Shown here piece by piece: positions 1 through 64,000 of a stretch of 64,000 nt of DNA. The stretch comes from a virus. Location: IMG/VR virus record IMGVR_UViG_3300032304_001060, positions 1-64,000 of that record, one strand, 5' to 3'. The notes under the pieces were generated by a model. It made no database searches and was not told the DNA's origin. It was given only the letters and a program-made list of their open reading frames with translations. Numbering within the stretch: position 1 is the stretch's first letter; the number at the start of each line of letters is the position of its first letter. A program made the translations under genes and the position numbers.

Positions 1-573
1 ACCGCCACCTGAAATACCATTACCACCATTACCACCAACAGAATTGAGTGTTGTGTTAGCGCTACCACCGCCACCACCAGCACCAGCAGTTCCACTTACG
101 TTAGCGCTTGCACTAGCCGCGCCACCAGGAATACCCCAATAATTAGTTGCACCAGCGCCACCAGCAGTAGTGGTTCCACCAGAACCACCACCACCGAGAA
201 GTCCTGCACCGCCTGATGCACCGCCACCGCCAGCAATTACACTGCCGTAACGGGTATAACCGCCTTGAACGCCAGCAGTACCACCTGCACCAATAATGCA
301 AGTATTCTGTGGAACAGTCCAATTCCAAGCGACTCCACCACCACCACCTGAATTTGTAGATAGACCACCGCCACCGCCGCCAACTACAACTGCATAGACC
401 CAAGTAATCTCAGCAGGAATTGTGACAGACCCACTAGATGTAATTGTATGGCGCAGAGTTAAACCATAAGGATTGAGAAAAGATGTTTGTGCAAGTGGCG
501 TAAAACCATCATTAGGATTAGCCCAAGTAGATACCTGCCCTGATGACTCTCCGCGTTTAATCGGATTAGTCAT
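1..573 (-). CDS. Glycine-rich tail fibre/virion protein (runs off the window edge)
   Basis: ATG at 573 overlaps the upstream stop. Manual translation gives MTNPIKRGESSGQVSTWANP...VYAVVVGGGGGG...GGAGATNYWG..., typical of a glycine-rich phage fibre. Absent from the ORF track because it is truncated. Confidence 0.7.
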   Translation of the reverse strand, partial: MTNPIKRGESSGQVSTWANPNDGFTPLAQTSFLNPYGLTLRHTITSSGSVTIPAEITWVYAVVVGGGGGGLSTNSGGGGGVAWNWTVPQNTCIIGAGGTAGVQGGYTRYGSVIAGGGGASGGAGLLGGGGSGGTTTAGGAGATNYWGIPGGAASASANVSGTAGAGGGGGSANTTLNSVGGNGGNGISGGG

Positions 574-935
574 TAGGAAATCCTGTTGACGTAACCTGAA
601 ACTGTAACCACGTTAGCAGTACCAGCGTAAGCAGCAACTGTATTTCCTGCGCTACCTGTACCAGCCAAAATAAGCCCAGGAATTACTAGAGTCAATCCTG
701 ACTGTGAAGGAATACTAATCTTAATATCATCATCAGGTGTTGCAGTTCCACCGTATTGAACAGTTAATAGGATTGGCCCAGTAGATGAGTTGTACGCATA
801 AAGCCATACTTCGTCATAAACACTTGCAGATGTTCCTGTTGTGTGGATAGTCGTACCAGTTGATGTAGTTGCTACTACCTTGATTGGTGTTCCATCTGTT
901 GCACCTGAAAAGGGTACCTTTGTAAAAGTTGCAAT
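573..935 (-). CDS. Small virion structural protein (120 aa) with an apparent ATT start
   Basis: Open frame (I/M)ATFTKVPFSGATDGTPIKVVATTSTGTTIHTTG...DEVWLYAYNSS...SGYVNRIS* fills the gap between two tail genes. An AGGA RBS lies upstream and there is an in-frame TAG two codons before the ATT. Confidence 0.7.
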   Translation of the reverse strand: MATFTKVPFSGATDGTPIKVVATTSTGTTIHTTGTSASVYDEVWLYAYNSSTGPILLTVQYGGTATPDDDIKISIPSQSGLTLVIPGLILAGTGSAGNTVAAYAGTANVVTVSGYVNRIS

Positions 936-944
936 TGTCTATTC

Positions 945-2780
945 CTATCCGAATACTTGAACTGCTAGAATGTTTTGGTCTGAATCTACTGCGCTGCCAC
1001 CGCCACCACCAGTTGCGTTGATAGTAACCGTTCCAGTACCGCCTGATGGGCTTAATGTTATGTTAGTTCCAGCAACAATTTGACTTACTCCACCTGTTTG
1101 AGCAACCCATTGAGTATTGTAGTTTGTTCCATCGATCTTTGAAAGAACTTGCCCAGCAGTACCACCTACGGGTACGCCTTGACCATTGGTTCCGTTAGTA
1201 CCATTGGTACCATCAGTTCCGTTAGCGCCTTGCAGTCCAGTTAGACCCTGTGAACCAGTTGTGCCTTGTGAACCTGTAGTTCCCTGAAAACCAATTGCAC
1301 CTTGCGCGCCTGTTGTTCCCTGGATACCAACGCTTTGAGTAATAAGAGCAAGTTGGTGGGTATTATTAAAGTTTGTTGTGCCTGTTCCGCCTGACTCTAA
1401 AAGAGTTACAGGGTAAGTAAAGTAACTGTGAGTGACAGATGAAGGTGTGCCATTTACTTGCCATTTTTGATAATTGGTAGAGTTATTTCTATCTTGAATG
1501 AAGAAAATATCATTATCTTTAATGTTTGCTAATAGAAAATCAATGTCCTCATTTCGGTCATTTATGTGAGATACATAAATGTTTGTTGAGTTAATTTGAG
1601 TTGAGTTGCTCCACATAATTTGACCATTATTAGGTGGTGGTGTTTGTGAATTAGCCCTTGCTACATAATCAAAAATAGATGATGAAGTGCCGCTTGCGCC
1701 AGTATTACCTTGCACACCCTGAATACCATTTAAACCTTGAATACCTGTAGTTCCTTGTACGCCTTGAATACCCTGTGTGCCTTGTGTGCCTAACCCGCCC
1801 TGGATACCTTGTGTACCTTGTGAACCTGTAGTTCCTTGAGAACCAGTAGTTCCTTGCGTGCCTTGTACACCCTGAATACCCTGTATTCCTTGTGTGCCCT
1901 GCATACCCGTAGTGCCTTGTATGCCTGTAGTGCCCTGGTTTCCTTGAGTTCCTTGAAGGCCTTGAATACCCTGAGTTCCTTGAATACCTGTAAGACCTTG
2001 AGTACCAGTAGTTCCCTGAAGACCTTGCGTTCCTTGAGCACCAACATCACCTGTGCGAGCAAAGGTAAATAAAAGTTCTTCGCCATTGGTAAATGTTCCG
2101 TTACCAGATACATAGGCAACTTCTACATCAAACCAATTTGGTGCTGAATCTACAAGACCAGAAATTGTGTAAAGTGCAAAGATAGAGGTATCAAATTTCT
2201 TAGATACTTTTACGTGACCTTTGATTGTTGATGTTGAGTCATCAATTGTCTGTAAGAAATTAGAAACATCATAATTACCATCAGAAGGATTATCATCTAA
2301 TGCAATGTGTGAGACTAAAGTTAAGTTAGCATTATTTAGACGAGCATAGTTATCGCCTGGATCTGCCATAGTTGTATTATTGCTATATGTATATTCAACA
2401 GTAATACCGCCAAATGAACCTTCAATACCTTGAATACCATTAAGACCTTGTATGCCTTGAGTTCCTTGTAAACCTTGGGTACCTTGAGAACCTGTGTTTC
2501 CTATTGCTCCTTGAGTTCCTGTAATTCCTTGGATACCTTGAGTACCCTGAAGACCTTGAAGACCTTGAGTACCTTGAATACCTTGGGTTCCTTGAATACC
2601 TTGGGTTCCTTGAATTCCGAGAAGACCTTGAATGCCTTGGATTCCTTGTACACCCTGTGGACCACGAGCACCGCCCTGACCAGGACCTACGATAACGGTG
2701 GTCGGTGCAGGGGTCTGCACAGTGATCATCTGCACACTACAGGTACAGGTATAACTTACATTACCGCACGTACAGGTCAT
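945..2780 (-). CDS. Collagen-like (G-X-Q repeat) tail fibre protein
   Basis: Long GTQGIQGLQ triplet runs separated by globular segments, in a structural module. Confidence 0.8.
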   Translation of the reverse strand: MTCTCGNVSYTCTCSVQMITVQTPAPTTVIVGPGQGGARGPQGVQGIQGIQGLLGIQGTQGIQGTQGIQGTQGLQGLQGTQGIQGITGTQGAIGNTGSQGTQGLQGTQGIQGLNGIQGIEGSFGGITVEYTYSNNTTMADPGDNYARLNNANLTLVSHIALDDNPSDGNYDVSNFLQTIDDSTSTIKGHVKVSKKFDTSIFALYTISGLVDSAPNWFDVEVAYVSGNGTFTNGEELLFTFARTGDVGAQGTQGLQGTTGTQGLTGIQGTQGIQGLQGTQGNQGTTGIQGTTGMQGTQGIQGIQGVQGTQGTTGSQGTTGSQGTQGIQGGLGTQGTQGIQGVQGTTGIQGLNGIQGVQGNTGASGTSSSIFDYVARANSQTPPPNNGQIMWSNSTQINSTNIYVSHINDRNEDIDFLLANIKDNDIFFIQDRNNSTNYQKWQVNGTPSSVTHSYFTYPVTLLESGGTGTTNFNNTHQLALITQSVGIQGTTGAQGAIGFQGTTGSQGTTGSQGLTGLQGANGTDGTNGTNGTNGQGVPVGGTAGQVLSKIDGTNYNTQWVAQTGGVSQIVAGTNITLSPSGGTGTVTINATGGGGGSAVDSDQNILAVQVFG

Positions 2781-3826
2781 ATCGTCGCCTGACGTGTCAC
2801 AAAGATTGTTCCACGCATGTACGTCTGCTGGTAAGTAGGGTCACCTGCAATAGTGGCCTGGATATCCCAGTAACAACGTTCAGGAAGGTCACTAGTGACG
2901 GCAGGAGAAAGAGACAGGATTAACTTACTGTTATCCAAAGGATCAGGAGTAATCTCGAACGAGGTATACGTTGAAGAACTTCCATAAGTCTTTACGATGT
3001 TTGCAGTAAATACGTAGCCGCTCACATTCATTGGGAAGTCAAGGGTAACCTCAAATGAATCGCCCTGAATAAAGGAGAAGTCTTGTGTAGGAACTGGTGA
3101 TGGAACTGTTTCGTTTCCATAAGTAGGTACTGGAAGATAGACACGAGACTTGTAAGAGCGATCGTCAATTTCCTTAGGCTTAAAGATTGGGACATAGTGA
3201 TCTGTCGTCTTGGAAATACGGCGCAAAGTAAAGACGTCGATCTTGTAGAGGCCAATACCTAACTGAGAACAGAGTTCCTTGTACTGATTCTTACGGACTT
3301 CAATCATCTGCATCAACTGACGGTAACGCTCAGAGCGTGGAATCATTACGCCGTCAGGTGCGGTGATATCAATATCAAAAGATGCATCGGTGGCTAGGGC
3401 ATACATAGCCAAGGTAGATGCATAGATAACAACAGGATACTCTTCAAGAGAGGCCATCGTCTGAACGCTCGCGGTACGTCCATACGCATCGGTATGGTAA
3501 GCAGAGTGCTGATCAAAGGCGGTGCTTACATACTGTTGAACTTCGGTATTGGTGAAGTATCGGTAGTAGGTTCCCGCAACAACGATTGAAGCATCAGCCA
3601 CAGGGGTCACATCAAAGGTGATGTAGCCAGTCTGTTCTTCAACTTCTACACCTGCAGAGACATCTACTGCGTCGACTGTAACGATGAGGTTGACACCATC
3701 GAGGGGTGAGTAAGGGATGAGATAACGGTCAGTATCTCCAGTAGCCTCTGTCTGATAGACAAATGACTTAGGGATATCGCCAATCTCATACCGCAAACGG
3801 TCTGCAAGGGCTGAAAGTGTAGCCAC
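2777..3826 (-). CDS. Virion structural protein, probable head-tail connector/neck
   Basis: 349 aa downstream of the capsid operon, with a beta-rich C-terminal domain. Function inferred from position. Confidence 0.5.
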   Translation of the reverse strand: MATLSALADRLRYEIGDIPKSFVYQTEATGDTDRYLIPYSPLDGVNLIVTVDAVDVSAGVEVEEQTGYITFDVTPVADASIVVAGTYYRYFTNTEVQQYVSTAFDQHSAYHTDAYGRTASVQTMASLEEYPVVIYASTLAMYALATDASFDIDITAPDGVMIPRSERYRQLMQMIEVRKNQYKELCSQLGIGLYKIDVFTLRRISKTTDHYVPIFKPKEIDDRSYKSRVYLPVPTYGNETVPSPVPTQDFSFIQGDSFEVTLDFPMNVSGYVFTANIVKTYGSSSTYTSFEITPDPLDNSKLILSLSPAVTSDLPERCYWDIQATIAGDPTYQQTYMRGTIFVTRQATI

Positions 3827-3871
3827 GTAACCTCCGTAAAGTCTTCTGCGAAGTATCTCGCATTACATGCA

Positions 3872-3928
3872 AATAAAAAGGTCCAACCCCCATCTGGGAG
3901 GAGGGCGGGAACCAGATGAGGGTCGGAC
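3872..3928 (-). terminator. Intrinsic terminator after the capsid operon
   Basis: Minus-strand stem GTCCGACCCTCATCTGG/CCAGATGGGGGTTGGAC followed by CTTTTTATTT. Confidence 0.65.
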
Positions 3929-3949
3929 TACTAGAGACGTGCTGACTGT

Positions 3950-4321
3950 TTAGTTAGGACGCCAAATGTAGCCTAGTTCTTCAAGATAGCCTGCAAGTTG
4001 TGCAGGGACTCGGTACTTAACTCCAGCCTTAAAGGTGAAGGTGTTACCTACGCCGTAAGTCATATCTTCAATGTCGGTAATGGTACGGATAACGACCATA
4101 TCGCCTGCTGTTGATACTCCTACGTTCTCGATCTCATCTAGAACAAGTGGGGTGTCTGGGTGCTTAGGATCGAATATATCCTTCTCCAGACTTTCTGCCT
4201 CAATCTGAGACGCAATAGAAATCTCATCTTTGCGCTTTTTTAGTTCTGCAGCATTCTTCTTTGTTGCTGTCTCCGCTGCGCGACCTGTTGCGTCAAGCGG
4301 ACTTGTTGGTGTATTTGCCAC
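3950..4321 (-). CDS. Hypothetical protein (head module)
   Basis: 123 aa ORF with AGGAG RBS, directly after the MCP. Confidence 0.6.
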   Translation of the reverse strand: MANTPTSPLDATGRAAETATKKNAAELKKRKDEISIASQIEAESLEKDIFDPKHPDTPLVLDEIENVGVSTAGDMVVIRTITDIEDMTYGVGNTFTFKAGVKYRVPAQLAGYLEELGYIWRPN

Positions 4322-4406
4322 GGTGTTTATTCTCCTAAGTTAGTTTTTTGTTGTGATGTGCCTGGGGGCCCAGGAAGGAGTAGGACCCCCAGACGACATC
4401 GATGTC

Positions 4407-5534
4407 TTAGTTTGTGTAAACTTTGACGATAGCCTGGTCGGTAATTACACCGAGACCCCAGATTGCGTACCATGCAAGAGCGTGCTCACGACCGAAGTCG
4501 AGAACGCCACCATCGCGGAGTTCAACTGGGAGTGAGATTGCGTGACCAAATGCGTTGTCACCAATCATGATTGATTCGTAAACTTCAGCAGCGTTACCTG
4601 TTGCTGATGTTAGGTAACCCTTTTCTGCAGTGAAATCTGCAGACTCTGGGTTTCCACCTGAACCTGGGGCTGTGTTAGCCTTAACAGGAACGCTGTACTG
4701 ATCTGCTGGAACACCAACAGATGTTGAGGTTGTGTAGCCAGCGTTGATTGCCAACTTCTTAACCTGTGTTGTTTCGATGAAGACTACGTCGTATAGACGA
4801 CCGATCTCACCGAGCATGAAGTTACCTGGAGCAGCGTACTTTGTAACTTCGATGAACTCTGGGTTCGAACGAATGTCACGTGACTGCTTTGGGTGTACGA
4901 ACTGTACGTATGTCTCACCTAAGCGAGGGATGTTCTTACCAGCAAGGGTAAGAGCAGCATCCTTAACAGCACCTGTTGACAACTTGTGGTTACCATCAAG
5001 ACCTGAGATTGATGTCGCTGCTGTTCCTTCGTTGTACCAGTCGTTAACGCCCTGGACACCAGTGCGGTCATAACCGAATACAGCAGAAGTTGCTGCAGAG
5101 AGTGTGTTGCGTGCCTGTACGTCGAGGTACTGTGCCATGTGGCGACCAAGAAGACGTGAAGCAGAAGCCATAACGTCATCGAATGATGCGTTTAGGAGGA
5201 GTTCAGAAACTGCTACTGCGTAACCGTGTTCTGCAACTGTGATTGCAATCTGCTCTGCTGTGAGTGCAGATGTTGTCATACGAACACCTTCTGTAAGGGG
5301 TGTTGGATCGACAGCGAAGTTCTTGTAACGGAGGAAGTTAACACGTAGACCAGGAGCGACGCCGAGTTCTGTCTTCTTAACAGCGAACTGTTCGAAGCGG
5401 AGGATTGGCATTGCCTGGAAAAGAATTTCCTTCGACCAGATTGTTTGAATTGCTTGGTTCAAAGATGAGTTTGAACCTGAGTAAGCGGTTGGGGCGCTTG
5501 CGAGTTGCCCTGTTCCTGTGATTGCACTTGCCAT
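4407..5534 (-). CDS. Major capsid protein (N4-gp56-like HK97 fold)
   Basis: Motifs IQTIWSKEILFQA, EHGYAVAVSE, GEIGRLYDVVFIET and DFGREHALAWYAIWG. Follows scaffold and portal. Confidence 0.88.
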   Translation of the reverse strand: MASAITGTGQLASAPTAYSGSNSSLNQAIQTIWSKEILFQAMPILRFEQFAVKKTELGVAPGLRVNFLRYKNFAVDPTPLTEGVRMTTSALTAEQIAITVAEHGYAVAVSELLLNASFDDVMASASRLLGRHMAQYLDVQARNTLSAATSAVFGYDRTGVQGVNDWYNEGTAATSISGLDGNHKLSTGAVKDAALTLAGKNIPRLGETYVQFVHPKQSRDIRSNPEFIEVTKYAAPGNFMLGEIGRLYDVVFIETTQVKKLAINAGYTTSTSVGVPADQYSVPVKANTAPGSGGNPESADFTAEKGYLTSATGNAAEVYESIMIGDNAFGHAISLPVELRDGGVLDFGREHALAWYAIWGLGVITDQAIVKVYTN

Positions 5535-5568
5535 GTAGGTCAAGTCCTTTCTTAGTAGTTAGTGGGGA

Positions 5569-6354
5569 TTACTGATCGAACAGTCCCTGACCACGATTGC
5601 TGGCTGCACTGCCAAGTAGTTTGGCTCTTTGTTTCGCATAGTCTGCCATGTTCATATCCCGAATGGAATCGGGTGTATAGGTTTGTTGTGACGAATCATT
5701 ATCGAGGGGTCCTGCGGCAGGCGCTGTAACGCGTGTTCCTGCCATTTGCTGTTTTGCACTTTGCATCGCCTGTTGAACAGACGCTGAGATGCTTGCAGAC
5801 TTTTCTTTGAGCGTCGCAATACTGTGCTCAACTTCTTCTGGAGTATTGCCTTGAATCAGATCGATCAGTTCAGGAACGATACTGTCTCGTTCTTGCTCCA
5901 AACGGTTCTGACGATAATTCATTAATTCTTGGAACTTGCGTTCTTGGTCTAGAAGTGCAAAGGCACGTTCTCTTTCAAGACGTTCAGTATCTAACAGAGC
6001 CTGAAATTCTTGCTCCTTCTTAGCGAGGAGTTCTTTAGCAGAGAGTTCAGATTCTTCTTGTTCTCTCTTTAATGCTTCCTGACGAGCATGCTCTTCAGCA
6101 ATGCGTGATTCACGCTCTGCTTCCTTAGCGGCCTGCTCTTCACGAGCCTTCTTTAAAGATGCTAGTTCTTCCTTCATTTTTTCCATCTGAGGATACAACT
6201 TCGCCTTCTCTTGTTCACGAGCCTTAGCGATGTCGTCTGCGCTGTACACAGAATTTACCTCATTCTGAAAAACATCAGTTGCTGTTGTCTCCATTGCTTC
6301 CACAATCTGTGGAGAAAAAAGATCAGCATTCGTTACTTTATTGTCAGTGTCCAT
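5569..6354 (-). CDS. Capsid scaffolding protein
   Basis: E/K/R/Q-rich coiled coil between portal and MCP, with a C-terminal 'MADYAKQRAKLLG' helix. Confidence 0.75.
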   Translation of the reverse strand: MDTDNKVTNADLFSPQIVEAMETTATDVFQNEVNSVYSADDIAKAREQEKAKLYPQMEKMKEELASLKKAREEQAAKEAERESRIAEEHARQEALKREQEESELSAKELLAKKEQEFQALLDTERLERERAFALLDQERKFQELMNYRQNRLEQERDSIVPELIDLIQGNTPEEVEHSIATLKEKSASISASVQQAMQSAKQQMAGTRVTAPAAGPLDNDSSQQTYTPDSIRDMNMADYAKQRAKLLGSAASNRGQGLFDQ

Positions 6355-6484
6355 AGGGGTTCACTTATCTTTCTTAGGTCGTTGTCCGAGTGCCTTGCGG
6401 CGTATCACATTGTGGTTGTTACGAGATAATTGCATTACATTTCAGTGCTTTTGTCTCGCTATATTCTGATTAATAATCAGAAAC

Positions 6485-8230
6485 TTATTCCTTGCCGACA
6501 TTTCTCCTTAGTGGAATTTTCGTTCCATAGGCGTCAGTGACAAGTTTATTTCGGATCTCGGCCTCGGCCTGCTTCTCGATTCCTTCAGTCTGTTGGCTGG
6601 CATCGTTCATTGGGTTCTCAGGAGATGGCTCACCCATCATTCCGTCGCCCATAATGTCCCCATCACCCAACTGCGTTGGCTGCATAGGGATGGCTGAATT
6701 GCCGTCAGGACCTGGCATCATGCCAGTCATATCCATGATCTGCTTCTGGATCTGGACCTTGATAAGTTGTAGGGCGCCATCAGCCTCAGCGTCAGCGATA
6801 AGTTCCGCACGAATCTCTTCGAGTTTCTCTTCTGGGAATTCCTCACCAAGAGTACGGAGAGCGCCTTCCTTAGACTCAAGGCCCATACCGAGTTTGGTCT
6901 GGATCTCATTGAGCGCGATCAACTTATCTAGTGGGAGTGGCTGTGGGAAGTGAGCGTAGTTTATGTAAGAAATAGGATCATTTGGATCTAGAACAGGTAG
7001 TTGACCTTCTTTAATTGGGCCATCTACTTCTGGGTTGTAGATCATCGTCTCTGGTTCCTTGAGGAAGAGAGTACGAAGAGCGAGTTCATTGATGTACTCA
7101 ATGCCCTTGCCGTATTGAGCAACCTTCTGTGAGTAGCGGTTCATCAGTGGCTGATACTGAATAGAGAGAGCAACACCTGATGTATTAGAGATTGCTTGAA
7201 CCTGACCCAGTGCGGTTTCTGGGATGTTCATTACTTCATGCATTGAGCGCTTTAATAGTTCTAGGTACTTCAAGGCTCCGTCAATGCCTTGTGCACCGCC
7301 TTCTAGGTTGAAGACTTGAGCATCTTTTGGAAGACCGCCCCAAACCTTCTTAGCGCCTTTTTCTAGGTTAGAGGCTTTAGCACCCACGATTACCGTTACA
7401 GGTGATGCGTGGTAGTTAATGATGTCTGCGACATCAGTGCTAATTTCGTTATATGCACGGTTGATAGTGATGATGTCGTGTGCGTCCGAGAGACCCCACG
7501 GAGAACCAGATACTGGCACATTTGGAATGTGCACCACAGGAATTAATCCAAGTGGATTTGGGCGAGAATCAATCAACTCATCGTTAACGTATTCTTCAAT
7601 TACGTCATCAGTAAGAATTTCAGTGTATGTAAATACTTGACGTGTACCTTCAAGAGATGTTCCCCAGAAACGATACTTCTGCTTGAAACGCAATAGGCGT
7701 GAGCGATCGTGTGGGTGGAACTCAGGGAAACAGAATGACGAGTTCATTGGAAGAAGGCGAACACGACCAGGATGGAAGTGTCCAGCGGTATCTGTCCATG
7801 GCTCTTCATAAGCAATCTTTACAAAGCAGTCGCCTGTAATTCCGCCCTGTTGACCAATCTCAAGTAGAACACGCATCTTGTCGTTGTCTACTTCCCAGAT
7901 ACGCTCTAGACGATCTGGAACGATTGCTTCTGTAGCCTTTGGTGAACGGAAGTGAATGCCGCTACCAAATGTAAAGCGTGAAAGATAATCATTGAATGCA
8001 CGGTAGTAGTTAACAGCGATTTGCATTTCGCCTTGTTCTCTACGGTAACCCCAGTGATGACCTATTCAACCCAGGTACATCGCCCAGTTGAGCGAGTACC
8101 TGTTTAGACGTGGACCGTGAACTTCGAACTCCTCGTCGGCTAATTCAACCAGGCCAAGTGGAGAAATTGAAATTGTTAAATCACTTGATGCTGCTCTATA
8201 AGATGGGGGAGAGAAATCTAGGAAAGACAT
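6485..8230 (-). CDS. Portal protein, interrupted by an in-frame TGA at codon 55 (8068-8066)
   Basis: The C-terminal 513 aa carry portal motifs (NPLGLIPVVHIPN, SNTSGVAL). The same frame extends to ATG 8230 with a strong GGAGGTG RBS: MSFLDFSPPSYRAASSDLTISISPLGLVELADEEFEVHGPRLNRYSLNWAMYLG*IGHHWGYRREQGEMQIAVNYY. Confidence 0.85.
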
Positions 8231-8868
8231 ACGTCATGCACCTCCAATCCGTCTGTGACAGGCAAGGTATGCGCCTGGGTAGCACGTAATGCTCGTACTA
8301 CAACAGCAATTTCATTTTTCTTTTCATCAGTAAATGGATGGATTGATCCTTTGCGTCCATTGCAATCTTTGCACGCTGGACGTAAATTAGAAAGAACATG
8401 TGACCCACCTTTTGAAAGAGGGTGAACATGGTCCCACTGAACTACATCTAACTGTATTTCACAAATCCAACACTGGTTGTTGTACTGGTTGAGGATCTCG
8501 TCCAACACTGTTGCAGTTATTTTTTCAACATCAGAAGTCCAAAGAGCAGCACGTTTTTGACTGCGTCTAGCCTTGTTTAGTTTAACTCTATAAGCAGAAG
8601 TTTTAGATAACCCGTGAGTAGTCATTTGTGCTTTTACTACTTCGGTGTGGATACAACCACACGACGAAGTGTTACCATTTTTTACAGTGTATGATCGAAG
8701 CATTACAGAGGTACCGCAAGAGCATTCAAACCTTTGAAAACAACGATTCCGTCCATCTGGACGAACACGAAGTTCATAGTCTGTCGTTGCTGTTAGGCGG
8801 CCAAAAACAAGACCTGCTTCAATAAGCACAGGTTGTTTTCTCACAGCCACAATACTAGCAGAGGTCAT
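8218..8868 (-). CDS. Free-standing HNH homing endonuclease
   Basis: N-terminal FGRLT...CSCG...SCGC DNA-binding module and C-terminal CWIC...DHVHPLSKGGSH..SNLRPACKDCN HNH motif. Overlaps the portal start by 13 nt. Confidence 0.88.
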   Translation of the reverse strand: MTSASIVAVRKQPVLIEAGLVFGRLTATTDYELRVRPDGRNRCFQRFECSCGTSVMLRSYTVKNGNTSSCGCIHTEVVKAQMTTHGLSKTSAYRVKLNKARRSQKRAALWTSDVEKITATVLDEILNQYNNQCWICEIQLDVVQWDHVHPLSKGGSHVLSNLRPACKDCNGRKGSIHPFTDEKKNEIAVVVRALRATQAHTLPVTDGLEVHDVCLS

Positions 8869-9116
8869 TTGTCCTTCTTGCCGCTCTTCTTAACATCTTT
8901 TTTCTCTTCAAGATGTTTTGATTTTTCTTTATCTTGCTTCTTCTTTGCCATTGCAACCTTGCGTGTGGCTTCAGTTGTTTCTACAAACTGTCCACCAGAT
9001 TGAATGTACTTCTTATGCACCCAAGCGGATGCGCCAGGGTTTGGGTATGAGGAGTACTTAGCCCGCGCCATAGCAACAATGGTTGCATACAGTTTTGGGT
9101 TTGCTGGTTTTCTCAT
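8865..9116 (-). CDS. Hypothetical basic protein
   Basis: 83 aa, GGAGG RBS, ATGA-coupled to the HNH gene. Confidence 0.6.
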   Translation of the reverse strand: MRKPANPKLYATIVAMARAKYSSYPNPGASAWVHKKYIQSGGQFVETTEATRKVAMAKKKQDKEKSKHLEEKKDVKKSGKKDK

Positions 9117-9132
9117 ATCTCCTCCAAAGATA

Positions 9133-9170
9133 GCCTTATTGCCCCCACACTAGTGTAGGGGCAATAAGGC
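9133..9170 (-). terminator. Stem-loop, probable terminator
   Basis: Inverted repeat GCCTTATTGCCCC...GGGGCAATAAGGC between genes. Confidence 0.5.
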
Positions 9171-9182
9171 GTCAGTATTAAA

Positions 9183-9578
9183 TTAGTCGTTTACGACTGT
9201 TGCGTTTGGACGCTGCATGCGTCCGCCTGAACGAGCAACTGTCTCGATCTGAGCAGCAGAGTAATCGTTCATTGTGCCATGTGCGAACTCACCAAGGAAT
9301 GTTGGTGCTTCAACCCATGAGGCAGACCCAACGTGTGCACGCTCTGAAAGAGTTTCAGCAGCAGACTTCTGCCACACTGGTGCATTACGGTTTGGACGTC
9401 CTGGTGCAACTGCTGAACCAGACTGCATGCCCTTGATGAAATCATTAGGTACATCTGTGTCTGTAGCGACGCCCTCTTCAAAACGAAGTGGTCCGCGACG
9501 TGATTCGTTGCCTGCACCCTTCATCTCGTACATGTGTGGGGCACGCTCTGGAAAGCGAGGTGCTGGTGAAATTGTCAT
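9183..9578 (-). CDS. Hypothetical protein (head module)
   Basis: 131 aa ORF with AGGAG RBS between terminase and portal. Confidence 0.6.
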   Translation of the reverse strand: MTISPAPRFPERAPHMYEMKGAGNESRRGPLRFEEGVATDTDVPNDFIKGMQSGSAVAPGRPNRNAPVWQKSAAETLSERAHVGSASWVEAPTFLGEFAHGTMNDYSAAQIETVARSGGRMQRPNATVVND

Positions 9579-9656
9579 ATTGACTCCTTAAGGATATTGG
9601 AAAGGCCTTTTCCTAGGCAATAGTTTCCACCCTTTTTGCTTGTTTGTGTGGTTGAA

Positions 9657-11243
9657 CTAGAAAAAAGGATTGCTAGAGGCTACTACTTCTGGCATCACTA
9701 AGTCTTGAGTAAGAGAGCATGCAATCGACAAAGAGTCTACAAAATCGTCGTGGGCGTAGTTTTCATCAGGGGCAGCGACTAAGAAGTTAGGTCCTTTGTA
9801 CTGGACTTCGGCATCCGTCATCTGTTGATAGAAACGCTTCCAGGTTCGAAGTCTGCGTGTTTTTGCATGGGCAGGCCACGCAAGCATCTTTCTCTGAATC
9901 AGCGCCTGTAGATGCTTCCATCGCTTGGACTGTTCAGAAGGACTAGAGGTTACTGGCATAACTTCGGCTCTAGGAAGAAGAAGTTTTAAACGTTGAGCAA
10001 CTGCGTCACCTACACCGTTAGCATCTACGCCAACAGCGAGTACATCGTAGTTACTGAGGAAGTTAACGATCTGGAAGTATTGTTCTTCCCAATCGTCTCC
10101 CTGCATCTCTAGCCAATTAAGAATACGGTGATCAAAGTAACCAAACTCGTCAGGACGATCCCAATCAACCCAAACCACAGTAACGACTGTAGAGTCAGTT
10201 TTACGAGCAGGGTCGATGCCGACAACGACTGGGGTTTTATGCCATACCTTAACCAGTTCTTGAGAAGTGTCGCCCAACTCATCCATAGCGCTCGAAGTAA
10301 TAAACATGCCTCTTTCAAGAAGCCATTTGCAGTTGTAGGACATTTGGAACTCATCTGATTCCTCACCGATGCGTAGCATCTCTTTCTTAATGAACTTCTC
10401 ATAGTTCGGGTTAATCTTGGAAACTTCTTTCCAGTCCCACTGGTAATGATTCTGACGATTGCCTCGTGTTGTTTGGCGTCGTCGATTCAGTTGGATTGAT
10501 TTGTAAAAGTTGTTCTTACTTGTAGTTGGAGTACCTGTCTTAACCATAGTTCCTGCGTAGTAAGCAAGCATAGGGCTAATAGATTTTGATACAACAAAGT
10601 CGTCAGCCTCCTGACATTCGTCGATGATAATGAGATGGAATGACTTAGATTCAATTTTGGCTCGTGGGTTTGCCGTCATCATTGTGATGGTGGAACCTGA
10701 TTTCTTTAACTTAATTTGGCGTGTTACACCACCCACACGGATAGCGGCGTCATCAATTTCAGCATCGCCCATAATCTCTACAGCCCGCTCAGAGGTAAGG
10801 CGGTTAACAGTTCTGCCATACAATGTTTCGGCCTGTGTCTCTGTAGGCGCAAATAGACCTACCCATAGACCGTCTTTAAATTTACCGAGAAGATCGGGGT
10901 ATAACTTTGCAAGACGTGGCAAAAGCACCATGAGTGTTGACACGGTGTCTGCAACAATCTCTGACTTACCTGACTGACGAGCAGCAAGTGCTGTGATCTC
11001 TTCACCGTCGTTGATGATCACAGACTCCATGATGCGACGAGCCAGTGGCTTTTGATACGGGTGAAGATCATGCCCCACAAGAACCTTGAGGAAGTCCATC
11101 ATCTTATCGATTAACTTGTCGACGAATTGCTGCGACAGTTCATCAAGTTGTTCGTCAACTGGATCATCAACAGGCTTTTCGTCATGCTGATAAAATTCGG
11201 GATTTATCTCCTCAAATTGATCTTGATCAAACTCAGTTTCCAT
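9657..11243 (-). CDS. terL: Terminase large subunit
   Basis: Walker A ARQSGKS, Walker B LIIIDE, motif III TGTP, nuclease GIDPA and C-terminal HDDFVDS. Confidence 0.93.
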   Translation of the reverse strand: METEFDQDQFEEINPEFYQHDEKPVDDPVDEQLDELSQQFVDKLIDKMMDFLKVLVGHDLHPYQKPLARRIMESVIINDGEEITALAARQSGKSEIVADTVSTLMVLLPRLAKLYPDLLGKFKDGLWVGLFAPTETQAETLYGRTVNRLTSERAVEIMGDAEIDDAAIRVGGVTRQIKLKKSGSTITMMTANPRAKIESKSFHLIIIDECQEADDFVVSKSISPMLAYYAGTMVKTGTPTTSKNNFYKSIQLNRRRQTTRGNRQNHYQWDWKEVSKINPNYEKFIKKEMLRIGEESDEFQMSYNCKWLLERGMFITSSAMDELGDTSQELVKVWHKTPVVVGIDPARKTDSTVVTVVWVDWDRPDEFGYFDHRILNWLEMQGDDWEEQYFQIVNFLSNYDVLAVGVDANGVGDAVAQRLKLLLPRAEVMPVTSSPSEQSKRWKHLQALIQRKMLAWPAHAKTRRLRTWKRFYQQMTDAEVQYKGPNFLVAAPDENYAHDDFVDSLSIACSLTQDLVMPEVVASSNPFF

Positions 11244-11474
11244 TTATGAACGTTTCTTTAGTTCTTTCGCAATCGCATAGAACGCTTCTGCGCCCATGAG
11301 TAGTTCGTCAAGATCGGCGTCACTCTGATGTTTTTGCCACCTTGTCAAGTTCTTGCCCAATATAAACATCGACTGCTCCATCCATAAGATCAAATCTGGA
11401 GTAGATATCTTGGCGACCCGCTTCTCCACCCGTGTCTGGGGCTGGAGTCCATCCTGCTTCTTCCGTAAAATCAT
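11244..11474 (-). CDS. Hypothetical protein abutting terL
   Basis: 76 aa helical ORF whose stop abuts the terL ATG. Overlaps the upstream gene by 155 nt. Confidence 0.5.
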   Translation of the reverse strand: MILRKKQDGLQPQTRVEKRVAKISTPDLILWMEQSMFILGKNLTRWQKHQSDADLDELLMGAEAFYAIAKELKKRS

Positions 11475-11718
11475 CGTATGTCACATCCCGTCTTTCTAGT
11501 GCGCCGTTTAATGCTTCTTCTTCGTTCTTCATTCCGCTCCACTTACCTAGTACTAGTGCATGATAATTGGGCAATCGTACTATGAAAGGTTCAGAAGTTC
11601 TATAAGGCTCTTCAATTTCTTGTGTCCATCCCTTAACGACAACCTTAGTGCCCCAATCGTAAGGGAACTTGGTGTACTGGATGAAATGATTTGGTCCGAT
11701 GTTGTGTACCTTGGGCAT
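11320..11718 (-). CDS. Hypothetical protein
   Basis: MPKVHNIGP... starts immediately after the previous stop. Confidence 0.55.
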   Translation of the reverse strand: MPKVHNIGPNHFIQYTKFPYDWGTKVVVKGWTQEIEEPYRTSEPFIVRLPNYHALVLGKWSGMKNEEEALNGALERRDVTYDDFTEEAGWTPAPDTGGEAGRQDIYSRFDLMDGAVDVYIGQELDKVAKTSE

Positions 11719-11719
11719 G

Positions 11720-12349
11720 TCACGGTTTCTTTGGTTTAGGGGGCTTTCCTGGTCGACCCTTAGATTGTACTTGAGTTGCACGTGCAATGCGATAGAAAGC
11801 CCTACGTGCAACAGCCGAGATTCCAGCAACATCTGCTGGTCCACGAGGCTTGGAGTCTAAGTAACTATAGATGTAGCGGCCCTTAGATACGCGGGCCTTA
11901 AATGCTTGCCACTCATTTGGATTGACGTGGTAGTAGTTGTAGAAGGTTCCATCACGGAATACAACTGTAATTTTTTTATCGGCCTTATCGTAGCCAGCCG
12001 CCACTGTTCGTGGACGTTCAGGATTGATCGTAGAGGTTGGGACTAAGGTTAGTTCTGCTGGTGACTCATCTTCCATATCTGGAATATCACCATAATTTTC
12101 AAACTGCTCGCCCGTTGTTGGGTCGTAATACTCAAGGGTGCTCTTGTCATCAATAAGAGAAATGATCTCATCAAACTCGCCGTAAGACGCAGCGGCTGGA
12201 ACGCCACCAAAATCGGGGCCTGTAATCTTTGCTATGCCAGATAGTTGCCTTGGACCAAACTGGTTACCGATAGCACGGTTTAGTTCGTCCGCAGACGGTG
12301 CAGTTCTCTTTTGACCACGAGCGGCTGCACCGCCTAACGGACGTACCAT
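11720..12349 (-). CDS. KTSC-domain protein
   Basis: AAGYDKADKKITVVFRDGTFYNYYHVNPNEWQAFKARVSKGRYIYSYL matches the KTSC pattern. Confidence 0.7.
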   Translation of the reverse strand: MVRPLGGAAARGQKRTAPSADELNRAIGNQFGPRQLSGIAKITGPDFGGVPAAASYGEFDEIISLIDDKSTLEYYDPTTGEQFENYGDIPDMEDESPAELTLVPTSTINPERPRTVAAGYDKADKKITVVFRDGTFYNYYHVNPNEWQAFKARVSKGRYIYSYLDSKPRGPADVAGISAVARRAFYRIARATQVQSKGRPGKPPKPKKP

Positions 12350-12363
12350 GTTTTAACTCCTAA

Positions 12364-13059
12364 TTAGGATGCTGTTGCCCAAGGTGTGATTGTCACTGCT
12401 GCACCTGGTGCTGTGTTGTTTGCACCTGCTGCAATTGACTGTACTCGGATTGTTCCTGCTGTACCGCCAAGAGTTGCAGTTGCGTTGATACCTGTTGTGT
12501 TTGCAACAGTAAAGCCTGAACCAGAAACTGTAATCTGGTTTGAGGCAACTGCTGTAACCGTAAATGTACCAATTGCGTATGCTGGAAGGTTTACTGGGTT
12601 TGCTCCAGCAGGTGTTCCTGCAACAAGGGTGACTTTAGTTCCAACTGGGTAGTTGGTGTTTGCACTGGTTGCATAGATGTTTGCAACTGTTGCGCTTGTA
12701 GCATCGAAGCGAGTAATGTCTGTACGAGCATTTGCTGCTGCATTTGCGGTTGTTACTACCAATGAAGCATCCTTCATTGCATCTTGTGCAAGTGCTGTTG
12801 TAAGTCCAAGTACTGAAGGTACGAGTACGTAGTCAACTGCATCTCCTGCTACATCTTCACCAGCAGAGTTTGCTGTGAATTGTGGGTATCCGCCCCATCC
12901 TGAAAGAGCGATGATGTGGTTATCTGCTTCTGGGTCTAGACGACCTGCTGTTGTGTCTGGGCGAGCATCGTTTGGTTGAATAGGGAAGTTTCCCCATACA
13001 AAGTCAATTGCGACCTCTCCTGCGGAATCTAGGAGATTCCCGTTGTTATTAGTAGCCAT
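12364..13059 (-). CDS. Virion/decoration protein with a split PASTA-like domain
   Basis: VPSVLGLTTALAQDAM and GTIRVQSIAAG...GAAVTIT are PASTA-like halves around an A/T/N-rich insert. Confidence 0.5.
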   Translation of the reverse strand: MATNNNGNLLDSAGEVAIDFVWGNFPIQPNDARPDTTAGRLDPEADNHIIALSGWGGYPQFTANSAGEDVAGDAVDYVLVPSVLGLTTALAQDAMKDASLVVTTANAAANARTDITRFDATSATVANIYATSANTNYPVGTKVTLVAGTPAGANPVNLPAYAIGTFTVTAVASNQITVSGSGFTVANTTGINATATLGGTAGTIRVQSIAAGANNTAPGAAVTITPWATAS

Positions 13060-13291
13060 TTATTTCCTCACAATCATGATTGGTTAGTTCAGTCTCTAAA
13101 AGTACTTCTTCGCAAGCCCTGCATTTGAAGAAGCGTACATCGTCTAATCCAACGTGTAAGGAATCCGAGTGTTGATCGCCGAAATCCATCTGAGGTTGGG
13201 CTAGAACTTCAGGCGGAAACGGTCCTCTAGGACTGTGCGCTCCCGATGGTACAGTATGACCCTGCACCGCGAACTTGCGAATTAACTTCAT
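13049..13291 (-). CDS. Hypothetical protein (CxxC...HxC)
   Basis: 80 aa ORF with coupled start/stop. Confidence 0.5.
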   Translation of the reverse strand: MKLIRKFAVQGHTVPSGAHSPRGPFPPEVLAQPQMDFGDQHSDSLHVGLDDVRFFKCRACEEVLLETELTNHDCEEINGY

Positions 13292-13566
13292 TCTTTTTCA
13301 GACTTTTTAGCAGCCTTTTTTACTGGAGTAGGTTTTACAGACTCTTCAACAACTGCCTCTGCCTCTTCAAAAATTGGCTCTGGTGTTGAGAGTTTCTCCA
13401 GCATCGATTCTTCAGCAATCTCCATAGACTCAGTGATCTTAAGGAGACCTGCTTTACGCTGTGGCTCTAAAAAGCGTGGCAAATCTTTACCACAATAAAA
13501 GATTGATTTATTCTTTGTAATTTTATACTCAAAGAGAGCATCATTAATGCAGTTAGCGCACTTCAT
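13288..13566 (-). CDS. Hypothetical protein with N-terminal Zn ribbon
   Basis: MKCANC...YC, 92 aa. Confidence 0.55.
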   Translation of the reverse strand: MKCANCINDALFEYKITKNKSIFYCGKDLPRFLEPQRKAGLLKITESMEIAEESMLEKLSTPEPIFEEAEAVVEESVKPTPVKKAAKKSEKE

Positions 13567-13574
13567 GGGGACTA

Positions 13575-13904
13575 CTAACGCTTTTTACGCTTTGGCTTTG
13601 TTCCAGGAGCAGTTGGGCTCTTGGACTTCTTTGGGTAAGCCTTCGTGTGCTTTACTGGGATTGTTGTGGTTTTTTCCATTTGTGGTTCCTCCGTTGTCGG
13701 TTCTTGTGTAGGTGTAGTAGGTGGTGTCGAGGCATCAAAAGGTAGTTGATCTTGAACCCAGCGTCCGCTCGTATTAGGTTTTTCTGGTTGCTCTTTTGCC
13801 TTATCGTGTGCATCAAAAAATTGTTGTGCCCTAAATGGTAACTCAATATTCGGAATGTGAGCCCGCTTGCCCATCCATGGCGCAAAACTCTCCGTCGTTA
13901 TCAT
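13575..13904 (-). CDS. Hypothetical P/T/K-rich protein
   Basis: 109 aa ORF, ATGA-coupled. Confidence 0.45.
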   Translation of the reverse strand: MITTESFAPWMGKRAHIPNIELPFRAQQFFDAHDKAKEQPEKPNTSGRWVQDQLPFDASTPPTTPTQEPTTEEPQMEKTTTIPVKHTKAYPKKSKSPTAPGTKPKRKKR

Positions 13905-14275
13905 GGCTCTATCTTCTCGTACTCTTCTTCAGATTGTGAGGTATTCGTCAAGCAATTCTCGATAGCGATCAGGCGCTCACCCATCTCAACGAAGGCCTCC
14001 ATCAACTTCTCTTGGTTTTGGTAGAGTTTATCTACTACGTCCTTCGTTGACCTGCCGCCGTTATTACTAAGTTCACCGTCAAGTTTGTTGAGTCGCTCCA
14101 TCACACCTGGAGTGGCGTCACGTCCTGGCTCTTCTGGCTCACCCTCCCAGTCCCGCATGAAGCGTTCCATCCACTGCATGAAACGCTTAAGTTTTTTATA
14201 GAGGGGACTCAAGAGGACTCCTAAACTAATGAGAGCACCAGCGACAATGCCGAGGGTTGTAAAGAACGTTGTCAC
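13901..14275 (-). CDS. Membrane protein (N-terminal TM plus coiled coil), lysis-module-like
   Basis: Hydrophobic N-terminus LGIVAGALISLGVLL. Confidence 0.55.
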   Translation of the reverse strand: MTTFFTTLGIVAGALISLGVLLSPLYKKLKRFMQWMERFMRDWEGEPEEPGRDATPGVMERLNKLDGELSNNGGRSTKDVVDKLYQNQEKLMEAFVEMGERLIAIENCLTNTSQSEEEYEKIEP

Positions 14276-14291
14276 TGGTGCTCTCTCTTAA

Positions 14292-14486
14292 TTACTTCTT
14301 TGAACCAAAGCCGTATGATGGGTCTTTTGGATTAATGAACTTTGCTGCTGGACCGATGATGCCTGCGATAAACGCATTCAACAGAGTCTTTGGGTCAGTA
14401 ACTCCACTCATGTAGAGTGCAGCAACTGCCGCAGCACTTGCACGAAGCCAAGTTGCTCCTGCAGCCTTTAGTACGTTGATATCCAT
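14292..14486 (-). CDS. Holin-like small membrane protein
   Basis: 64 aa with two hydrophobic helices and a C-terminal NPKDPSYGFG, like actinophage holins. Confidence 0.55.
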   Translation of the reverse strand: MDINVLKAAGATWLRASAAAVAALYMSGVTDPKTLLNAFIAGIIGPAAKFINPKDPSYGFGSKK

Positions 14487-14527
14487 ATTTCTCCTAACAA
14501 GATGCCCTTCTCAGGGAAAATAATCCC

Positions 14528-14692
14528 TTATTCGTCTCGATTACGCAGCGGATACGTGATCAACCATGCGGCAAGAGTGCAGAGAATTGCATATCCCACT
14601 ACGGTTTTGGCACTTCCATCAAGAACAACCCAGGCAATAAACATGCCGAGGAGAGTCCATAGTTGGTCAACCATATCTTTTAGTACCTTCAT
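14528..14692 (-). CDS. Small two-TM membrane protein (54 aa)
   Basis: Manual translation [58 protein letters not shown]-coupled to the upstream gene. Confidence 0.65.
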
Positions 14693-16818
14693 TGATTTTC
14701 CCTTCGTCCTGCATTTGAGTTCCCGCTACTACTTCCCCCTGTAGATGAACTTGATGTTGTGGTCGCAGCCGTGGCTGCTGCACTAATCGCAGCACCTGCA
14801 GCAACAACTGTTGCAACGACTGCCTTTGTTGATTCTTCACGTTCTTCTTCAGACATGTCAGCACCGATACTGCCTAATGCAAGGAGCGCCTGTGCTGGGT
14901 CTGAAAATATTTCGCCAATAAGTTCTGCTGGATTCTCCAGCAATGTTAAGGCCTCGGCTACCTCTGCGGTGATAACAACTGCATTACCATTCTCATCAGT
15001 ACGCACATCGACAGGCGTCTCAGGTGGCAAATCTGCGTAAGTAAGACCTGCTGCCTGTATATCAGCGGCAGTAACTGCTATACCCTCTGAGAGCGCTTCA
15101 GCGATCAGCGCTGTAGCCACAATCTCTTTCTCCTCTTCAGTGAGTTTTCCATCTGCTAAGGCATCAGTCACTGCTTCGTCTACGGTAGGCTCTTCCTCTA
15201 CAGTAGGAGGTTCAGATGGAGACGGTTCAGGATCAGGTTCAGGAGTTGGTTCAGGCTCTGGCTCTGGCTCAGGAGAAGGTTCAGGAGTTGGCTCAGGCTC
15301 AGGCTCAGGTTCTGGGGTTGGTGATGGCTCAGGTTCAGGCGATGGCTCAGGTTCAGGCGATGGCTCAGGATCTGGAGTTGGCTCTGGCTCAGGACTTGGC
15401 TCTGGCTCAGGAGAAGGCTCAGGAGAAGGCTCAGGTGTCGGCGTTGGTTCAGGCTGAGGAGAAGGTTGAGGTTCTGGAGTCGGGGTGGGTTCAGGACGAA
15501 CTACCTCTGGGACCGTTGTGGTACTAGGCGATGGACTTGGGTCAGGTGTTGGCGTTGGGGTTGGGTCTGGGATTTGTGTTTGGGTGGGTTGTGGGCTGGG
15601 TTCAGCAGTCGCCGTCGAAGTCTCAGAAGGTTCAGGAGAAGGAGAACTGGTTGCAGTTGGACTCTCGGAAGGCTCAGGAACGATCACTGGCGGCGTTGGG
15701 TCAGAAAGAAGAGTAGTTACTTCGTTAGACCAGACAGAATATAAAGGCGCTGTGTCGTGGTCTGATCGAAGTCTGAAGGTGTAATCTTTATCCCATCCAC
15801 CAGTGCTAGAAAATAGTTGTGGGCTTAATACGATCGAAGTCGTGGTTGATGCAACTGCCCAACCAGCATTCCCTGGAATTGACCAAAAGACAGCGTAGCG
15901 TTCTGGGATCAAGCCAGCAGTAGGAGAATCCCAAATAAGAATTACTGTTCCGCTCTCTACTGATGCTACAAGGTTAGATGGGGGATTAATTGTTAATGCT
16001 GGGAAAGAAGACAGCACTTGTTGGGCCGCAATAAGTTCGGCTTGTTTTTGCTGCAGTACTGCAACTAGCCCTTGGTCATAAGAGGTATACGCAGGGGTAA
16101 CAGTTGTTATATTTGTTACAAGGCTAACGTTGTCAATGCTTCCAGCAAAGTTACCGTTCCAGTAACCGCTGTCTGCTAAACGAAACCCAATGTCCCAACG
16201 TACCGCGGCGTCTGGCAAATCATATGTAGTTGTAAAGTTGGTCCAGCCAAACACATCACTACGATTACGTGTGTCATAGTAGTTTAATCGTGTTCCATTA
16301 GCCGAGTAGGTACGAAACTCTACTCGATACATATCAGCCTGTAGCCTTTGCCCATCATTAAAGTTGTTGTTCGACATGTCGTAGGAAAAAGTGACTTGTC
16401 TAGTTGGACTTGGAAAAGTGCCTGTTTGAAGCATGAAGTTGCCGTAGTTATAAGACCCAATAAGAACGCCGTTGTAAACTCTGGCAATACTGGAGTTCAG
16501 AATTGTGCTGCCATCTCCCATACCGATGCTTGACCAAGCGGAAGCGTCATCAAAAGTACCATTAACAACAACGTTACCTTGCCCACTAGCAGTTACTGTC
16601 TCGTGATAAACAGCGCTCTCTTTCACTGCTAGTTGAGCAGTTGCAACAGCAGACTCTGCTAAAAGAACGGCATTCTGGGCAGCAGCAAACTCAGCGTTAT
16701 ACTCAGCAAGAGTATACGACTGGCTTAGTGAAGCAGATGCTGGTGTTGGAAATAGTAATGGGAAAAAAGCGGAGTATGTTAGAACGATTAGTGCTGCGGA
16801 TAGACGCAGTTTTCTCAA
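14689..16818 (-). CDS. Exported/surface protein: signal peptide, jelly-roll/CBM-like domain, FN3, (PEPS/PTP)n stalk, C-terminal hydrophobic anchor
   Basis: Signal [13 protein letters not shown]...ASA, then NGTFD...[14 protein letters not shown]...LIWDSP...YTFRLRS (FN3), a long Pro-Glu repeat and [16 protein letters not shown]. Confidence 0.75.
15200..15680 (-). repeat. Coding tandem repeat encoding the [11 protein letters not shown] linker
   Basis: Imperfect GGCTCAGG/GGTTCAGG repeats on the plus strand. Confidence 0.8.
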
Positions 16819-16862
16819 GTGTTCCCCTCGGAATACTTTAATGCCCTCTTCTAGAAGTTAGA

Positions 16863-17069
16863 TTATATCGGCTTCCAGTTTTTATTCACGATGAACTTAT
16901 CGTTTGAACTCTTTGAGTTAACAGACTCGCCTTGTACACCACGTCCACGCTGAGGCCATGAAACTATTGACGGCTCTGCTTTACCTTTTGGAGTGAAGTC
17001 AGGTACGTAATTAAAGTGCTGCTTAATACCACGACGCTGATTAACCATAAGTGGTTTGCGCTGCATCAT
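16863..17069 (-). CDS. Hypothetical protein
   Basis: 68 aa ORF, ATGA-coupled. Confidence 0.45.
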   Translation of the reverse strand: MMQRKPLMVNQRRGIKQHFNYVPDFTPKGKAEPSIVSWPQRGRGVQGESVNSKSSNDKFIVNKNWKPI

Positions 17070-17443
17070 GTGCCAAGACCGCCAATGTAACCAGCAGCAG
17101 TTCCGCCAGATCCTGTACCGTTCTTTGAAGAGGCAGGCTTTGTTCCCTTTTTCTTTTGTGAAGGGTCTACAGCGTAAGGATTTGGATTTAATGGGTTTGC
17201 AGACATTGCACCGACTGCAGATGGGTAACCAAATGTGTATCCGTTACCAACAAACCCAGATTCACGCTTACGCTTAAACCGACGGCGCTGTTGATCTTCA
17301 AGGTTAGTTCTTGTAGAGAATTGAGCAGAGAGTGGAGAAGTTGTTGGTCCAGTTAAATACTTACCGTATGTACCTTTAGGACTTCCGAATAGACCGTCAC
17401 CGATCGGCATAGTTAAAAACCTTTTCTGGATCGTAAACTGCAA
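17066..17443 (-). CDS. Hypothetical G/K-rich protein (probable start 17410)
   Basis: ORF track. Contains PLSAQF. Confidence 0.5.
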   Translation of the reverse strand: MQFTIQKRFLTMPIGDGLFGSPKGTYGKYLTGPTTSPLSAQFSTRTNLEDQQRRRFKRKRESGFVGNGYTFGYPSAVGAMSANPLNPNPYAVDPSQKKKGTKPASSKNGTGSGGTAAGYIGGLGT

Positions 17444-17603
17444 TAGACTTTTGAATCAATGTGTACCCAAGTTCCCGTGCATGATGTCCACAGAAGTACA
17501 ACTGACCAGTTAGCAGAGTTGCACGAATGGCTGCTCGTGCAGAGCACTTGTCACAACGATCTTCTGCTGTAAGTTCCTCTTCTGTTTTAATGATGGTAGT
17601 CAT
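17397..17603 (-). CDS. Small Zn-binding protein (CDKC...FCGHH)
   Basis: LTAEDRCDKC...LYFCGHHA resembles a small family common in Actinobacteria. Confidence 0.65.
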   Translation of the reverse strand: MTTIIKTEEELTAEDRCDKCSARAAIRATLLTGQLYFCGHHARELGYTLIQKSIAVYDPEKVFNYADR

Positions 17604-17743
17604 TATTTCCCTTCACTTGACGCTGGTCCTTGATCCCCACCAAGTGGTGAAGGACCTTCAAACTGTCGAGTTAACGGCATTGCACCCGAACTGGTCACAC
17701 TAGCACCAGGATTGAACTGCTGCTTAGAAAGATTCCCGTTCAT
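17603..17743 (-). CDS. 46 aa peptide with NLSKQQF motif
   Basis: Manual translation MNGNLSKQQFNPGASVTSSGAMPLTRQFEGPSPLGGDQGPASSEGK. The stop overlaps the next ATG. Confidence 0.55.
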   Translation of the reverse strand: MNGNLSKQQFNPGASVTSSGAMPLTRQFEGPSPLGGDQGPASSEGK

Positions 17744-17901
17744 GTGCTTATTTTGCCCTCTTTATCTCTTCGTGTACGGACATAATAGGCGGATGGACGA
17801 TGCTGCAAGAATTGCCCGTTATACTTGCAACTTCTGTAAAAAACGATACGTTGTACCTGATTTAGCACGAATGTGCGAGGACAAGCACTTGGAGGATTAA
17901 A

Positions 17902-18078
17902 ATGCCTAAATATGAATACGCATGCACTACCTGCGACTTAGATTACGAAAAAGAGCGTAGCATTCACGATTCAGAACCAGAATACTTCTGTGAATCATGC
18001 GGCTACGCTCTTCAACGTGTCTACAACTCTTTTGGCCTCCAATTTAAAGGTGGAGGTTTCTACTCTAGTAGAAGTTAG
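17902..18078 (+). CDS. FmdB-family zinc ribbon protein
   Basis: MPKYEYACTTC...CESCG...FKGGGFYS, with GGAGG RBS. Confidence 0.8.
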   Translation: MPKYEYACTTCDLDYEKERSIHDSEPEYFCESCGYALQRVYNSFGLQFKGGGFYSSRS

Positions 18079-18413
18079 TTATAGTTTGGATCGTCTTCTT
18101 TAGCGCTAGTTGCTGACTTTGTTTCAGCATCTTTTGCTTGACGCTTCTCAACTTCTACATCAGCAACTGTCTTTGCGCCCTTATCGACTGAAGAAAACGC
18201 CGCATTGATTTCATCAAGCGTAAGTTTTCCATCATCCATAAATGCACGAGCCAATTTTTCAACAACAGCGGCAACTGCAGTAAGACCTGCAACTAACATA
18301 GCCTTACCGACCGAGATACCAGCAACTGCACCAGCACCGATAACACCGAGACCGCTTGCTGCAAAGACTGCAACAATACGCATCAATACATTCTTCAGAC
18401 TTGCCATGAACAT
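18075..18413 (-). CDS. Membrane protein (2 TM plus DDGKLTLDE loop), holin-like
   Basis: Hydrophobic N-terminal half and an EF-hand-like loop. Confidence 0.55.
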   Translation of the reverse strand: MFMASLKNVLMRIVAVFAASGLGVIGAGAVAGISVGKAMLVAGLTAVAAVVEKLARAFMDDGKLTLDEINAAFSSVDKGAKTVADVEVEKRQAKDAETKSATSAKEDDPNYN

Positions 18414-18454
18414 ATACCTGTTCTCTTTTCCCCCTCAGGATGTAAGTCTTATTA

Positions 18455-18718
18455 TCAGTCTTGCTGGATACCAATACGTTCTAAATAGGCTTCTTTTTCG
18501 GTCATGAGGTAGTCCTCAATACGCTTTTTTTGAATAGCAACCTGTTCTTCAGTTGCTGTGATTTGTTCTGTTGTCATTTCGTGGTTTAAGTCCTTAAATG
18601 TCTCAACGGCTAGGTCGAGGTCGGTATTTGCCAAGGCAGCCTTTAACTGCGCTTGTTGCCAAAGAAACTCGGCATGATCAATTTTTCTCTGTAAACGCTT
18701 ATCTTGTGTGTTAGACAT
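18455..18718 (-). CDS. Hypothetical coiled-coil protein
   Basis: 87 aa with a TAGGGT-N6-ATG leaderless-type start. Confidence 0.6.
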   Translation of the reverse strand: MSNTQDKRLQRKIDHAEFLWQQAQLKAALANTDLDLAVETFKDLNHEMTTEQITATEEQVAIQKKRIEDYLMTEKEAYLERIGIQQD

Positions 18719-18835
18719 ATGTCTACCCTATCAGAAAGTTAATGAAGCAGTTTTTGCGCCCTCATGCTTAGGAGGTTCTTATTCAATTGTGTGACTAATC
18801 TAACTATAAATTAACGTGATTTACATTACAAAGGG

Positions 18836-19384
18836 TTACTTATATTGCTCTTTGACCAAAAATGGGGCAGATGTGTTGGCATCTAGTTGTGCAGCGATCT
18901 CTAGGGCCTTGAGAGGCTTCGCGCCCGCGTGAAGGGCGCCGATAGCGTAACTAGAGCCAGATCCGACCCCGTAGATGCCGTCATCGCTCATACAGATAGA
19001 GCAGTCGTCTGCAACGTCAAATACCTCGCCACCGATAGCAATGAGAAAGTTAAATCGAGAATCATTGACTTTTCCGTCGCCTTTGCCTTCATTAAAGTCA
19101 TATCCGTTATCTGTCAAACACTGTCTAAGATGTGGCATGACTTTGGTAATCATAAAGTGATAAATATCTTGACGATCTTTGAGAGTTGGCTTTGGTGGCT
19201 GCCAAATGTGTTGAGCAATATCACAAGGTCCGATTTCACCAGAACCTGCAATGAGGTACTCACCACGCTCTGTAATCTTCTCCATACGTGGATGATGGTA
19301 GATGCGACCGTTATCACCTGTAACTTGGTTATCGGCAGCAAAAACTACTTTGTCCGTGTATTGGACTGCCACGATCGTTGTCAT
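18836..19384 (-). CDS. HslV/proteasome-beta-like Ntn threonine peptidase
   Basis: Starts M-TTIVAV (Thr1 nucleophile). Motifs AADNQVT, KI, IAGSG, GSGSSYA and DANT. Confidence 0.8.
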   Translation of the reverse strand: MTTIVAVQYTDKVVFAADNQVTGDNGRIYHHPRMEKITERGEYLIAGSGEIGPCDIAQHIWQPPKPTLKDRQDIYHFMITKVMPHLRQCLTDNGYDFNEGKGDGKVNDSRFNFLIAIGGEVFDVADDCSICMSDDGIYGVGSGSSYAIGALHAGAKPLKALEIAAQLDANTSAPFLVKEQYK

Positions 19385-19461
19385 ATCCACCCCTTCAATA
19401 AAGAACCCCCCAAGGATACCATCTGGCATCCATGGAGGGTCTTAAGGTCGGAAATGTCCGA

Positions 19462-20205
19462 TTAGAGGAATTTGATCAATTCTGCCCAAGTCTTAGGGCC
19501 GACGATGCCGTTTGAGTCCACAATGTCGTGATTATCCTGAAATGCGATGACTGCCTTCTTTGTGTGAGGGCCGTAGTCGCCGTCAGCCAAGAGGCCGAGA
19601 GCCCTCTGAACGACCTTGACGCCCTCACCCTTAGCGCCAGGCTTGATCTGGCCTGGGAATGCTGGAGTCTCTGGTGCTGGGATCTTGGCGGTGACTTCGT
19701 TGCCCTTGTAGTTAGGGCGACCCCAACCGACGATAGAGACCAGAACCTTCTTCTTGTTGGCCTTGTACGCACGTGTCTGTGCACATACCTCGCCGCCATT
19801 GCGCTGGCTGCCCTTCTTCTTGCCTGAAGTGTTACCTTCGATAGTCAAGACGACCCCATCTGAGTCGATACCTGTGCAGATACCTACGTGCGAAATTCTA
19901 TCGACGCCGTCTCCTGGGAAATCAAAATACAGGATATCGCCTGGCTGTGGTGATTGACCGCAATCTGCCTCAAACCATGTTCCCATCTTCTTAAATGCTG
20001 CAGCACCTGCCACAGTAGAGACTGTATTAGGGATCTTTACACCTGCTTGATGAGCACACCAGTTAACAAAACTTCCACACCATGCAAGGTAGTTAGCCTT
20101 TGTAAAGGCGCCGTACTTGGTCTCGTTATCCTTTGGACCTTCGATTGTGCCAACCTCTTTTGTTGCAACTTCAATGATTGCTGCTGCTGTTCCTTTTTCT
20201 GCCAT
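19462..20205 (-). CDS. Endolysin (CHAP amidase plus PG-binding domain)
   Basis: AWCGSFV, SHVGI and TIEGNT motifs. C-terminal DGDYGPHTKKAV..FQ...GIVGPKTW. Confidence 0.9.
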   Translation of the reverse strand: MAEKGTAAAIIEVATKEVGTIEGPKDNETKYGAFTKANYLAWCGSFVNWCAHQAGVKIPNTVSTVAGAAAFKKMGTWFEADCGQSPQPGDILYFDFPGDGVDRISHVGICTGIDSDGVVLTIEGNTSGKKKGSQRNGGEVCAQTRAYKANKKKVLVSIVGWGRPNYKGNEVTAKIPAPETPAFPGQIKPGAKGEGVKVVQRALGLLADGDYGPHTKKAVIAFQDNHDIVDSNGIVGPKTWAELIKFL

Positions 20206-20207
20206 GG

Positions 20208-20471
20208 TTATCTACCTTTCCTTGGTATGAAGTGATGATGCTCGTCATCGTTCTTAAATTCGCCGTTAGCATGAGCCTCGTCGTGTAACTTGTCCCACGC
20301 CGCATGATCATGCTGTGAAGGACCAACTATAACGCCATTGGCATTTATTGGCGCACCTTTATGCATACTAAACATGTGTGATCTAATGGACCACCCAACT
20401 TGTTTTGGAACCCAGCGCTTCTTCTTTGGAGGCTGTGCTTCCGACATATTCTCTTCTGTGTTAGCAGCCAT
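20208..20471 (-). CDS. Hypothetical His-rich protein
   Basis: 87 aa ORF. Confidence 0.5.
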   Translation of the reverse strand: MAANTEENMSEAQPPKKKRWVPKQVGWSIRSHMFSMHKGAPINANGVIVGPSQHDHAAWDKLHDEAHANGEFKNDDEHHHFIPRKGR

Positions 20472-20474
20472 TGT

Positions 20475-20867
20475 TTACCGTCCTCGCCCTCTATCTGCCT
20501 GCTTTTGAATTCCGCGGTTCTTTTCAACATTGCGCTGCTTGGCACCAATCGCTGTCTTTCGTGCAAGGCCGACTAATTGGTGGAATTGAGAATTGTTAGA
20601 GGTGATAAGCCCTGCAATGTGGGCCAAGTTCTCATTGTTGGTAGAGACACCCATGTGGGTCAATCCAGCCAAGAACATGTTGGTGCCGATCTTCTTAGGG
20701 TGGTTACCTAACTCTGCTGCAATCGCTGCACGGTGGTCGCCTGGTGTCTTTGGCAAGCCTTCGCCTGTGCGAGCAGGTGTGTTTACACCAGCAGCAGCGG
20801 GTGTAAGGAAGCCCTGAAACTGAGCACCAGACACTAGCGTGGTGTGTGGCTTTGGGTTGCTGGTCAT
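20475..20867 (-). CDS. Hypothetical protein (LVSGAQF motif)
   Basis: ATG 20867 is coupled to the previous stop. Confidence 0.55.
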   Translation of the reverse strand: MTSNPKPHTTLVSGAQFQGFLTPAAAGVNTPARTGEGLPKTPGDHRAAIAAELGNHPKKIGTNMFLAGLTHMGVSTNNENLAHIAGLITSNNSQFHQLVGLARKTAIGAKQRNVEKNRGIQKQADRGRGR

Positions 20868-21274
20868 GTGGTATCCCTCTTCGGCTTTCTCCACTCATCA
20901 TGTACTACAGGAACTAACATATTAGGATCTATATCTGCGGCAGCGGCTACACGGTGATGGCCTTCGCTGAGTTGATATCCTGCAGGCCAATGCTTACCCC
21001 CATCAAAATTACGACTTAATTCTACTGGCTTTCTGACACCTTCTCGTTTGATCGAGTCATAGAGAGATGCGCCCTTGCGTGCGCGGGTAGGAAGATATCT
21101 AGCATTTCTAATGGCGCCAGTCTTTGCCTCATATAACTTCTGATGCCAGAGGCTCTCCATATTGTCGCCACCTGGGTCTGCAGAGTAGTTGACCATGGAC
21201 TTGATCTCCCCTGCCTTCATGAACATGGGTAACTGTTCCCATTGCTGAGAAGAGAGATTATTTTCGGCGCTCAT
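20864..21274 (-). CDS. ParB/Srx-like protein with MSAENNLSSQQW leader
   Basis: SLYDSIKREGVRKPV...EGHHRVAAA. Confidence 0.7.
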   Translation of the reverse strand: MSAENNLSSQQWEQLPMFMKAGEIKSMVNYSADPGGDNMESLWHQKLYEAKTGAIRNARYLPTRARKGASLYDSIKREGVRKPVELSRNFDGGKHWPAGYQLSEGHHRVAAAADIDPNMLVPVVHDEWRKPKRDTT

Positions 21275-21708
21275 TTTCTAAACTTCACTCTCTCTGGAAG
21301 TTTCTCTCCAGTTGACTTGGCCCATGCATCACCTTGGTCACTTCTATCTCCTGAGTGAACTGGTGCTGGTACACCTGTTTTTGCTGCAATATCCTTAGCG
21401 GCTTTTAACATCGCTGTTGCCGCTTTCTTTCTTCTGGCTCCTGGAATAACATGGACGTCTAATATCTCGCCCGTGTTAGAGTTCCAGTGAAGATGACCTA
21501 GAGTAGTAGAAGGTTTATCTGCATCTGGTGCTTGAGATTCCAAGGTTACTCCAGCGGTATGGAGACCAAAGTTAGTTGCAGCATTTCCAAATGGCTTATC
21601 ACCTGTGGGAACTTCATATCGGATATGTGGAGCAAACTGCTTAAGGTTTAAGTTTGTATGTGGGGCTGGTTGCCATCCGTGTCCCCATTCGGAGTGGAAC
21701 TCGCTCAC
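21271..21708 (-). CDS. GNAT acetyltransferase-like protein
   Basis: ILDVHVIPGARRKKAATAML is motif A-like. Paralog of 27079..27450. Confidence 0.65.
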   Translation of the reverse strand: MSEFHSEWGHGWQPAPHTNLNLKQFAPHIRYEVPTGDKPFGNAATNFGLHTAGVTLESQAPDADKPSTTLGHLHWNSNTGEILDVHVIPGARRKKAATAMLKAAKDIAAKTGVPAPVHSGDRSDQGDAWAKSTGEKLPERVKFRK

Positions 21709-21787
21709 TTACTTCTCCTCGCAGATACATTTGCACGTATCTTCTGTGCAGACTCCATATTCGATCTTGTGATCGCACTTGATACAG

Positions 21788-22165
21788 TTAAGCATTGTGC
21801 ATGTGCTCATGTCCGAAGTCGGTGTAGTTCTCACGCTCATCTGCAGGACCTGCATCCATATTTGCGTGGTCTTCATCGTGATATGCCTTAAGAGTTGCGT
21901 GATCCATCTCATGCACATCAAGTGGGTGAGCATAGTGACCAGAAGAAAGCATGTGTGCTTTCAGTGCGGCATGATCACGCACATCGGTCGGTGCAGTACG
22001 CATGTGTGCGTCTACCTGTGCGTGGAGGCGGCCTGCCTGACTAAATGCTTCCATCGCATCAATGTCAGAACGGTCTAAGTGGATATGACTGTCTGCTGGC
22101 TTGTCGCAGCCTAGTTCAGGACAGACACGCGCTTTACCTTGCTGGAACTCTTCACCTCTGCTCAT
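21788..22165 (-). CDS. Hypothetical His-rich protein
   Basis: MSRGEEFQQG..., with a CACAAT-N6-ATG start. Confidence 0.55.
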   Translation of the reverse strand: MSRGEEFQQGKARVCPELGCDKPADSHIHLDRSDIDAMEAFSQAGRLHAQVDAHMRTAPTDVRDHAALKAHMLSSGHYAHPLDVHEMDHATLKAYHDEDHANMDAGPADERENYTDFGHEHMHNA

Positions 22166-22181
22166 ACCTGTATTGTGACAG

Positions 22182-22304
22182 TTAGGCTTTGGTTCCACTC
22201 GCTGTATTCGTAGCAGTTGATTTTGGCCCCATCTGCATGGCGACATTGACGTACATGTCTTTAGGCATTACTTGGGCGCCTAGAAATTGCTGCTGAGAGA
22301 TCAT
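22182..22304 (-). CDS. 40 aa peptide with ISQQQF motif
   Basis: Manual translation MISQQQFLGAQVMPKDMYVNVAMQMGPKSTATNTASGTKA. ATGA-coupled. Confidence 0.45.
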   Translation of the reverse strand: MISQQQFLGAQVMPKDMYVNVAMQMGPKSTATNTASGTKA

Positions 22305-22663
22305 TGCTTGGGCCTCTTTACTGAGGCTGTAATTTGATTCTGCTTATAGCGAGGGATATTCGACCAAGTCTTTTCCCAGTTTGCTTTCATTTCCTGTACC
22401 CGTGGATCAGCACTAGCGTCTTTCCATCGGTGGAAGTCTGGAGAGATAGGAGCAATAAGACCGATCTGGTCACCTTTGTAGTGTGGATCAAGTGAGTTCT
22501 CTCTAGGAACAAAGCCCCACTTAAATGATTTGCCGTAATGCTCATCCCAACTTGGTGCAGGCGCAGAGCCAGGCTTCATAAGGCTAGGTGTTACACGAGG
22601 GTCCATAGTGCGTGGTTTGTAGTTAACAAACTGCTGATCGGAGATGTTTTCTGGAGATGTCAT
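22301..22663 (-). CDS. Hypothetical protein with MTSPENISDQQF leader
   Basis: 120 aa, ATGA-coupled. Confidence 0.6.
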   Translation of the reverse strand: MTSPENISDQQFVNYKPRTMDPRVTPSLMKPGSAPAPSWDEHYGKSFKWGFVPRENSLDPHYKGDQIGLIAPISPDFHRWKDASADPRVQEMKANWEKTWSNIPRYKQNQITASVKRPKQ

Positions 22664-22803
22664 TTGTCAAACTGCTCCAAACTCAAATTGGCGTTCTTCA
22701 TCACGTCTTTTACTTGCGCCTCAACTTTAGAGCCATCCCATGCTGCCATAGGGTTCTTTGAGGAAGGAGACTTCAAACTATCTGGTTTCTCTAGTGGGTT
22801 CAC
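22660..22803 (-). CDS. 47 aa peptide ending NANLSLEQFDK
   Basis: GTG start overlaps the upstream TGA and the stop overlaps the next ATG. Confidence 0.5.
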   Translation of the reverse strand: MNPLEKPDSLKSPSSKNPMAAWDGSKVEAQVKDVMKNANLSLEQFDK

Positions 22804-23012
22804 TTTTTTCTCCAAACCTTCACTTTAGCATCTGGCTTGTAATGAGTAACTCCTGGCGCTTTTGAACCACGAAGTCTGTGTGCTGCCACGAGGTCCTCAC
22901 CAATCATCTTCACAGCATGTACACGCACTTTCCTAGTGCTATCTAGATAATCACCAGGCTGCATGTCTCTTGCGGCAATGTGTGCTGCCTCAAATTCTGA
23001 AGCCCTACTCAT
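22800..23012 (-). CDS. Hypothetical SH3-like small protein
   Basis: ARDMQPGDYL motif, 70 aa. Confidence 0.55.
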   Translation of the reverse strand: MSRASEFEAAHIAARDMQPGDYLDSTRKVRVHAVKMIGEDLVAAHRLRGSKAPGVTHYKPDAKVKVWRKK

Positions 23013-23034
23013 GCTGGAATCTCTCTTAGTGGAG

Positions 23035-23397
23035 TCATTCGTCGCTCATCTTTTCTCCATAAGTGACGTAACGCTTTACGCCCTTTACTTTAAACCCTTT
23101 ATCAGAGGTCACAGAGTTTTTAGTCCACCATGACGCATCGGTAAGAGTTTTATCTCCCTTTAGAGGCGCTACCTCGTATACAGGAGAGACCATGGATAGT
23201 TGATGCCATCCCTTTTTATTATCTCGTCCTCTATACCCTGTGTACATACGATCGATGACGTGGTCTGCTGCACGGTCTGCATTAGTTCCTGCCCATACAA
23301 CACGATCATTACCTGGGAGGATTATTGTTCCAGGCTTCATCGTCTCTGCGGTTGAGCCGTGGAATAACTGTTGTGAGAGATTATCTTGAGCACTCAT
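23035..23397 (-). CDS. ADP-ribosyltransferase-fold protein (Arr-like) with MSAQDNLSQQLF leader
   Basis: LFHGS..MKPGTII...VWAGTN...VYEVAP resembles the Arr/H-type ART pattern. Confidence 0.5.
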   Translation of the reverse strand: MSAQDNLSQQLFHGSTAETMKPGTIILPGNDRVVWAGTNADRAADHVIDRMYTGYRGRDNKKGWHQLSMVSPVYEVAPLKGDKTLTDASWWTKNSVTSDKGFKVKGVKRYVTYGEKMSDE

Positions 23398-23828
23398 GCT
23401 GGCATTACCCTTGGAGGATTAAAGGTGCGGTTGCGGGCACGCAACTTGACTTGCGTTAATCCTTGCTCATCTTTATATTTTTTAGCAGTTTTACGAAATT
23501 GTCGGTCTACCAATACCGCAGCGCCTGGACGAACTGTTACTTCTTTTTCATTAGACCCAGGCCAAATTGCATTTTCCTTAACTGCTTTACGGCCTTCTTT
23601 TGTCTTTGGGTCAATAATTGCAGCAGGATGTACTTTTCCAACAAGCACAACGCTTTTAGTTACGTCTCCAGGAAGTCTAGGAATACTTAACTCAGAAAAG
23701 TTAGAAGCAACACTTGATTTAGATGACCAGTGCATACCAAGAGGTTTTTTAACTTCATGAGTGCCCCCTAATCCACGGTATACAGGGACAGTAAATAAAG
23801 ATGCAGATAAGTTATCTTGGGCGCTCAT
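23394..23828 (-). CDS. Putative R-S-E ADP-ribosyltransferase
   Basis: VYRGL...GMHWSS..SVASNF...NEKEVTV. Confidence 0.6.
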   Translation of the reverse strand: MSAQDNLSASLFTVPVYRGLGGTHEVKKPLGMHWSSKSSVASNFSELSIPRLPGDVTKSVVLVGKVHPAAIIDPKTKEGRKAVKENAIWPGSNEKEVTVRPGAAVLVDRQFRKTAKKYKDEQGLTQVKLRARNRTFNPPRVMPA

Positions 23829-24211
23829 GCTGGCATCTCTCGTGGTGGGTTGTATGTGCGCTTACGAGATTTTACATCGCCAAAATTGCGTAGTGTTGTT
23901 CTTCCTGTAACGAGAACTGGTTTACCAAAGCGAACAGGGACTTCTTGCTCATGCTCGTACTCTCCGCCTACTTCTTTTCGCTTAAGAGTACTTGTCCTAG
24001 TCTCTACAGAACTCATAGGAACATTTGCGTGATAGATAACTCGTGTAGATCCAGATTCGCCACCTTTTCGTGCAAATCCCTCTGCTACATCAGGGGATGC
24101 GCTCCAGTGAGTCCCTGCGTGCTTTGACTCTAACTTTTCTCCAGGCTTAATATACAGACCTCTATGCACCTGAAAGAATAACTCATTAGACAAGTTGTCT
24201 TCTGCGCTCAT
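23825..24211 (-). CDS. Putative R-S-E ADP-ribosyltransferase
   Basis: VHRGL...GTHWSASPDVAEGFA...HEQEVPV. Confidence 0.6.
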   Translation of the reverse strand: MSAEDNLSNELFFQVHRGLYIKPGEKLESKHAGTHWSASPDVAEGFARKGGESGSTRVIYHANVPMSSVETRTSTLKRKEVGGEYEHEQEVPVRFGKPVLVTGRTTLRNFGDVKSRKRTYNPPREMPA

Positions 24212-24618
24212 GCCTTCATCTCCCTTGGCGGATTATATGTGCGCTTGCGCGTCCTTCTCTCGCCTCGCTCACCATCTGGTAGCAGTGATGGGGGTTTCAG
24301 GCTTGTTTTACCTGTTACCAGCACAGTTGCTCCTTCTTTTACTGGAATTTCTTTTTCGTTTAGTGGATCTTGCCCCATAAAACCAGCAAAACCTCTTTGA
24401 CCAAGTACTTTTGTATTGGTCTCGACAGATGAGATAGGAATCTTGGCGTGAATAATAGTTGCGTGTGTTAAATGAAATTTTGCAGCAAATTTTTTAGCAA
24501 CATTCTCAGATGCGCTGAAGTGCATGCCCACGCCGTAATTAGGATTAAGATTTTTTTCTTTGATGCCTCGATGTGCTTCAAAAAATAGTTCATGAGACAA
24601 GTTATCTTCTGCAGCCAT
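24208..24618 (-). CDS. Putative R-S-E ADP-ribosyltransferase
   Basis: AHRGI...GMHFSASENVAKKFA...NEKEIPV, starting MAAEDNLS. Confidence 0.6.
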   Translation of the reverse strand: MAAEDNLSHELFFEAHRGIKEKNLNPNYGVGMHFSASENVAKKFAAKFHLTHATIIHAKIPISSVETNTKVLGQRGFAGFMGQDPLNEKEIPVKEGATVLVTGKTSLKPPSLLPDGERGERRTRKRTYNPPREMKA

Positions 24619-25028
24619 TAGTCCCACTTCGATTCATCTAGTGCAACGCCCTTGCGTTCTGCCCAGTCATTATCTGAAGAGGGCTTACCAAATGCTTTGC
24701 CACGCTTAACATCTGACATATCAGCGTGAATGACAGGAACTAATTCATCAGGGCGATGCTTGAGCCCTGCGATAAGGCGATGATGGCCATCAACAAGTTC
24801 TGCCTTCCCACCTTCATCTTGTGATTGGTGAAATATGTGAAATGGCTTTTGAATAGGTTTTTCTTTAATTGCCTTATCAAGACCGCTAAGTTCGTTCTCG
24901 CGCTGTTTCACATCGGTCATCTGGCGCACTCCGCCGTAGTAATGTGAATCGCTCAGTTCGTGAGTTGACGCAATCTCTTTTGGCGTCATAAACATAGCCA
25001 GTTGTTGCGCTGAGACTGAGGATGACAT
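24618..25028 (-). CDS. ParB/Srx-like protein
   Basis: LDKAIKEKPIQKP...LVDGHHRL. Confidence 0.7.
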   Translation of the reverse strand: MSSSVSAQQLAMFMTPKEIASTHELSDSHYYGGVRQMTDVKQRENELSGLDKAIKEKPIQKPFHIFHQSQDEGGKAELVDGHHRLIAGLKHRPDELVPVIHADMSDVKRGKAFGKPSSDNDWAERKGVALDESKWD

Positions 25029-25483
25029 TAGTAGTCCTCCTTAAGAGCCTGACGAGCATCATGGATATTGTCGTGGTGAACCACTGGAAATAAATAATTA
25101 GGATGTTCTTCTGCTGCAACTGCAACTCTATGATGCCCACCTAGCATCTCTTTTGTTTCAAAATTTATTGGTATGCGTGGTGATTTAAATCCTTCGTGCG
25201 CTATATCTTGAGCCAAGTTACTATATTTTTCGCCGTGCTCTGCTCCACCCATGTCAGCATTAGTTACTGACTCATCATACTTTCGTTCCCATAACTCACT
25301 GTTAGTTTCTGGTCGAATCTTTTTGCCACCCCATTCTTCTGGGTCTGGCTCATCTGTGGCTCTTCCTTCACGATCACCAGGCCAAGGGCTGATGTGAGTT
25401 TGTATCTCTTTACCTGTCATGAACATAGGCAGTTGTCCTTTAGCCAAGTGTTCCCCTAAAGAGAAGTGCTTGCGTCTGCTCAT
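25028..25483 (-). CDS. ParB/Srx-like protein
   Basis: LAQDIAHEGF...LGGHHRVAVA, with the QLPMFMTG N-terminal motif. Confidence 0.65.
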   Translation of the reverse strand: MSRRKHFSLGEHLAKGQLPMFMTGKEIQTHISPWPGDREGRATDEPDPEEWGGKKIRPETNSELWERKYDESVTNADMGGAEHGEKYSNLAQDIAHEGFKSPRIPINFETKEMLGGHHRVAVAAEEHPNYLFPVVHHDNIHDARQALKEDY

Positions 25484-25544
25484 GCACACAGTGTGACAGA
25501 TTTTGCCGCGGTAGGGTTTTTAAAACCGACGAGGCGCTTTTTCC

Positions 25545-26039
25545 TTAGATGTCAAGAGACTGGTTGAACTCATAAAGCGGAATCCGCCATGAGCCCTCTG
25601 GTGCATACTTCCATTCATCCCGCTGACAGTCCTCCATACGCATCCAACCAAATATCTCAACTTCGGAGTAGTAGTCGCGGTCTAGCACTCGTGCGCCCAC
25701 CAGGAGCCATCCCTCTCGGATGTCCTTAGGAAATACAGGTATCTCATCTTTGGTGCGGATGGACTTGACTTCAATGTTCGTACCTACCTCAGCGATGTCT
25801 TTGCGGAAGTAGTGCTCTTCATTGGTGTAGAAGGGGAAGGTGAATGACTTCTTGTATAACTTAGCAACTGCGTACTCTGCAACGATAGTCCTTACATTGG
25901 CGGCAATTTCTGGTTCAAGTATTGCTTTGTTGGTGTAGTTAGGACGATCAACGCTGCCAAACTTAATCATCCATCGGTTGAGTGCGATATCTGCACATGC
26001 ACGTACTTCTTCTTTAGATAACTTGACGATGTGGCTCAT
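25545..26039 (-). CDS. Hypothetical protein, possible PD-(D/E)xK nuclease
   Basis: AEYAVAK...DI...IEVKS pattern. Confidence 0.5.
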   Translation of the reverse strand: MSHIVKLSKEEVRACADIALNRWMIKFGSVDRPNYTNKAILEPEIAANVRTIVAEYAVAKLYKKSFTFPFYTNEEHYFRKDIAEVGTNIEVKSIRTKDEIPVFPKDIREGWLLVGARVLDRDYYSEVEIFGWMRMEDCQRDEWKYAPEGSWRIPLYEFNQSLDI

Positions 26040-26567
26040 TCTTTATGCGCTCCATAGAGTAAGGGCCAATATAATCCAAAGAACAATTACAGAGGCGATG
26101 ATGTACTTCATTCGTTATTTTTGCACTTAGGGCACTGCTTTGTTGGATGTGCCGTTCCTTGAGGTACGGTGAATGTGCCGCCGCAATCAAAGCAGAGGAC
26201 GATGAGGTCACTCACTGTAGTTCTCTCTTAATCTTCTGCCCAGTCGCGGATGACATCGGCCAATTCAGCGATCTCGATGCTGTGCTCGTACCCACTGTCG
26301 TGGAGAAATTCTATAAATTCATCGGGTGCAACTAGTGTGCCGTTAATAATTGAGAATAGATCGCTCATACTGTGCTCCTTGCGATATCTGCACACCGTTC
26401 GCCTGCACGGATAATTGCATAGTCAATGTCATCGATAGGCGGATATGTTGCCTCTAGTTCGTCTTCAATTGCTTTTGCGATGCGCTCACGCAACTCCGTT
26501 AATTGTACTTCGACTGTCTTCTCCATTTTTTGCCCCTTCTTCTTCAGTAAAGGCTACTGCCTCAAAG

Positions 26568-26972
26568 TTATAGCGTCAAATCTTCTTCGTTAGGGGAGGT
26601 AACTACATTCTTATGGTAGTAATGACCGCCGTTATGTGTTCGCACTCGATGACAATTGGCACAGACGACGTCGCATTTATCTAATTCTTCTAGCATCTTG
26701 TCCCAACTGCCTCTCTCGGCTAATTTTGACGGTTGGAATTTCTTTTTATGTGGGTCGCGGTGGTCTAGATCGAGTACGTAGTACGGAAATTTGCCTCCGC
26801 AGTCCTTACAGCCGTGAAATTCCTTAAATTTATGCAAAAAATCACGTAATTGGCTCTTCTTTTCGCTATTTCGAGCAATATATGCGCTTTTATGGCGTCT
26901 GTAGTGCCTCTTTGAGTCTTCACGAGCCTTAATTCGGCCCTCTTCTGTGCCCTTATCTTTTCTTGGAGACAT
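26568..26972 (-). CDS. HNH-like endonuclease
   Basis: CKDCG...LDLDHR...KCDVVCANCHR. Confidence 0.75.
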   Translation of the reverse strand: MSPRKDKGTEEGRIKAREDSKRHYRRHKSAYIARNSEKKSQLRDFLHKFKEFHGCKDCGGKFPYYVLDLDHRDPHKKKFQPSKLAERGSWDKMLEELDKCDVVCANCHRVRTHNGGHYYHKNVVTSPNEEDLTL

Positions 26973-27078
26973 GTATGGAGCCTAACACATGTCGTTACTG
27001 AGAAAGTACTAGTGCTCGTTCGCCCAAAACATCACGAAGACAATAAATAAAAACATTAAGGTAAGAAACGCGGCCATT

Positions 27079-27450
27079 TTAGTCGAGGTGTCCTTTGTAT
27101 TCTTCAATATTCTTTTTAAGAGAAGGTACTCTACCACCTACCGACTTGGCCCATGCATCGCCTTCGGGGGTTCTGGTCTCAGAATGTTTTGGCGCGATGA
27201 TACTTTCCTTTGCAGATACCTCATGGGCATAGTTATAGAGGGCTGTAGCCACACCCTTACGGCGGTGCTCTGCCTTAACCTCTAGCGAGAGTATCTCACC
27301 GCTATGTGGATGCCAACTCATCTGCCCCATAAAGTCAGGTTGATTCTCAGGTGTACGCCCGATCATTGCTACAAAGTGGGCAGGATCGCCCTCTGGAGTG
27401 TGCCCATAAGCATAAGAGAGATTACCGAACTGTTTGCCCAGGTTGCTCAC
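27079..27450 (-). CDS. GNAT acetyltransferase with MSNLGKQF leader
   Basis: ILSLEVKAEHRRKGVATALY is motif A. Confidence 0.75.
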   Translation of the reverse strand: MSNLGKQFGNLSYAYGHTPEGDPAHFVAMIGRTPENQPDFMGQMSWHPHSGEILSLEVKAEHRRKGVATALYNYAHEVSAKESIIAPKHSETRTPEGDAWAKSVGGRVPSLKKNIEEYKGHLD

Positions 27451-27746
27451 TCAAAGTACTTTCCTAGAGAGGAGATGACAGATTTGGCTGAACGGCGTAG
27501 GTCGCCCGAATCTGATGACCAGTCGCTGCCGTGGGCGTAGTAGTGGGCGTCATCCAGGAGGCTTGAGGCCTGGTCATCGGTCATATTGACGTGGAGATGG
27601 TTGTTGTCACTTCCCTCGATATGGCTATGTGACAGCCCTGTCTCATCGCCCATGCGATCGATGTGGTCCATCAGGAAGTGATGGCCAGCATGACGTATCT
27701 TAAAGATGTCTCGTGGCTCATCAAATTGTTTTCCTAAGTTGCTCAT
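27447..27746 (-). CDS. Hypothetical protein with MSNLGKQF leader
   Basis: First 8 residues are identical to the adjacent GNAT, with an unrelated body. Confidence 0.6.
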   Translation of the reverse strand: MSNLGKQFDEPRDIFKIRHAGHHFLMDHIDRMGDETGLSHSHIEGSDNNHLHVNMTDDQASSLLDDAHYYAHGSDWSSDSGDLRRSAKSVISSLGKYFE

Positions 27747-27754
27747 CACAACTC

Positions 27755-28252
27755 CTACTTATACGTATCATCGTACTGCGCCTCAATCATTGAGCCGTAG
27801 TACTTCACTGGATGTAGGGCGTCTTTAAATTGCTCTGCTGACAATGCAACCCTATGGTGACCGCCGAGGATGTAGGACTGAACAGGGAATCCTTTGAGGT
27901 TGGTCTCAGGGCGTGGCTGTAGCGAGATTACTCCGTGAGTGCCGCCCTGCTTCTCCATGACCTTCTTGAGTGTAGAGCGGGGTGTCACCCCTAGTTTCTG
28001 GCCGTGCTTGGTCACACGGTCTATGCCCTTGAGTCGAGGACTACCGACGCCGTAGCGGGCGCTATTTTCACCAGTCTCCTTGGACTCCCGCAATTTGACA
28101 TCCCAGGCCTGATCTTCTTCTAGGCCGTCTCGGTCTCCTGGGTACATGTGGAAATTGTCTTTGATCTCTTGACCCGTCATAAACATAGGCTGATATCCCT
28201 GAGTTAGGGCTTTGCCCAAATCCTTGGGAGGGGTCATGCGCTTCTTGGCCAT
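27755..28252 (-). CDS. ParB/Srx-like protein
   Basis: YQPMFMTGQEI...ILGGHHRVAL. Confidence 0.6.
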   Translation of the reverse strand: MAKKRMTPPKDLGKALTQGYQPMFMTGQEIKDNFHMYPGDRDGLEEDQAWDVKLRESKETGENSARYGVGSPRLKGIDRVTKHGQKLGVTPRSTLKKVMEKQGGTHGVISLQPRPETNLKGFPVQSYILGGHHRVALSAEQFKDALHPVKYYGSMIEAQYDDTYK

Positions 28253-28289
28253 GTGGCTATTGTGGCCCATTTTGGCTACTGCCTCAGCC

Positions 28290-29810
28290 TAAAAGTCGTC
28301 AACCGTGTCTCTCACCTGGCTGGTCCTGTGCGCGATCTCGCTTAATGGTGGGGGGTCAACTGATCATCTTGTCTTGTGTTAACAACATCACCTGACTATT
28401 AATCAGGTGACAATGTGTAAACACATGCGTTGTTATCAGGTGGTACAGGTTGCTCGGTGACAACTTCGGTGACGTGATCACTTCGGCTACTGCACTCGTG
28501 GTACACATGGCTGTGTTGGTAACACCAGACTGACAGCCATCTGCGCCAGATGTAATCAGGTCACATGTACACGTTGTTATATCGATTCCGACTGCCTATT
28601 GGCATCGTGGTGCATTCACCTGTCGGTAGATATAACAACGTGGCCACGTGTTATTTATTTATTTGTTGCTGTTGTTACGTTGTACAACGTTGTCGTACTC
28701 AATCAGCCACGTCGCGACGTTGGCTATCGATTGATCACTTAACAACTCTGATACTGGATACATATCTGCATCTCCTTTCCCTCTCACTTACTTACTCTTC
28801 CTTAGCGATTATTTTGTTAACTTTTATCTTGTGATCTCTCTCTCTAATACAGCGTTGATCTATTGATTGTTAGATCGTTACTGGAAAAAAATCCCTGCGC
28901 CGAATTCCCACGTGGTCATCTGGCCATCTGGCCATGTGATCATCTGGGGCTCATCTCGTGCGTGTGCGCCCACATCGACCCGTTCGACCCGTATTCCACC
29001 GACCACCACTCACGCTCAAATCACGCTCAGGTGGCTCACGCTCAATACCCCGTACAGGCCTCCTACGGCCTCTCTGAGCCCCGATACCCCCATTCTGACC
29101 CAATCACCCACGCCCAGACCCGATCGTGGCTCCCAGCCCTGCTCTGGAACCTCGGAATTCTCCGATCGCCACGCTATGACCAGCGTGTACGGGGTTGTCG
29201 TACAGGCATGGTTTAATTCTCCTATCGGCACTCGCGTGAACGATCGTTCTGAATTCAGAATCCCTTCGGGGCAATTCAATTCGATCTACTAGCAGAAGAG
29301 AAAAAAGCCAAAAGTACTTATTGCAAAAGCGGTGTACTCATTCGAATCATTATGAATCCCTAGGGAATTCGAATCAGGTGACGGAAAGCATTCACTTACT
29401 TAATTAAATAGAGACTAGATACTTGCGAGAGATCGTATTGGTCATTACTGGAATAAAGAATTCATTCTGTAAGGCGCAATAAATTCATCTAACAAATTGC
29501 AATATGCATGCACATGATGACGATCTACTTACTATCGAAACGATTATGAAAATAATTGTGAATAGCAAGGGGCTAGTGAAGATTGCGGAGATTGTTAATA
29601 GGTTGATCATGGATTGCCATACAAGGTGCAGTCGGTAATCAATCCGCACGACAGAACAATGAAATTAATCTATTAACAATTAGCAAATCTACTTATGTGT
29701 TTTCTGTGATCACCAACTACTAAATAGACAGCGATCTATCTGCGGTTGGTGATCGCGGTGAATACATATCCTGTATTCAAATTCACCTAGACAATGAAAT
29801 GAGAAAACAA
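28290..29810. other. Large non-coding region between divergent gene blocks (candidate origin, terminus or early control region)
   Basis: Strand switch, no credible ORFs, many palindromes and an AT-rich stretch at about 29290-29700. Confidence 0.6.
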
Positions 29811-29811
29811 A

Positions 29812-29979
29812 ATGACTACATTCGTTAATCAAAACAACGAAGTAATTGCACGTGGCACTATCAAACCTCAATTAATTGACATCGTATTTAACGATGGCAC
29901 TCGCTTCTACTCAACAAAATCAGATGGCTACACACTCGACTTCCTCAAGAACCTACAAATTGCAAAGGTCGTAAAGTAA
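29812..29979 (+). CDS. Hypothetical protein (55 aa)
   Basis: Manual translation MTTFVNQNNEVIARGTIKPQLIDIVFNDGTRFYSTKSDGYTLDFLKNLQIAKVVK. The stop abuts the next ATG. Confidence 0.55.
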   Translation: MTTFVNQNNEVIARGTIKPQLIDIVFNDGTRFYSTKSDGYTLDFLKNLQIAKVVK

Positions 29980-30282
29980 ATGAGCAATCGCACATCGAAT
30001 GCAAAATCTTTTTCGTACATCGTTAATCGCATCGCATTCAAAGCAAACAATTTCTACGGCTATCTCTGGCCACTCTGCGGTGAATTCACACCAACGATCG
30101 GAATGCTCCCAGCCGATTATCTCGACGAATTAAAAGGCGTTGAATACATCGTCTATTCATACGGCACTCCAATCGCATGGTTTAAGAATGGTGAATGGAC
30201 TATCCCAGCACTCAAATACTCAACAACAACATCGAAACATCAAAACTACGTCAGAAGGGCGGTTGCATCACATGGGTTCTAA
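29980..30282 (+). CDS. Hypothetical phage early protein
   Basis: YIVYSYGTPIAW...YSTTTSKHQ motif, common in actinophages. Confidence 0.65.
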   Translation: MSNRTSNAKSFSYIVNRIAFKANNFYGYLWPLCGEFTPTIGMLPADYLDELKGVEYIVYSYGTPIAWFKNGEWTIPALKYSTTTSKHQNYVRRAVASHGF

Positions 30283-30550
30283 TTTCGCAAACGAATTGGC
30301 AAGCGGTGATCTTCTTAAAAATCTCGATCAGCAATTATCAATTCACTTTCAACACAATTGCTATCCACCTGTTCCACTCATCATGATCAACGTTGCTATT
30401 GATGCGATCAACGCGGTCAATGCTGGCGATTATGGTTACGAGATTTTGTTGCCAGATGAAATCTCATTCAAAGGCTCACACATCGTGCATGCAATCAACG
30501 CGGTTGATGCACTTCGACTACACGCATGGATAGGAGTAGATGACGAATGA
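30272..30550 (+). CDS. Hypothetical protein
   Basis: MGSNFANELA...HFQHNCYPPVP. Confidence 0.6.
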   Translation: MGSNFANELASGDLLKNLDQQLSIHFQHNCYPPVPLIMINVAIDAINAVNAGDYGYEILLPDEISFKGSHIVHAINAVDALRLHAWIGVDDE

Positions 30551-30791
30551 CAATCTTTCTTCTTGCTGTTATCGCTGGCATCGCTGGCGTTCTTCTGGAG
30601 AACTTCTTTTACGATCGATCACAATCGCATCGTCGGTTCTAACAGACTTCGATCTGCGGAACTACATAGATCGAGTCACGACTTGAAACGATGAGATGGA
30701 ATCGCGTTCGTCGAATTTATTTTGGATTTTCGACTAACCCCAAGTCCAATAATCAATTCATAGGTTGCAGGGTTCTTTTGCTACTTCTAAA

Positions 30792-30845
30792 GATCGAAAC
30801 AGCACTTCGGTGCTGTCGCGTTGTTACGCAACGCCTGATGAGATC
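30792..30845 (+). ncRNA. Type II hammerhead ribozyme
   Basis: GAUC-GAAA-CAGCAC(UUCG)GUGCUG-UC^-GCGUUG(UUACG)CAACGC-CUGAUGA-GAUC has all core nucleotides and three perfect stems. Predicted cleavage after C30817. Confidence 0.9.
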
Positions 30846-30882
30846 ACTTATCGGTACACCTAGACATGAAACGGAATAACAA

Positions 30883-31764
30883 ATGACCACAGATACAAAA
30901 TCTCTCTTCGTACCAACACTCGCATCAACATCTCACTACATACCTCGCACATTCGCTGGCCACGTCGGCGAATTTGAAACATTCGATTACGCACTTGAAA
31001 ACAATCTCAATGTGCTCATCGAAGGCGAGACTGGAACTGGTAAGACTTCTGGCGTTATGGCGTACTGCGCCCAACGTCATCTCAACTTCTTTGCTGTTCC
31101 TTGCAACAGCGCAATTGATTTCACTCAGGTGATCGGCGGTCTATTCCCGAATGCTGATGGCAAATTGGAATGGGTTGACGGCGGTATCACTCGCATCGTT
31201 CGTGAGGGCGGTGTCTTGTTGATTAACGAATTAAACAATGCGCCGAAGAATCTCTCTCAGTACCTCATGTCATTACTTGATGATCGTCGCTCGATCACTC
31301 TCATGGGTCATGGCAACGAGGTTGTGACTGCACACAAGGACTTGCTGATCGTTGCAGATCAGAATCCAAATTATCGTGGCACTCAACTTCTCAATGAGGC
31401 ATGGAAAGATCGCTTCGAGATTAAATTGCGTTACAACTACGACAACGCGATTGAGAAGAAGATCGTTACATCGTCAGCACTTCTGGAACTTGCGAATGGA
31501 ATTCGTTCTACATCGCGCCAGAATGAATACGCATCAGATCGCGGAACGATCTTCGAGACCCCAGTATCGCCTCGTCTACTTAAGACGTTCGAGAAAATCG
31601 CTCGTGATCTTTCATACGACTTTGCAGTCGATAACTTCGTCAACAACTTTACCGATGAAGAACGCCCTGCGGTGAAGATGCTCATCGAAGGTGCTTCATA
31701 CAACATCAAGGAAGAACTCGGTCTTGCTGTTGATTCAATCACCACCGAACACGCCAACGCGTAA
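30883..31764 (+). CDS. MoxR/CbbQ-like AAA+ ATPase
   Basis: GETGTGKT, LEWVDG, LLINELN, NPNYRGT..LNEAWKDRF and SPR. Confidence 0.85.
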   Translation: MTTDTKSLFVPTLASTSHYIPRTFAGHVGEFETFDYALENNLNVLIEGETGTGKTSGVMAYCAQRHLNFFAVPCNSAIDFTQVIGGLFPNADGKLEWVDGGITRIVREGGVLLINELNNAPKNLSQYLMSLLDDRRSITLMGHGNEVVTAHKDLLIVADQNPNYRGTQLLNEAWKDRFEIKLRYNYDNAIEKKIVTSSALLELANGIRSTSRQNEYASDRGTIFETPVSPRLLKTFEKIARDLSYDFAVDNFVNNFTDEERPAVKMLIEGASYNIKEELGLAVDSITTEHANA

Positions 31765-31773
31765 GGAGATTAC

Positions 31774-33672
31774 ATGTCATCAATCAAACTCTATGAAGAT
31801 TTCCTTTTAGGAGATCAATCAGAGGCTAAGGAACAACGTCGTATCGCAGATGAAAAGCGACAGAGACTTGAACGATTCACTCAATTCTTTGGTCGTGTGA
31901 ATTCTGCATTCACATTCCGCAAAGTGACTGTCAAGGTTGAGGACTCACCTATCGGTGCACCAGCGTGGTCTGGTGCATCGGAGGTGACATTCAATTCTCG
32001 TTTACTTGATCTCGATAGTCCGCAATCAATTGCTGGCTTGAAAGGTCTTGATCTACACGAGATCAGTCACATTCTTTATACGCCACGTGAGGGCTCTGAG
32101 ATATTTGATTACGTCAAAGAGAACGATTATCTACAGGCATACAACTGCCTCGAAGATCAACGTATCGAGACACTCTTTACATCAAAGTATCCGTCAACGA
32201 TTGATTGGTTCACAGCCACGATCTTGATTCACTTCGTTGATAAGCCAGAGGCATTCAACGCTTCTTATCCGTTGCTACGCGGTCGTAGATACTTACCCGT
32301 TGAATTGCGTGCACGCTCTCGTAACGCATATATCAATCAATCTAATCTCGATGAAATCTGCGAGATCGTCGATGCCTATCGCTCTCTTATCTTTCCTACT
32401 GATACTGAACAAGGAAAAGATTTAATTGCGCGATTCCACAAACTATTGCCAAAGCAGGATTCACCTGCTGGCGAAGGACAGGGCACACAGACTGTCACAG
32501 TACGGATTCAAGACCCGTTCGGACATGGTGAGAGGCCACAGGAGGGTATTGAGTCATCGGTTGATTCACGCCCTGTATCGCCACTTAAGCAGAAGCAGGA
32601 TCGTGCACGTTCACAGGCCAACGATGGTGAAGATGATTCGGCTCTTGCTGATTCACTTCGCAACGATGATCTCGTGATCGATATTGATCTATCTGGTGCA
32701 GGTGACGATGGTGATGCTGATGCTGATGGTGATGGTGATGATTCTTTGGATTCTGATAATTCATCTGATGGTGATTCTGCTGGTGATTCTGCTGGTGACA
32801 TGACAATCATTCAAGATTTTCTCGATGATCTTTTGAATGACGAAAATGTTGCTAGTGAAATCAACAACATCATTCGACAAATTGGTGGAGCACCTTCTCT
32901 TTCTACCAATGATTCGAAAGAACCGAAGATCAAGGACTACATGTCGCTCAGTCCAGATGCAGATACATTTCATGCATCACTTTCTTTCGGTCGTGAATTA
33001 GAACGATTGAAAGCATCATTCGACCCTGCATGGGATAAGTACGAGTCACAGGGGCGTATCGATGCACATCGTTACCTTCGCGGTGATGATCTCGATACAG
33101 TCTTTGATCAATGGAATGAGGGTCGTGAAGATGCGACTGAAATTTCATGTGTGATCATGCTCGATACTTCTGGCTCGATGAATGGCACTAAAGCAACATC
33201 TGCATACAAAGCCATGTATGCAATTAAACGTGCACTCGACAAGATCAATGCAGAATGTACTGTGATCACATTTAACGATTCAGTACACACGCTTTATCGT
33301 GCATCAGATAAGGCTGGTAACACTCTTCGTCATGCTGGAACTGGTGGCGGTACAAACGCTGATGAGGCAATCAGGTATGCGACCAAAGTGTTGGCCGAGA
33401 CTGAGAAGCCTGTACGTGTTCTCTTCGCAATTACCGATGGGGATTGGTACGGCGATCAGACTCTCAACGATGAAGCGATCAGTCGCTTGTCTCGTGCTGG
33501 TGTGCTTACAGCACTTGCCTACATTCCAGAAAAAAAATCGTCAGTAAATCTTGCTGACATCAATTCTCATCAATGCGAGATCAAAGCAGTCGTGCGTAAT
33601 CCAATTGACCTAATTGGAATGGCTCGATCAATTACTCGCTACGCGATCAATCGCAGATTGATCAACAACTAA
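31774..33672 (+). CDS. vWA (MIDAS) protein with N-terminal HExxH region, partner of the AAA+ ATPase
   Basis: LHEISH...NCLEDQRIE, an acidic linker, and MLDTSGSM, GGGT, ITDG. Confidence 0.85.
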   Translation: MSSIKLYEDFLLGDQSEAKEQRRIADEKRQRLERFTQFFGRVNSAFTFRKVTVKVEDSPIGAPAWSGASEVTFNSRLLDLDSPQSIAGLKGLDLHEISHILYTPREGSEIFDYVKENDYLQAYNCLEDQRIETLFTSKYPSTIDWFTATILIHFVDKPEAFNASYPLLRGRRYLPVELRARSRNAYINQSNLDEICEIVDAYRSLIFPTDTEQGKDLIARFHKLLPKQDSPAGEGQGTQTVTVRIQDPFGHGERPQEGIESSVDSRPVSPLKQKQDRARSQANDGEDDSALADSLRNDDLVIDIDLSGAGDDGDADADGDGDDSLDSDNSSDGDSAGDSAGDMTIIQDFLDDLLNDENVASEINNIIRQIGGAPSLSTNDSKEPKIKDYMSLSPDADTFHASLSFGRELERLKASFDPAWDKYESQGRIDAHRYLRGDDLDTVFDQWNEGREDATEISCVIMLDTSGSMNGTKATSAYKAMYAIKRALDKINAECTVITFNDSVHTLYRASDKAGNTLRHAGTGGGTNADEAIRYATKVLAETEKPVRVLFAITDGDWYGDQTLNDEAISRLSRAGVLTALAYIPEKKSSVNLADINSHQCEIKAVVRNPIDLIGMARSITRYAINRRLINN

Positions 33673-33766
33673 CTGTCACGTCTAGGTGGCAACTGGTGGG
33701 GTGCGTTACTCGTGGAGGGCTGGCGCACCCCACTCCACACACAACTATTAATGGGAGAACAAATAA

Positions 33767-34387
33767 ATGAAATTTCAAGAATTAGAACTCGGTATTGAAT
33801 ACGGCGTTATTCCATCATGGGAATACTCATCGAAAGATAAAAAGAATCCAGATACAGTCGTTCGTAGACAGGTTGCAAAAGCAACTTTGGTATCGCTGGA
33901 TAAGTACGAGTACATCGTTTATCGATCAGGACAAGCCGATAGTCCAAACTTCAAACCAGCACCCAAAGGTTCCAGAAGTGTTGGTTATCTGGTGCAGTCA
34001 CATGATTGGGCTGAGGCAGGAACGACAGATTCGATCTTCTGGCTTGCACGTCCTCAAGACATCATCGCTCCTCATGCTGATCTTGAAGCGCGTTGGGTTA
34101 TTAAAGAGGCAGAAGAGAAGGCTCAGATCGCCAAAGAACAGGCCGAACGTGAAGAACAAGAACGCATCGAACGTGAAACAACGGCGCGTGAGCAACGAAT
34201 TGTTGATTCATGTATTAAGGCTCTGAATTCAATTATCGGAACACAATTAACCGAACACGTGTATGCACAGGTAGGTCGATCATTTAGCCATGGTGTATAT
34301 CAACCGAATGCAGAATTTCGTCTTAACGGACGCACGATGCAAATCCTGATTGAAAAAGTACTAGAGGCCAGAGATGAGGTGGCGTAA
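33767..34387 (+). CDS. Hypothetical protein
   Basis: 206 aa ORF with RBS. Confidence 0.6.
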   Translation: MKFQELELGIEYGVIPSWEYSSKDKKNPDTVVRRQVAKATLVSLDKYEYIVYRSGQADSPNFKPAPKGSRSVGYLVQSHDWAEAGTTDSIFWLARPQDIIAPHADLEARWVIKEAEEKAQIAKEQAEREEQERIERETTAREQRIVDSCIKALNSIIGTQLTEHVYAQVGRSFSHGVYQPNAEFRLNGRTMQILIEKVLEARDEVA

Positions 34388-35109
34388 TGGAGACAGCAAC
34401 AATTGATCGCGTAGAGAAACTACGCAATTACTATGAAAAGTACGATCATGCAGTCGGCACTACATTCACAACAACATGGTGTGGGAGACGTTTTCGATTG
34501 CCTTATGTAGCAGAGGTAACACAACTTGAACGCGAGTACATTCGAGAGGAGTACGAAGGGTTCGAATTAATAATCACAAAATCTTCTTGGAAGTATCAAG
34601 AGATTTTTGATGTCAACGGCGATCACTTTAAACATGGCAACGTATTAAAAGATGAAATTGATGGGCGTGGGAAAGAACAATTCCGTACTGAGTATATTGC
34701 TTTTGCATGGGAGATCAAAGATCACTACCTTCATGCAGAGTTAAATACTCCGCATGCTTTTGAATTTTCAGTTTTGTGTGGCCTTGGAATCTCGGATTCG
34801 TATGACAAGACTCGAAAGACTGCAATTAAAAAGTTAGACACACTTAAAAAAATCAAAGATGTCTTGCCACGTCTTATCGCAATCTGTGATGAGAGGTTGT
34901 TGATTGGTCATGATCAGAAAGAAAAGTACAGACCATTCAACGTACTAATTGGTGATGAGGTTTTCGTTCAAGCCCATGGGCGAAAGCGCAAGGGAATTGT
35001 GGTTGGTACAACTGGCTCACGATTTATCGTGGGCTATGTAACGCCTTCAAATTATCGTGACCTTAAGTACAAGACCCTTGGAATGGAACATCTATGGGTG
35101 AAGCCGTAA
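34387..35109 (+). CDS. Hypothetical protein with C-terminal KOW/SH3-like segment
   Basis: 240 aa, IGDEVFV...RKGIVVG. Confidence 0.55.
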   Translation: METATIDRVEKLRNYYEKYDHAVGTTFTTTWCGRRFRLPYVAEVTQLEREYIREEYEGFELIITKSSWKYQEIFDVNGDHFKHGNVLKDEIDGRGKEQFRTEYIAFAWEIKDHYLHAELNTPHAFEFSVLCGLGISDSYDKTRKTAIKKLDTLKKIKDVLPRLIAICDERLLIGHDQKEKYRPFNVLIGDEVFVQAHGRKRKGIVVGTTGSRFIVGYVTPSNYRDLKYKTLGMEHLWVKP

Positions 35110-35504
35110 AACTATGTGGGAGGTGCAAGGTTGAACAATCAATTGACAACTTCGACACCTACAACAGAGGTGCAATCGAAGTCTGCAAGCCATGCAGACG
35201 AGAGCGCGGTCGTGAGTACTACAAACGATCACGTCCACACATCAAAGAGTGGATTTACGATTACTTATCGAGTAATCCATGTGTCGACTGTGGTGAGAAC
35301 GACCCCCTGCGACTCGAATTCGATCACCGAAGTGAGAAGCACTTCAACATCGGTAAGTCATTTATCGGTAAAGCAAAGAACATCGAGATCGTCCAATCTG
35401 AGATCGCAAAGTGCGATGTCCGATGCGCTAATTGCCACAAAGTAAAAACGCACAAAGAACAAGACACTTGGAAATACCGAATGTCCGTAGAAAGGAATCA
35501 GTAA
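35094..35504 (+). CDS. HNH-like endonuclease
   Basis: CGRC..CKPC and PCVDCG...LEFDH...KCDVRCANCH. Confidence 0.75.
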   Translation: MGEAVKLCGRCKVEQSIDNFDTYNRGAIEVCKPCRRERGREYYKRSRPHIKEWIYDYLSSNPCVDCGENDPLRLEFDHRSEKHFNIGKSFIGKAKNIEIVQSEIAKCDVRCANCHKVKTHKEQDTWKYRMSVERNQ

Positions 35505-35677
35505 TGAAATTAAATCGCAGAGGTTGGATTGTGCTGGTTGTTATTCCAGCAATCGTTGCAACACTCTTTTTTACATGGGCAACGCGTGATGTCTGCTATG
35601 TAGGTGAGGGTGGAAATTTCTTGGGCTATGGCTCATGCACTCAGATGATCGACAATGCAATTAATGGAGGAAAATAA
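35504..35677 (+). CDS. Small membrane protein
   Basis: MKLNRRGWIVLVVIPAIVATLFF. Confidence 0.55.
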   Translation: MKLNRRGWIVLVVIPAIVATLFFTWATRDVCYVGEGGNFLGYGSCTQMIDNAINGGK

Positions 35678-35832
35678 ATGAAAAAGTGGAACATAAGTGA
35701 GGACACAGTACTGATGCGGTGCTGTGATGAAGTGCAATTCGAGTACACATGCTCAGAGTGTGGTGAAAGAGGCGGTTGCTACTTCTGCGATTTCAATCTT
35801 GATGAACCCTGCGAATGTAAGGAGGAAAATAA

Positions 35833-36039
35833 ATGACAAACGAACCAGAAAACCAGATCACACTTGTATGGAGTACAGAGGACATTCAAGAACTCTGCCC
35901 ACAGATGAGCGATGAAGAAGCGATCGAAGCACTCCACACGATTCGAGAGACATTCAAAGATAGATCAACCGAAGAAGGTTGGAACATTCTTGAATGTGCA
36001 CTTGAATTTTACGGATTCATTCCAGAGGAAGAGGACTAA
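35833..36039 (+). CDS. Hypothetical protein
   Basis: 68 aa acidic ORF with GGAGG RBS. Confidence 0.55.
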   Translation: MTNEPENQITLVWSTEDIQELCPQMSDEEAIEALHTIRETFKDRSTEEGWNILECALEFYGFIPEEED

Positions 36040-36219
36040 TAAATGGGATACATCGAAACAATCAGGATTACACCTGAGCAACTTGATCTCTGTGACAACT
36101 GCAATCAGCAAGGACTGAAAGCAAGTGGTCACTACGCAAACGATTCTTATGGAGAAGCAGTTATTTTCTTCTGCTTCAACTGCAAACGAAAATTGATAAC
36201 ACTTAAATAAGGAGAACGT

Positions 36220-36552
36220 ATGTCAAAAGATCAAGACGATCTCGTTAAGTCACTTAGATTCGCCAATGAATTCCTCAAAGTTACTCGTGGATTTAAATTG
36301 GAGTCACAGCGACCAGACGGGTTGCCACAAGAACTAAAAGAACATCTTGCAAACGAACACTTGAATGCACTCATCGAAGAGCACGAACTAGAGCCAGAGA
36401 TGTTGATCTGGGGCTTGCTACACATGCTCGAAGTAGTGTTGAAGTACTCAGAACTAAGTCCAGAGGAACTCTCCGAAGTAATGGAGCAGTTTATTCACGC
36501 AGTAGAACACACGCCTGAGATATTCGATGGAGATGATGATGACCACCGCTAG
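36220..36552 (+). CDS. Hypothetical protein
   Basis: 110 aa with AGGAG RBS. Confidence 0.6.
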   Translation: MSKDQDDLVKSLRFANEFLKVTRGFKLESQRPDGLPQELKEHLANEHLNALIEEHELEPEMLIWGLLHMLEVVLKYSELSPEELSEVMEQFIHAVEHTPEIFDGDDDDHR

Positions 36553-36823
36553 ATCAGAATTACTAGACGGCATGACACCGACGATCACAGGTGCGCCATG
36601 TCAATCAACAGAACCAGAGATATTCTTTCCAGACCCAACTGATTACGAAACGATCAAGGTTGCCAAAGAATTTTGTGCATCATGTAAGGCAGACGTTAAA
36701 AATAAATGTCTGTCATTCGCTCTCGAAAACAAGATTTGGTATGGAGTCTGGGGAGGACTTACAGAACGTGAACGCATGAACTTCCGCAGACAACAGATGA
36801 GAAGGGAATATCGGAATGACTGA
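36527..36823 (+). CDS. whiB: WhiB-family transcription factor
   Basis: C...PEIFFP...AKEFCASC...C...GVWGGLTERER. Confidence 0.9.
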   Translation: MEMMMTTARSELLDGMTPTITGAPCQSTEPEIFFPDPTDYETIKVAKEFCASCKADVKNKCLSFALENKIWYGVWGGLTERERMNFRRQQMRREYRND

Positions 36824-37016
36824 TGAGATCACAGACGATCTATGGTGGAACTGTGTTTACGAATATGCACACATGGATTTATCTGCGCTATTTGTAGTAA
36901 AGATTTACGCACCAACTAAAGAATTGGCCATTGAAGAGGCTGATAAACAATTAATGGGATACCTATTGCTACCTAGCAATTGGGAATTTGTAGACTGTCA
37001 GGAGACAACAAACTAA
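36816..37016 (+). CDS. Hypothetical protein
   Basis: 66 aa coupled ORF. Confidence 0.5.
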   Translation: MTDEITDDLWWNCVYEYAHMDLSALFVVKIYAPTKELAIEEADKQLMGYLLLPSNWEFVDCQETTN

Positions 37017-37119
37017 TGAGATGCAAAGAGTGTGGCGCAAAAATTGTTTACGTAAGCATGACAGAGCATGGAACATGGTCATGTAGCGACTGCGGTTGGG
37101 ATACGGGGGTGGAGGACTA

Positions 37120-37305
37120 ATGACTGATTGGCTCACCAGCAAAGACATCGCAGAACAAACTGGTCTGAAATTAGACACGATTTATACATACAGACAGCGC
37201 AAGACGTTGCCTGAACCCGATTACACGATCGGCAGAACACCGCTATGGAAGCAATCAACTATTGATGAATGGAATTCATCTCGATCAGAATTGGAGATTA
37301 ATTAA
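37120..37305 (+). CDS. AlpA/excisionase-like HTH protein
   Basis: WLTSKDIAEQTGLKLDTIYTYR...LPEPD..IGRTPLW..STIDEW, upstream of the recombinase. Confidence 0.75.
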   Translation: MTDWLTSKDIAEQTGLKLDTIYTYRQRKTLPEPDYTIGRTPLWKQSTIDEWNSSRSELEIN

Positions 37306-37660
37306 TGGCAATCAAGTACCGAGACTGTGCAGAGTGTGCAGATCAGCACAATGTAAATGACATGTATCCATACGAAGGTTGGTACATCTGCCAGCCATGT
37401 CTAGACGAGTCATTCGTATTAATGGAGGTCAAGTAATGACACAACTGATCGTCTACATCGATCTTCCAGAAGATCACAAGGTCGATGAAGAACCGAAATT
37501 CATGGAAGCAATCAAAGACACGCTTGAGACGAACGATCACATAACTTATTGGGAGTGGGAGATTCGTTAAGTAACTTTTATCTCCGCCAAAAAAGTTACT
37601 TCTAAACACATAAGTAGATCGCAATCTTCACTAGCCGTATCTAGTCTCAACAATTGAGAT

Positions 37661-37690
37661 GCCCCAGATGAGAATCTGGGGCTTTTTTTT
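37661..37690 (+). terminator. Intrinsic terminator
   Basis: GCCCCAGAT-GAGA-ATCTGGGGC followed by a T8 tract. Confidence 0.8.
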
Positions 37691-37731
37691 GACATCGAAG
37701 TTACTCATCAGTAACATTACCAACCAGTAAC
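37689..37731 (+). promoter_or_regulatory. Sigma70/SigA-type promoter of the recombinase, overlapped by two (G/A)TTAC-N6-GTAAC boxes
   Basis: TTGACA (37689-94)-N17-TAACAT (37712-17). Boxes at 37700-37715 and 37716-37731. Confidence 0.6.
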
Positions 37732-37748
37732 ATCATGAAGGAGGGCTC

Positions 37749-39011
37749 ATGGCATACGTTGTTAAGCGTGGCGATCGCTACACAGGCTATTATCGCAAGG
37801 GCGGTAAACGCCTCTCTGCTGGCACATGGCCAACGAAAACCGAGGCCGAATATCACGCCATGCAAGCGGACAGATCGGCTGGCACAGAGCCTTCTAGGGC
37901 TGTAAATGACCTATCGACCTATCTGGATTCATGGCTCAAGAGTGCCGATCTCATGCCTATCACGCTCAAGGGATATAGATCGGTACTGGAGAAGTACGTC
38001 ATGGCGGAATTAGGCGCGGTCAAAGTTACTTCAATTTCAAAGCGGGCGATCTCAGATTTACTTCAAAAATTGAAGGCGCAGGGCGTGGGGTCTGCAACTA
38101 TCCAGCAGGTCAAGGCGAGCCTAGGGTCGGCCTTCTCGCACCTCGTGGCCACAGGCGAACTAGCCGAGAACCCCACCCATGGCATCAAGGTCAGAGCACG
38201 CCATGCAGACATTGAGAAGATCATCGAGCCTGAAGAATTCAGGAAGATACTCAGTCACCTTCAGATCCAAGGTGCAAAGTTACTTGCCCAATTCCTAGTC
38301 GCATCAGGGTGCAGATTCGGAGAGGCGACCGAGATTCGGGTCAAGGACATCAATCTCAAGACAGGCGAGATATTCGTCCAGAGGCGAGTCAGCGATCTGG
38401 GCAAGAGCCATAGCAATAGATTCATGGTCATTGATGCCACAAAGTCGGGTCATAAGCGAAGCCTGACCATAAGCAAAGCCTTACTACAAGAGATTCGAGA
38501 CTATGTCTCAGCAAAAGCCCTATCAAAAGATGATCTGCTGTTCTCAAGGTTACTGGTGTGTGAACAAAGTAAAATAATAGATTCTCGTGGTGAAAAGTCT
38601 AAGCGACCATTCGCCCAAGACGGAAAACTGTTCCAGCATGGAACGCTGTACGCCTATACCCATGGGCGGTGCAGGTGCGGTGAATGCCGAGAGGCGATGC
38701 GAGAGTATCGTCGAAAGGCAAAGCCATACCAGAAGCAACAGCGATTCATCGACCAAACGAGTCACCTGCCACGAGATGTATGGAGAAAAATCTGGAACAA
38801 AGCAATAGACAAGTCCGCAATCGGGTGGACTCCTAGAACCCATGACCTACGGCACGCTAATGCCACTCAACTTCTAAAAGGTGGGGTGGACTTGCACGAG
38901 GTCAAGGAAAGGCTAGGTCACCAATCGATCAAGACGACAGAGCGATACCTACATCGCCTTCGTCACAACCAGTCAACGGCAGGGGAACTTGCCAATGACT
39001 TTTTGGAGTGA
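37749..39011 (+). CDS. int: Tyrosine recombinase/integrase
   Basis: GCRFGE (R), TKS (K), HDLRH, LGH and TERY catalytic set, with N-terminal arm/SAM-like domains. Confidence 0.9.
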   Translation: MAYVVKRGDRYTGYYRKGGKRLSAGTWPTKTEAEYHAMQADRSAGTEPSRAVNDLSTYLDSWLKSADLMPITLKGYRSVLEKYVMAELGAVKVTSISKRAISDLLQKLKAQGVGSATIQQVKASLGSAFSHLVATGELAENPTHGIKVRARHADIEKIIEPEEFRKILSHLQIQGAKLLAQFLVASGCRFGEATEIRVKDINLKTGEIFVQRRVSDLGKSHSNRFMVIDATKSGHKRSLTISKALLQEIRDYVSAKALSKDDLLFSRLLVCEQSKIIDSRGEKSKRPFAQDGKLFQHGTLYAYTHGRCRCGECREAMREYRRKAKPYQKQQRFIDQTSHLPRDVWRKIWNKAIDKSAIGWTPRTHDLRHANATQLLKGGVDLHEVKERLGHQSIKTTERYLHRLRHNQSTAGELANDFLE

Positions 39012-39547
39012 TGATGAAACATCTACATAGAAGCCGAGTACTGATCGGTGGGGCTATCTCAGTCCTAGTGACAGGTCTAGGGGTCGTGGCAGGACAGCCA
39101 CAAGCCATAGCACCAGTCAAAGCCGAAGCAGTAGTCATATCAAAAAGCACAGTCCGAATGAACACGCTGGCCAAGTACAGCAACGCAGATAGCCTGACCG
39201 ATCGTGATCTGGTCAAGTTACTAGGTGCTGTCGGGTTCGAAGGCAAAGCCTTACGACAAGCGTGGGCAATCGCTAAGAAAGAATCAACAGGACGACCTCT
39301 CGCCCATAACGGAAACCGAAATACTGGAGATAACTCTTACGGGTTATTCCAGATCAATATGCTCGGTTCTCTGGGCGAAGAGCGACGGGATAAATTCAGT
39401 TTAGGTTCAAACGCTGAATTGCTCAACCCTGTGGTGAATGCCAAAGTCGCTTATCACATGAGCGATGCTGGGCAGGACTGGAGTGCATGGAAGGGAACTA
39501 ATACGAAGCGAGTCAAGTACTGGCTAAGTAAATTCCCTAAGGCATAA
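39008..39547 (+). CDS. Secreted lysozyme-like/transglycosylase protein
   Basis: N-terminal TM/signal, then AWAIAKKES...DNSYGLFQIN...NPVVNAKVA...WSAW. Confidence 0.8.
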   Translation: MMMKHLHRSRVLIGGAISVLVTGLGVVAGQPQAIAPVKAEAVVISKSTVRMNTLAKYSNADSLTDRDLVKLLGAVGFEGKALRQAWAIAKKESTGRPLAHNGNRNTGDNSYGLFQINMLGSLGEERRDKFSLGSNAELLNPVVNAKVAYHMSDAGQDWSAWKGTNTKRVKYWLSKFPKA

Positions 39548-39638
39548 GGCAAAGCCAAAGGCAAAGCCATATCAAAAGCAAGACGGCATACGGGAGCCCC
39601 CGTCAGAAATGGCGGGGGTATCTCAGACAAGGAGCAGC

Positions 39639-40004
39639 ATGTACAACAAAGATACTTCGTGGGAAAACGATACGAAGACGTACATAAAGAAAGCCAAACA
39701 ATATGCCAATCCTCACGATCCTCACATGGGTGCTCATCGTGAATCAGAAGAAACTCCTCTTACTCCAAAACAAGTAGAAGAAATTTTCTGGGAAAAATTA
39801 GTTAATAAGGGTTGGAAATTAGACTTAGAAAAGAAAATAACAGGAATTGTTCTCCTTTGCCCTGATTGCGAAGAGATTGTAGATAGATACAGATTTATAA
39901 AAGCCACACAAATAGCCAAAATTGTGGGAGATAGGTACATCGCAGCAGTAATTGCTATTCATAATGGCAAACCATGTAAGCCAGAGGCCACAGGAGAAGC
40001 ATAA
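39639..40004 (+). CDS. Hypothetical protein
   Basis: AGGAG RBS before ATG 39639. Contains CPDC. Confidence 0.55.
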   Translation: MYNKDTSWENDTKTYIKKAKQYANPHDPHMGAHRESEETPLTPKQVEEIFWEKLVNKGWKLDLEKKITGIVLLCPDCEEIVDRYRFIKATQIAKIVGDRYIAAVIAIHNGKPCKPEATGEA

Positions 40005-40011
40005 GCAATAG

Positions 40012-40040
40012 CAAAAGCCCCACCAGAAGGTGAGGCTTTA
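40012..40040. terminator. Hairpin between convergent genes (probable bidirectional terminator)
   Basis: AAAGCCCCACC-AGAA-GGTGAGGCTTT. Confidence 0.55.
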
Positions 40041-40061
40041 GCCAAAGCAATACCAGAAGCG

Positions 40062-42080
40062 TTACTGGTTATCTTTAATTAACTTCACTTCACAGGCATC
40101 GGTGGTGCAGTAAGCCTCACCAATAGCATCAGAAGCCATACCAGCATAGACACCAGCCAGATCGATAGGGAACAACTTCAGTGTTCCTTCTGTCTCGTAC
40201 TCTTCTTGAGTGATCTGTGTGTAAGGCATCTGAGGATAGACAGCATTACCAGAAGGCAAGAATGAGACAGTCTTAAGTTGACCGTCATACATATGCAAAG
40301 CCGTACCAATAGCCGAAGCCTCTGTCTCTGGATCAAACGAGATCGTTACTGAGACAGAGTTGTCTGACCAATATCTTTGCGCCGTTGCTGCCAACGCCAT
40401 CTTCTCGTAGATACTGACGTCCTTCTCAGAACGCTTTGCATCTGATTTGATAGGGAAGAAGACAACCGAAGTTGTATCGGGCGATTCATTTGCTGGCTCT
40501 ACGCGGTAGTTGGCTAACTTAAAGAGTGGCAGCATCGGATCAGAGTTACTAAAGCGAATGGCGCGATTGAAGTACTCACCACCTACAGTCCAGTGAACTC
40601 CAGGAGATTCACCAGCAAGGATAGAGACTGTGCCTGATGGCTTAACAGTTGTCATCTTGATTGACTCACGAATGCCGAGCCACTCCGAGTATGTGGTGTC
40701 GTAGGTCTTGATGATCTTGTATCCCTCATCCATCCACTGGCGAAGAATTGGCAAGCCCCTGTTATCTGCAAAGTTAGCAACGCCAGAGATTGATGTGCCG
40801 ATGCGACGATTACGTTGCATGATGGCGTTGGTCTCTTCCCAGTGAGTTGGAAGTAGCGTTACAGTCTTTGCATAGAGATAAGCAAACTTCAGTGTGCGCT
40901 TGAAATCATCGAGTGAGTCATGGCGGTTGAGGTAAGTCTCAACCAAAGTGCAACACTCATAAGACTCTAGTGACTGTTCAGCACATGGGTTGTACCCCGC
41001 GATGCGCCAATCCTTATTGTTCTCTGGGTCTGCAAGACGACCGAACTTCTTTGATACATCCATCCAGATAACTCCTGGCTCACCATTGAGTTTAATTCCC
41101 TCAACGATTGCGTCAAGATCATCTCCCACATTGACAGCCACAGAGTTGTTCGACATCCAGCCATGGGTCAGACGCTCTGGGTACTTGTCGTAATTCTTGA
41201 GGTTGAGGAACTCCTCATCATCGATACGGCCAATAAGTAACTCAGCAGAGCGACGCACGTTGCCAGAGACAACACAGACACCGATCATGTTGCCGATGTC
41301 GGCAATGTCACGACGTGTAAGTAGTTGCCCTGCACGACCTGCAAACATCTGGTGTAGGTAGTCGTGGAGTTTAATTAGTGGGTCTGGCCCTGCTGCGGTT
41401 CCTCCAAAGGTCTTAATCGGAACTCCTGCTGGACGAATTTCGGAGTAGTCAAAGATAGGCTTCTTCGAATCTGGCTTAAGGTAGCAATCGATGATTGCGG
41501 CAGTCGCTCTGACCCAACCTTCTCTGGTATCGGGAATGACATGAGTTACTTCTCCTTGTGGTTCATAGATAGTGAATTCTTTATCTGCGCCTTTATCATC
41601 AAAGCCCACACCCACACCGAGCATGGATGCCTCCATCAAGAAGGCAAACGGCTTGGATGGCTCTACCTTGTTCATCGACCCTGTCGATACGAAAGCACAA
41701 TTCTGTAGGGCTGCTGAGTTACGCTGAATGTTTACGATTGGTGTACCCATGACCCATAGACCACGTCCAGGTGGAGTCCACTTGAGATTCCACAGTCGAT
41801 CAAAAGCCTCCTTTGCAGAGGCTGCTGCCTTAGCATCTGACCATGGCAGACGAGCAGTTTTGGCGTGATCCTTCTGGAGCGAGTACATGCCATTGATGAC
41901 TCTCTCACATACATCTACCCAAGTCTCCTTAGTACCATCTTCTTTGAGACGTGAATAGGTTCTGAGAAAAGTAATCTCTCCTACGGAATTTCCTGCTGCG
42001 TCTTGATAACCGAAGGGCGCTTTCTTTGCCCGATATGGTGCAACAAAATCTTCGGTTAATTTAAATGAAAACAACGACAT
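40062..42080 (-). CDS. nrdJ: Class II (adenosylcobalamin-dependent) ribonucleoside-triphosphate reductase
   Basis: PPGRGLW, ALQNC, GNVRRSAE, NPCAEQSL, TVKPSGT and a C-terminal CTTDAC redox pair. Confidence 0.92.
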   Translation of the reverse strand: MSLFSFKLTEDFVAPYRAKKAPFGYQDAAGNSVGEITFLRTYSRLKEDGTKETWVDVCERVINGMYSLQKDHAKTARLPWSDAKAAASAKEAFDRLWNLKWTPPGRGLWVMGTPIVNIQRNSAALQNCAFVSTGSMNKVEPSKPFAFLMEASMLGVGVGFDDKGADKEFTIYEPQGEVTHVIPDTREGWVRATAAIIDCYLKPDSKKPIFDYSEIRPAGVPIKTFGGTAAGPDPLIKLHDYLHQMFAGRAGQLLTRRDIADIGNMIGVCVVSGNVRRSAELLIGRIDDEEFLNLKNYDKYPERLTHGWMSNNSVAVNVGDDLDAIVEGIKLNGEPGVIWMDVSKKFGRLADPENNKDWRIAGYNPCAEQSLESYECCTLVETYLNRHDSLDDFKRTLKFAYLYAKTVTLLPTHWEETNAIMQRNRRIGTSISGVANFADNRGLPILRQWMDEGYKIIKTYDTTYSEWLGIRESIKMTTVKPSGTVSILAGESPGVHWTVGGEYFNRAIRFSNSDPMLPLFKLANYRVEPANESPDTTSVVFFPIKSDAKRSEKDVSIYEKMALAATAQRYWSDNSVSVTISFDPETEASAIGTALHMYDGQLKTVSFLPSGNAVYPQMPYTQITQEEYETEGTLKLFPIDLAGVYAGMASDAIGEAYCTTDACEVKLIKDNQ

Positions 42081-42247
42081 AACCCCTACCATTTCTATTA
42101 ATGTGCAAATACCCCTCAGTGGGTTGCTTAGTATTACGCTTGAAACCCTACCATGTATATGTCAATAAGGTTGAGTACTTTATTCAATGTTGGTGGGTCA
42201 AACTTCCCTCCACCTTGATCCACTTCACTCCACTTGCTGTTATCAGA

Positions 42248-43756
42248 TCATTGATCTTCGATAGATTCCGAGATAATCCTTGTCACAGTCTCTTCTTTTA
42301 GCGTCTCTGGTAACTCCTTGAGAGCCTGAGCACGATCGCCAAAGATTGCAGAGAGAACTCCACCAGCAGATTGTCGCTGTGCGGTGATCTGAATGAACTC
42401 CTTGTTGGTCTCCATCTCCTTGACTTGACCAACCAATTTGTAGAGGCGGTCAATCTCCTGAGAGAGATTTGGATCGGCGTAGCCACCATTCATTTCTTCT
42501 GCAAAACGCATAAAAGCCACTCTTTGGCCTTGCATTTCAATAATTGCAGTAAGTAGCGCTTTGAGTTGATCCTTAGTCTTGACCTCTATTGGGAGATTAA
42601 ATGCACACATGTTTTCGGGCTTAAAGGCTGGACAGTTAGATGCAACGAAACATGTGTTGCACTGACGTAGGGATGACTGCTGGTTGTTGATGACTGGAAC
42701 TTCTTTAAGAACATCTCGTCCTTCTTCATCAGTCTCAACTACAGTCTTCATCTTTACACCGAATACAGGGAGATTCTGCATCTCTTCAGGGTCTCTTTCA
42801 ACCAACTTAGTCGGTTCATTCTTCCGCACTTCGAGGTCACTGTTATCAGATGCACCCCCCATCATTTCCATCAAACCACTCATGAGTGGGGTATCGCTGT
42901 TATCAGATACTTGGGCGTTCTTGCCCCCGTCAATGATGTGTAGATCGGGTGTCTTCTTGTCCATTGATTCCTCTAATCGCTTGTATGACCAGACGGCTAC
43001 CCTAGTGGATTCGAGGGTACTATCTGCTATGAACTCAGAGTAGTCTAGTCCAGCCTTCTCTACCATCGCCTTGTAGCGAGGTCGTGCTTGGTCTTTCATT
43101 CTCTTGGGGTAGCGGTTTAACTTGGTGCCATCCCAGACGATTGTCTCGCCTCTTCTCATGGGCGAAAGCCATGACAATGTGCTGGCTGTGCTAAATGGTA
43201 CCTGCCTCAGATTGTCTGGCTTGGCACATCCAATGGCATGGAAGGCGGTTCCATGCGATCTCTGCAAGGTACGGGTAAGGCTTGCGAGGTTCTTGACTGA
43301 CTCGATTGTGTCGTTGGGAATGGCGATGTTGGAGTAACTTTTAGCCAAGGCCTGAAGATTACTTATCCCATCTGACTCATGCCAGACTACCCATAACTTA
43401 GGGTCGTTACTGAAGAAAGAACGTTGTTGGGCGATCCATTCTTGACCTAGGACTTGGGAATCAAACTCCAGAAACGCTTCTGCTCGATCCGCATTGTTAA
43501 CAAGAAACTCCTGATAGTCGGCTGCCAGATCAAGTAACTCTTGACGGGACAGGCCAGCCTTGTCTGCCTGTGATGCGCCAGACTCAATGTAGACCTTGGC
43601 CTCTGGTTCAAAGTGTTCTGAGATCAGCCATATCTTGGTCTTGGGTAGCCCACGCTTGCGAAGACCCCAGTAGTTGAGCCCCATCGACTCAACCTTCATG
43701 CCTTCGAGTAGGGTTCTATTGGAGCCCACTTCGACTCCTGAGAATATGAGGTTCAT
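42248..43756 (-). CDS. TGT/DpdA-like barrel protein with C-terminal Cys cluster (tentative)
   Basis: YIESGA resembles the (L)DSGA motif and FHAIG...PFSTASTLSW resembles H.LG...PF.S.DSxSW. Also CNTC..SNC...C. Confidence 0.4.
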   Translation of the reverse strand: MNLIFSGVEVGSNRTLLEGMKVESMGLNYWGLRKRGLPKTKIWLISEHFEPEAKVYIESGASQADKAGLSRQELLDLAADYQEFLVNNADRAEAFLEFDSQVLGQEWIAQQRSFFSNDPKLWVVWHESDGISNLQALAKSYSNIAIPNDTIESVKNLASLTRTLQRSHGTAFHAIGCAKPDNLRQVPFSTASTLSWLSPMRRGETIVWDGTKLNRYPKRMKDQARPRYKAMVEKAGLDYSEFIADSTLESTRVAVWSYKRLEESMDKKTPDLHIIDGGKNAQVSDNSDTPLMSGLMEMMGGASDNSDLEVRKNEPTKLVERDPEEMQNLPVFGVKMKTVVETDEEGRDVLKEVPVINNQQSSLRQCNTCFVASNCPAFKPENMCAFNLPIEVKTKDQLKALLTAIIEMQGQRVAFMRFAEEMNGGYADPNLSQEIDRLYKLVGQVKEMETNKEFIQITAQRQSAGGVLSAIFGDRAQALKELPETLKEETVTRIISESIEDQ

Positions 43757-44244
43757 TAGTCTTGCCAGAACTGTAGGTCTTTAGGAGATGCTGCATCCTT
43801 AGATTTGGCGATGTTAACTCGTGTAATTGCTGCCTCGATCTCACCCCACTGGCGCACCTTCTTAGGCGCATCAGGGCGACGTTCAACAGCAAGATAGCCA
43901 GGATTCATAAACATCACTGCAGGGATTCCCTGCTCCTCAAAGACCCACGCACACATTAAAGGGTCAGAGTCCACGTACATCTCGATCGGTGCACGAGAGC
44001 GACTCACCACGAACTGGCGCTTCTTTAAGTCTTCACCTTCAAGGTAAAAAGAACGGTCGATGAGATCATCGTAGTTAATAATTCCGTGCGATTGAAGCCA
44101 GTGCTCTGCATCCTCAGTCTTACGGGAGGTCATGATGGCCACTCGGTTATTGATATTGAGGGCATAGTAGAGCGCCACTCCTGCTCGGATTGGATCGCCT
44201 GAATCCGAACTAAGTACGCCGTCTAGTGATACGAGTATATTCAT
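43756..44244 (-). CDS. HAD-superfamily (PNKP-phosphatase-like) protein with degenerate motif I
   Basis: ILVSLDGVL, MTSR, WL..HGI..YDDL, K and YVDSD. Confidence 0.55.
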   Translation of the reverse strand: MNILVSLDGVLSSDSGDPIRAGVALYYALNINNRVAIMTSRKTEDAEHWLQSHGIINYDDLIDRSFYLEGEDLKKRQFVVSRSRAPIEMYVDSDPLMCAWVFEEQGIPAVMFMNPGYLAVERRPDAPKKVRQWGEIEAAITRVNIAKSKDAASPKDLQFWQD

Positions 44245-44246
44245 TA

Positions 44247-45185
44247 TTATCCTGGTGTTTTGTAGGTTGCTGCTCTTCGAATTAGGGTCTGAGTATCAGG
44301 CAGATCAACGCCATACGTGCTCTCTGCTTGTTGCGCTTTGTACGTGTCCCAGTACTCAGACATCTTTTTTAGGGTTGGTACGGTTCCGTACTTCTTACCC
44401 GCTTGCCATCGGTAGTTATAAAAGTCAGAGTAGCCATGGCCACTCTGAGTAAACGCATATCTGCGTGAGCGATGGATATCGTCAAATAGTAGTGATGCTT
44501 GCATCAGGGATGCCTGTAGTCTGAACTCTGCATTCCGTCGTGCAGGATCATTCTGTGCACCTTGTAGATCAGTCAATGCCTGTGAGTAGTGGCTAACAAT
44601 TTCTGCGGTGCGTGCACGATCACGTTCTGCTAGGACATCGCCTACCTTGCTGTGTGGTGCACCTTGCTTTGATGGAAATACTGTCCACTCATTGTGGGTC
44701 AAGTCGTATGCAGCATAGGGATTGATAGTACGGATATCTGTAGCGCCAGGATTGACGTAGAAGGTAACTTCAAACCCGTTCCACTCCTGTGTATCTGGCT
44801 GTAGATTCTCGCGGAAATCTTCGTTGAGCATCTTGCTGATCTCAATGTCAGATAGGCCATGGTAGTCAGGGTGCGCTTGACGGAACTGGATGTAGTTAAC
44901 ACCAATCAGAATATCTAAGTCTTTCGGATAGCGCTGTGCTGACCATTGGTAGGAGACGGCAGAGCCAGCAATCCATACCGTTGTCCACAAATCTGCATGA
45001 CGATACTGATCGCCAAGGAAATCAAAGAGCATATGGAGAATGCCGTTACGAACCCAGCCCTTGAGAGTTACGTTAGAGAATAACTCTGGGTCTAGGTTTT
45101 CTTCTGGAGCCGAGAAGTAGGAGGTAGGGCTTTCCTGCATGTCTACAGGAGCCACGTACTTGCCTAGTCCATCGAAACGGTTCAT
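44247..45185 (-). CDS. Nucleotidyltransferase (Pol beta superfamily)
   Basis: IAGSAVSYQW...DLDILI, with a third acidic strand FEVTFYV. Confidence 0.7.
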   Translation of the reverse strand: MNRFDGLGKYVAPVDMQESPTSYFSAPEENLDPELFSNVTLKGWVRNGILHMLFDFLGDQYRHADLWTTVWIAGSAVSYQWSAQRYPKDLDILIGVNYIQFRQAHPDYHGLSDIEISKMLNEDFRENLQPDTQEWNGFEVTFYVNPGATDIRTINPYAAYDLTHNEWTVFPSKQGAPHSKVGDVLAERDRARTAEIVSHYSQALTDLQGAQNDPARRNAEFRLQASLMQASLLFDDIHRSRRYAFTQSGHGYSDFYNYRWQAGKKYGTVPTLKKMSEYWDTYKAQQAESTYGVDLPDTQTLIRRAATYKTPG

Positions 45186-45204
45186 GGACTAATTCTATGT
45201 CTAA

Positions 45205-45492
45205 TTAGGCTTGTGGTGTCTCTATGCCACGATCGCTTAATGCAGATCGTAACTTGGCTTTTATCTCTTCAGACTCATCTTTTGGCTGTAGGAGTGGAGC
45301 AATCGATCGTGCAATTCGATCTGCAAGCAACTGGCTCTCAATATCGGTGACTAACTCTTTGCTGCAGCCAAATACGTCGTAGGTAGTTGCTTGACGGCGA
45401 GTGTTCTCATCCGCAGGGTGTAGGTGGGTCGACATTGTTCCATCAGCATTGATAACAACCGTGTAGGCTGCCTCAATCATCTTCTCATCCAT
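45205..45492 (-). CDS. Hypothetical protein
   Basis: MDEKMIEAAY..., coupled to the upstream stop. Confidence 0.55.
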   Translation of the reverse strand: MDEKMIEAAYTVVINADGTMSTHLHPADENTRRQATTYDVFGCSKELVTDIESQLLADRIARSIAPLLQPKDESEEIKAKLRSALSDRGIETPQA

Positions 45493-46046
45493 TATCGCAA
45501 TCCTTCCATGAGTTTCTGCTTGCGTTGTGCTACGCCTATCGCTACTGGACAAAAATCGCATAGGTAAGTCTTTTGTCCTGGGGAATCTTTGTACTTCTCC
45601 ATACCTTCTGCTTGACGCTCTTTTTCTGTCTTAGGAATGAGCATCTTGTCGACATCGTGCCAATCAGAGCACCCATCTTTAGGTTGGTTATGGCGACGAT
45701 AACATGTCATTGCATCATCCATGAAGATAGATCGTGAGTCATAGAAGGTGTCATCGATCTCTGCAAGGCCTTTGGAACCGCCACCTTTAATCTGGCGAAT
45801 GATCTCTTGCTTCGATTTGGTATCAGCCCATGAACGGAGAGGTAGAACAAATAACTTGCCCTTATGTGGCTCTCCTGATGGGAATACGTGGTTCTCACAT
45901 GCAACAGCCAAGAGCATGTCTAACTCTGGATCGCCGTCGTATGGAGGGAGTTCTTCTAGTGATTGGCAGACAAGGCAAAATAGCAAACGAAACATAGGTT
46001 CATTTGCTTCTGGCTTCTTCTGTCCAAGAATGGGTACGTTACTCAT
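45492..46046 (-). CDS. Hypothetical Zn-binding protein
   Basis: CLVC, H, C..H..C and YLCDFCP. Confidence 0.6.
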   Translation of the reverse strand: MSNVPILGQKKPEANEPMFRLLFCLVCQSLEELPPYDGDPELDMLLAVACENHVFPSGEPHKGKLFVLPLRSWADTKSKQEIIRQIKGGGSKGLAEIDDTFYDSRSIFMDDAMTCYRRHNQPKDGCSDWHDVDKMLIPKTEKERQAEGMEKYKDSPGQKTYLCDFCPVAIGVAQRKQKLMEGLR

Positions 46047-46095
46047 GGTGCTCCTTATAGTAGTCCGATTAGTCTAACAGATTGCGGAACTTCTC

Positions 46096-46329
46096 TTATT
46101 CTCCTGTTTTGTACTGAATGCGTTGAGAGGACTCGTCGTAAGGACGTAACTCTGTATAAGCCCATGAGGGTTTTCCAGTACGCTCTGCGTGGGCATCGAC
46201 TGCTCGCCGCATTGCTGCACGACCTTGAGGACTGCCTAGATCATGGTGACGAATCTTTTGGTTGTCTGTGCCCATACCACCGTTGGTGATGTAGTACTTA
46301 GTAGCACGATTGGGAACTTTAGCAGCCAT
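46096..46329 (-). CDS. Hypothetical protein
   Basis: 77 aa ORF in a small-gene array. Confidence 0.5.
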   Translation of the reverse strand: MAAKVPNRATKYYITNGGMGTDNQKIRHHDLGSPQGRAAMRRAVDAHAERTGKPSWAYTELRPYDESSQRIQYKTGE

Positions 46330-46331
46330 GA

Positions 46332-46616
46332 TTACTTCCCACTCACTGGTGGAAATCTAAACTCGCTAGGATTCTGTGGTCCACTTGGAGTCTTAGGAAT
46401 TGGTGGGACAGGTGTTTTTGGGCGTGAAGTAGGGGTTCCTACTTGCAGAATGTTTCCAGCACGAGTGTGTGCCCGTTGCTGGAAAGCATTTTGCCAGATC
46501 GGATGGCTTGCAGGAAAAGTAAGTATTTGATTTTTAGGCATTGGAGTTACATTTGGTTTGAGGAAATTTTTGACTTTTGCACCAACAGACTTAAATTGGC
46601 GAGGAGAAAGGTTCAT
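46332..46616 (-). CDS. Hypothetical protein with MNLSPRQF leader
   Basis: 94 aa, GGAGG RBS. Confidence 0.55.
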   Translation of the reverse strand: MNLSPRQFKSVGAKVKNFLKPNVTPMPKNQILTFPASHPIWQNAFQQRAHTRAGNILQVGTPTSRPKTPVPPIPKTPSGPQNPSEFRFPPVSGK

Positions 46617-46619
46617 AGG

Positions 46620-46793
46620 TTACTTACCTCCAAAAAGTGCTTTTCCGATAACTTTTTGAGCATCAGTTACTTTGGCATGTCTTTCGTAATCAAAATTAGG
46701 ATCAACATGAATCATTCCGCAAGATGGACATGGATTATTCATGTCGACTTTGCGCTTAGGATCTTTATTACGATCTGGAACTGTGTCAGCCAT
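46620..46793 (-). CDS. Hypothetical protein (57 aa, CPSC)
   Basis: Manual translation MADTVPDRNKDPKRKVDMNNPCPSCGMIH...ALFGGK. Confidence 0.55.
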   Translation of the reverse strand: MADTVPDRNKDPKRKVDMNNPCPSCGMIHVDPNFDYERHAKVTDAQKVIGKALFGGK

Positions 46794-46795
46794 GA

Positions 46796-46996
46796 TTACT
46801 TACCTGGGTTTACTTTACTTGGATACTCAGAAGTGATAAACCCATAACCATAGAATGGGTGCAGTGTCTGACGGTTGTTCACTGTAGAGGCAGAGTCCAT
46901 CGTTACTTCTGTATCTGGACGTGCCTTGCGATACTTGCCGTCTGTGGCTCCCTCATCGAGTGATGAATTCATTGAACGTGATGTATTAACTGCCAT
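46796..46996 (-). CDS. Hypothetical protein
   Basis: 66 aa ORF. Confidence 0.55.
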   Translation of the reverse strand: MAVNTSRSMNSSLDEGATDGKYRKARPDTEVTMDSASTVNNRQTLHPFYGYGFITSEYPSKVNPGK

Positions 46997-46998
46997 AA

Positions 46999-47283
46999 TT
47001 AAATAACCTTCTTCTCTGCTTGTTGCTTTGCTTCAACAACTCTTGCGCCTTCTTGGTAGCGATCACCACGATCTTCGGTGTTGTAACGTGTTGTATTTGC
47101 CCAACCAGCCTCACGTGCTGCGCTCTTAACCTGGCTGCGCTCGTACTTACCTTCGCCACTTTTCCAACTATCTTTCGAAGTATCAGGCATTGCCTTGATA
47201 CCACGAGCACCTGCTGCTGATGCTTTTGCAAGAGCCTCAACTTGTGGGCTCTTAAACTTTACACGACGGTCTCTGAATAACAT
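46999..47283 (-). CDS. Hypothetical protein
   Basis: 94 aa ORF, coupled. Confidence 0.5.
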   Translation of the reverse strand: MLFRDRRVKFKSPQVEALAKASAAGARGIKAMPDTSKDSWKSGEGKYERSQVKSAAREAGWANTTRYNTEDRGDRYQEGARVVEAKQQAEKKVI

Positions 47284-47486
47284 TAGATCATTTTACCTTT
47301 CACTCTTTTTGCATTGCGCTGAGTTATACAGGACAGGCAATGACCTCGATTGCTTAGAAATTCTACGGGATTCATAACAACTCCGCAGGTTGGACATGGG
47401 GAAGATCCATTATATTTTGTGGCGTTTTCAGCGATCTGTCGCGCCTGCAACTCCATAATTAACATGCCATCACCGTCGTCAGCCAT
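47283..47486 (-). CDS. Small Zn-ribbon protein
   Basis: CPTC...CLSC. Confidence 0.55.
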   Translation of the reverse strand: MADDGDGMLIMELQARQIAENATKYNGSSPCPTCGVVMNPVEFLSNRGHCLSCITQRNAKRVKGKMI

Positions 47487-47488
47487 AA

Positions 47489-47731
47489 TTATCCTATCTG
47501 AACAGGTCCAGGAGTGCGTTGAACGGTTTGATTACTGGCTTGTCCACCAGAGCCACTTACCATTGCTGATGCACCGAATTGAGCAGCGCTCATTATGTTG
47601 GATCTACTTAACGCTCCTGCTCCAAGTCGGGTTGCGCCAAGGCGAGTTGCTGCTGCGCCCAATGCACGACTTCCAAGAAATCGTGCTGCTGTTCCACCTG
47701 CTACAGGTGCAAGCGGTGCTAGAAATGCCAT
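47489..47731 (-). CDS. Hypothetical A/G-rich protein
   Basis: 80 aa, contains IMSAAQF. Confidence 0.5.
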   Translation of the reverse strand: MAFLAPLAPVAGGTAARFLGSRALGAAATRLGATRLGAGALSRSNIMSAAQFGASAMVSGSGGQASNQTVQRTPGPVQIG

Positions 47732-48102
47732 TAGATACCTCCAAGTGCGTTACGTTCTGCGGCCTGATAGCCAGAGACTCCACCTGAGAACCATGATACT
47801 CGTGGCTCGGTGTAATTTCTGTCGATAGTGACAATGTCATCAATTCCAGGTTGTGAGCGATCACCATAGCCATAACGTGGTGGGAATAGTTGAATCTGTG
47901 GCAGAGGTGGGCGAACCATTGCCTGAATATCGGCTCCAGGAATGTTCATGACCATCAGTGCCTGTTGCGTGAGACGCTCGGCATTGGTTGCCCAAGGACC
48001 TTGATAAGAATACTTTTTGGCAACGGAATCTGGCCTTACAGGAGAACGGAACTCGTTCCAAGGCTTAGTACGATCGTATTGACCGTCAGTGTGCTGTGTC
48101 AT
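47731..48102 (-). CDS. Hypothetical protein
   Basis: 123 aa, AGGAG RBS. Confidence 0.6.
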   Translation of the reverse strand: MTQHTDGQYDRTKPWNEFRSPVRPDSVAKKYSYQGPWATNAERLTQQALMVMNIPGADIQAMVRPPLPQIQLFPPRYGYGDRSQPGIDDIVTIDRNYTEPRVSWFSGGVSGYQAAERNALGGI

Positions 48103-48279
48103 GTAGACTCCTTTCTATGACTGATGAACAACTATTAGAACTACTCCAATGTTACGATGCTGAATGCCTTTATGACCCCGAAACCGATGATCAAAATGGT
48201 ACTCAATACTTTCAAATTGCAGGTAACTCATTTCGTGTTAGGAAAACACTTCGTGATTACCTCTATTCAAAAGGTATTC

Positions 48280-49074
48280 TTAACTAGCACCTCTCCATCC
48301 AACCCATGAAAGGGCTTGGAATTGAGGGCGTGAAAGATTTTGACTTGGATCATAGAACTGATGCGCTAAGTGATGGGCTGCTTGCAAGGTTCTGTAACGA
48401 CGTATTGCTGTTCCGCCACTGCTGATCGCCCGTGAATCATCACCAAATTTTTGACCCATCGCTGCATCATGCTGATGTCGGTCTATTGTGTAACCCAGTC
48501 CCTGACCTCCACCAGTCCACGTCTCTGGTTCAGAGATAGAGCCTGCAAAATCACGTAACTTTGGTGATCCGTAGACTACTGCAGGGTGCGTGTTGTTATC
48601 GACAGCACGTTGAAGAACAGGGGTTGAAAGATGTTTTGCAATCTCTCCAGTCTCCATAGAGTGCTTAATAAGTCCTTCTCGTCTTGCTTCACTGCTGTTT
48701 TGACTGTAACCACTTGCTAACAACAATCCTGCAAGTTCTGGGTGCTCTGGATGGTAAAGTGGCAATCCCTTTGCTGCACGTGCTGCGTTAAACGCTGTGC
48801 CGATTGATGCATTTCTCTCGCGTTCATTTGGGTACCACTGAAGTGCTTCCCCAACAAGTCCTTTACGTTCTGCAGTAGCGGCTGTTTCTGCAATTCTCTC
48901 TGCCATGTGTCGAACAGATCGGTGTGCTTGCAGTCCAGGAAGATCTGTAATTTCAGTACTCATCGTTCTTTGTCCTGGTACTTGAAAAAATGGTTTAAAA
49001 GTATCCATTGGAAGAACTTGAGGAGTTGGTTGTCCTACCCCAATACCTGTTCCAAATTCATTAGTTCTTCCCAT
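48280..49074 (-). CDS. Hypothetical protein, DNA-glycosylase-like (tentative)
   Basis: WY, SQNS, PKLRDF, TIDRH, Y and QALSW spacing resembles phage HhH-GPD-like proteins. Confidence 0.4.
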   Translation of the reverse strand: MGRTNEFGTGIGVGQPTPQVLPMDTFKPFFQVPGQRTMSTEITDLPGLQAHRSVRHMAERIAETAATAERKGLVGEALQWYPNERERNASIGTAFNAARAAKGLPLYHPEHPELAGLLLASGYSQNSSEARREGLIKHSMETGEIAKHLSTPVLQRAVDNNTHPAVVYGSPKLRDFAGSISEPETWTGGGQGLGYTIDRHQHDAAMGQKFGDDSRAISSGGTAIRRYRTLQAAHHLAHQFYDPSQNLSRPQFQALSWVGWRGAS

Positions 49075-49613
49075 TACGACCACGCTGGCTTTAGGTAGGC
49101 CATCATCTGACGACGACGTGCATCGATCTGACCTGGTTGATCTGCTTGTGTATTTGCTTTACCATCGTTTACAAGGTGTGGTGCTGGAGTCAAATCTATT
49201 TGTGGAGCATTTCGTAGGCTCTGGTATGTGACAGCACCGTTGAGTGGATTAACAACTGGCTGTGCCTTCATCTGGCGCTCAATACCCATCATCGGGTGAA
49301 CTTGCTCAGGCCAGTAGTACATAGATGGCTCAATGCGCTCACCCTTGTGTACGCCACGTTGATAGGCTTTCTGGTTGACGCGAGACTTGATGCTATCCAG
49401 TAAACGGTCATCACGACGTGAACGGATAGTACCAAGATAGCCATCTGGGTATTCCGCAGATGGAACTCGACCAACACCAATACGGAGTGAGTCTAAGGTA
49501 TCTCGTGCTACAGGAGTTCCTGCACCACCCTGGTTATTGTAACCAGCAAGGCCACCGCCTCCTAGAGATTGCCAGTTCTGGGAAGGAGAGTAGTTATTAT
49601 ATCCTCCTGGCAT
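49074..49613 (-). CDS. Hypothetical protein
   Basis: 179 aa, PSAEYPDGYLGTI and YQRGVHKGERI. Confidence 0.6.
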   Translation of the reverse strand: MPGGYNNYSPSQNWQSLGGGGLAGYNNQGGAGTPVARDTLDSLRIGVGRVPSAEYPDGYLGTIRSRRDDRLLDSIKSRVNQKAYQRGVHKGERIEPSMYYWPEQVHPMMGIERQMKAQPVVNPLNGAVTYQSLRNAPQIDLTPAPHLVNDGKANTQADQPGQIDARRRQMMAYLKPAWS

Positions 49614-49614
49614 G

Positions 49615-50223
49615 TTACGCCTTCCTAAATGCTTCTAGTGCTGCTGCCTTTTGTTTTGGCGTAATCTTGCGTCGTGCTTTACTGACCTCACGTTGTTCTT
49701 TAAGTGAGGCTACAACATTTTCTGCTCTTGGATTAACAGTTCTTTGCCCTGTTTTCTCATCTTCAAAGTGTGTTGGGAGAGTCTTTCCTGCACCTGCTGC
49801 ATAAACACCAAGTTGCTTTTGACCAATACCACGAGTCAACGCTTCTTCAAGAGAGGAACTTGAAGCACGTCCACCAACACGATCAGAAACGTCCAAGTAA
49901 GTCTTCTTTGAATTTTCATCCTGCCAAATTCCCTGATGAACGTTTGCGCTTTCTTCTGGAGTTGCTGCACGAGCACTCATGAATCCTGTTGGAACAACTT
50001 TTTCAGCAACGCCCTTGATTGAACGCATATGCTCTGAGACAGCAGGGACATCGGCTAAACCACCGACGACTTCATTACTGCCACCTGCTTCTACAGGTAC
50101 ACGAGGGTCACGAGATACGTAGTACCCTGAACCTCTACCTGCTCTACCTGTAGCAATCTCACGAGAACCACCGATCATGTGAGCAAACTGTGCGTCGCTA
50201 AGTATTGGTCGATTGTCTGACAT
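49615..50223 (-). CDS. Hypothetical protein with ILSDAQF motif
   Basis: 202 aa, GIWQD...YLDVS. Confidence 0.6.
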   Translation of the reverse strand: MSDNRPILSDAQFAHMIGGSREIATGRAGRGSGYYVSRDPRVPVEAGGSNEVVGGLADVPAVSEHMRSIKGVAEKVVPTGFMSARAATPEESANVHQGIWQDENSKKTYLDVSDRVGGRASSSSLEEALTRGIGQKQLGVYAAGAGKTLPTHFEDEKTGQRTVNPRAENVVASLKEQREVSKARRKITPKQKAAALEAFRKA

Positions 50224-50474
50224 TATGCACGTCCAAAACTTGCGCCTGAATCAGACTTCGGTATAACAGAAGCGCCGCCAGCGTTATCATCAAAGTTATA
50301 AGTAGATCCTGCAGTCCTGCTTGAGTATGCCATTGGACGTCCACGACCTAAAGATTTATTGCGCCACGCAGTAGCGTTGGCTGCAGAACCCATGGTGTTT
50401 TTACCTAGGGCTAAAGGTGTTTCAATCTCTGGCTGACTATCTTCGCCACCAAATTGTGTTGATGACAGTGGCAT
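50223..50474 (-). CDS. Hypothetical protein with MPLSSTQF leader
   Basis: 83 aa. Confidence 0.55.
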   Translation of the reverse strand: MPLSSTQFGGEDSQPEIETPLALGKNTMGSAANATAWRNKSLGRGRPMAYSSRTAGSTYNFDDNAGGASVIPKSDSGASFGRA

Positions 50475-50475
50475 A

Positions 50476-50931
50476 TTAGTAGGTGCTATCTACGCCGCTG
50501 TTAAAGTTAGGTGCTTGACGTCCAGAAATTGAAGGAACAATCTTTGAATTTCCCATTGTTGTTCCTAGTTCTGATTGATGAACTCCTGGAAACTTTGCTC
50601 CAACAATGTAACGAGCACCTGAACGTTCTGCCTGTGCAGCAGGTGCTGCAAGAACGTTCTTACGGTTTGCTTTGTTCATAATTGTTGGATCGCCTGCCTG
50701 CATGTTCTTCTTCGGCATGAGTGTGCCCTTAAGTGGAGCAGCACTCATGTCTGCAACGTTTGACATCTGGCCAACATAACGACGAGCGCTGTTAGCGTGT
50801 TCTGCAGAAGCGATAACTTCTTCTGGTGTCATGTGATTTCTGCTCATGTTTTTACCTGCTGACTCTAGATGGTTTGAGGGTGAACCCATGCGACGACGCA
50901 TAGCGTGTCCCATATCTGTCCAAGTTGCCAT
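50476..50931 (-). CDS. Hypothetical protein
   Basis: 151 aa, AGGAG RBS. Confidence 0.6.
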   Translation of the reverse strand: MATWTDMGHAMRRRMGSPSNHLESAGKNMSRNHMTPEEVIASAEHANSARRYVGQMSNVADMSAAPLKGTLMPKKNMQAGDPTIMNKANRKNVLAAPAAQAERSGARYIVGAKFPGVHQSELGTTMGNSKIVPSISGRQAPNFNSGVDSTY

Positions 50932-50968
50932 AGTGACTCCTTAATGTTGATACAAGGATACGGCGGAA

Positions 50969-51259
50969 TTAACTGGCTGTAATGGCAAATACGATGGCGC
51001 TAATTTCTCCATCACGAGACTCAATTGTGGTAAAACCTGGCTTACAGACGAGATCCAGGCCACGAGGAGCCACATAACCTCTTGCGATTGCCATTGCTTT
51101 TACGGCTTGATTGACGGCTCCAGCGCCTACGGCACGCATCTTGACCTCGTGCTTTTCGTAGATGGCGTGTGCAATTGCAGAGGCAACGCTCTGCGGATTG
51201 GAAGATGCGCTAACTCGTAGAAATTGCTCGTCAGCAGATGCGTCGGGTGTGTTATTCAA
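50969..51259 (-). CDS. spoVS: SpoVS-family (Alba-fold) protein
   Basis: LRVSASSNPQSVASAIA...RAVGAGAVNQAVKAMAIARGYVAP.GLDL...PGF is the SpoVS signature. Confidence 0.85.
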   Translation of the reverse strand: MNNTPDASADEQFLRVSASSNPQSVASAIAHAIYEKHEVKMRAVGAGAVNQAVKAMAIARGYVAPRGLDLVCKPGFTTIESRDGEISAIVFAITAS

Positions 51260-51312
51260 TTTTTAGTCCTTTAGATCGAATTTGTGTGCCGCTCCTGGAC
51301 TAAATGGTAAGG

Positions 51313-51900
51313 CTAAAGTCGTGCTTGGTCTCTGTATTTAGGATCTTTCATTTGCTCAATAACTGCAGCCTCTACCGAGTCAATATGGACTTCTGCAGCA
51401 AGACGTGCCAGCCCGTAGGCATCGGCTGCATTGTCGTCGTTAAATTCCATGCCCCATCTCTTGTATATCTGCAGGAGCATCTCTTGTTTTTTGGCGTTTC
51501 CTTTACCAGATGCATACTTCTTCAACGTCATGGGAGGAACCTTCAAGGGGAATCGACGATCATCATTTTCATCAAAGTAATCAAAGATTGCAAGGCGAAC
51601 AGTTGCTGAGAGTTCTCCAAGCACCAAGGCTGCATGGCTTGCAAGGACTGTTCCTTCCATGGCAATGTCTTGAATGATTGCGCCCTGCTCTTCTAAATAC
51701 TCAAAATGATCTGTTAACCATTGGCGAATATCTGACAGTCTTTCTACACCAAAGTACGGAGACTTATACACCCATGTAATGTGTTCTGCTGGAGCAGTAG
51801 TGTTAACTGCAGATAAGGCAAACCCAGTAAGAGATTGATCAATCCCAATTCCTACAGGAACTCCGTAAGATAATTTTCCATCAATCAGTTTGGTTGGCAC
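51313..51900 (-). CDS. ruvC: RuvC-like Holliday junction resolvase
   Basis: IGIDQSLTG, AMEG, PMTLKKYASGKGNAKK and DDNAADAYGLA. Confidence 0.8.
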   Translation of the reverse strand: MPTKLIDGKLSYGVPVGIGIDQSLTGFALSAVNTTAPAEHITWVYKSPYFGVERLSDIRQWLTDHFEYLEEQGAIIQDIAMEGTVLASHAALVLGELSATVRLAIFDYFDENDDRRFPLKVPPMTLKKYASGKGNAKKQEMLLQIYKRWGMEFNDDNAADAYGLARLAAEVHIDSVEAAVIEQMKDPKYRDQARL

Positions 51901-52171
51901 GGAGTTTTCTTTCTTCAATAACCATCTCAATGGTTCCAAGATAACCTGCCCCGTCCGTCAAGTTATCGCGTTTGTGTTTGTAAGACTCTCTTGCAATCTT
52001 CACCCACGCCATGGCAAGTCCAACTTGTTCTTCAGTAATTTCGCAATCGAAGATTACTTCCCAACCTCGTTTGATGCGGTTGAAGTTATCCAACGGATGA
52101 TCATAGGAGTAATTACGATCTCCATAAATCAACTCAGTTGCTTCTTCAAGAATAGACTTGTCTTCTTTCAT
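51881..52171 (-). CDS. DUF6378-like phage protein
   Basis: ILEEA..LIYGDR..SY.HP.DNF.RI...W...KIARE...KRDNLTD.AGY. Confidence 0.65.
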   Translation of the reverse strand: MKEDKSILEEATELIYGDRNYSYDHPLDNFNRIKRGWEVIFDCEITEEQVGLAMAWVKIARESYKHKRDNLTDGAGYLGTIEMVIEERKLRANQTD

Positions 52172-52623
52172 AGCGTAAACGAATCCCTTCTACCGATAGT
52201 TTGTGAGCGACGACTTATTTCTCTAGATACAAGAGTAATGTCACGTTCTTGGTTATTTAACATCATCTCCAAGATTTTACGATAAGCGTACTTCTCTTCG
52301 TACTTATCACGCAAATCTTGAATGTCTGGATCAATATCGATCTGAGCCTTAATAAGAGAAACAGTGGTTCCTTTAGGTGACCCCGTAGTCAACGCCACAA
52401 GTGCTCGGCTCTCAGCCAGTTCTGTCTTACGAAGAGAGTTACGTTCAGCCAACTGAGCCTGCACCAACTGACTAGCCATGTAGTCTGCCCATCCAGTTAA
52501 GATGGTGAACATCTCAGCCAGTTGTTCACTACTCAGTTCAGTTATGTCTGGTGGAAGAATGGCTTGATCGTAGACTGGCTTAGGTAAATCTAAGCCACTC
52601 TGCATAATTGGTGATAGTTCCAT
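52168..52623 (-). CDS. Hypothetical helical protein (possible recombination mediator)
   Basis: 151 aa coiled coil ending SREISRR, in the recombination cluster. Confidence 0.45.
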   Translation of the reverse strand: MELSPIMQSGLDLPKPVYDQAILPPDITELSSEQLAEMFTILTGWADYMASQLVQAQLAERNSLRKTELAESRALVALTTGSPKGTTVSLIKAQIDIDPDIQDLRDKYEEKYAYRKILEMMLNNQERDITLVSREISRRSQTIGRRDSFTL

Positions 52624-52625
52624 AG

Positions 52626-53471
52626 TTACTCCTCAATTAAATCGCATTGCTTACAGCCGCTGGAATCCACATTACACTTAGGAAGAGAACCAGCGTTAAC
52701 CGCATCATTAATCTGTTGTGCCTTGTAGAAAATCCTATCAACGACATCGTAATCGGCCTTCACTGTGAACTCTTTGTAGTCTTGATCCATCTTTAGTTCA
52801 TATAAGAAAACGATTTCTTTTGGCGCTTCCTCCCCAAACATACGGCGTGCAAGTTCCAGGTACATCTGCCCCTGCAACAAGTGGCCACGGAATGGGCGAC
52901 GAATGTTTCTCCACGCCTTCTTCAAGTCATGGTCTGCATCACGAAGTAAGTCAGGCGCTTCAAAACGAAGAGTTCCCTCACCAATTGACTTGATTTCAAT
53001 CAGGTAATCATCACCTAGACCTTTGACCCAGCCATCTGTATGGCCTGCAATACGTAATGAATTATCAAGCATCTTTACTTCGTCATAGACCAAGGTCTTA
53101 CAGAAACAGTGCTGACAAACCTTAGGTGATAGGCCAGAGGTAATTAAGTCGCAATTCTGACACTTAAAATCTCCCCAGAGATTGCCCATCTCATAGATGC
53201 GGTTCTGCCACTTTGCATGGATGAAGTGCCCCTCATCAAAGATATTCTGCAGACGAAGATTTGGATTGTCTTGCTTCTTTTTGCCACCCATAAGGAGATA
53301 GGCCGAGTATCTGTGACAGAAGTCAGCCTTAATCATCTCTGATGGGTGCAATACGGTAGTACTACGATCGTCAGGAGTCCTCTTCATAAGGTGACGCTCT
53401 ATGGGTCCAATAAGACGAGTATCAGTCTTCTTGGTATCTAAGTACTTCTGTAGATCGTTCTTAACTACCAT
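52626..53471 (-). CDS. Cas4-like PD-(D/E)xK exonuclease
   Basis: HPSE..C, G..IH, GHTDG, IEIKS, QGQMY and C-terminal C..C..C. Confidence 0.75.
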   Translation of the reverse strand: MVVKNDLQKYLDTKKTDTRLIGPIERHLMKRTPDDRSTTVLHPSEMIKADFCHRYSAYLLMGGKKKQDNPNLRLQNIFDEGHFIHAKWQNRIYEMGNLWGDFKCQNCDLITSGLSPKVCQHCFCKTLVYDEVKMLDNSLRIAGHTDGWVKGLGDDYLIEIKSIGEGTLRFEAPDLLRDADHDLKKAWRNIRRPFRGHLLQGQMYLELARRMFGEEAPKEIVFLYELKMDQDYKEFTVKADYDVVDRIFYKAQQINDAVNAGSLPKCNVDSSGCKQCDLIEE

Positions 53472-53474
53472 GTC

Positions 53475-53804
53475 TTAATCCTTGTCTACGCTGAAAATAA
53501 AATCTCTGAGGGTCATCTTCTTCTTAAACTTCTTTTGCCACTTTCGTATTAGTGCGTTTCTTTCTCGGTGAGATAGCCCGCCCCAAATACCATGAGGTTC
53601 GTCACGGGATACTGCATCCCACAAACACTCGGTTCTTACTGGACATGGATTCTTTCCTGTCTCTCCAAAGCAAAAGCCTTTTGCTTGCGTAGCCAAAGTC
53701 TTGTACTGCTCTTTATCACGAGGTGGATAAAAGATGAGCGTTGTTTCGTCTTGACCTTTACAACGGGCTTTGTATCGCCAGATGTAATCTGGTTCGTCTT
53801 CCAT
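53475..53804 (-). CDS. whiB: WhiB-family transcription factor
   Basis: W..KARC...FYP...AKGFC...CPVRTECL...GIWGGLSHRER. Confidence 0.88.
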   Translation of the reverse strand: MEDEPDYIWRYKARCKGQDETTLIFYPPRDKEQYKTLATQAKGFCFGETGKNPCPVRTECLWDAVSRDEPHGIWGGLSHRERNALIRKWQKKFKKKMTLRDFIFSVDKD

Positions 53805-54125
53805 TTATTTTTCATCCTTTAGTTTCTCCCTCATCTCAAGTAAGTCATCTTCCAAAAGAATAACGTAGTTAACACCATCTAGATAAAGGCCAAAGACTGG
53901 CATTCGTCCATCAAGTATTGCTTCCGTTGTGATCTTCTTTAATTCTTCTGACTTTATGGTTTTGGTTTTCTTTCCTGTCCACTTATGTTCGATCAAGAGA
54001 TCCTCTGATCTAACATCGCCCTTCCTTGACCAGAACGCCCCAGACGCCGCATTTGTTGAGCCACCAATCTTCTTGGCTAGTCTCTTCTCATGCTTCTGTG
54101 ACTGTTTTTGACCTTCACTTTTCAA
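53805..54125 (-). CDS. Hjc-like PD-(D/E)xK resolvase/endonuclease
   Basis: HEKRLAK..GG...ASGA...KGDV...LIEHK. Confidence 0.65.
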   Translation of the reverse strand: MKSEGQKQSQKHEKRLAKKIGGSTNAASGAFWSRKGDVRSEDLLIEHKWTGKKTKTIKSEELKKITTEAILDGRMPVFGLYLDGVNYVILLEDDLLEMREKLKDEK

Positions 54126-54354
54126 TTTCGATCTTTCCTTGCTCGTAGCCTTCTATGATACGAGGTACAAGGTAAAACAATGTCTCACGCCAAAAACAAG
54201 AAGAACATCCACAGAAGAGTTCTTTTGAAAGAGTTTCACTTAAAACTTCTTCTTCTGCCATCGCTGCCTCAAACAACATGTCGGTGTATTCCTCTACGCC
54301 CTTCTCTAAGTCGTGAGCCCATGCTTGATCTGTTACGTTAAATTCCTTATGCAT
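54115..54354 (-). CDS. Hypothetical protein
   Basis: FCGCSSCFWRE motif. Confidence 0.55.
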   Translation of the reverse strand: MHKEFNVTDQAWAHDLEKGVEEYTDMLFEAAMAEEEVLSETLSKELFCGCSSCFWRETLFYLVPRIIEGYEQGKIEIEK

Positions 54355-55393
54355 CTGTTTCTCCTGCCATTGGGTTGTCGGGTGTTTCAAACACTAACTT
54401 GCGGATAGCGTCTTTTAATTCAATCTCTTCACGAATACTTTGGATGACTGGATCAATACCCTGCCACTTGCGTTCACCAAAGTAGTACCAACCACCCTTA
54501 CGTTGAATAATGTCCTTGACCACTGCAAGGGCTGCAACTTCTTTAGCGAAGTCGTACTCACCTGGTAAACAATCCCCACCTTCTGAGAAATAGAAATCAA
54601 AGTACGCCACACGCTGTGGTGGTGCGGTCTTATTCTTTAGTGTTCGTACCTTAATTCGTTGACCAATACGGTTCTTATTTCCGCTAGGTCCAATCTCAAT
54701 CCATTCATCACGGCGAATTTCAAGACGTGTAAAGAAAGCGTAATCTTTACCCTGTCCTCCTGGAGTTGTGCGTGGATCTCCGTGCATAACTCCGATCTTC
54801 ATTCTGTATTGGTTAATGATAATTCCAAGAACTGGACGCTCATCTTCAACAAGACTACGCTTCATTGCAGATCCGACTACACGAAAAAACTTGTTCGTGA
54901 GCAACGCTCCGCGTCCTACAGTCATCTCATTCATGTCCTTCTCCATTTCAGGAGCGGGAGACAGCGCTGGAAGAGAGTCAATGACAATCGCATCGACTGA
55001 CTTAGATTCAGCAAATTCAATAACAGACTGGTAAGCCTCTTCCATGACGTTGGTCTCAATCACAATGACTCGGCTTGTATCAACGCCACACATCGCGGCG
55101 TACTCTGGTACCCACTGCTCTGCTGCAACCCAGACAGTTGTGTGCTCTGGATCAAGCGCTTGGTTTGCCGCGATGGTCTTAAGCGCAACTGCAGTCTTGC
55201 CGTGTGAAGGTTCTCCTATGAGTTCATTCCATTGATTACCAGGAAAGCCACCACCCAGCACATAATCCAAAGTAGTTGAGCCTGAAGTAATGCGAGGTAT
55301 AAGGTCGTTGCGAATATCAGAGGCAACAACCACCACGTTATTTCCAAACTTTTTATTAAGCGTTGCAACAATTTTACGGGCTTCATCATTCAC
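54347..55393 (-). CDS. recA: RecA-like recombinase
   Basis: SGSTTLDYVLGGG, GEPSHGKT, IVIDSL, INQYR and TTPGG. Confidence 0.92.
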   Translation of the reverse strand: MNDEARKIVATLNKKFGNNVVVVASDIRNDLIPRITSGSTTLDYVLGGGFPGNQWNELIGEPSHGKTAVALKTIAANQALDPEHTTVWVAAEQWVPEYAAMCGVDTSRVIVIETNVMEEAYQSVIEFAESKSVDAIVIDSLPALSPAPEMEKDMNEMTVGRGALLTNKFFRVVGSAMKRSLVEDERPVLGIIINQYRMKIGVMHGDPRTTPGGQGKDYAFFTRLEIRRDEWIEIGPSGNKNRIGQRIKVRTLKNKTAPPQRVAYFDFYFSEGGDCLPGEYDFAKEVAALAVVKDIIQRKGGWYYFGERKWQGIDPVIQSIREEIELKDAIRKLVFETPDNPMAGETDA

Positions 55394-55767
55394 TAGTTAA
55401 TCCTTCCAATAATTCCTTGTGGGTTCCAATTACTTGCAACATCATTACCTCGTGCATCTCGTGCAGAACCTTCGACTTTTGCACCAGTCAACGATCCATA
55501 ACGACTTCCTGATTGATTAATTGGGTATCCGCAGTCGTAACAACGTGGTGCAGCATTCTGAACTGCCATGTAGTTATTGCCACCACACTCAGGGCAAGAT
55601 TGAGTTTGACTTGCACTACCAATACGCAATGACGGGACTTGTGGCTGTGGTGCTTGGTACGGAGTCATAGGCTGTTGTGACGGTGGCATTGGAACATCTG
55701 CTGGTCGTGCCTGCGGTTGTGCAGGTTGTGTACCTAACTGTTTAGCCCACCAGTCTGCATTACTCAT
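55393..55767 (-). CDS. Hypothetical Zn-ribbon protein
   Basis: CPECGG...CYDCG. Confidence 0.6.
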   Translation of the reverse strand: MSNADWWAKQLGTQPAQPQARPADVPMPPSQQPMTPYQAPQPQVPSLRIGSASQTQSCPECGGNNYMAVQNAAPRCYDCGYPINQSGSRYGSLTGAKVEGSARDARGNDVASNWNPQGIIGRIN

Positions 55768-57764
55768 TTTGCTTCTCCCCACTTGTTAACGATCTTTACT
55801 TCAGCGATTAGAGGAACTGTCATCTCAGGAATGTGGATACCTTCCATTGACTCACGGATTGCTTCCGCAACCTCTTCTGCTAAATCTTCACGAGCAACTG
55901 TAACCAGTTCATCATGCACAGTCAAAATGACATTTGCGTTTGGTTCGTCGACAAAACAAGAGTGTGCCCGAACCATCGCTAATTTCATCAAATCTGCAGC
56001 AGATCCTTGAATAACGGTGTTAAATGCTTGACGATCGGCTCTGGCTTTGAGGCCACGATCCTTGCTCTTTAACTCTGGGATGTAGCGACGACGACCAAAG
56101 ATGGTCTCTACATAAGGGATAGGGGATCTCCCAGTTGCTTGGCGGATCACCTTTGCCTTGTACTTGGAGATATCATGAAACTGCTCTTCAAAACGATTGA
56201 GTAGGTCTTTAGCATCTGATACAGAACAGCCAATGCTTTGAGCAATTTTGTCTGGTCCTACGCCGTATGCAATAGAAAGAACAAGAACCTTTCCAGCCTT
56301 TCGATCTACGCCCATGGTGTCACCAATAGTTGTGTAGATGTCTTCGCCATTGCGATAGTTGTTAACCATAATTGGGTCACCAGAGAATGCGGCGATGATG
56401 CGTGGCTCAATCTGTGAGTAGTCAGCCATGATCAACTTATGTCCTGGAGGTGCTACAAAGAGGTTACGAATTAACTTTCCGTACTGACCGCTACTAGGGA
56501 TGTTCTGTAGGTTAGGGTCACTACTGGAGAAACGACCTGTCTCTGCTCCATGGGCTTTAAAATTTGTGTGAACTTTCCCCTCAATCATGAGGCTCTTCTT
56601 CTCCACAATCTTTTCTTTGCCCATAGTTGTTCGGGTGATCTCGCCACCGAGATATGGCATTACATAAGTAGTCATCAACTTGTTCAGGTCTTGATACTCC
56701 AAGATTGCGTCAACAAGTTCGTCCTTACTGCGATAGAACTCCAGCGCATCTGAGGAGACTGAGTAGTGATAGATAGACAACGCTTCTGGTTTGTTAGCAG
56801 CGATGTCTTGACCCTTAGCAGTCAGAGCAACACGGATCCGTAGATTAGGGCGGATGCCACGGCCCTCTGGCTTTGGTGAGAACAGTAGTTCTTGCTTCTC
56901 TTTTACAGAGTTCATAGAGAACGGTTTACCCGTAAGTTTCCACGCCTTTGCTTTTGCAGCATCGATATCAATCTCAAGGCGTGCTTTAAGAGCAATCAAT
57001 TCTTCTACATCAATAGTTGCGCCAGTTAACTCCATGTCACAGAGAGCAGCAACAACATCCATCTCCAATGCCCAGACACGCTTAAGACTTCCCTCTAGAC
57101 GTGGCTCTAGCGCTTTGTATAATTTCCATGTGACCTCGGCATCAAACCCTGAGTAGTGTGCAACATCGCTAAACGAATGCACCTCAACCATTGCACCAAT
57201 ACCTTTTTCAACTTTGATTCCTAAAACCTTTTCAGCACAGGCTGCCAGACCTAATGCATTACGGTTTCGGTTGTCAATAACGAACATCGCCATGAGAGTG
57301 TCAAAGAAAGGTTTCTTTGGAACAACTCCACGGTAGTACTTAGAAATAGATTTTAAATCAAACTTAACATTGTGACCGATCTTTAACTTGTCACTAAAGA
57401 ATAATGGCTTGAGTGCTTGGAATACTTCTCCAGGAAGAAGTTGCTCTGGTGGTGCGTCAAAGACTGGCGTCCACTTCGCTTGATTCTTTGAGTAGTCTGC
57501 ATCTGTAAGGGTCTTGCCTGCTGCAGCCTTACGCTGACCACTTAACAACATCTCTTTATCCCAGTGAAGGAACTCACCATTTGGATGACCCATCGGGATT
57601 ACGTCTGTACGACCTTCTGTGGCTAATGAAATCCACATGACGTCATTAACGACAGGTTGAATTCTATTTTCACCAACGGTTTCGCAATCAAATGCAAAAG
57701 CATCTACCTTGGAGTAAAACTCAACAAGGTCTTGTAACTGTTCTTTGGTTGTAATGATGTTCAT
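55764..57764 (-). CDS. polA: DNA polymerase, family A (3'-5' exonuclease plus polymerase)
   Basis: FDCET, GHNVKFD, ETGRFSSSDPNLQNIP, DYSQIEPR, AYG, IQGSAAD and VHDE. Confidence 0.95.
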   Translation of the reverse strand: MNIITTKEQLQDLVEFYSKVDAFAFDCETVGENRIQPVVNDVMWISLATEGRTDVIPMGHPNGEFLHWDKEMLLSGQRKAAAGKTLTDADYSKNQAKWTPVFDAPPEQLLPGEVFQALKPLFFSDKLKIGHNVKFDLKSISKYYRGVVPKKPFFDTLMAMFVIDNRNRNALGLAACAEKVLGIKVEKGIGAMVEVHSFSDVAHYSGFDAEVTWKLYKALEPRLEGSLKRVWALEMDVVAALCDMELTGATIDVEELIALKARLEIDIDAAKAKAWKLTGKPFSMNSVKEKQELLFSPKPEGRGIRPNLRIRVALTAKGQDIAANKPEALSIYHYSVSSDALEFYRSKDELVDAILEYQDLNKLMTTYVMPYLGGEITRTTMGKEKIVEKKSLMIEGKVHTNFKAHGAETGRFSSSDPNLQNIPSSGQYGKLIRNLFVAPPGHKLIMADYSQIEPRIIAAFSGDPIMVNNYRNGEDIYTTIGDTMGVDRKAGKVLVLSIAYGVGPDKIAQSIGCSVSDAKDLLNRFEEQFHDISKYKAKVIRQATGRSPIPYVETIFGRRRYIPELKSKDRGLKARADRQAFNTVIQGSAADLMKLAMVRAHSCFVDEPNANVILTVHDELVTVAREDLAEEVAEAIRESMEGIHIPEMTVPLIAEVKIVNKWGEAK

Positions 57765-57783
57765 ATATCCCTCGTTTGTTAGA

Positions 57784-57820
57784 TGAAAGGGAGCCTGCGA
57801 ATAGGTGCAGGCCCCCTTTC
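57784..57820 (-). terminator. Stem-loop after the SSB gene
   Basis: Inverted repeat GAAAGGG-AGCCTGC...GCAGGC-CCCCTTTC. Confidence 0.45.
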
Positions 57821-57834
57821 GGTGGAAATTGCGC

Positions 57835-58482
57835 TTACGCTACTGAGCGAGCAACCTCAAGCATTTCGGAGCGAGGGGTCTCTCGAATAACTTCTGCTGT
57901 GAACGGTACAGCGGCTGCTACTAACTCATTAACAGTGTCTTGCGACAATTTCCATTCCTCTGCTAGGTCACGGCCTCGAACGAAGTTGAGGGTGTACTGC
58001 GTTGTTGGGCCAGTACCTAGTCGAGAAATTTCCCAGAACTCTTTTGACAGAGGTCCTTTGCGCTCATCGTCGTGAGCCTTCTTGATCTGACGAGCAAGTG
58101 AAGGAGGTGCTGTAAGAATCTGCACTCCTTGTACGTCTCCACTCAACACAAGAACGTTGAATGAAAACTTGCCACGAGGCTTGTCACCAAGGACATCGCA
58201 AAGTGGACATGCATCACCGATGCAGACGAAGGACTTCTTACCCTTTGGGCGTTCGATCCAGTGCTGCTCGTATGAAGCAAATGGTTGATCTTCAAGGAAC
58301 TTTACAAGTTGTGGTTCATCAGAGAACTTGAAGTCTGTTGGGAACTCAGACGTGTTCTCTTGAACGAGTGAGTCGAATGCATCCCAGCCCTGCTGGACTG
58401 TTGTTCCGACCTTTGGCATTGCATCTTCGCTGTCTTCAGCGAGATAGTTGTCAGCATCAACTGACGGCTTTGTGATTGGCAT
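57835..58482 (-). CDS. Single-stranded DNA-binding protein (gp32-like)
   Basis: VKFLED..F..Y.QHW...FVC....CPLC, FNVL and SRLGTG..TQY. Confidence 0.65.
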   Translation of the reverse strand: MPITKPSVDADNYLAEDSEDAMPKVGTTVQQGWDAFDSLVQENTSEFPTDFKFSDEPQLVKFLEDQPFASYEQHWIERPKGKKSFVCIGDACPLCDVLGDKPRGKFSFNVLVLSGDVQGVQILTAPPSLARQIKKAHDDERKGPLSKEFWEISRLGTGPTTQYTLNFVRGRDLAEEWKLSQDTVNELVAAAVPFTAEVIRETPRSEMLEVARSVA

Positions 58483-58506
58483 GTTTTTCCTTTTCGGTAA
58501 TGAGGC

Positions 58507-58983
58507 CTATTGGCTCTCGTTGGCAGTGATGACTTTCCAGGTTCGTACTAAAGTTTCTGTAAGGTCATCGTGTTGGCTCCACTCTACACGAGCGGCGCCT
58601 AGTAATCCTCTGCGATTGAATTCTTCAATAGCAGATTCTATGAGCGCTCTAGTGTACACACGATTGCCACCAGTCTTCTGACCTTTAAGGGTCTTTGAAC
58701 GAAGTCTGTATGGTGCACGTGGGATATAACCTTTGCGCTCCCATAGGCGAATAGTCACAATGGTCTTTTCCAATGCAAGTGCCAAAGCACCGATTGTAAA
58801 TACCTCTGTCTCTATTCCACCTAATGTTTTCATGATTGGGTTTGAATCCCAACCATTACTCTCACCGCTTTTACGGCGAGAAACCTTTGCATCTGGTTCA
58901 CGACGCTTACGCTTTGACCCAGGAATGTACTCTAGATCAGCAAACGCTTTTTCAATTTCGTCATCGCCACGAAGACCAGCCAT
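58507..58983 (-). CDS. MerR-like HTH DNA-binding protein
   Basis: FTIGALALALEKTIVTIRLWERKGYIP...RVYT. Confidence 0.7.
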   Translation of the reverse strand: MAGLRGDDEIEKAFADLEYIPGSKRKRREPDAKVSRRKSGESNGWDSNPIMKTLGGIETEVFTIGALALALEKTIVTIRLWERKGYIPRAPYRLRSKTLKGQKTGGNRVYTRALIESAIEEFNRRGLLGAARVEWSQHDDLTETLVRTWKVITANESQ

Positions 58984-58986
58984 GTG

Positions 58987-59427
58987 TTATCGCTTCTTCA
59001 TGACGAGTGCCCAGACAACATTTGCTGGGTACATTTCTTCGACTTCGTCTTCAGTCAAATCATCGTTGTAGAGAGCGGCCATAAGAGCATCCTCATCTAC
59101 AACACGAATTGTTTTGTACAAGGTATCTTCCATACCATGCTCTGCAATGATCTCTTCTGCACGAGTCTCATTAATCTTGCGTGATACACGGCGCTGCTTT
59201 ACTACTGCTACAACTCCATTGATATCTTCTGGAAGTTCAATAACAACATTTCCTGAAGAGTCTTCTTCACCTTCAGAATCGATTCGATCAAACAATTTGG
59301 CTTTGAGTTCTTTCTGTTGTTTTTCCCAATACTCAAGTTGCTCTTTCACAAAGGCGTAATGCTTTGCTTGTGCCATGAGATCGTCTTCCACACTTACACG
59401 TGGTTCTTCGTCTTTTATTCTTGCCAT
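58987..59427 (-). CDS. Hypothetical protein
   Basis: 146 aa, acidic and coiled. Confidence 0.55.
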   Translation of the reverse strand: MARIKDEEPRVSVEDDLMAQAKHYAFVKEQLEYWEKQQKELKAKLFDRIDSEGEEDSSGNVVIELPEDINGVVAVVKQRRVSRKINETRAEEIIAEHGMEDTLYKTIRVVDEDALMAALYNDDLTEDEVEEMYPANVVWALVMKKR

Positions 59428-59437
59428 GTTATACCCC

Positions 59438-61009
59438 CTATGGTCTTGCGTTCTGTAGAAAACCTATCAGACTTCCAACGGTTAAATCAACTCCGCCCTT
59501 GGCGTTGATCCCCTGCCCGTCCATGACGGCATCGGCTACAGCGTTCTTCTGTTGGAGCATATCATACTGACGCCCCTCTATCGATTTGGCTACGAGGATG
59601 TCTTGAATAGTGATACTCGGCCAGCGGCTGGAGGCTCTCTTGATTCGGCCGTTCCTCTGGACTGCCAAGCCAGCGCTCCAAGGTAGGTCATAGTTTATGA
59701 GGAGATTAGCATTAGGAAGATCGACACCGTACCCACCAGCATCGCTAGATATAAATACACGACAATCAGGATCTGTAAGGAACTTAGTTTTACTTGCTTC
59801 TTTTTCTTTTGCATTCATGCTCCCTGTGTACAAAGTTCCGCTTACTGCATCCTGTATTGGAGCAAGCATTCCAACCCACGATGTAAACACAACCACCTTT
59901 GCTGCAGGATCGGTCTCTAAATGATCGAGAACATACACCTTTAACGCATCTAACTTTGGGGTTTTATTTACTCCCTCTAGTAATCCTCGTTCTTTTAAAC
60001 TAGAGGTGTACGCACTTCCTTCGCCAAGTTGTTTATCAAACTTCTCTGCGCTATCAACTAAGAGTTGTGGACTGTCGCATAACATTCTCAGTGCCGTAAT
60101 TTTCGACATGATTGAGCCACGCATCATGTCTGCAGGGCTTCCTGGCTTACTGTCGTGCCCGTAGTGAGCCATCAGTGAAAAGTTTGCACCTAGCAACTGT
60201 TGTGCCTCGTACAACTCGTTGCTCAGTTCGTCAGCGATAAAGTTATAGAGCGAAGATGTCTTCTTATCAAAATCAATGGTGAGAGGATCACGATGAATCG
60301 TGTCAGGTAGATATGGGGATACATCTGGATCAGTCTGGATCTTACGTACTGATGCTTGCTTCATCTTCTCGTGGAAGATCGGTAAGTTCCTGTATCTTTG
60401 AACACCGCCAAAATGATTACGTACAATAAAGGTCTGATCAAATAAATCGAAGCGCCCAAGCAATCCGTCGTCAACAAACTGCATGATGCTGTACACCTCT
60501 TCAGGACGTCCGTTCTCAATAGGAGTTCCAGTCAGAGCAAATCTAATTGGGATCTTTGAACCGAGTTTCTTTACGGCTTTGGCTCGCTTAGACCGAAAGC
60601 CCTTGATCGCAGTTGCCTCATCACAGACTACTGCGCCCCACTCATAGTCCTTAATGATGTCCCAGTCCGCCACGATCGTCTCGTAGTTAGCGATGATGTA
60701 GCCAGTATGTTCTTCCCAGCCCATGTCTCTTTCCCAGCGTATGGATCGAACTGACTTTGCACCGTCAATGACTGAGGCGTAGTCGTCAGAGAACTTGGCG
60801 ATCTCTTTCTGCCACTGATACTTCAAACTTGATAGCGCGATCACTAAGGTTGGCTTAGTTAAATCACCAACTTCTTTTAACTTCTCTAGTGCGGCAATCG
60901 TCATACATGTCTTGCCAAGACCCATCTCATAGGCAACCAGCATCTTCTTGCGGTTGACCATACGATCAACTGCCTCTACTTGATAGGGCTTGAGTGTTCC
61001 TTTAAACAT
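59438..61009 (-). CDS. SNF2-family helicase
   Basis: EMGLGKT, CDEA, LTGTPIEN, AGGYGVDL and QRNGRIKR. Confidence 0.9.
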   Translation of the reverse strand: MFKGTLKPYQVEAVDRMVNRKKMLVAYEMGLGKTCMTIAALEKLKEVGDLTKPTLVIALSSLKYQWQKEIAKFSDDYASVIDGAKSVRSIRWERDMGWEEHTGYIIANYETIVADWDIIKDYEWGAVVCDEATAIKGFRSKRAKAVKKLGSKIPIRFALTGTPIENGRPEEVYSIMQFVDDGLLGRFDLFDQTFIVRNHFGGVQRYRNLPIFHEKMKQASVRKIQTDPDVSPYLPDTIHRDPLTIDFDKKTSSLYNFIADELSNELYEAQQLLGANFSLMAHYGHDSKPGSPADMMRGSIMSKITALRMLCDSPQLLVDSAEKFDKQLGEGSAYTSSLKERGLLEGVNKTPKLDALKVYVLDHLETDPAAKVVVFTSWVGMLAPIQDAVSGTLYTGSMNAKEKEASKTKFLTDPDCRVFISSDAGGYGVDLPNANLLINYDLPWSAGLAVQRNGRIKRASSRWPSITIQDILVAKSIEGRQYDMLQQKNAVADAVMDGQGINAKGGVDLTVGSLIGFLQNARP

Positions 61010-61172
61010 TATCTATCGGCGTCGGGGCTGTTGCCAAGGCTCCACATAGGTAGCACTCCATATCTAGCATGTACAAGGAAATTTCCCCTTCCTCAAACAT
61101 TGCCTTTACATTCCACAGAGTAGAACCACATATACAAACATGTAAGGGGCGCTCTTTATCTCGGAGATCCAT
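61002..61172 (-). CDS. Small Zn-ribbon protein
   Basis: Manual translation MDLRDKERPLHVCICGS...MECYLCGALATAPTPIDNV. Confidence 0.6.
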   Translation of the reverse strand: MDLRDKERPLHVCICGSTLWNVKAMFEEGEISLYMLDMECYLCGALATAPTPIDNV

Positions 61173-62104
61173 CATAAGTAAGCAGCCTTCCCTAGTACCG
61201 ATGTCTTTGCCGTTTTAATTCCGTGCTCAATCTCAGCCTCTGTCATGTCACCAACATCCTTGACGTCAATTCCACGATAGTTGAAATAGTATAAATCCAT
61301 ACCGTACTTTCTAGCAAAGCCACGCATCTGTTCATTAGCCGTATGACCAGCCTTGTCATTATCGAACGCAGCAATAATCTTTGGAGCACGGCGCAAAATC
61401 TTGGCTTGCTCTTCACTCATGATTGCACCAAAAGTGGACACAGCGTTATGGCCTAAGCCAGTTAACCGAACAGCGTCTAGCGGTGATTCAACAACGATGA
61501 GGTCATGGGTTGAACTCATGATGTGAACTCCAAAGACTGTCCTTGACTTCTTAACTCCCGCAGGTTGATTGCGAAAGAAGCGTCCACGAGCACCCTTCTC
61601 TTGCCAACCCCATAACGAACCGTCGTCAGGGTCTCTGATAGGAAGAATCCATGCCTCATTGCTCTTGTCCCAAAGAACTCCATGTACATTTACTGGACCT
61701 ATTTTTAAGAATCGTTTTTTTAACTCTATCTCTGGTGGCTCTGTGTACACAGCAAGTCGAGCCTCAGACATTGCGATCGTCTCTTCAGGTTGCACGTACT
61801 GTGGTAAATCTTTTATTCGGCGCATAAGAGAGTCGAGAGGAATCTCAACATTTTCGCCAATGTAGTCCTGTGCATCAAAATAACTTATGCCTTTAACATC
61901 AGCAACAAGTGTGAATATATTTCCCTTGTAACCACAAGAGAAGCAGATGTGTGCTCCACTCTCAGAATTTATCCACCATGATGGTGAGTGATCCTCTTTG
62001 CCTGTGCGCTTCTTGTGCATTGGGCATAGGCCATTAACCTCAACTCCTCGCTGTGCAAAAAGTTGTAGGTCAAGTCCTACGAGGACACGCTCGACATCAA
62101 TCAC
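61172..62104 (-). CDS. dnaG: DNA primase (CHC2 zinc finger plus TOPRIM)
   Basis: CPMH...CFSCG, VVESPLD, AFDNDKAG and KDVGD. Confidence 0.88.
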   Translation of the reverse strand: MIDVERVLVGLDLQLFAQRGVEVNGLCPMHKKRTGKEDHSPSWWINSESGAHICFSCGYKGNIFTLVADVKGISYFDAQDYIGENVEIPLDSLMRRIKDLPQYVQPEETIAMSEARLAVYTEPPEIELKKRFLKIGPVNVHGVLWDKSNEAWILPIRDPDDGSLWGWQEKGARGRFFRNQPAGVKKSRTVFGVHIMSSTHDLIVVESPLDAVRLTGLGHNAVSTFGAIMSEEQAKILRRAPKIIAAFDNDKAGHTANEQMRGFARKYGMDLYYFNYRGIDVKDVGDMTEAEIEHGIKTAKTSVLGKAAYL

Positions 62105-63351
62105 ACACGGCTCCAGTCAGAGCAATACTTGCACTTAAATACTTCATCCTCATCGTGGAAGCATCCAGTCTCCCAGCGCCATGTCAGCGCCGTCTCTGTA
62201 GGACCGCAGTTACGACTTGCAACAACCTTTAGGTTACGAAGTTCTTCATCTTCTTCAATAGGTTCGAGACCAAGAATTACGTCAGAGTCTTGGAAGAATG
62301 AGGATGAGTAACCAATTGAATCAGCAGTTACCTTTCCAGCACGCATCTTCCATAAGAGTGTCTGAGTAGTAATGATGACTGGCTTGTCAATCTTTTGAGC
62401 AAGTCTCTTGAGTGCACGGGTGATGTTGGTGATGGCTTGGGGAGTGTTCATCTCACCTGTGATCTCATCAAGCATGAGGTAAACACCGTCGACAAACACA
62501 ATGTCAGGTTTTGTCTGTTCAATCTTTGCGGCTAATGCAGAGACTGTAATTCCATTTACAGCATCAACCAAATGGAATGAGTGCTCCTTCTCCATCTCAT
62601 TCAAGATATCGATGTAGCGTGCTTCTTCTGCTGGCAAAAGTTTTCCTCGACGCAATCGACCATGAGAAATGTTTGCACGCATTGCATCGTGACGTTGTTG
62701 TTGCTCATGGTTGTTCATCTCAAATGATTGAAACATTGGGATGTTACCTTGACGATGGATATTGATTGCCATCTTTAATGCAATCTGAGACTTACCTGTC
62801 TTTGGTGGAGCAATGATTGTTACCAACTGCCCACCTTGCAAACCAGCAGTTGCTTCATCGATCTTTGCAAACCCAGTAGGTATTCCTAAAAACTCTGCGT
62901 TCTGTAACGCTTGATATTCCTTGTAGCGTTCTTCGGTGTTCTTTGTAAGATCGATCTCATGAGTTCCAAGTACCCCTTGCTCATTGACCTTAGTGATTGT
63001 CGCTTCCATTGCAAGAAGAGCAGCGTCGTGGTTGTTCTCTTGTAGTTGCTCAATTGCACTCTCAAGACCTTGACGGGTGAGCATGCGACGACGGAAGTCA
63101 ACCATCGTATCAAGAAGATACTCAACATTATCTTGTACATCTAGTACTTTGTAGTTTGGGTAGTGATCTTTAACGGTGACAGCAGTAGGCACTTCGTTGT
63201 ATTCACCGTAGTGCTTACGAACGAATGCCCATACTCTTTTGTTTTCATCATCAAGAAACCATGCGTCATTAACACCACGTTGTAACGCGGGGATGATGTC
63301 GCGGTCACGAATGACCTTGCTGACTAAACGATGTTCGTTATCTGCTGCCAT
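62101..63351 (-). CDS. dnaB: DnaB-like replicative helicase
   Basis: IPTGFAKID, APPKTGKS, SFEM, VFVDG, LKRLA and QDSD. Confidence 0.9.
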   Translation of the reverse strand: MAADNEHRLVSKVIRDRDIIPALQRGVNDAWFLDDENKRVWAFVRKHYGEYNEVPTAVTVKDHYPNYKVLDVQDNVEYLLDTMVDFRRRMLTRQGLESAIEQLQENNHDAALLAMEATITKVNEQGVLGTHEIDLTKNTEERYKEYQALQNAEFLGIPTGFAKIDEATAGLQGGQLVTIIAPPKTGKSQIALKMAINIHRQGNIPMFQSFEMNNHEQQQRHDAMRANISHGRLRRGKLLPAEEARYIDILNEMEKEHSFHLVDAVNGITVSALAAKIEQTKPDIVFVDGVYLMLDEITGEMNTPQAITNITRALKRLAQKIDKPVIITTQTLLWKMRAGKVTADSIGYSSSFFQDSDVILGLEPIEEDEELRNLKVVASRNCGPTETALTWRWETGCFHDEDEVFKCKYCSDWSRV

Positions 63352-63360
63352 CTTTTTCTC

Positions 63361-63477
63361 CTAATGAAATCGTTCGCCACAAGTAGCGCATTGTAAGTAT
63401 GAATTAGCATTAACCCAGATGCGATTAATGTCATGGCTGTGGCACATTGGACAGATGACGTTTGCTATGTTTCCCAT
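63361..63477 (-). CDS. 38 aa Zn-ribbon peptide
   Basis: CPMC...CATC, with GAGGG RBS. Confidence 0.5.
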   Translation of the reverse strand: MGNIANVICPMCHSHDINRIWVNANSYLQCATCGERFH

Positions 63478-63495
63478 TTTCCCTCCCTCAAGGGT

Positions 63496-63912
63496 TTAGA
63501 TGTTGTCTATTTCTACACCCGCTGACCCATATCTGGCAACTCGGCCAGGAATATCGATCACCGCCTTCAAGTTAGGCCTATACGGTAGGCCTGCAACTAA
63601 CTCGTCCGCATCCTCGTACAACTGCCAGTAGTTAAATGGGTTAACCACACGACGCTCAAGTTTTTCGAACGCTTTGTCTAGGAGTTCCTCAGTCCACCCC
63701 TCAGCCTCAAACCCAGCCAACTCTAAAGAGATCCCGTAGTTATTTGAGAGGACCCACAACTTGTTGGCGCTTTGTAAATTGACGGCGCCGATCTTAGTCT
63801 CAGTCTTCTTTGAGAGAAGTCTCTTAGTTTCCTCTTGCGTTAGTTGAACGACGACGTCTGTGAGACAGATCACTTGAGGAGAGGAGACGTTAGATATGTC
63901 TCCGTTTTTCAT
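63496..63912 (-). CDS. Hypothetical protein (degenerate HAD-like)
   Basis: 138 aa ORF in the replication operon. Confidence 0.5.
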   Translation of the reverse strand: MKNGDISNVSSPQVICLTDVVVQLTQEETKRLLSKKTETKIGAVNLQSANKLWVLSNNYGISLELAGFEAEGWTEELLDKAFEKLERRVVNPFNYWQLYEDADELVAGLPYRPNLKAVIDIPGRVARYGSAGVEIDNI

Positions 63913-64000
63913 ATGACTTCGACTTTGGCGTACTTGACTACGAAGTCACGAAACTTTTCAGCGTCCTCACTAGCGTCTACAGCAAGTTCTGCTGAGACTT

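Follow-up and report, generated by a model that had tools for sequence, protein, structure and literature searches.

An interrupted portal gene next to an HNH endonuclease gene

How can a phage make its portal protein when the portal gene is broken by an in-frame stop codon close to its 5′ end? The question is raised by a 64,000-nt stretch of DNA (the window), which belongs to an uncultured phage whose 94.7-kb genome (46% GC) is complete with terminal repeats. The portal gene, which is essential and single-copy, lies on the minus strand. It starts at ATG 8230-8228, 8 nt after a GGAGGTG sequence, and across the break it reads TAC CTG GGT (8071-8069) TGA (8068-8066) ATA (8065-8063) GGT (8062-8060) CAT CAC TGG. 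The same frame stays open 3′ of the TGA, down to the stop at 6485, so that the gene comprises 581 codons counting the TGA and 578 once nine bases are removed. The relevant elements are as follows.

8239..8245, minus strand: portal Shine-Dalgarno sequence GGAGGTG (sequence inspection)
8069..8230, minus strand: portal segment 1, codons 1-54, the last being the take-off GGT (8071-8069); amino acids identical to relatives
8066..8068, minus strand: in-frame TGA stop immediately 3′ of the take-off codon (sequence)
8060..8068, minus strand: TGA ATA GGT, the nine bases that uninterrupted alleles lack (comparison with homologues)
8062-8060, minus strand: proposed landing codon GGT, the last triplet of the nine extra bases
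6485..8059, minus strand: portal segment 2, which opens with the resume codon CAT (8059-8057) and runs to the stop; contains GHHWGYRREQGE

The Pfam SPP1_portal match begins at about residue 41-44, upstream of the break, and the domain thus spans it. The extra bases sit in the most conserved DNA stretch of the portal gene. The take-off and landing codons are both GGT, and the sequence thus makes them readable by the same tRNA. An earlier interpretation of the locus, made without any database search (the sequence-only reading), had given these break coordinates, the GGT-TGA-ATA-GGT layout, the continuation in the same frame and the overlap with an HNH gene, all of which held.

The nine bases are a real and heritable insert

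We examined about 100 related contigs. The nine bases are missing from the portal genes of BRock, GiJojo and BCD7 (cultured Streptomyces and Bacillus phages), as well as from 59 distinct sequences of insert-free close relatives. The homologues read ..YL-GHHW.. with zero added residues at the break, and the motif's G, H and W do not vary as far out as Bacillus phage BCD7. This bears out the sequence-only reading, which had proposed YLGHHW as the intact motif. A megablast search of the locus against cultured phages gave no match, and PDB sequence and profile searches with the N-terminal region of the portal found nothing.

The identical insert was found in L091, L095, L099 and L129, all from other assemblies, and the portal gene of these carriers is only 75.5% identical to that of the window overall. 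Since it recurs in four other assemblies on so diverged a background, the insert is not an assembly error. It is real and heritable, as the sequences show without a check of the raw reads. A pattern scan of metagenomes returned mostly the same contigs again together with chance matches, the new items being one more allele (L135) and the insert carrier L129.

A family of short inserts obeys one design rule

The related contigs contain 18 distinct insert cores of 4-10 nt (gap lengths of 4, 6, 7, 8, 9 and 10), located at two sites, A and B, in the 5′ end of the portal gene. They are not all independent (several are GAA TAG ... GAA variants). A stop codon immediately follows a sense take-off codon in 18/18 cores, with TAA, TAG and TGA all in use. 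Sister alleles include, for example, a 4-nt one (TAT TAA C) and a 7-nt one (TAT TAG G TAC). In 13 of the 18 the last triplet is cognate to the take-off codon, either identical or synonymous (e.g. TAT/TAC, TTC/TTT, GAA/GAG), and this triplet is always the first such triplet downstream in any frame (13/13). In the other five, the landing triplet matches the take-off codon at position 2, position 3 being matched or wobble-equivalent (T/C). The occurrence of synonymous, non-identical pairs points to matching at the level of tRNA rather than to a DNA duplication. The inserts thus form a family built on one rule, namely a codon, a stop, a short spacer and a cognate codon, with landing that is only near-cognate in five of the 18 cores.

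Four alleles (L035, L075, L087 and L091) carry two inserts each, which enclose a middle piece of 16-17 codons lying in a shifted frame and lacking a usable start codon. L091 combines the insert of the window with a 10-nt out-of-frame one. Because some of the relatives' inserts are out of frame, simple readthrough or a split protein is excluded for the family as a whole.

Readthrough of the UGA by a near-cognate tRNA (e.g. Trp), resulting in a 581-aa portal with three added residues (G-X-I-G), has in its favor that the 9-nt insert of the window is in frame, as are 6- and 9-nt alleles elsewhere. Against it, readthrough could not rescue the sister alleles with inserts of 4, 7 and 8 nt at this site, and no homologue tolerates added residues at the break. 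If extra residues were tolerated, in-frame inserts would need no stop, yet every core has one. UGA with a 3′ A is not known to be leaky, this genome uses TGA as an ordinary stop, and an Rfam search gave no match, neither to a SECIS nor to any other element. We consider readthrough unlikely, although for the in-frame insert of the window it is not excluded from sequence alone.

An alternative genetic code or selenocysteine insertion was rejected, as the long ORFs of the window end in TAA (25), TGA (10) and TAG (8), and the relatives use all three stops at the insert.

Other recoding (+1/-1 frameshifting that makes a different product) or removal of the insert at the mRNA level appears very improbable. 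Formally, 4 and 7 nt amount to a +1 shift, and alleles of these lengths would gain one or two extra residues. But a tRNA slipping by 1 nt would re-pair poorly in the P site here (e.g. UAU to AUU), such shifts add residues at an indel-free position, and they are inapplicable to the in-frame allele of the window. As to excision, bacteria are not known to splice out 4-10 nt.

When the window was scanned heuristically for further stop-plus-cognate-codon junctions, 25 matches came up; the three that were inspected are ordinary gene boundaries, and we claim no second hop-type junction in the window.

All segments of the interrupted portal gene are under purifying selection

All segments are identical in amino acids across the interrupted alleles at pS of about 0.6-0.7. 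Segments 1 and 2 have zero amino-acid differences, and the 16-residue middle piece is likewise identical despite heavy synonymous change. The dN/dS figures score Ser TCN/AGY and Arg CGN/AGR swaps as non-synonymous, and loci found via the site-A pattern were excluded from the test of the middle segment because that pattern itself demanded the middle peptide. The comparison of sequences shows that all portal segments are under purifying selection.

These data bear on two further explanations. The first is that the gene is dead and has no way of being decoded, as would hold for a defective variant, a recent mutation or an artefact of assembly. The contig is indeed metagenome-assembled and was not checked against raw reads. 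However, the same insert recurs in four other assemblies, in a portal gene only 75% identical, no segment has changed a single amino acid at the pS given above, and the portal gene is essential and single-copy in a genome that is complete. This explanation is already largely refuted and can be all but excluded.

The second is a split portal, in which a restart at Met 8026 would give a C-terminal protein that assembles with the 54-aa N-terminal peptide while the two stay unjoined, as in the endonuclease-split phage genes T4 gp39/gp60 and Aeh1 NrdA. There is an ATG with a weak AAGG 40 nt downstream, and genes fragmented by homing endonucleases are known to stay functional (bioRxiv 10.1101/2022.08.31.505936). 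A restart at Met 8026 would, however, lose GHHWGYRREQGE, the 13 codons between the insert and the Met; these codons, untranslated in such a scheme, are amino-acid-identical despite synonymous change, and some of the residues are invariant to BCD7. Moreover, the conserved middle piece of the double-insert alleles has no usable start codon, the Pfam portal domain crosses the break, and the cognate landing rule is left unexplained. A split portal is thus unlikely.

The insert is linked to a homing-type HNH gene within a mosaic locus

Two further features lie at the 5′ end of the portal gene.

8218..8868, minus strand: free-standing HNH endonuclease gene, 216 aa, with CxxC...DH...N...CxxC intact (Pfam PF01844, PHROGs)
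8015..8868, minus strand: divergent co-conversion-like tract comprising the HNH gene and the first ~216 nt of the portal gene (comparison with L005)

The HNH ORF (8868-8218) matches PF01844 with E=9e-10 (1.6e-11 in the genome-wide search) and the HNH/endonuclease VII families of PHROGs. It sits between an 83-aa gene and the portal gene, overlapping the start of the latter by 13 nt, and is the sole HNH gene in the 94.7-kb genome. Its relatives in cultured phages are only distant (<35% identity).

Of the related contigs, 51 extend far enough upstream of the portal gene and have no HNH gene there. In an unbiased sample, inserts occurred in 5/5 HNH-bearing loci and in 0/51 HNH-less ones (p=2.6e-7). 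The 21 distinct interrupted alleles comprise 16 with an intact HNH gene, three with a detected remnant (remnants in relatives are 26-113 aa long) and two with none detected; one of the last, L103, shares a short stretch beside the portal start with its HNH-bearing sister L108. HNH clade I, to which the window belongs, always accompanies a site-B insert, and clade II accompanies site A only.

Compared with L005, the nearest HNH-less relative, the portal part of the tract is 21% diverged, all of it synonymous, versus 4% in the next 213 nt and 10% in the upstream gene (Fisher p=1e-7), with a sharp mosaic boundary ~45 nt past the insert. Taken together, these sequences show that the insert is linked to the HNH gene and that the locus is mosaic. 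The co-occurrence of insert and upstream HNH across genomes, expected by the sequence-only reading, is thereby upheld. The locus also meets the hallmarks of a homing-type element, i.e., sporadic presence at one intergenic site, decayed copies and a flanking divergent tract.

That the HNH enzyme spares its own allele and cuts the insert-free one, as had also been proposed, is possible, but this is inferred from the distribution only, there being no data on cleavage specificity. The support for such self-immunity is indirect: two HNH clades map one-to-one onto two insert sites.

RNA structure around the insert

Folding predicts one prominent structure in front of the insert.

8102-8072, minus strand: predicted 13-bp hairpin with one bulge, -19.2 kcal/mol, whose 3′ arm ends right before the take-off codon

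This 5′ hairpin is made of synonymous codon choices (AGG, TCG CTC, CTG) found only in alleles with the insert of the window. The presence of a 5′ hairpin holds for site-B alleles, although it is strong only in the allele class of the window, and alleles at site A show no enrichment. A general 5′ hairpin rule was rejected, as it fails at site A. A role of the hairpin in the hop at the allele of the window is merely a possibility that we infer. No take-off hairpin of the gene 60 type is predicted at the insert. The sequence-only reading had postulated a hairpin holding the take-off codon and the stop in its loop, and this was upheld only in part: the base pairs exist (-7.8 kcal/mol in isolation), but the -19.2 kcal/mol hairpin outcompetes them.

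Discussion

The explanation that we regard as likely is that a homing-HNH cassette brings with it a short translational hop triggered by the stop, although there is no protein, ribosome-profiling or reporter evidence for it. The mobile cassette would consist of the free-standing HNH gene and the adjoining 5′ end of the portal gene, with the 9-nt non-coding insert as a part of it. When the ribosome reaches Gly54 (GGU) with UGA in the A site, a share of ribosomes would avoid termination. The peptidyl-tRNA(Gly) would unpair, move 9 nt forward and re-pair on the next GGU, and decoding would restart at CAU to yield a 578-aa portal with ..MYLGHHWG.. (expected junction sequence NWAMYLGHHWGYR). The insert probably disrupts the site that the HNH enzyme of the cassette itself recognises, such that carriers would be immune while naive alleles would be cut and converted.

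All of this is inference: that ribosomes hop, how efficiently they do so, what part the 5′ hairpin plays and that carriers are immune to the HNH enzyme. The GGU-to-GGU hop, put forward in the sequence-only reading, gains support from the relatives' inserts, whereas the accompanying idea that an inefficient hop keeps the portal scarce is not supported, as there are no efficiency data. Further points count against the hop in addition to the readthrough that remains for the in-frame insert: five allele types land on a near-cognate triplet only, the 18 cores are partly interdependent, a gene 60-like take-off hairpin is lacking among the predictions, the 5′ hairpin is restricted as described above, and laboratory stop-hops are reported to be inefficient, at about 1% (Weiss et al. 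1987).

One precedent is the bypass of T4 gene 60 with its MobA HNH homing element (Bonocora et al. 2011, cited in Manning & Atkins, bioRxiv 10.1101/2022.08.31.505936), a cassette that this 2022 survey calls unique. Both the window and gene 60 have matched Gly take-off and landing codons and a stop right after the take-off codon. In gene 60 and in the window family alike, the insert interrupts an essential gene where it is highly conserved, sits beside a free-standing HNH gene, is found in every endonuclease carrier and in some that lost the endonuclease, and is thought to block self-cleavage. The differences are nevertheless considerable. The shift in the window is 9 nt (a 6-nt gap) versus a 50-nt gap in gene 60, and the gene encodes a portal and is not additionally split by the endonuclease, whereas the T4 gene encodes the large subunit of topoisomerase. 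There is no sequence relation, no predicted stop-holding take-off stem-loop and no evident internal SD sequence. Nor is a nascent-peptide signal known, the upstream peptide of the window being conserved for portal function anyway. Unlike gene 60, the window family has many alternative insert designs at two sites. The locus is thus an analogue, and not a member, of the T4 gene 60/MobA cassette family.

The only short natural phage gaps that we found in the literature searched are three UUA-led gaps of 7-10 nt in large terminase genes, those of the Streptomyces phage phiHau3 and two prophages (PMC10732093); as a second precedent, mass spectrometry, with a UAA version in E. coli, confirmed that the phiHau3 gap is bypassed (PMC10732093). 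In the phiHau3 case as in the window, an actinophage-like virus has a very short gap in an essential head-assembly or packaging gene, the take-off and landing codons match, and the junction is intolerant of extra residues. The trigger differs, being a rare sense UUA in a high-GC host, with a proposed regulatory role, in phiHau3 and always a stop, in a 46% GC phage, in the window family. Furthermore, the phiHau3 paper does not mention HNH or homing, while the window family is tightly HNH-linked.

In laboratory stop-hops, a peptidyl-tRNA crosses a stop to a nearby cognate codon at a low level in synthetic constructs. Those of Weiss et al. 1987 (ref. 47 of PMC10732093) resemble the window in the matched codons, the crossing of a stop and the shift by a few nucleotides, whereas in the window the design is a natural one, fixed in an essential gene and kept there by selection. 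The byps of Magnusiomyces capitatus mitochondria (Lang et al. 2014, in PMC10732093) are, like the window family, numerous mobile non-coding inserts in essential genes with matched codons, but they are 27-55 nt long, mitochondrial and GC-cluster derived, without linkage to an endonuclease.

For decades T4 gene 60 was the single known case of efficient translational bypassing. Here, a stop-led 9-nt gap in an essential structural gene obeys a simple rule common to 18 natural designs. It is linked to two homing-endonuclease lineages, and the data show signs of invasion, co-conversion, decay and re-invasion. Should this be confirmed, it would show how selfish nucleases can immunise their carrier without altering a protein intolerant of change. 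It would also be a warning for annotation, in that “broken” portal genes beside HNH genes in metagenomic phages may be intact.

A bolder reading is that homing HNHs of freshwater phages repeatedly create and spread 4-10-nt stop-hop elements in the portal gene, which are skipped efficiently enough for virions to form; two nuclease lineages would each own one site, and successive invasions would stack inserts. We lean only slightly towards this reading. If it is true, bypassing would be a common and evolvable immunity device of selfish DNA and not a single curiosity. The inserts, once confirmed, would offer recoding specialists a ready-made mutational series, in which gap length, stop identity, cognate versus near-cognate landing and the 5′ hairpin vary naturally among alleles, for the study of peptidyl-tRNA re-pairing.

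The interrupted portal frame

The phage contig IMGVR_UViG_3300032304_001060 is complete (94,728 bp, direct terminal repeats, 46% GC), the window being its first 64 kb. Its minus-strand genes are ordered as follows: large terminase, a 131-aa gene, an 83-aa gene, HNH endonuclease, portal, scaffold-like protein and major capsid protein.

11243-9657, minus strand: large terminase
8868-8218, minus strand: HNH endonuclease, 216 aa
8230-6485, minus strand: portal, ATG at 8230 preceded by GGAGGTG

The portal frame runs for 54 codons, meets TGA (8068-8066), ATA and GGT, and proceeds for 524 further codons in the unchanged frame, GGT being both the codon preceding the TGA and the final codon of the extra stretch. 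This interruption, GGT-TGA-ATA-GGT, had been reported in the sequence-only reading; the observation was confirmed, and all of its portal and insert coordinates held. The genome uses the standard genetic code (long ORFs end in TAA 25 times, TGA 10 times and TAG 8 times), the HNH gene is the only one in the entire 94.7 kb, and no tRNA genes were detected in the 64-kb window. A crude scan of the window for further stop-plus-cognate-codon junctions gave 25 matches, of which three were inspected (those near 39545, 55395 and 16322) and proved to be normal boundaries between genes.

The nine bases are a genuine insert

The closest cultured relatives belong to the BRock group of Streptomyces phages (58-62% identity), Bacillus phage BCD7 being more distant, and all of them read ..YL-GHHW.. 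without the three codons. From 547 portal relatives in IMG/VR we retrieved the best 80 (86-97% amino-acid identity), nearly all of which bear the uninterrupted ATG TAY YTN GGN CAY CAY TGG; the expectation that YLGHHW is conserved without extra residues was thus met in both sets. A pattern scan for interrupted versions revealed the identical nine bases in three further viral contigs (L091, L095 and L099) that come from other samples, and a metagenome scan revealed them in a 99-kb contig, L129. The portal genes that share the insert have just 75.5% DNA identity with that of the window, which rules out an assembly error or a fresh lethal mutation, though raw reads were not inspected.

A common design of the inserts

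In the relatives, short inserts occupy two places: site B (codons 52-54, as in the window) and site A (codons 34-36), 51 nt upstream. After duplicate removal, 18 distinct insert sequences (cores) of 4, 6, 7, 8, 9 or 10 nt remained. In all 18, a stop codon lies immediately 3′ of a sense codon, the take-off codon; TAA, TAG and TGA each occur, and the identity of the stop varies even between closely related cores. The last triplet, the landing codon, is the take-off codon or its synonym in 13 of the 18 (GGT/GGT, TAT/TAC, TAT/TAT, TTC/TTT, TTC/TTC, GAA/GAA and GAA/GAG), and in each of these 13 no cognate triplet comes earlier after take-off, whichever frame is read. The landing GAA of the 4-nt core GAA TGA A shares bases with the stop. 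The other five end in a triplet that matches at position 2 and matches or is wobble-equivalent at position 3 (e.g., TTC to CTC, GAG to TAG, TAT to AAC). When each insert is removed by this rule, the conserved protein is restored exactly. Because some pairs are synonymous and not identical, we infer from sequence alone that matching operates at the tRNA level rather than reflecting DNA duplication.

The interrupted segments are probably translated as one protein

Four allele classes (L035, L075, L087 and L091) carry inserts at both sites, and the 16-17 codons between them lie in a different frame, where the sole start codon is a Met that precedes the next stop by two codons. Across eleven interrupted alleles, ascertained independently of this middle stretch, segments 1 and 2 of the portal show zero amino-acid differences at a synonymous divergence of about 0.6-0.7 per site; 59 intact alleles fall in the same regime.

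According to one alternative, the portal is split and restarted at Met 8026. In the window, the 13 codons from the insert to this Met encode GHHWGYRREQGE, which includes residues invariant out to BCD7 and is preserved despite synonymous changes. A split does not fit, because these conserved codons would precede the restart and the Pfam portal domain match spans the break. Another alternative, readthrough of the stop, cannot serve the out-of-frame alleles, as it fails for inserts of 4, 7, 8 and 10 nt. Moreover, in L091 a single portal gene holds both the window's insert and an out-of-frame one of 10 nt, so the same ribosomes have to change frame within it.

This combination (L091:2486-2700, minus orientation; the 10-nt insert reads GAA TAG CCCC GAA and lies two codons 5′ of where site-A inserts normally sit) is also found in L095, L099 and L129. 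Of the HNH gene, just 32 aa of the C-terminus remain upstream of the L091-group portal, from which we infer loss of the nuclease with retention of both inserts.

Association with the HNH endonuclease

The top-80 portal hits, deduplicated, served as an unbiased sample. An HNH homologue separates the 83-aa gene from the portal in five distinct loci; inserts are present in each of the five, vs. none of 51 HNH-less loci with enough upstream DNA (Fisher p=2.6e-7); the proposed co-occurrence of insert and upstream HNH therefore held. Inserts were likewise present in 5/5 loci retrieved with the HNH as query. Among 21 distinct interrupted alleles, the HNH is intact in 16, a detected remnant (26-113 aa) in three and undetected in two, one of which, L103, shares a short stretch beside the portal start with its HNH-bearing sister L108. 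This pattern matches the invasion-decay-loss cycle described for MobA. A tree of 14 HNH proteins comprises two fully supported clades: clade I, including the window, always accompanies a site-B insert, and clade II a site-A insert only. Clade-I loci with an additional site-A insert seem to record earlier clade-II invasions.

Compared with its nearest HNH-less relative, L005, the window has an upstream gene 90% identical, 21% divergence (entirely synonymous) over portal nt 1-216, and 4% over the following 213 nt (p=1e-7 for the contrast). This sharp step at about 8015 (minus strand) very likely marks a recombination boundary within the portal gene, making the window a mosaic. The first 90 nt of the portal resemble other HNH carriers instead (92-97% to L085); thus the HNH was probably acquired jointly with the portal 5′ end, as far as ~45 nt past the insert, in what resembles a co-conversion tract. 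Little or no codon degeneracy is present in the stretches that hold the two insert sites (ADEEFEVHGP and NWAMYLGHHWG), and such DNA would be a typical homing endonuclease target, the specificity of this nuclease being inferred.

RNA structure upstream of the insert

The hairpin proposed in the sequence-only reading, with the stop in its loop, amounts to -7.8 kcal/mol alone and is not the predicted fold; this part of the reading was not supported. Its 5′ arm is also that of a 13-bp hairpin at 8102-8072, and this stronger structure (-19.2 kcal/mol; z=-2.4 in a 76-nt window) is the one predicted to form, with a 3′ arm that ends at the base adjoining the take-off codon. This hairpin relies on the synonymous codons AGG, TCG CTC and CTG, found only with the window's insert. 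Hairpins just upstream of site-B inserts range from -7.7 to -19.7 kcal/mol in three designs, and are weaker in 68 alleles whose site B is uninterrupted (-5.4 +/- 1.8 kcal/mol); site-A alleles showed no enrichment of stronger upstream hairpins. In gene 60, refolding of the 5′ stem-loop is thought to drive forward movement (bioRxiv 10.1101/2024.12.09.627546); by analogy, a similar role for the window's 5′ hairpin is conceivable but unproven.

At the DNA level, 8072-8102 (minus strand) is a near-perfect 31-nt inverted repeat, CAGGTAC...GTACCTG, formed by rare synonymous codons and ending at the take-off codon; L091 differs by one base in the loop, the stem being unchanged.

Relation to known bypassing systems

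Like T4 gene 60/MobA, the system pairs matched Gly codons with a stop at the take-off point, adjoins an HNH gene and retains its insert after nuclease decay. Nevertheless, the window's insert falls outside that cassette family and shares its logic only, because the gene differs (portal), the shift is 9 nt against a 50-nt gap, and both a take-off stem-loop and homology are absent. In length it resembles the gaps in the phiHau3 terminase gene, which span 7-10 nt, are led by UUA and have been demonstrated by mass spectrometry to be bypassed. The window's system is triggered by a stop instead and is tightly linked to a homing nuclease. The full-text literature searched contained no account of portal genes with short hops led by a stop.

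Taken together, the data support, with the exception of the hairpin, the proposed GGT-to-GGT hop within an HNH cassette. A short stop-triggered hop in an HNH homing cassette is the likely explanation, with decoding and nuclease specificity inferred in the absence of junction-peptide or cleavage data. Readthrough, a split protein, other recoding and a dead gene jointly take the remaining probability, a considerable share though short of an even chance.

Variants at site A

A more diverged portal lineage, L103-L114 (MSSIDF..., GHHYSY...), has site-A inserts only and clade-II HNH genes; one of its cores is 4 nt with the landing GAA overlapping the TGA stop, and another, 6 nt, consists of two TAA stops. 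At site A, L087 and L091 bear near-identical inserts (TAG CCC GAA vs. TAG CCCC GAA), following Glu36 in one lineage but Glu34 in the other, which suggests either independent capture or an insert that has shifted from one GAA codon to another nearby.

Follow-up and report, generated by a model that had tools for sequence, protein, structure and literature searches.

In bacteriophage T4 the capsid-targeting sequence (CTS) is MKTYQEFIAE, and the gp21 prohead protease cuts at L/I-x-E. Encapsulin cargo peptides dock unrelated enzymes, uncut, inside an HK97-fold shell, which is a cellular compartment and not a virion. The T-even internal proteins are diverse and have nothing in common but the CTS (PMC3012670). 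T4 Alt is a packaged ADP-ribosyltransferase (ART) and P1 DdrB, one of the Dar/DdrB head proteins, which combines ParB and peptidase domains, enters the head; more generally, ART, ParB/Srx, GNAT and peptidase domains are hubs or components of polyvalent proteins, argued to be packaged with the DNA, in a paper that makes no mention of a common tag (Iyer et al. 2017; PMC5512222). Finally, the protease Prp cuts an N-terminal leader between F and A on non-homologous proteins of staphylococcal phage 80alpha, and this leader occurs both on ribosomal protein L27 and on the capsid, scaffold and tail proteins of such phages (PMC5744158). We describe here a short peptide shared by many small proteins of an uncultured, freshwater-type actinobacterial virus whose complete genome measures 94.7 kb. 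Coordinates refer to the window, that is, the whole stretch of 64,000 nucleotides analysed (IMGVR_UViG_3300032304_001060:1-64000).

A portable N-terminal peptide

Across this phage and its relatives, dozens of unrelated small enzymes open with a tag of 7-12 residues, whose core is N-L-[S/N/G]-x-x-Q-[F/W], often with M-S-A-[E/Q]-D ahead of it (Table 1). Every example of the motif listed in the first-pass annotation was found, on the minus strand and at or near the position given for it. The mostly N-terminal placement proposed there holds for most copies; NLNLKQF (21708), LVSGAQF (20867) and IMSAAQF (47731) lie 10-45 residues into their ORFs, and NLSLEQF (22803), listed as C-terminal, is indeed a C-terminal copy. 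To that list we add the variant MPIGDGLF of 17066-17443 and the copy NLSRPQF in the DUF7178 protein (48280-49083).

Table 1. Genes of the window that carry the tag, a variant of it or a related motif copy
Coordinates	Strand	Product	Tag	Evidence
17066..17443	-	Basic 125-aa protein	Variant MPIGDGLF after internal Met	
17603..17743	-	46-aa disordered ORF	Scarcely more than two motif copies	Orthologues in L001, L005, L011
20864..21274	-	Predicted ParB/Srx-fold protein, GHHR box	Ends Q-W, then family segment QLPMFM	
21271..21708	-	Second GNAT	N-L-N-L-K-Q-F at residues 19-25, not at start	Pfam PF00583
22182..22304	-	40-aa ORF	Short, I-S-x-x-Q-F; full tag in counterpart of relative L006	
22301..22663	-	120-aa protein, no Pfam/PHROG match	N-I-S-x-x-Q-F	
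22660..22815	-	51-aa ORF	C-terminal copy N-L-S-L-E-Q-F-D-K	
23035..23397	-	Predicted Arr-like (rifampin-ART-type) ART	Abuts catalytic H-G-S	Profile vs PDB 2HW2
23394..23828	-	Predicted R-S-ExE ART paralogue	Full	Sequence
23825..24211	-	Predicted R-S-ExE ART paralogue	N-terminal	AF2, Foldseek, invariant residues
24208..24618	-	Predicted R-S-ExE ART paralogue	Full, 12 residues, L-F type	Sequence
24618-25028, 25028-25489	-	Two predicted ParB/Srx paralogues	Degenerate tag-like N-termini merging into family segment	Alignment
27079..27450	-	GNAT acetyltransferase, GTG start	MSNLGKQF, as in 27447..27746	Pfam PF00583, E 2e-5
27447..27746	-	99-aa protein, function not assigned	MSNLGKQF at residues 1-8	
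27755..28270	-	Fourth predicted ParB/Srx paralogue, first array gene	No canonical tag	Alignment
46332..46616	-	94-aa basic proline-rich protein	N-L-S-x-x-Q-F at residues 2-8	
48280..49083	-	DUF7178 protein	N-L-S-R-P-Q-F 18 residues before C-terminus, within Pfam domain	
49615..50223	-	202-aa protein	L-S-x-x-Q-F at residues 8-13	
50223..50474	-	83-aa low-complexity protein, second cluster	P-L-S-x-x-Q-F at residues 2-8	

The tag begins 13 genes of the 94.7-kb genome, as against 0.62 expected from the motif rate within those same proteins (Poisson P about 2e-13; (N)-L-[S/G]-x-x-Q-F or its L-F variant, first 9 start positions, 173 curated ORFs), and 2000 residue shuffles of the 173 ORFs gave a mean of 0.37 matches and a maximum of 3. 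Matches to the strict form [LIMV]S..QF number 13 in the minus (coding) frames versus 2 in the plus frames. Over 1426 ORFs, taken from the phage genome and 38 related viral loci, QF is the top enriched dipeptide of residues 2-14 (83 versus 25.3 expected, P 1e-19) and NLS the top enriched tripeptide (29 versus 3.9 expected). The enrichment over background that had been proposed is borne out, more strongly than first described, by the motif counts, the shuffles and the di- and tripeptide statistics alike.

Codons for the conserved residues L, S, Q and F vary synonymously among tag copies, to the point that the Ser codon of the 49615..50223 tag is AGC, versus TCN in the other copies. Such differences indicate selection on the peptide, and not on junction DNA. 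In a blind scan of IMG/VR with the first half of the tag only, MSA[E/Q]DNLS, the second half was present in 41 of the 42 ORFs retrieved; the DNA upstream of tagged genes offers contexts unlike one another, and the tag core is constant across phages of 41-62% G+C. A by-product of conserved DNA at gene junctions, the doubt raised alongside the original claim, is disfavoured by the free codon variation, the half-motif scan and the spread over families. The tag is a portable N-terminal peptide, maintained by peptide-level selection. The copy near the C-terminus of the DUF7178 protein may be a coincidence.

Carrier families and their genomic setting

In the related contigs, the carriers fall into more than 40 families unrelated by BLAST, all from one phage lineage, and the tag has been gained and lost inside families. 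Their domains comprise two ART classes, the ParB/Srx fold, GNAT and a HExxH peptidase family, the last being a carrier type added by the relatives; all carriers in the present genome are single-domain genes. The first-pass description of the bodies as ART-like, GNAT and ParB/Srx-like was confirmed, the ARTs resolving into Arr-like and R-S-ExE types. Its view of the MSA.DNLS genes as unrelated applies to the fourth (23035-23397), which belongs to another BLAST family, but not to the other three (23394-24618), which are tandem paralogues.

In the R-S-ExE ARTs, the R, H-W-S and E-x-E elements are invariant; for 23825-24211, the AlphaFold2 (AF2) model has a pLDDT of 73.8 and its best Foldseek matches are ART toxins, with weak E-values. 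The family profile of 23035-23397 matches 2HW2 (E 2.3e-4) in an alignment spanning the H-G-T and Y-x-V-E-P motifs. This protein has both the core motifs and the sequence similarity of the Arr family, and is a predicted ART. The model of 20864-21274 has a pLDDT of 82.6, and its top Foldseek matches are all ParB, KorB, Noc or sulfiredoxin (probability up to 1.0, E 4e-3); G-H-H-R is invariant among the paralogues. The predicted N-terminal fold and the arginine-containing G-x-x-R box place this protein and its paralogues in the ParB/Srx superfamily. Among ParB-like genes, the tag, at its Q-L/W end, continues into the family-specific segment QLPMFM, and alignment shows the tag to be conserved among orthologues. 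The HExxH family, a putative peptidase named for its invariant motif, bears the tag in 39 of 41 clusters, with L3, G4, Q6 and F7 each conserved in at least 90% despite an overall identity of 28-32%. As for the smaller carriers, the two motif copies of 17603..17743 are an N-terminal N-L-S-K-Q-Q-F and an internal P-L-T-R-Q-F, and orthologues of 17066..17443 in L004, L009, L011 and L012 have full tags.

In both AF2 models the tag is disordered and directly precedes the first strand of the domain. In the ART model (23825-24211), residues 1-8 are disordered and strand 1 starts from F12; the terminal F of the ART tags lies within strand 1, which would constrain docking.

On its downstream side the array adjoins the lysis, packaging and head genes, on the same strand and with no terminator-like site between them, and a tagged peptidase gene is found within the lysis cassette in relatives. 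In all genomes examined, the array is the first block beyond a divergent non-coding region. The three tagged genes at 46-50 kb sit amid replication and nucleotide-metabolism genes. Tags were seen solely in contigs of one capsid-protein lineage: among the contigs estimated to be at least 90% complete (n=7), six have the capsid gene of this lineage and the seventh is without tag. The genome G002 is almost tag-free, and BRock, the only cultured relative examined, has no tags, though its head genes are the same.

Possible functions of the tag

One common partner probably recognises the tag and so groups a changeable enzyme kit (ARTs, ParB/Srx proteins, GNATs, a HExxH peptidase and small disordered proteins) as one set. 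Our best guess, a tentative one that follows the best analogy, is that the tag loads its carriers into the phage head. The partner would be a component of the assembling head, for instance the scaffold or the inner capsid surface; tagged proteins would be enclosed in the procapsid, would exit with the DNA at the next infection and would act on the host ahead of phage gene expression. The tag would then work like the T4 CTS, minus proteolytic removal, and the array would correspond to the polyvalent proteins that other phages make as single chains, here split into separate genes. We counted in favour of loading that the carrier domain types are those argued to be packaged with DNA (PMC5512222), that the array directly precedes the lysis, packaging and head genes on their strand, and that tags were seen solely in one capsid-protein lineage. 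Counted against it were the first-block position of the array, the tag-free BRock, the nearly tag-free G002 and the tagged genes among those for replication and nucleotide metabolism. None of the core head proteins, scaffold, capsid and portal included, has a tag-like N-terminus, and no MuF-fused or longer relatives of the R-S-ExE ART were found, which is weak evidence. The idea of an effector arsenal with a shared tag addressed to the head stands as far as the portable tag and the body types are concerned, while the capsid address rests on analogy. Its corollary, a cut near QF, is not borne out: the tag is not followed by an L/I-x-E site of the T4 type, and the complete genome yielded neither a prohead protease of the S78, S77 or ClpP type nor Prp (the S77 search having no positive control). 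With neither a cleavage motif nor a recognisable prohead protease, the mechanistic link behind T4-type tags is missing.

Alternatively, though we consider this unlikely, the tag might tether early takeover or anti-defence enzymes to one host machine, such as RNA polymerase, the ribosome, the nucleoid or a protease adaptor, and so bring different activities to the same target. Immediate-early takeover genes usually lie beside divergent non-coding regions, as the array does. The tag, a short linear motif that is disordered and anchored by a hydrophobic residue, would suit such docking, tiny near-motif-only proteins (17603-17743) would fit competitive binders, and the same core over a G+C range of 41-62% is expected of a conserved host partner. 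However, it is hard to see why enzymes as different as ARTs, GNATs, proteases and nuclease- or NTPase-like proteins should all require one target, and no host family starting with the tag was found in 401 actinobacterial genomes (ATGA starts, N-[L/F]-[S/T] form only), the recurrent matches being an internal EAL-domain segment and a phosphoribosyltransferase helix. The beta-clamp consensus Q-L-[S/D]-L-F opens with Q and has hydrophobic and aromatic residues at positions 4 and 5. The tag departs from this pattern: across 66 tags, chosen for and aligned on Q-[F/W], Q occupies motif position 4 (position -1) while position -4 holds S, N or L, with a partial fit for the L-F subtype only.

It is quite improbable that the tag is a processing or degradation signal, by which a protease, either a phage peptidase (HslV-like or HExxH) or one of the host, would trim the proteins or time their destruction. 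In the bacterial N-end rule, a bulky hydrophobic N-terminal residue is an N-degron, and a cut before the last tag residue, which is F, W or L, would expose one. An HslV-family peptidase gene lies in the operon of the array, the relatives add the tagged HExxH peptidase, and the leader cut by Prp in phage 80alpha is a precedent (PMC5744158). Yet G009 (complete) and G014 (89% complete) bear tags but lack the HslV-like gene, no HExxH family member was noticed among the ORFs of the tag-rich genome described here, and Prp (PF04327) was found neither in four phage genomes, nor in one host-like genome (a Lysinibacter MAG), nor in the Corynebacterium control, the controls behaving as expected. Moreover, among the 66 tags no conserved residue follows the tag and Ala shows no enrichment after F, and cutting after F would strip part of ART strand 1.

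We regard as very unlikely a role of the tag as a handle for a phage chaperone, or for hetero-oligomerisation of the array proteins. The candidate chaperone is a MoxR-type AAA_5 ATPase with a VWA protein, whose genes (30883-33672) come first in the divergent arm beside the array, across the intergenic region, here and in the closest relatives. However, the complete genomes G019 and G023, both tag-bearing, yielded no AAA_5, while it is present in the nearly tag-free G002, with a weak borderline match in BRock; a MIDAS site binds an acidic residue, and many short tags have none. Lastly, a tag with no function of its own, left over when gene cassettes were shuffled at start/stop junctions or reflecting a preference in translation initiation, is disfavoured and most improbable: many array genes overlap by ATGA without an obvious ribosome-binding site and the close paralogues (23394-24618) have their tag by descent, but both Ser codon classes are used, the tag is retained at 28-30% protein identity, its halves occur together and the upstream contexts differ.

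Comparison with known systems

If the tag loads proteins into the capsid, it resembles encapsulin cargo peptides in being a disordered terminal peptide; those are usually C-terminal and have another sequence. The Prp leader is, like the tag, an N-terminal peptide (about 13 residues) with an aromatic end on non-homologous phage proteins. It differs in that a host cysteine protease of Firmicutes cuts it between F and A, whereas no Ala follows the tag, and its carriers are structural proteins, whereas those of the tag are enzymes.

With polyvalent proteins, the carriers share the ART, ParB/Srx, RimI-like GNAT and zincin-type peptidase domain types. The array may also resemble them in a setting near late genes: it adjoins the lysis and head genes on their strand, and is at the same time the first block past the divergent regulatory region. 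A polyvalent protein fuses such domains into a single polypeptide, which often includes MuF- or portal-linked modules, whereas the carriers are separate genes with a common tag.

The CTS of IPI, IPII, IPIII and Alt is, like the tag, an N-terminal peptide of about 10 residues on otherwise unlike, fast-changing small proteins and an ART, in myovirus-type phages and on carriers of counter-defence or host-modifying types. A leader ending in L/I-x-E, paired with an encoded protease, belongs to T4 and not to the tag, which has its own sequence; packaging is experimentally shown for T4, and the tag is known from sequence. The shared short N-terminal peptide itself is common to both, being present here on 13 ORFs, and the phage that bears it differs from T4 in its actinobacterial host and in carriers that are far more numerous, with more than 40 families among the relatives.

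A portable N-terminal peptide on unrelated proteins

The tag, a peptide of 7-12 residues with the core N-L-[S/N/G]-x-x-Q-[F/W], often after M-S-A-[E/Q]-D, is a selected, portable, disordered N-terminal peptide carried by many unrelated proteins. Each of the N-termini listed in the first-pass annotation is present in the sequence. We searched the 173 curated ORFs with a regular expression (L/I/V/M, S/N/G, two free residues and Q-F/W; or L-G-x-Q-F; or L-S-x-x-L-F; start within the first nine residues) and found 13 matches at the start, against 0.62 predicted from the rate inside the same proteins (P ~2e-13), while 2000 shuffles gave at most three. Enrichment over background, which the annotation's proposal requires, is thus borne out, shuffled controls included. 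Because this expression was composed after the examples were known, we added a bias-free count of di- and tripeptides in 1426 ORFs, drawn from this genome and from 38 loci related to it. The top enriched dipeptide of residues 2-14 is QF (83 against 25.3 expected) and, with all tripeptides of the same ORFs counted, the top tripeptide is NLS (29 against 3.9). The carriers at 23394-24618 are three tandem paralogues and were counted as one event, which leaves about nine independent carriers in this genome.

Among the cases that would undo its proposal, the annotation had named similarity as a mere by-product of conserved stop/RBS junction DNA. This is not so. Among the tag copies, leucine is encoded by CTC, CTT, CTG, TTA and TTG and serine by TCA, TCT, TCC and, in one case, AGC; both glutamine codons and both phenylalanine codons occur. 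In addition, the sequence upstream of the carriers' start codons is dissimilar between copies. Conservation therefore acts on the amino acids, and a junction-DNA artefact is ruled out, since codons at the conserved residues differ.

Spread of the tag through the phage lineage

For the ParB-like carrier there are 45 relatives in databases; the tag is kept in most of the closer ones, and two distant ones open with a separate N-L-S-S-Q-F that has a linker behind it. We used this family, itself tag-bearing, as bait to collect 38 IMG/VR loci, in whose ORFs the tag stands on many different proteins. Once the tag had been removed, BLAST clustering at E < 1e-4 sorted the 82 non-identical carriers into 46 groups, a few of them due to chance matches; these counts are BLAST-based and therefore split remote homologues. 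As an independent test, all IMG/VR contigs were scanned for DNA coding the first half only, M-S-A-[E/Q]-D-N-L-S. This returned 42 ORFs (36 distinct proteins) on 34 contigs, and 41 of the 42 go on with x-x-Q-[F/W/L], x-Q-L-F, x-x-L-F or x-Q-F. With the aromatic residue as anchor, 66 distinct tags give the consensus N(-6) L(-5) S/N(-4) x x Q(-1) F/W(0), with the aromatic at residues 6-15 and no conservation downstream of it. One family, whose members are 429-765 residues long, keeps the start M-P-L-G-x-Q-F at 90% conservation or more against an overall identity of only 28-32%.

The tag is gained and lost within families, as in a 70-residue protein of the array whose start is degenerate here. The relative G002 (100% complete) is almost tag-free, and the first 100 kb of BRock, a cultured Streptomyces myovirus related to this phage, hold no N-terminal tags. 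No tag was seen outside contigs that have this capsid lineage: the capsid gene is present in six of the seven contigs estimated at least 90% complete, and no tag was seen in the seventh. This restriction fits a phage-encoded reader and, equally, plain shared ancestry. Among cultured phages, no near or protein-level match was found to the region, the ART (ADP-ribosyltransferase), the ParB-like gene or the HExxH protein, and a literature search for the literal motif strings returned nothing relevant.

Other short motifs were seen in these genomes. The arrays of relatives encode a paralogous family with its own start, M-[P/A]-R-Y-F-K, which seems to reflect descent within the family and not a portable tag. 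A core protein that BRock encodes too varies at its N-terminus, where a recurring element may be another short N-terminal motif.

Carrier proteins and their genomic setting

The ART-like, GNAT and ParB/Srx-like bodies first proposed for the carriers agree with an Arr profile, with ART and ParB structure matches and with two GNAT genes in the array. For the R-S-ExE ART model, the best Foldseek matches are ART toxin domains, with E-values that are weak but with hits that agree among themselves; longer, fused relatives of this protein were searched for and none was found. Three further paralogues of the ParB/Srx protein lie in the array. A large tagged family of the related phages has an invariant H-E-x-G-H-x-x-D and, judged by this motif alone, is probably a zincin peptidase; a Pfam search of the large tagged proteins matched no family. 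Several of the remaining carriers are short and disordered. In both predicted models, the first 8-17 residues are of low confidence and lack secondary structure, and the tag abuts the domain with no linker between. The terminal L-F or Q-F of Arr-like proteins lies 0-4 residues ahead of H-G-[T/S], and the tag of the R-S-ExE ARTs ends 3-6 residues ahead of the catalytic R-G, with strand 1 beginning at F12.

Features of the window and of related records (simple ORF calls)
Feature	Position (strand)	Observations
KTSC-domain protein	11720-12349 (-)	Pfam E 6e-12; between small-gene region and terminase
Protein with weak PASTA-like match	12364-13059 (-)	Between small-gene region and terminase
DUF7455 zinc-ribbon gene	17397-17603	Pfam E 3e-18
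46-aa disordered ORF	17603-17743 (-)	Two motif copies and little else; stop overlaps start of DUF7455 gene; orthologues keep second copy as A-M-P-x-x-x-K-[F/Y]-[D/E]-G-P
HslV-family peptidase	18836-19429 (-)	HslV/proteasome-type Ntn, phrog_1040, E 5e-28; short propeptide before T-T-I-V; between endolysin and holin-like gene; in 13/32 related contigs, 29-87% identity
Array of small genes	28270-20208 (-)
ParB/Srx domain	20864-21274	Model pLDDT 82.6; top matches all ParB, KorB, Noc or sulfiredoxin
70-residue protein	22800-23012	Start S-E-F; full 12-residue tag in related loci L114 and L132
Arr-like ART	23035-23397	Profile of family with relatives against 2HW2 (rifampin ADP-ribosyltransferase Arr), E 2.3e-4; alignment spans H-G-T and Y-x-V-E-P
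Three R-S-ExE ART paralogues	23394-24618	Invariant R-G, H-W-S, E-x-E; pLDDT 73.8
Gap between array and divergent arm	28271-29811	~1.5 kb without convincing genes; same gap in all relatives examined
AAA_5/VWA pair	30883-33672 (+)	MoxR/CobS-like AAA_5 ATPase (293 aa) and 632-aa VWA (CobT-like) protein; first large genes of divergent arm, opposite array; in closest relatives and related genome G009
DUF7178 protein	48280-49083 (-)	Pfam E 6e-6, just under cut-off; motif near C-terminus, within domain; lone plus-strand ORF overlaps gene end
Core 179-aa protein	49074-49613 (-)	[S/T]-F-x-x-W or S-Q-N-W recurs, all clades
Candidate WhiB-like regulator	53475-53804	Read from sequence; 44% tblastn match in BRock, where a WhiB-like gene is annotated
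M-[P/A]-R-Y-F-K family, 240-285 aa	80561-82952 (G019); 36440-38957 (G014); 1973-2794 (G023)	In arrays of relatives
Tagged pair, Lysinibacter sp. MAG contig L077 (actinobacterial, 59% G+C)	8830-10426	237-aa protein starting M-L-S-Q-G-Q-F and tagged ParB-like gene; shortly downstream of large terminase, adjoining metallophosphoesterase

IMG/VR lists the source record (94,728 bp, of which the window is the initial 64 kb) as complete and bearing direct terminal repeats. The major capsid protein shares 61% identity with that of BRock and relatives, ParB-like relatives are present in one MAG of Lysinibacter and one genome of Streptomyces, and one protein family member carries the name of the uncultured Caudovirales phage UFOVP45. 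Together with the WhiB-like candidate and a G+C content of 46%, these features make an actinobacterial host most likely, and probably an aquatic one.

From 28.3 kb down to 0.9 kb, almost all genes are on the minus strand, in the order array, endolysin, HslV-family peptidase, holin-like gene, more small genes, large terminase, portal, scaffold-like gene, capsid protein and fibre. The array is contiguous with the lysis and head genes, and our scan placed no terminator-like site between them; the promoter/terminator scan was otherwise uninformative. In every genome examined, the array comes directly after a divergent non-coding region, the usual place of early genes.

Candidate readers and the purpose of the tag

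We infer that one partner reads the tag. Two candidates encoded by the phage were rejected. The HslV-like peptidase was considered as an obligatory partner and is missing from the tag-bearing relatives G009 (complete) and G014 (89% complete); the AAA_5/VWA pair was not found in the complete G019 and G023, yet is present in the tag-poor G002. When the presence and absence of all genes was compared over 8 genomes, nothing tracked the tags except the ParB-like family, which had served as search bait. No Prp, S78, S77 or ClpP protease was found encoded. The core proteins, scaffold and capsid among them, do not begin with anything like the tag; those shared by tag-bearing genomes include the scaffold (5569-6354), the capsid protein (4407-5543), the portal, the products of 9183-9578, 3950-4321 and 49074-49613, and a SpoVS-like protein.

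Loading into the head would be the most likely purpose of the tag, a tentative choice that we rate highest because the carriers match in kind the effectors regarded as packaged, because among diverse sets of phage proteins with nothing but a short N-terminal peptide in common the T4 capsid-targeting sequence (CTS) alone is well studied, and because the array is continuous with the lysis and head genes. Against it count the lack of any detected cleavage site after the tag or prohead protease, the same head genes without tags in BRock, and the early-gene position of the array.

Docking of the tag on a host hub is unlikely. The ATG-preceded tag occurs 38 times in 401 actinobacterial genomes, against 7 for the reversed control, in a scan that spanned part of motif space; the recurrent matches, an internal EAL-domain segment and a helix of a phosphoribosyltransferase, are not tags at the N-termini of host proteins, and the single match in the record G076 is again the EAL segment. 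Host mimicry was rejected, this excess being due to the EAL segment. EAL (c-di-GMP phosphodiesterase) domains carry N-L-S-x-x-Q-F as a conserved stretch in their interior (loci L080-L083, L090, L091), a trap for searches of bacterial genomes with this motif. We give little credit to a processing or degradation signal, although the phage does encode the HslV-family peptidase. Still less probable is a handle for chaperones or assembly. A tag without function is highly improbable for a peptide under selection.

In its fullest form, head loading would mean that this actinobacterial myovirus lineage uses an uncleaved N-terminal code for cargo, a reading we hold to be possible and somewhat doubtful. 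For any gene acquiring N-L-S-x-x-Q-F, the product would be taken up into the HK97-fold head and co-injected; dozens of solo enzymes would then form a swappable kit that stands in for the giant polyvalent proteins known from other phages. Should the tag address proteins to the head, sequence alone would list the proteins injected by these abundant freshwater actinophages, "solo" polyvalent-protein domains would be explained as acting at the moment of entry, and a short, protease-independent peptide would be at hand for putting foreign proteins into phage heads. If it is instead a host-hub dock or a mark for timed removal, it would be a single control point for the whole ART, acetyltransferase, ParB-like and peptidase arsenal. 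Whichever of these holds, the motif can serve in practice to mark the fast-evolving conflict genes of a phage lineage that is uncultured.

Phages and conjugative elements encode polyvalent proteins, in whose domain network ART, DdrB-type ParB and zincin peptidase are named as hubs and which contain RimI-like GNATs as well. The case has been made that such proteins accompany the DNA; DdrB of P1 goes into the head, and T4 packages the ART Alt (PMC5512222). That paper describes no such tag. The leader cut by Prp in staphylococcal phages (PMC5744158) is of similar length and likewise ends in an aromatic residue, but no Prp was found here. The T4 CTS is likewise a short N-terminal peptide and the sole thing common to a diverse set of phage proteins (PMC3012670); the pattern is alike here, but the protease site and protease, the one feature testable at sequence level, were not found. 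Were the doubtful cargo code real, phages would have a counterpart to the cargo loading of encapsulins, and the principle behind the T4 CTS would have been invented a second time, independently.

Follow-up and report, generated by a model that had tools for sequence, protein, structure and literature searches.

Positions 30792-30845 of the window (the whole 64,000-nt stretch analysed here, positions 1 to 64,000 of IMG/VR record IMGVR_UViG_3300032304_001060) probably form a genuine type II hammerhead ribozyme. It would belong to a family of compact phage elements that sit at gene junctions, after one gene's stop codon and before the ribosome-binding site of the gene that follows, and it is predicted to cut the plus-strand transcript after C30817, separating the messages on either side. 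The element is most likely of an already known phage kind that cuts long messages into pieces, real but ordinary. The virus is represented by a 94,728-bp record with terminal repeats, and its DNA is present in freshwater metagenomes.

The plus strand carries, in order, the stem II 3′ strand, GAAA, the stem III hairpin, UC, the stem I hairpin, CUGAUGA and the stem II 5′ strand. Loops close stems I and III and the 5′ and 3′ ends exit through stem II, which is the type II topology. Every position of the hammerhead core agrees (C3-A9, G12-A14, the A15.1-U16.1 pair and H17), and the pairs next to the core are all standard ones: 10.1-11.1 is G30842-C30795, 1.1-2.1 is G30818-C30834 and 15.1-16.1 is A30799-U30816. 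Stems II, I and III have 4, 6 and 7 bp, respectively. The sequence-only reading had described the leader of an AAA+/VWA operon as containing a canonical type II hammerhead; its coordinates for the stems, core, triplet and cut site, and its distance of 65 nt from the predicted cut (30817/30818) to the ATPase ATG at 30883, all proved correct on direct inspection of the sequence, and the identification itself is backed by the sequence, by a family covariance model and by covariation within the family. A longer stem II built from the flanks (UAA/UUA and UACU/GGUA) would gain about 2 kcal/mol in the window, and we dropped it because the 5′ flank is not the same in the related contig L002.

A lenient descriptor, requiring 4 or more bp in stem I, 3 or more in stem III and 2 or more in stem II, matches the 94.7-kb genome once, at the ribozyme site. 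When the same descriptor was run on 500 first-order Markov genomes it gave 56 chance matches, the best of them with 16 stem pairs as against the 18 found here. Model R1, a covariance model made from 71 other phage hammerheads with the window sequence left out, matches the window over its full length (1-64) with 65.3 bits (E 1.7e-14), a score to be read with the fact that the members of R1 were gathered with a pattern whose core and stem II were those of the candidate itself. The R1 search found no second match, so that by both the descriptor and the model the ribozyme is present in a single copy in the genome.

The Rfam model for this type (RF02276, Hammerhead_II) scores much lower. In a 67-nt search it gave 21.1 bits against a gathering cut-off of 37, as a local match covering positions 4-56 of the 66 in the model, in which CGAAAC, stem III, GUC, stem I and CUGAUGA align column for column. 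An Rfam scan of the whole window at gathering thresholds gave no match, an Rfam scan of 251 nt at E≤10 gave no hammerhead match, and an RF02276 scan of the whole genome missed the ribozyme site. The search with hammerhead covariance models that had been proposed as a check on the reading is therefore positive with the family model and falls under the cut-off with the Rfam one. The score is low because the candidate lacks the short stem II, the long loop I and the pseudoknot that RF02276 expects; compared with an Rfam-type member that we met at L109:1664-1724 (44.3 bits), the model looks for a stem II of 2-3 bp, a long loop I and pairing of that loop with the 3′ tail. In 14 family loci, too, none of the copies with the candidate's architecture was reported by Rfam at the cut-off.

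Table 1. Features of the ribozyme and its surroundings (window coordinates; numbered core nucleotides follow the hammerhead convention; R1 and RF02276 are the covariance models described in the text)
Feature	Position	Strand	Basis
Complete type II hammerhead ribozyme (probable), 54 nt	30792-30845	+	Sequence; R1 65.3 bits over 30788-30853; RF02276 21.1 bits over 30795-30841
A at position -1, candidate tertiary-contact residue	30791	+	99/100 family members, outside the search pattern
Stem II 3′ strand GAUC (nt 11.4-11.1), partner 30842-30845	30792-30795	+	Sequence
Core G12 A13 A14	30796-30798	+	Sequence; aligned with Rfam consensus
Stem III hairpin, 7 bp (A30799-C30805 / G30810-U30816), A15.1-U16.1 basal	30799-30816	+	Sequence, folding
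UUCG tetraloop closing stem III	30806-30809	+	Sequence
Predicted cleavage site, C17 (30817) / G1.1 (30818)	30817-30818	+	Core alignment
Stem I hairpin, 6 bp (G30818-G30823 / C30829-C30834), 5-nt loop UUACG	30818-30834	+	Sequence, folding
Core C3 U4 G5 A6 U7 G8 A9 (CUGAUGA)	30835-30841	+	Sequence, RF02276 and R1 alignments
Stem II 5′ strand GAUC (nt 10.1-10.4)	30842-30845	+	Sequence
Alternative 8-bp hairpin CUGAUGAG / CUUAUCGG, loop AUCA (C30835-G30854 to G30842-C30847)	30835-30854	+	Folding
31-aa hydrophobic small ORF, last conserved gene upstream of the ribozyme; its TAA adjoins the ribozyme in L002	30547-30642	+	Relatives, L002 comparison
148-nt segment between small ORF and ribozyme, presence variable among strains, TTCTAA direct repeats at its bounds	30637-30784	+	L002, strain contigs
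37-nt leader, ribozyme to ATG	30846-30882	+	Sequence comparison with relatives
AAA_5 (CobS/MoxR-like) ATPase gene, first gene of the predicted 3′ product	30883-31764	+	Pfam PF07728, E 8.7e-21; phrog_249, E 1.1e-36
VWA-domain (CobT-like) protein gene	31774-33672	+	Pfam VWA_2 and VWA

The family was collected by scanning viral contigs with the candidate's stem II and core, leaving both hairpins free. At least 119 contig stretches match this pattern, where by our estimate about 1 would be expected by chance, and 94 of the 100 distinct sequences among the matches listed fold as type II hammerheads. Among these listed matches stem III varies from 5 to 12 bp, while stem I is almost always 6 bp with a 5-nt loop of the form U-NNN-G/U. 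The pattern demands neither the U at the first position of loop I, which is invariant, nor the A at position -1, which occurs in 99/100 sequences; the candidate has both, with a 6-bp stem I, a loop (UUACG) that begins with U and A30791 just before stem II. In an alignment of 71 sequences, standard pairs fill 98.7% of the cells, the covariation score is 0.70 (0.13 when shuffled and at most 0.12 with slid partners), and two-sided changes are seen at 6/6 stem I pairs and 4/6 stem III pairs. Stem II was held constant by the search pattern, and for this stem we can turn to other hammerheads in the same contigs, in which a stem II of 4 bp shows compensated changes (for example GGUC/GACC, GUCC/GGAC and GCUC/GAGC) and which share the A at -1 and the U of loop I.

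In the described type II consensus stem II has 2-3 bp, and loop I is about 10 nt long and pairs with the 3′ tail in a pseudoknot of at least 4 bp, which gives fast cleavage; in the present RNA and its family stem II has 4 bp, loop I has 5 nt and the pseudoknot is absent. In 98 family members the pairing of loop I with the tail averages 2.73 bp, compared with 2.85 bp for permuted tails, so there is no enrichment, and in the candidate the best contiguous pairing between loop I and the 3′ tail is 3 bp, short of a 4-bp pseudoknot. With no excess complementarity between loop I and tail, the family is therefore taken to be a pseudoknot-free form. From the conservation of the A at -1 and the U of loop I, we infer that these two residues may supply the contact of stem I with stem II that is made by loop-loop interactions in other natural hammerheads; contacts other than the pseudoknot are given in the legend to Figure S5 of Perreault et al. 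(PMC3088659).

Family members are placed very regularly between genes. Among the matches listed, the next start codon lies 20-29 nt past the ribozyme in 85 of 116 distinct contexts and 10-34 nt past it in 108 of them, and the upstream stop codon falls within -1 to +3 nt of stem II (1 nt inside to 3 nt before) in 93/116, often as a UAG that shares the first G of GAUC. This strict stop/start placement points to selection for a role at the level of expression. The copy in the window has its start codon 37 nt downstream and its upstream stop 149 nt away, the latter owing to the 148-nt segment (Table 1); in the L002 copy the upstream stop abuts the ribozyme, as is typical of the family. The genes downstream are mostly small and without known function, with no dominant family; they include one ArdC-like anti-restriction gene and one other AAA_5 ATPase. 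An association with AAA+ genes is thus unsupported, as only that one other family locus (L076) of 111 has an AAA_5 gene downstream. Family contigs hold 2-5 copies of the element, unlike the present genome with its one.

In the window the ribozyme lies within a run of plus-strand genes that extends from about 28.5 to 40 kb, and no promoter-like or terminator-like sites were found between 30642 and 30883. The 3′ part of the leader (CACCUAGA...GAAACGGAA) is a translation-initiation region conserved in relatives of the ATPase. The 148-nt segment is precisely missing in some strains, with a joint 30636>30785 in metagenome runs X5 and X4, and no homologue of it was found in the loci compared. We considered whether this segment could be a structured RNA whose 3′ end is processed by the ribozyme and rejected the idea on its fold z of only -1.83, its heavy strain variation and its lack of a homologue. 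By blastn the region matches no cultured phage; by the ATPase the nearest cultured phages are Brevibacterium phage Cantare and Gordonia phages (41-43% amino-acid identity), whose hosts are Actinobacteria, and an R1 search of two of these phage genomes found nothing.

Relatives of the ATPase, with 45-97% identity, are encoded by 42 viral contigs, and only one of these, L002 (97% identity, a near-identical phage), has the ribozyme by regular expression, descriptor and R1. As the AAA+ gene is present without a hammerhead in the other 41, the element must be dispensable for the AAA+/VWA genes, and as judged by this sequence comparison it occurs sporadically at a junction that varies and is no fixture of the AAA+/VWA genes. 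In closer relatives the slot holds a gene of 90-100 aa that ends about 22-28 nt before the ATPase start, and in a group with 70% identity it holds a conserved inverted repeat or hairpin, sometimes with an insert of 145-190 nt. With Rfam, the loci of 20 relatives yielded tRNAs alone; no ribozyme of another class was reported for the corresponding junction.

The ribozyme and its leader are unchanged where their surroundings vary. Over 30792-30899 (108 nt) L002 does not differ from the window at all, whereas the flanking sequence is 92-93% identical, and some 7-8 differences would be expected. Strain contigs from four freshwater metagenome runs in three studies have many substitutions and small indels up to 30788 and from 30900 onward, and none at 30789-30899 among the matches listed; we regard this unchanged stretch as supportive rather than strict evidence. 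A contig of run X3 hinted that a diverged ortholog of the ribozyme, with the same leader, might exist; a scan of viral contigs for it gave the L002 contig, two chance matches and nothing more, and two metagenome scans returned nothing or chance matches.

The present copy has an unusual feature, an alternative hairpin that takes up CUGAUGA and the stem II 5′ strand and is specific to this copy (Table 1). Folded alone, 30788-30849 has the hammerhead as its minimum free energy structure (-21.5 kcal/mol, P(stem II) 0.91). When nine further bases are added, so that 30846-30854 is included, the alternative hairpin is predicted to take over (-27.2 kcal/mol, P(stem II) about 0). The difference in its favor, 5.5 kcal/mol, is exceeded in only 2 of 105 family members (median 1.1), which places the copy in the top 3%, and just 1.4% of shuffled tails fold as well. 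The helix may slow or gate cleavage; alternatively, it may arise once cleavage has occurred, so that the upstream product is released and the AAA+ message is left with two consecutive 5′ hairpins. It could even be argued that the RNA is a hammerhead by descent that the 8-bp hairpin has largely silenced or strongly attenuated, leaving most transcripts intact and making the element either a conditional switch or a passenger that is tolerated. The fold energies, the lack of a pseudoknot that would hold stem I to stem II and the 41 relatives that do without the ribozyme all speak for this. We nevertheless consider it rather unlikely: the block 30792-30899 is unchanged across strains with flank divergence of about 7%, which suggests constraint, although the alternative hairpin, in which no variation was found, lies inside the same block; the energy model omits stabilization by the core and by tertiary contacts; and stem II is able to form before 30847-30854 leave the polymerase. 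Pairing between the catalytic strand and the tail also shows a modest but consistent bias across the family (mean z -0.97 +/- 0.10), and it may therefore be part of normal function and not a defect; part of the bias comes from the consensus GAUCAG, which forms a CUGAU/AUCAG mini-hairpin. Two linked proposals go further: the compact, pseudoknot-free hammerheads with a 4-bp stem II may be a distinct structural subclass missed by current Rfam models and could serve as self-contained gene separators, and the tail pairing that captures CUGAUGA may be no noise but a built-in lock after cleavage or a timing switch. We hold these only tentatively and think them improbable as a whole.

The sporadic distribution among relatives also brings to mind an active ribozyme that travels as part of a mobile or recombining junction cassette, hammerhead plus ribosome-binding site, whose effect on the AAA+/VWA genes is incidental. 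Several contigs (L050, L081, L116, L161 and L162) contain identical copies of ribozyme and leader 2-3 times over, the downstream genes are diverse, an indel polymorphism has its edge 7 nt from the ribozyme 5′ end, and the slot in relatives is filled by a 95-aa gene or by other inserts. There is no linked transposition or homing machinery, however, and the strict stop/start placement argues for selection on expression. We give this account little credence as the main explanation, and it is in any case compatible with a gene separator. Far less credible still is that the motif arose by chance or is a coding part of a 62-aa ORF (30691-30879). Chance is excluded by the R1 score and the Markov simulations. 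The ORF does run across the site as an ATG-started frame of 62 codons with its stop 4 nt before the AAA+ start, but protein-family searches gave it no family match, and it can be ruled out as a gene because strains have indels of 1 and 2 nt in the segment (at 30694, 30715, 30726 and 30776) and because L002 and some natural strains lack 30637-30784, the ORF start included.

On the preferred reading, a hammerhead that separates messages, the plus-strand gene block would be transcribed, the RNA would fold around the core and it would cut itself after C30817, parting the AAA+/VWA message from the small genes that lie upstream. Because of hammerhead chemistry, the upstream product would have the stem III hairpin at its end, bearing a 2′,3′-cyclic phosphate, and the downstream product would begin with a 5′-OH on G30818, directly at the stem I hairpin, followed by the rest of the 65-nt leader to the ATG. 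Stems III and I would thus cap both new ends, and the two halves would therefore probably decay and be translated independently. A base-paired 5′ terminus should protect an mRNA from decay that depends on the 5′ end, and stabilization of the downstream message is plausibly better argued from the stem I hairpin at its 5′ end, which leaves no single-stranded overhang, than from the 5′-OH. The sequence-only reading had relied on the latter, suggesting that a 5′-OH would evade 5′-monophosphate-stimulated decay by RNase E or J. This is reasonable for RNase E. It does not hold in general for RNase J, since in the one worked example the 5′-OH left by the glmS ribozyme is a signal for degradation by RNase J1 and a 5′-OH can thus destabilize an mRNA (PMC3328962).

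The glmS ribozyme resembles the present RNA in being a self-cleaving 5′ leader whose 3′ product has a 5′-OH, but it has another fold and depends on a metabolite; the 5′ end left here would lie inside a hairpin, and there is no evident ligand site. The RNase III hairpins between the early genes of phage T7 likewise divide a polycistronic phage transcript where genes meet, and the resulting ends are capped by hairpins. They differ in needing a host protein enzyme and in giving 5′-phosphate and 3′-OH ends, whereas a hammerhead cuts without a host factor. Comparison with known hammerheads is closer. Phages and prophages commonly contain type II hammerheads, which flank single genes there and for which a role in processing long phage transcripts has been proposed (Perreault et al. 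2011, PMC3088659); the placement of the present family fits and extends that account. The present RNA shares with the described type II hammerheads (and RF02276) the identical catalytic core, the capped stems I and III, the open stem II, the GUC triplet and the phage intergenic setting. The clustered prophage hammerheads in Figure 3 of the same paper are similar in lying within a transcription unit and in the proposed cutting of polycistronic RNA; the multicopy family contigs resemble them, but the present genome differs with its one copy. Three type II hammerheads beside phage-like genes were shown by cyPhyRNA-seq to cleave in vivo in Desulfovibrio vulgaris (PMC8782182); ribozyme type and phage-like neighbors are alike, and in the present copy cleavage is predicted from the sequence. 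A 2019 review notes that further work is needed on the role of bacterial and phage hammerheads (PMC6765202). Literature string searches with the stem II and core junction sequence brought up nothing relevant.

What is modestly new here is an abundant compact subclass that lies beneath the Rfam threshold, together with the unusually strong competing helix of the present copy. As this very abundant compact type II form falls below the curated Rfam threshold, annotation pipelines will under-count phage ribozymes. The locus itself is a clean single-copy case, with relatives of the operon that have and lack the ribozyme and two natural variants of the upstream junction, and would serve as a test bed for cleavage and expression. 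A hairpin on both of the new ends offers a simple reason why the type II permutation may be favored at gene junctions.

Among relatives of the window AAA+ ATPase at 55-97% protein identity, the leader CACCUAGAG-AAACGGAA is conserved immediately 5′ of the AAA+ start codon, where it probably serves as a ribosome-binding region of an unusual kind (coordinates of this and the other features are listed in the table). Similar leaders, CCUAGAGGAG or CCUAGGAGG, follow hammerheads in the unrelated viral contigs L091, L095 and L097.

In the relatives listed in the table, the junction equivalent to the window hammerhead site is occupied by an inverted repeat or hairpin (GUGUUAGUG...CACUAACAC) that is conserved among them, and in some its loop holds a structured insert of 145-190 nt; in L030 the order of the arms is swapped and a U-run follows. 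An Rfam search at this junction in the relatives gave no match, and the repeat is absent from the window phage's own genome. The repeat might act as a terminator, processing site or operator, or represent a small mobile element.

Some natural strains carry the non-coding segment 5′ of the window hammerhead, and others (the closely related contig L002 and strains in the freshwater metagenome runs X5 and X4) lack exactly this stretch. The segment varies heavily from strain to strain and has a fold z-score of only -1.83; no homologue was found among the relatives' and family loci compared. An HNH endonuclease gene lies a few genes 3′ of the VWA gene.

Features of the window, of ATPase relatives (L003-L038) and of hammerhead-family contigs (L050-L162)
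Feature	Location	Strand	Remarks
Conserved leader	window 30857-30882; same position in L004-L014, L030, L037, L038
Inverted repeat/hairpin	L016:~2900-2945; also L017, L021-L023, L025, L026, L036
Inverted repeat with insert	L019, L020, L024, L027
Related forms of inverted repeat	L003, L030, L038
Non-coding segment	window 30637-30784		148 nt; flanked by TTCTAA direct repeats
HNH endonuclease gene	window 35094-35504	+	phrog_2255, E 2.9e-29
AAA_5 ATPase	L076:88-1302	-	405 aa; preceded by family ribozyme
ArdC-like anti-restriction/zincin protein	L051:1066-1965	-	preceded by family ribozyme
Pseudoknotted type II hammerhead	L109:1664-1724	-	Rfam consensus; 44.3 bits
Compact GAUC-type hammerhead	L109:490-539
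Multi-copy compact hammerheads	L118:3035-5750; L081:6321-7292; L162:1151-2500; L050, L116, L161

Past stem II, bases are conserved in the compact hammerhead family, with the consensus AGAAAC at +1 to +6 (A 92%, G 58%, then AAAC). GAUCAG together with the catalytic strand makes a CUGAU/AUCAG hairpin possible, and this is lengthened to a 6-bp helix in seven family members (e.g. L046, L061, L132, L146, L048 and L154). The family ribozyme before the ArdC-like gene recalls the ardA association of hammerheads reported in 2011.

One contig, L109, holds both the pseudoknotted and the compact form, and several viral contigs carry two to five compact type II hammerheads each, at consecutive gene junctions. 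Because some of these copies share an identical ribozyme and leader, their sequences suggest that a ribozyme-plus-RBS cassette has been duplicated.
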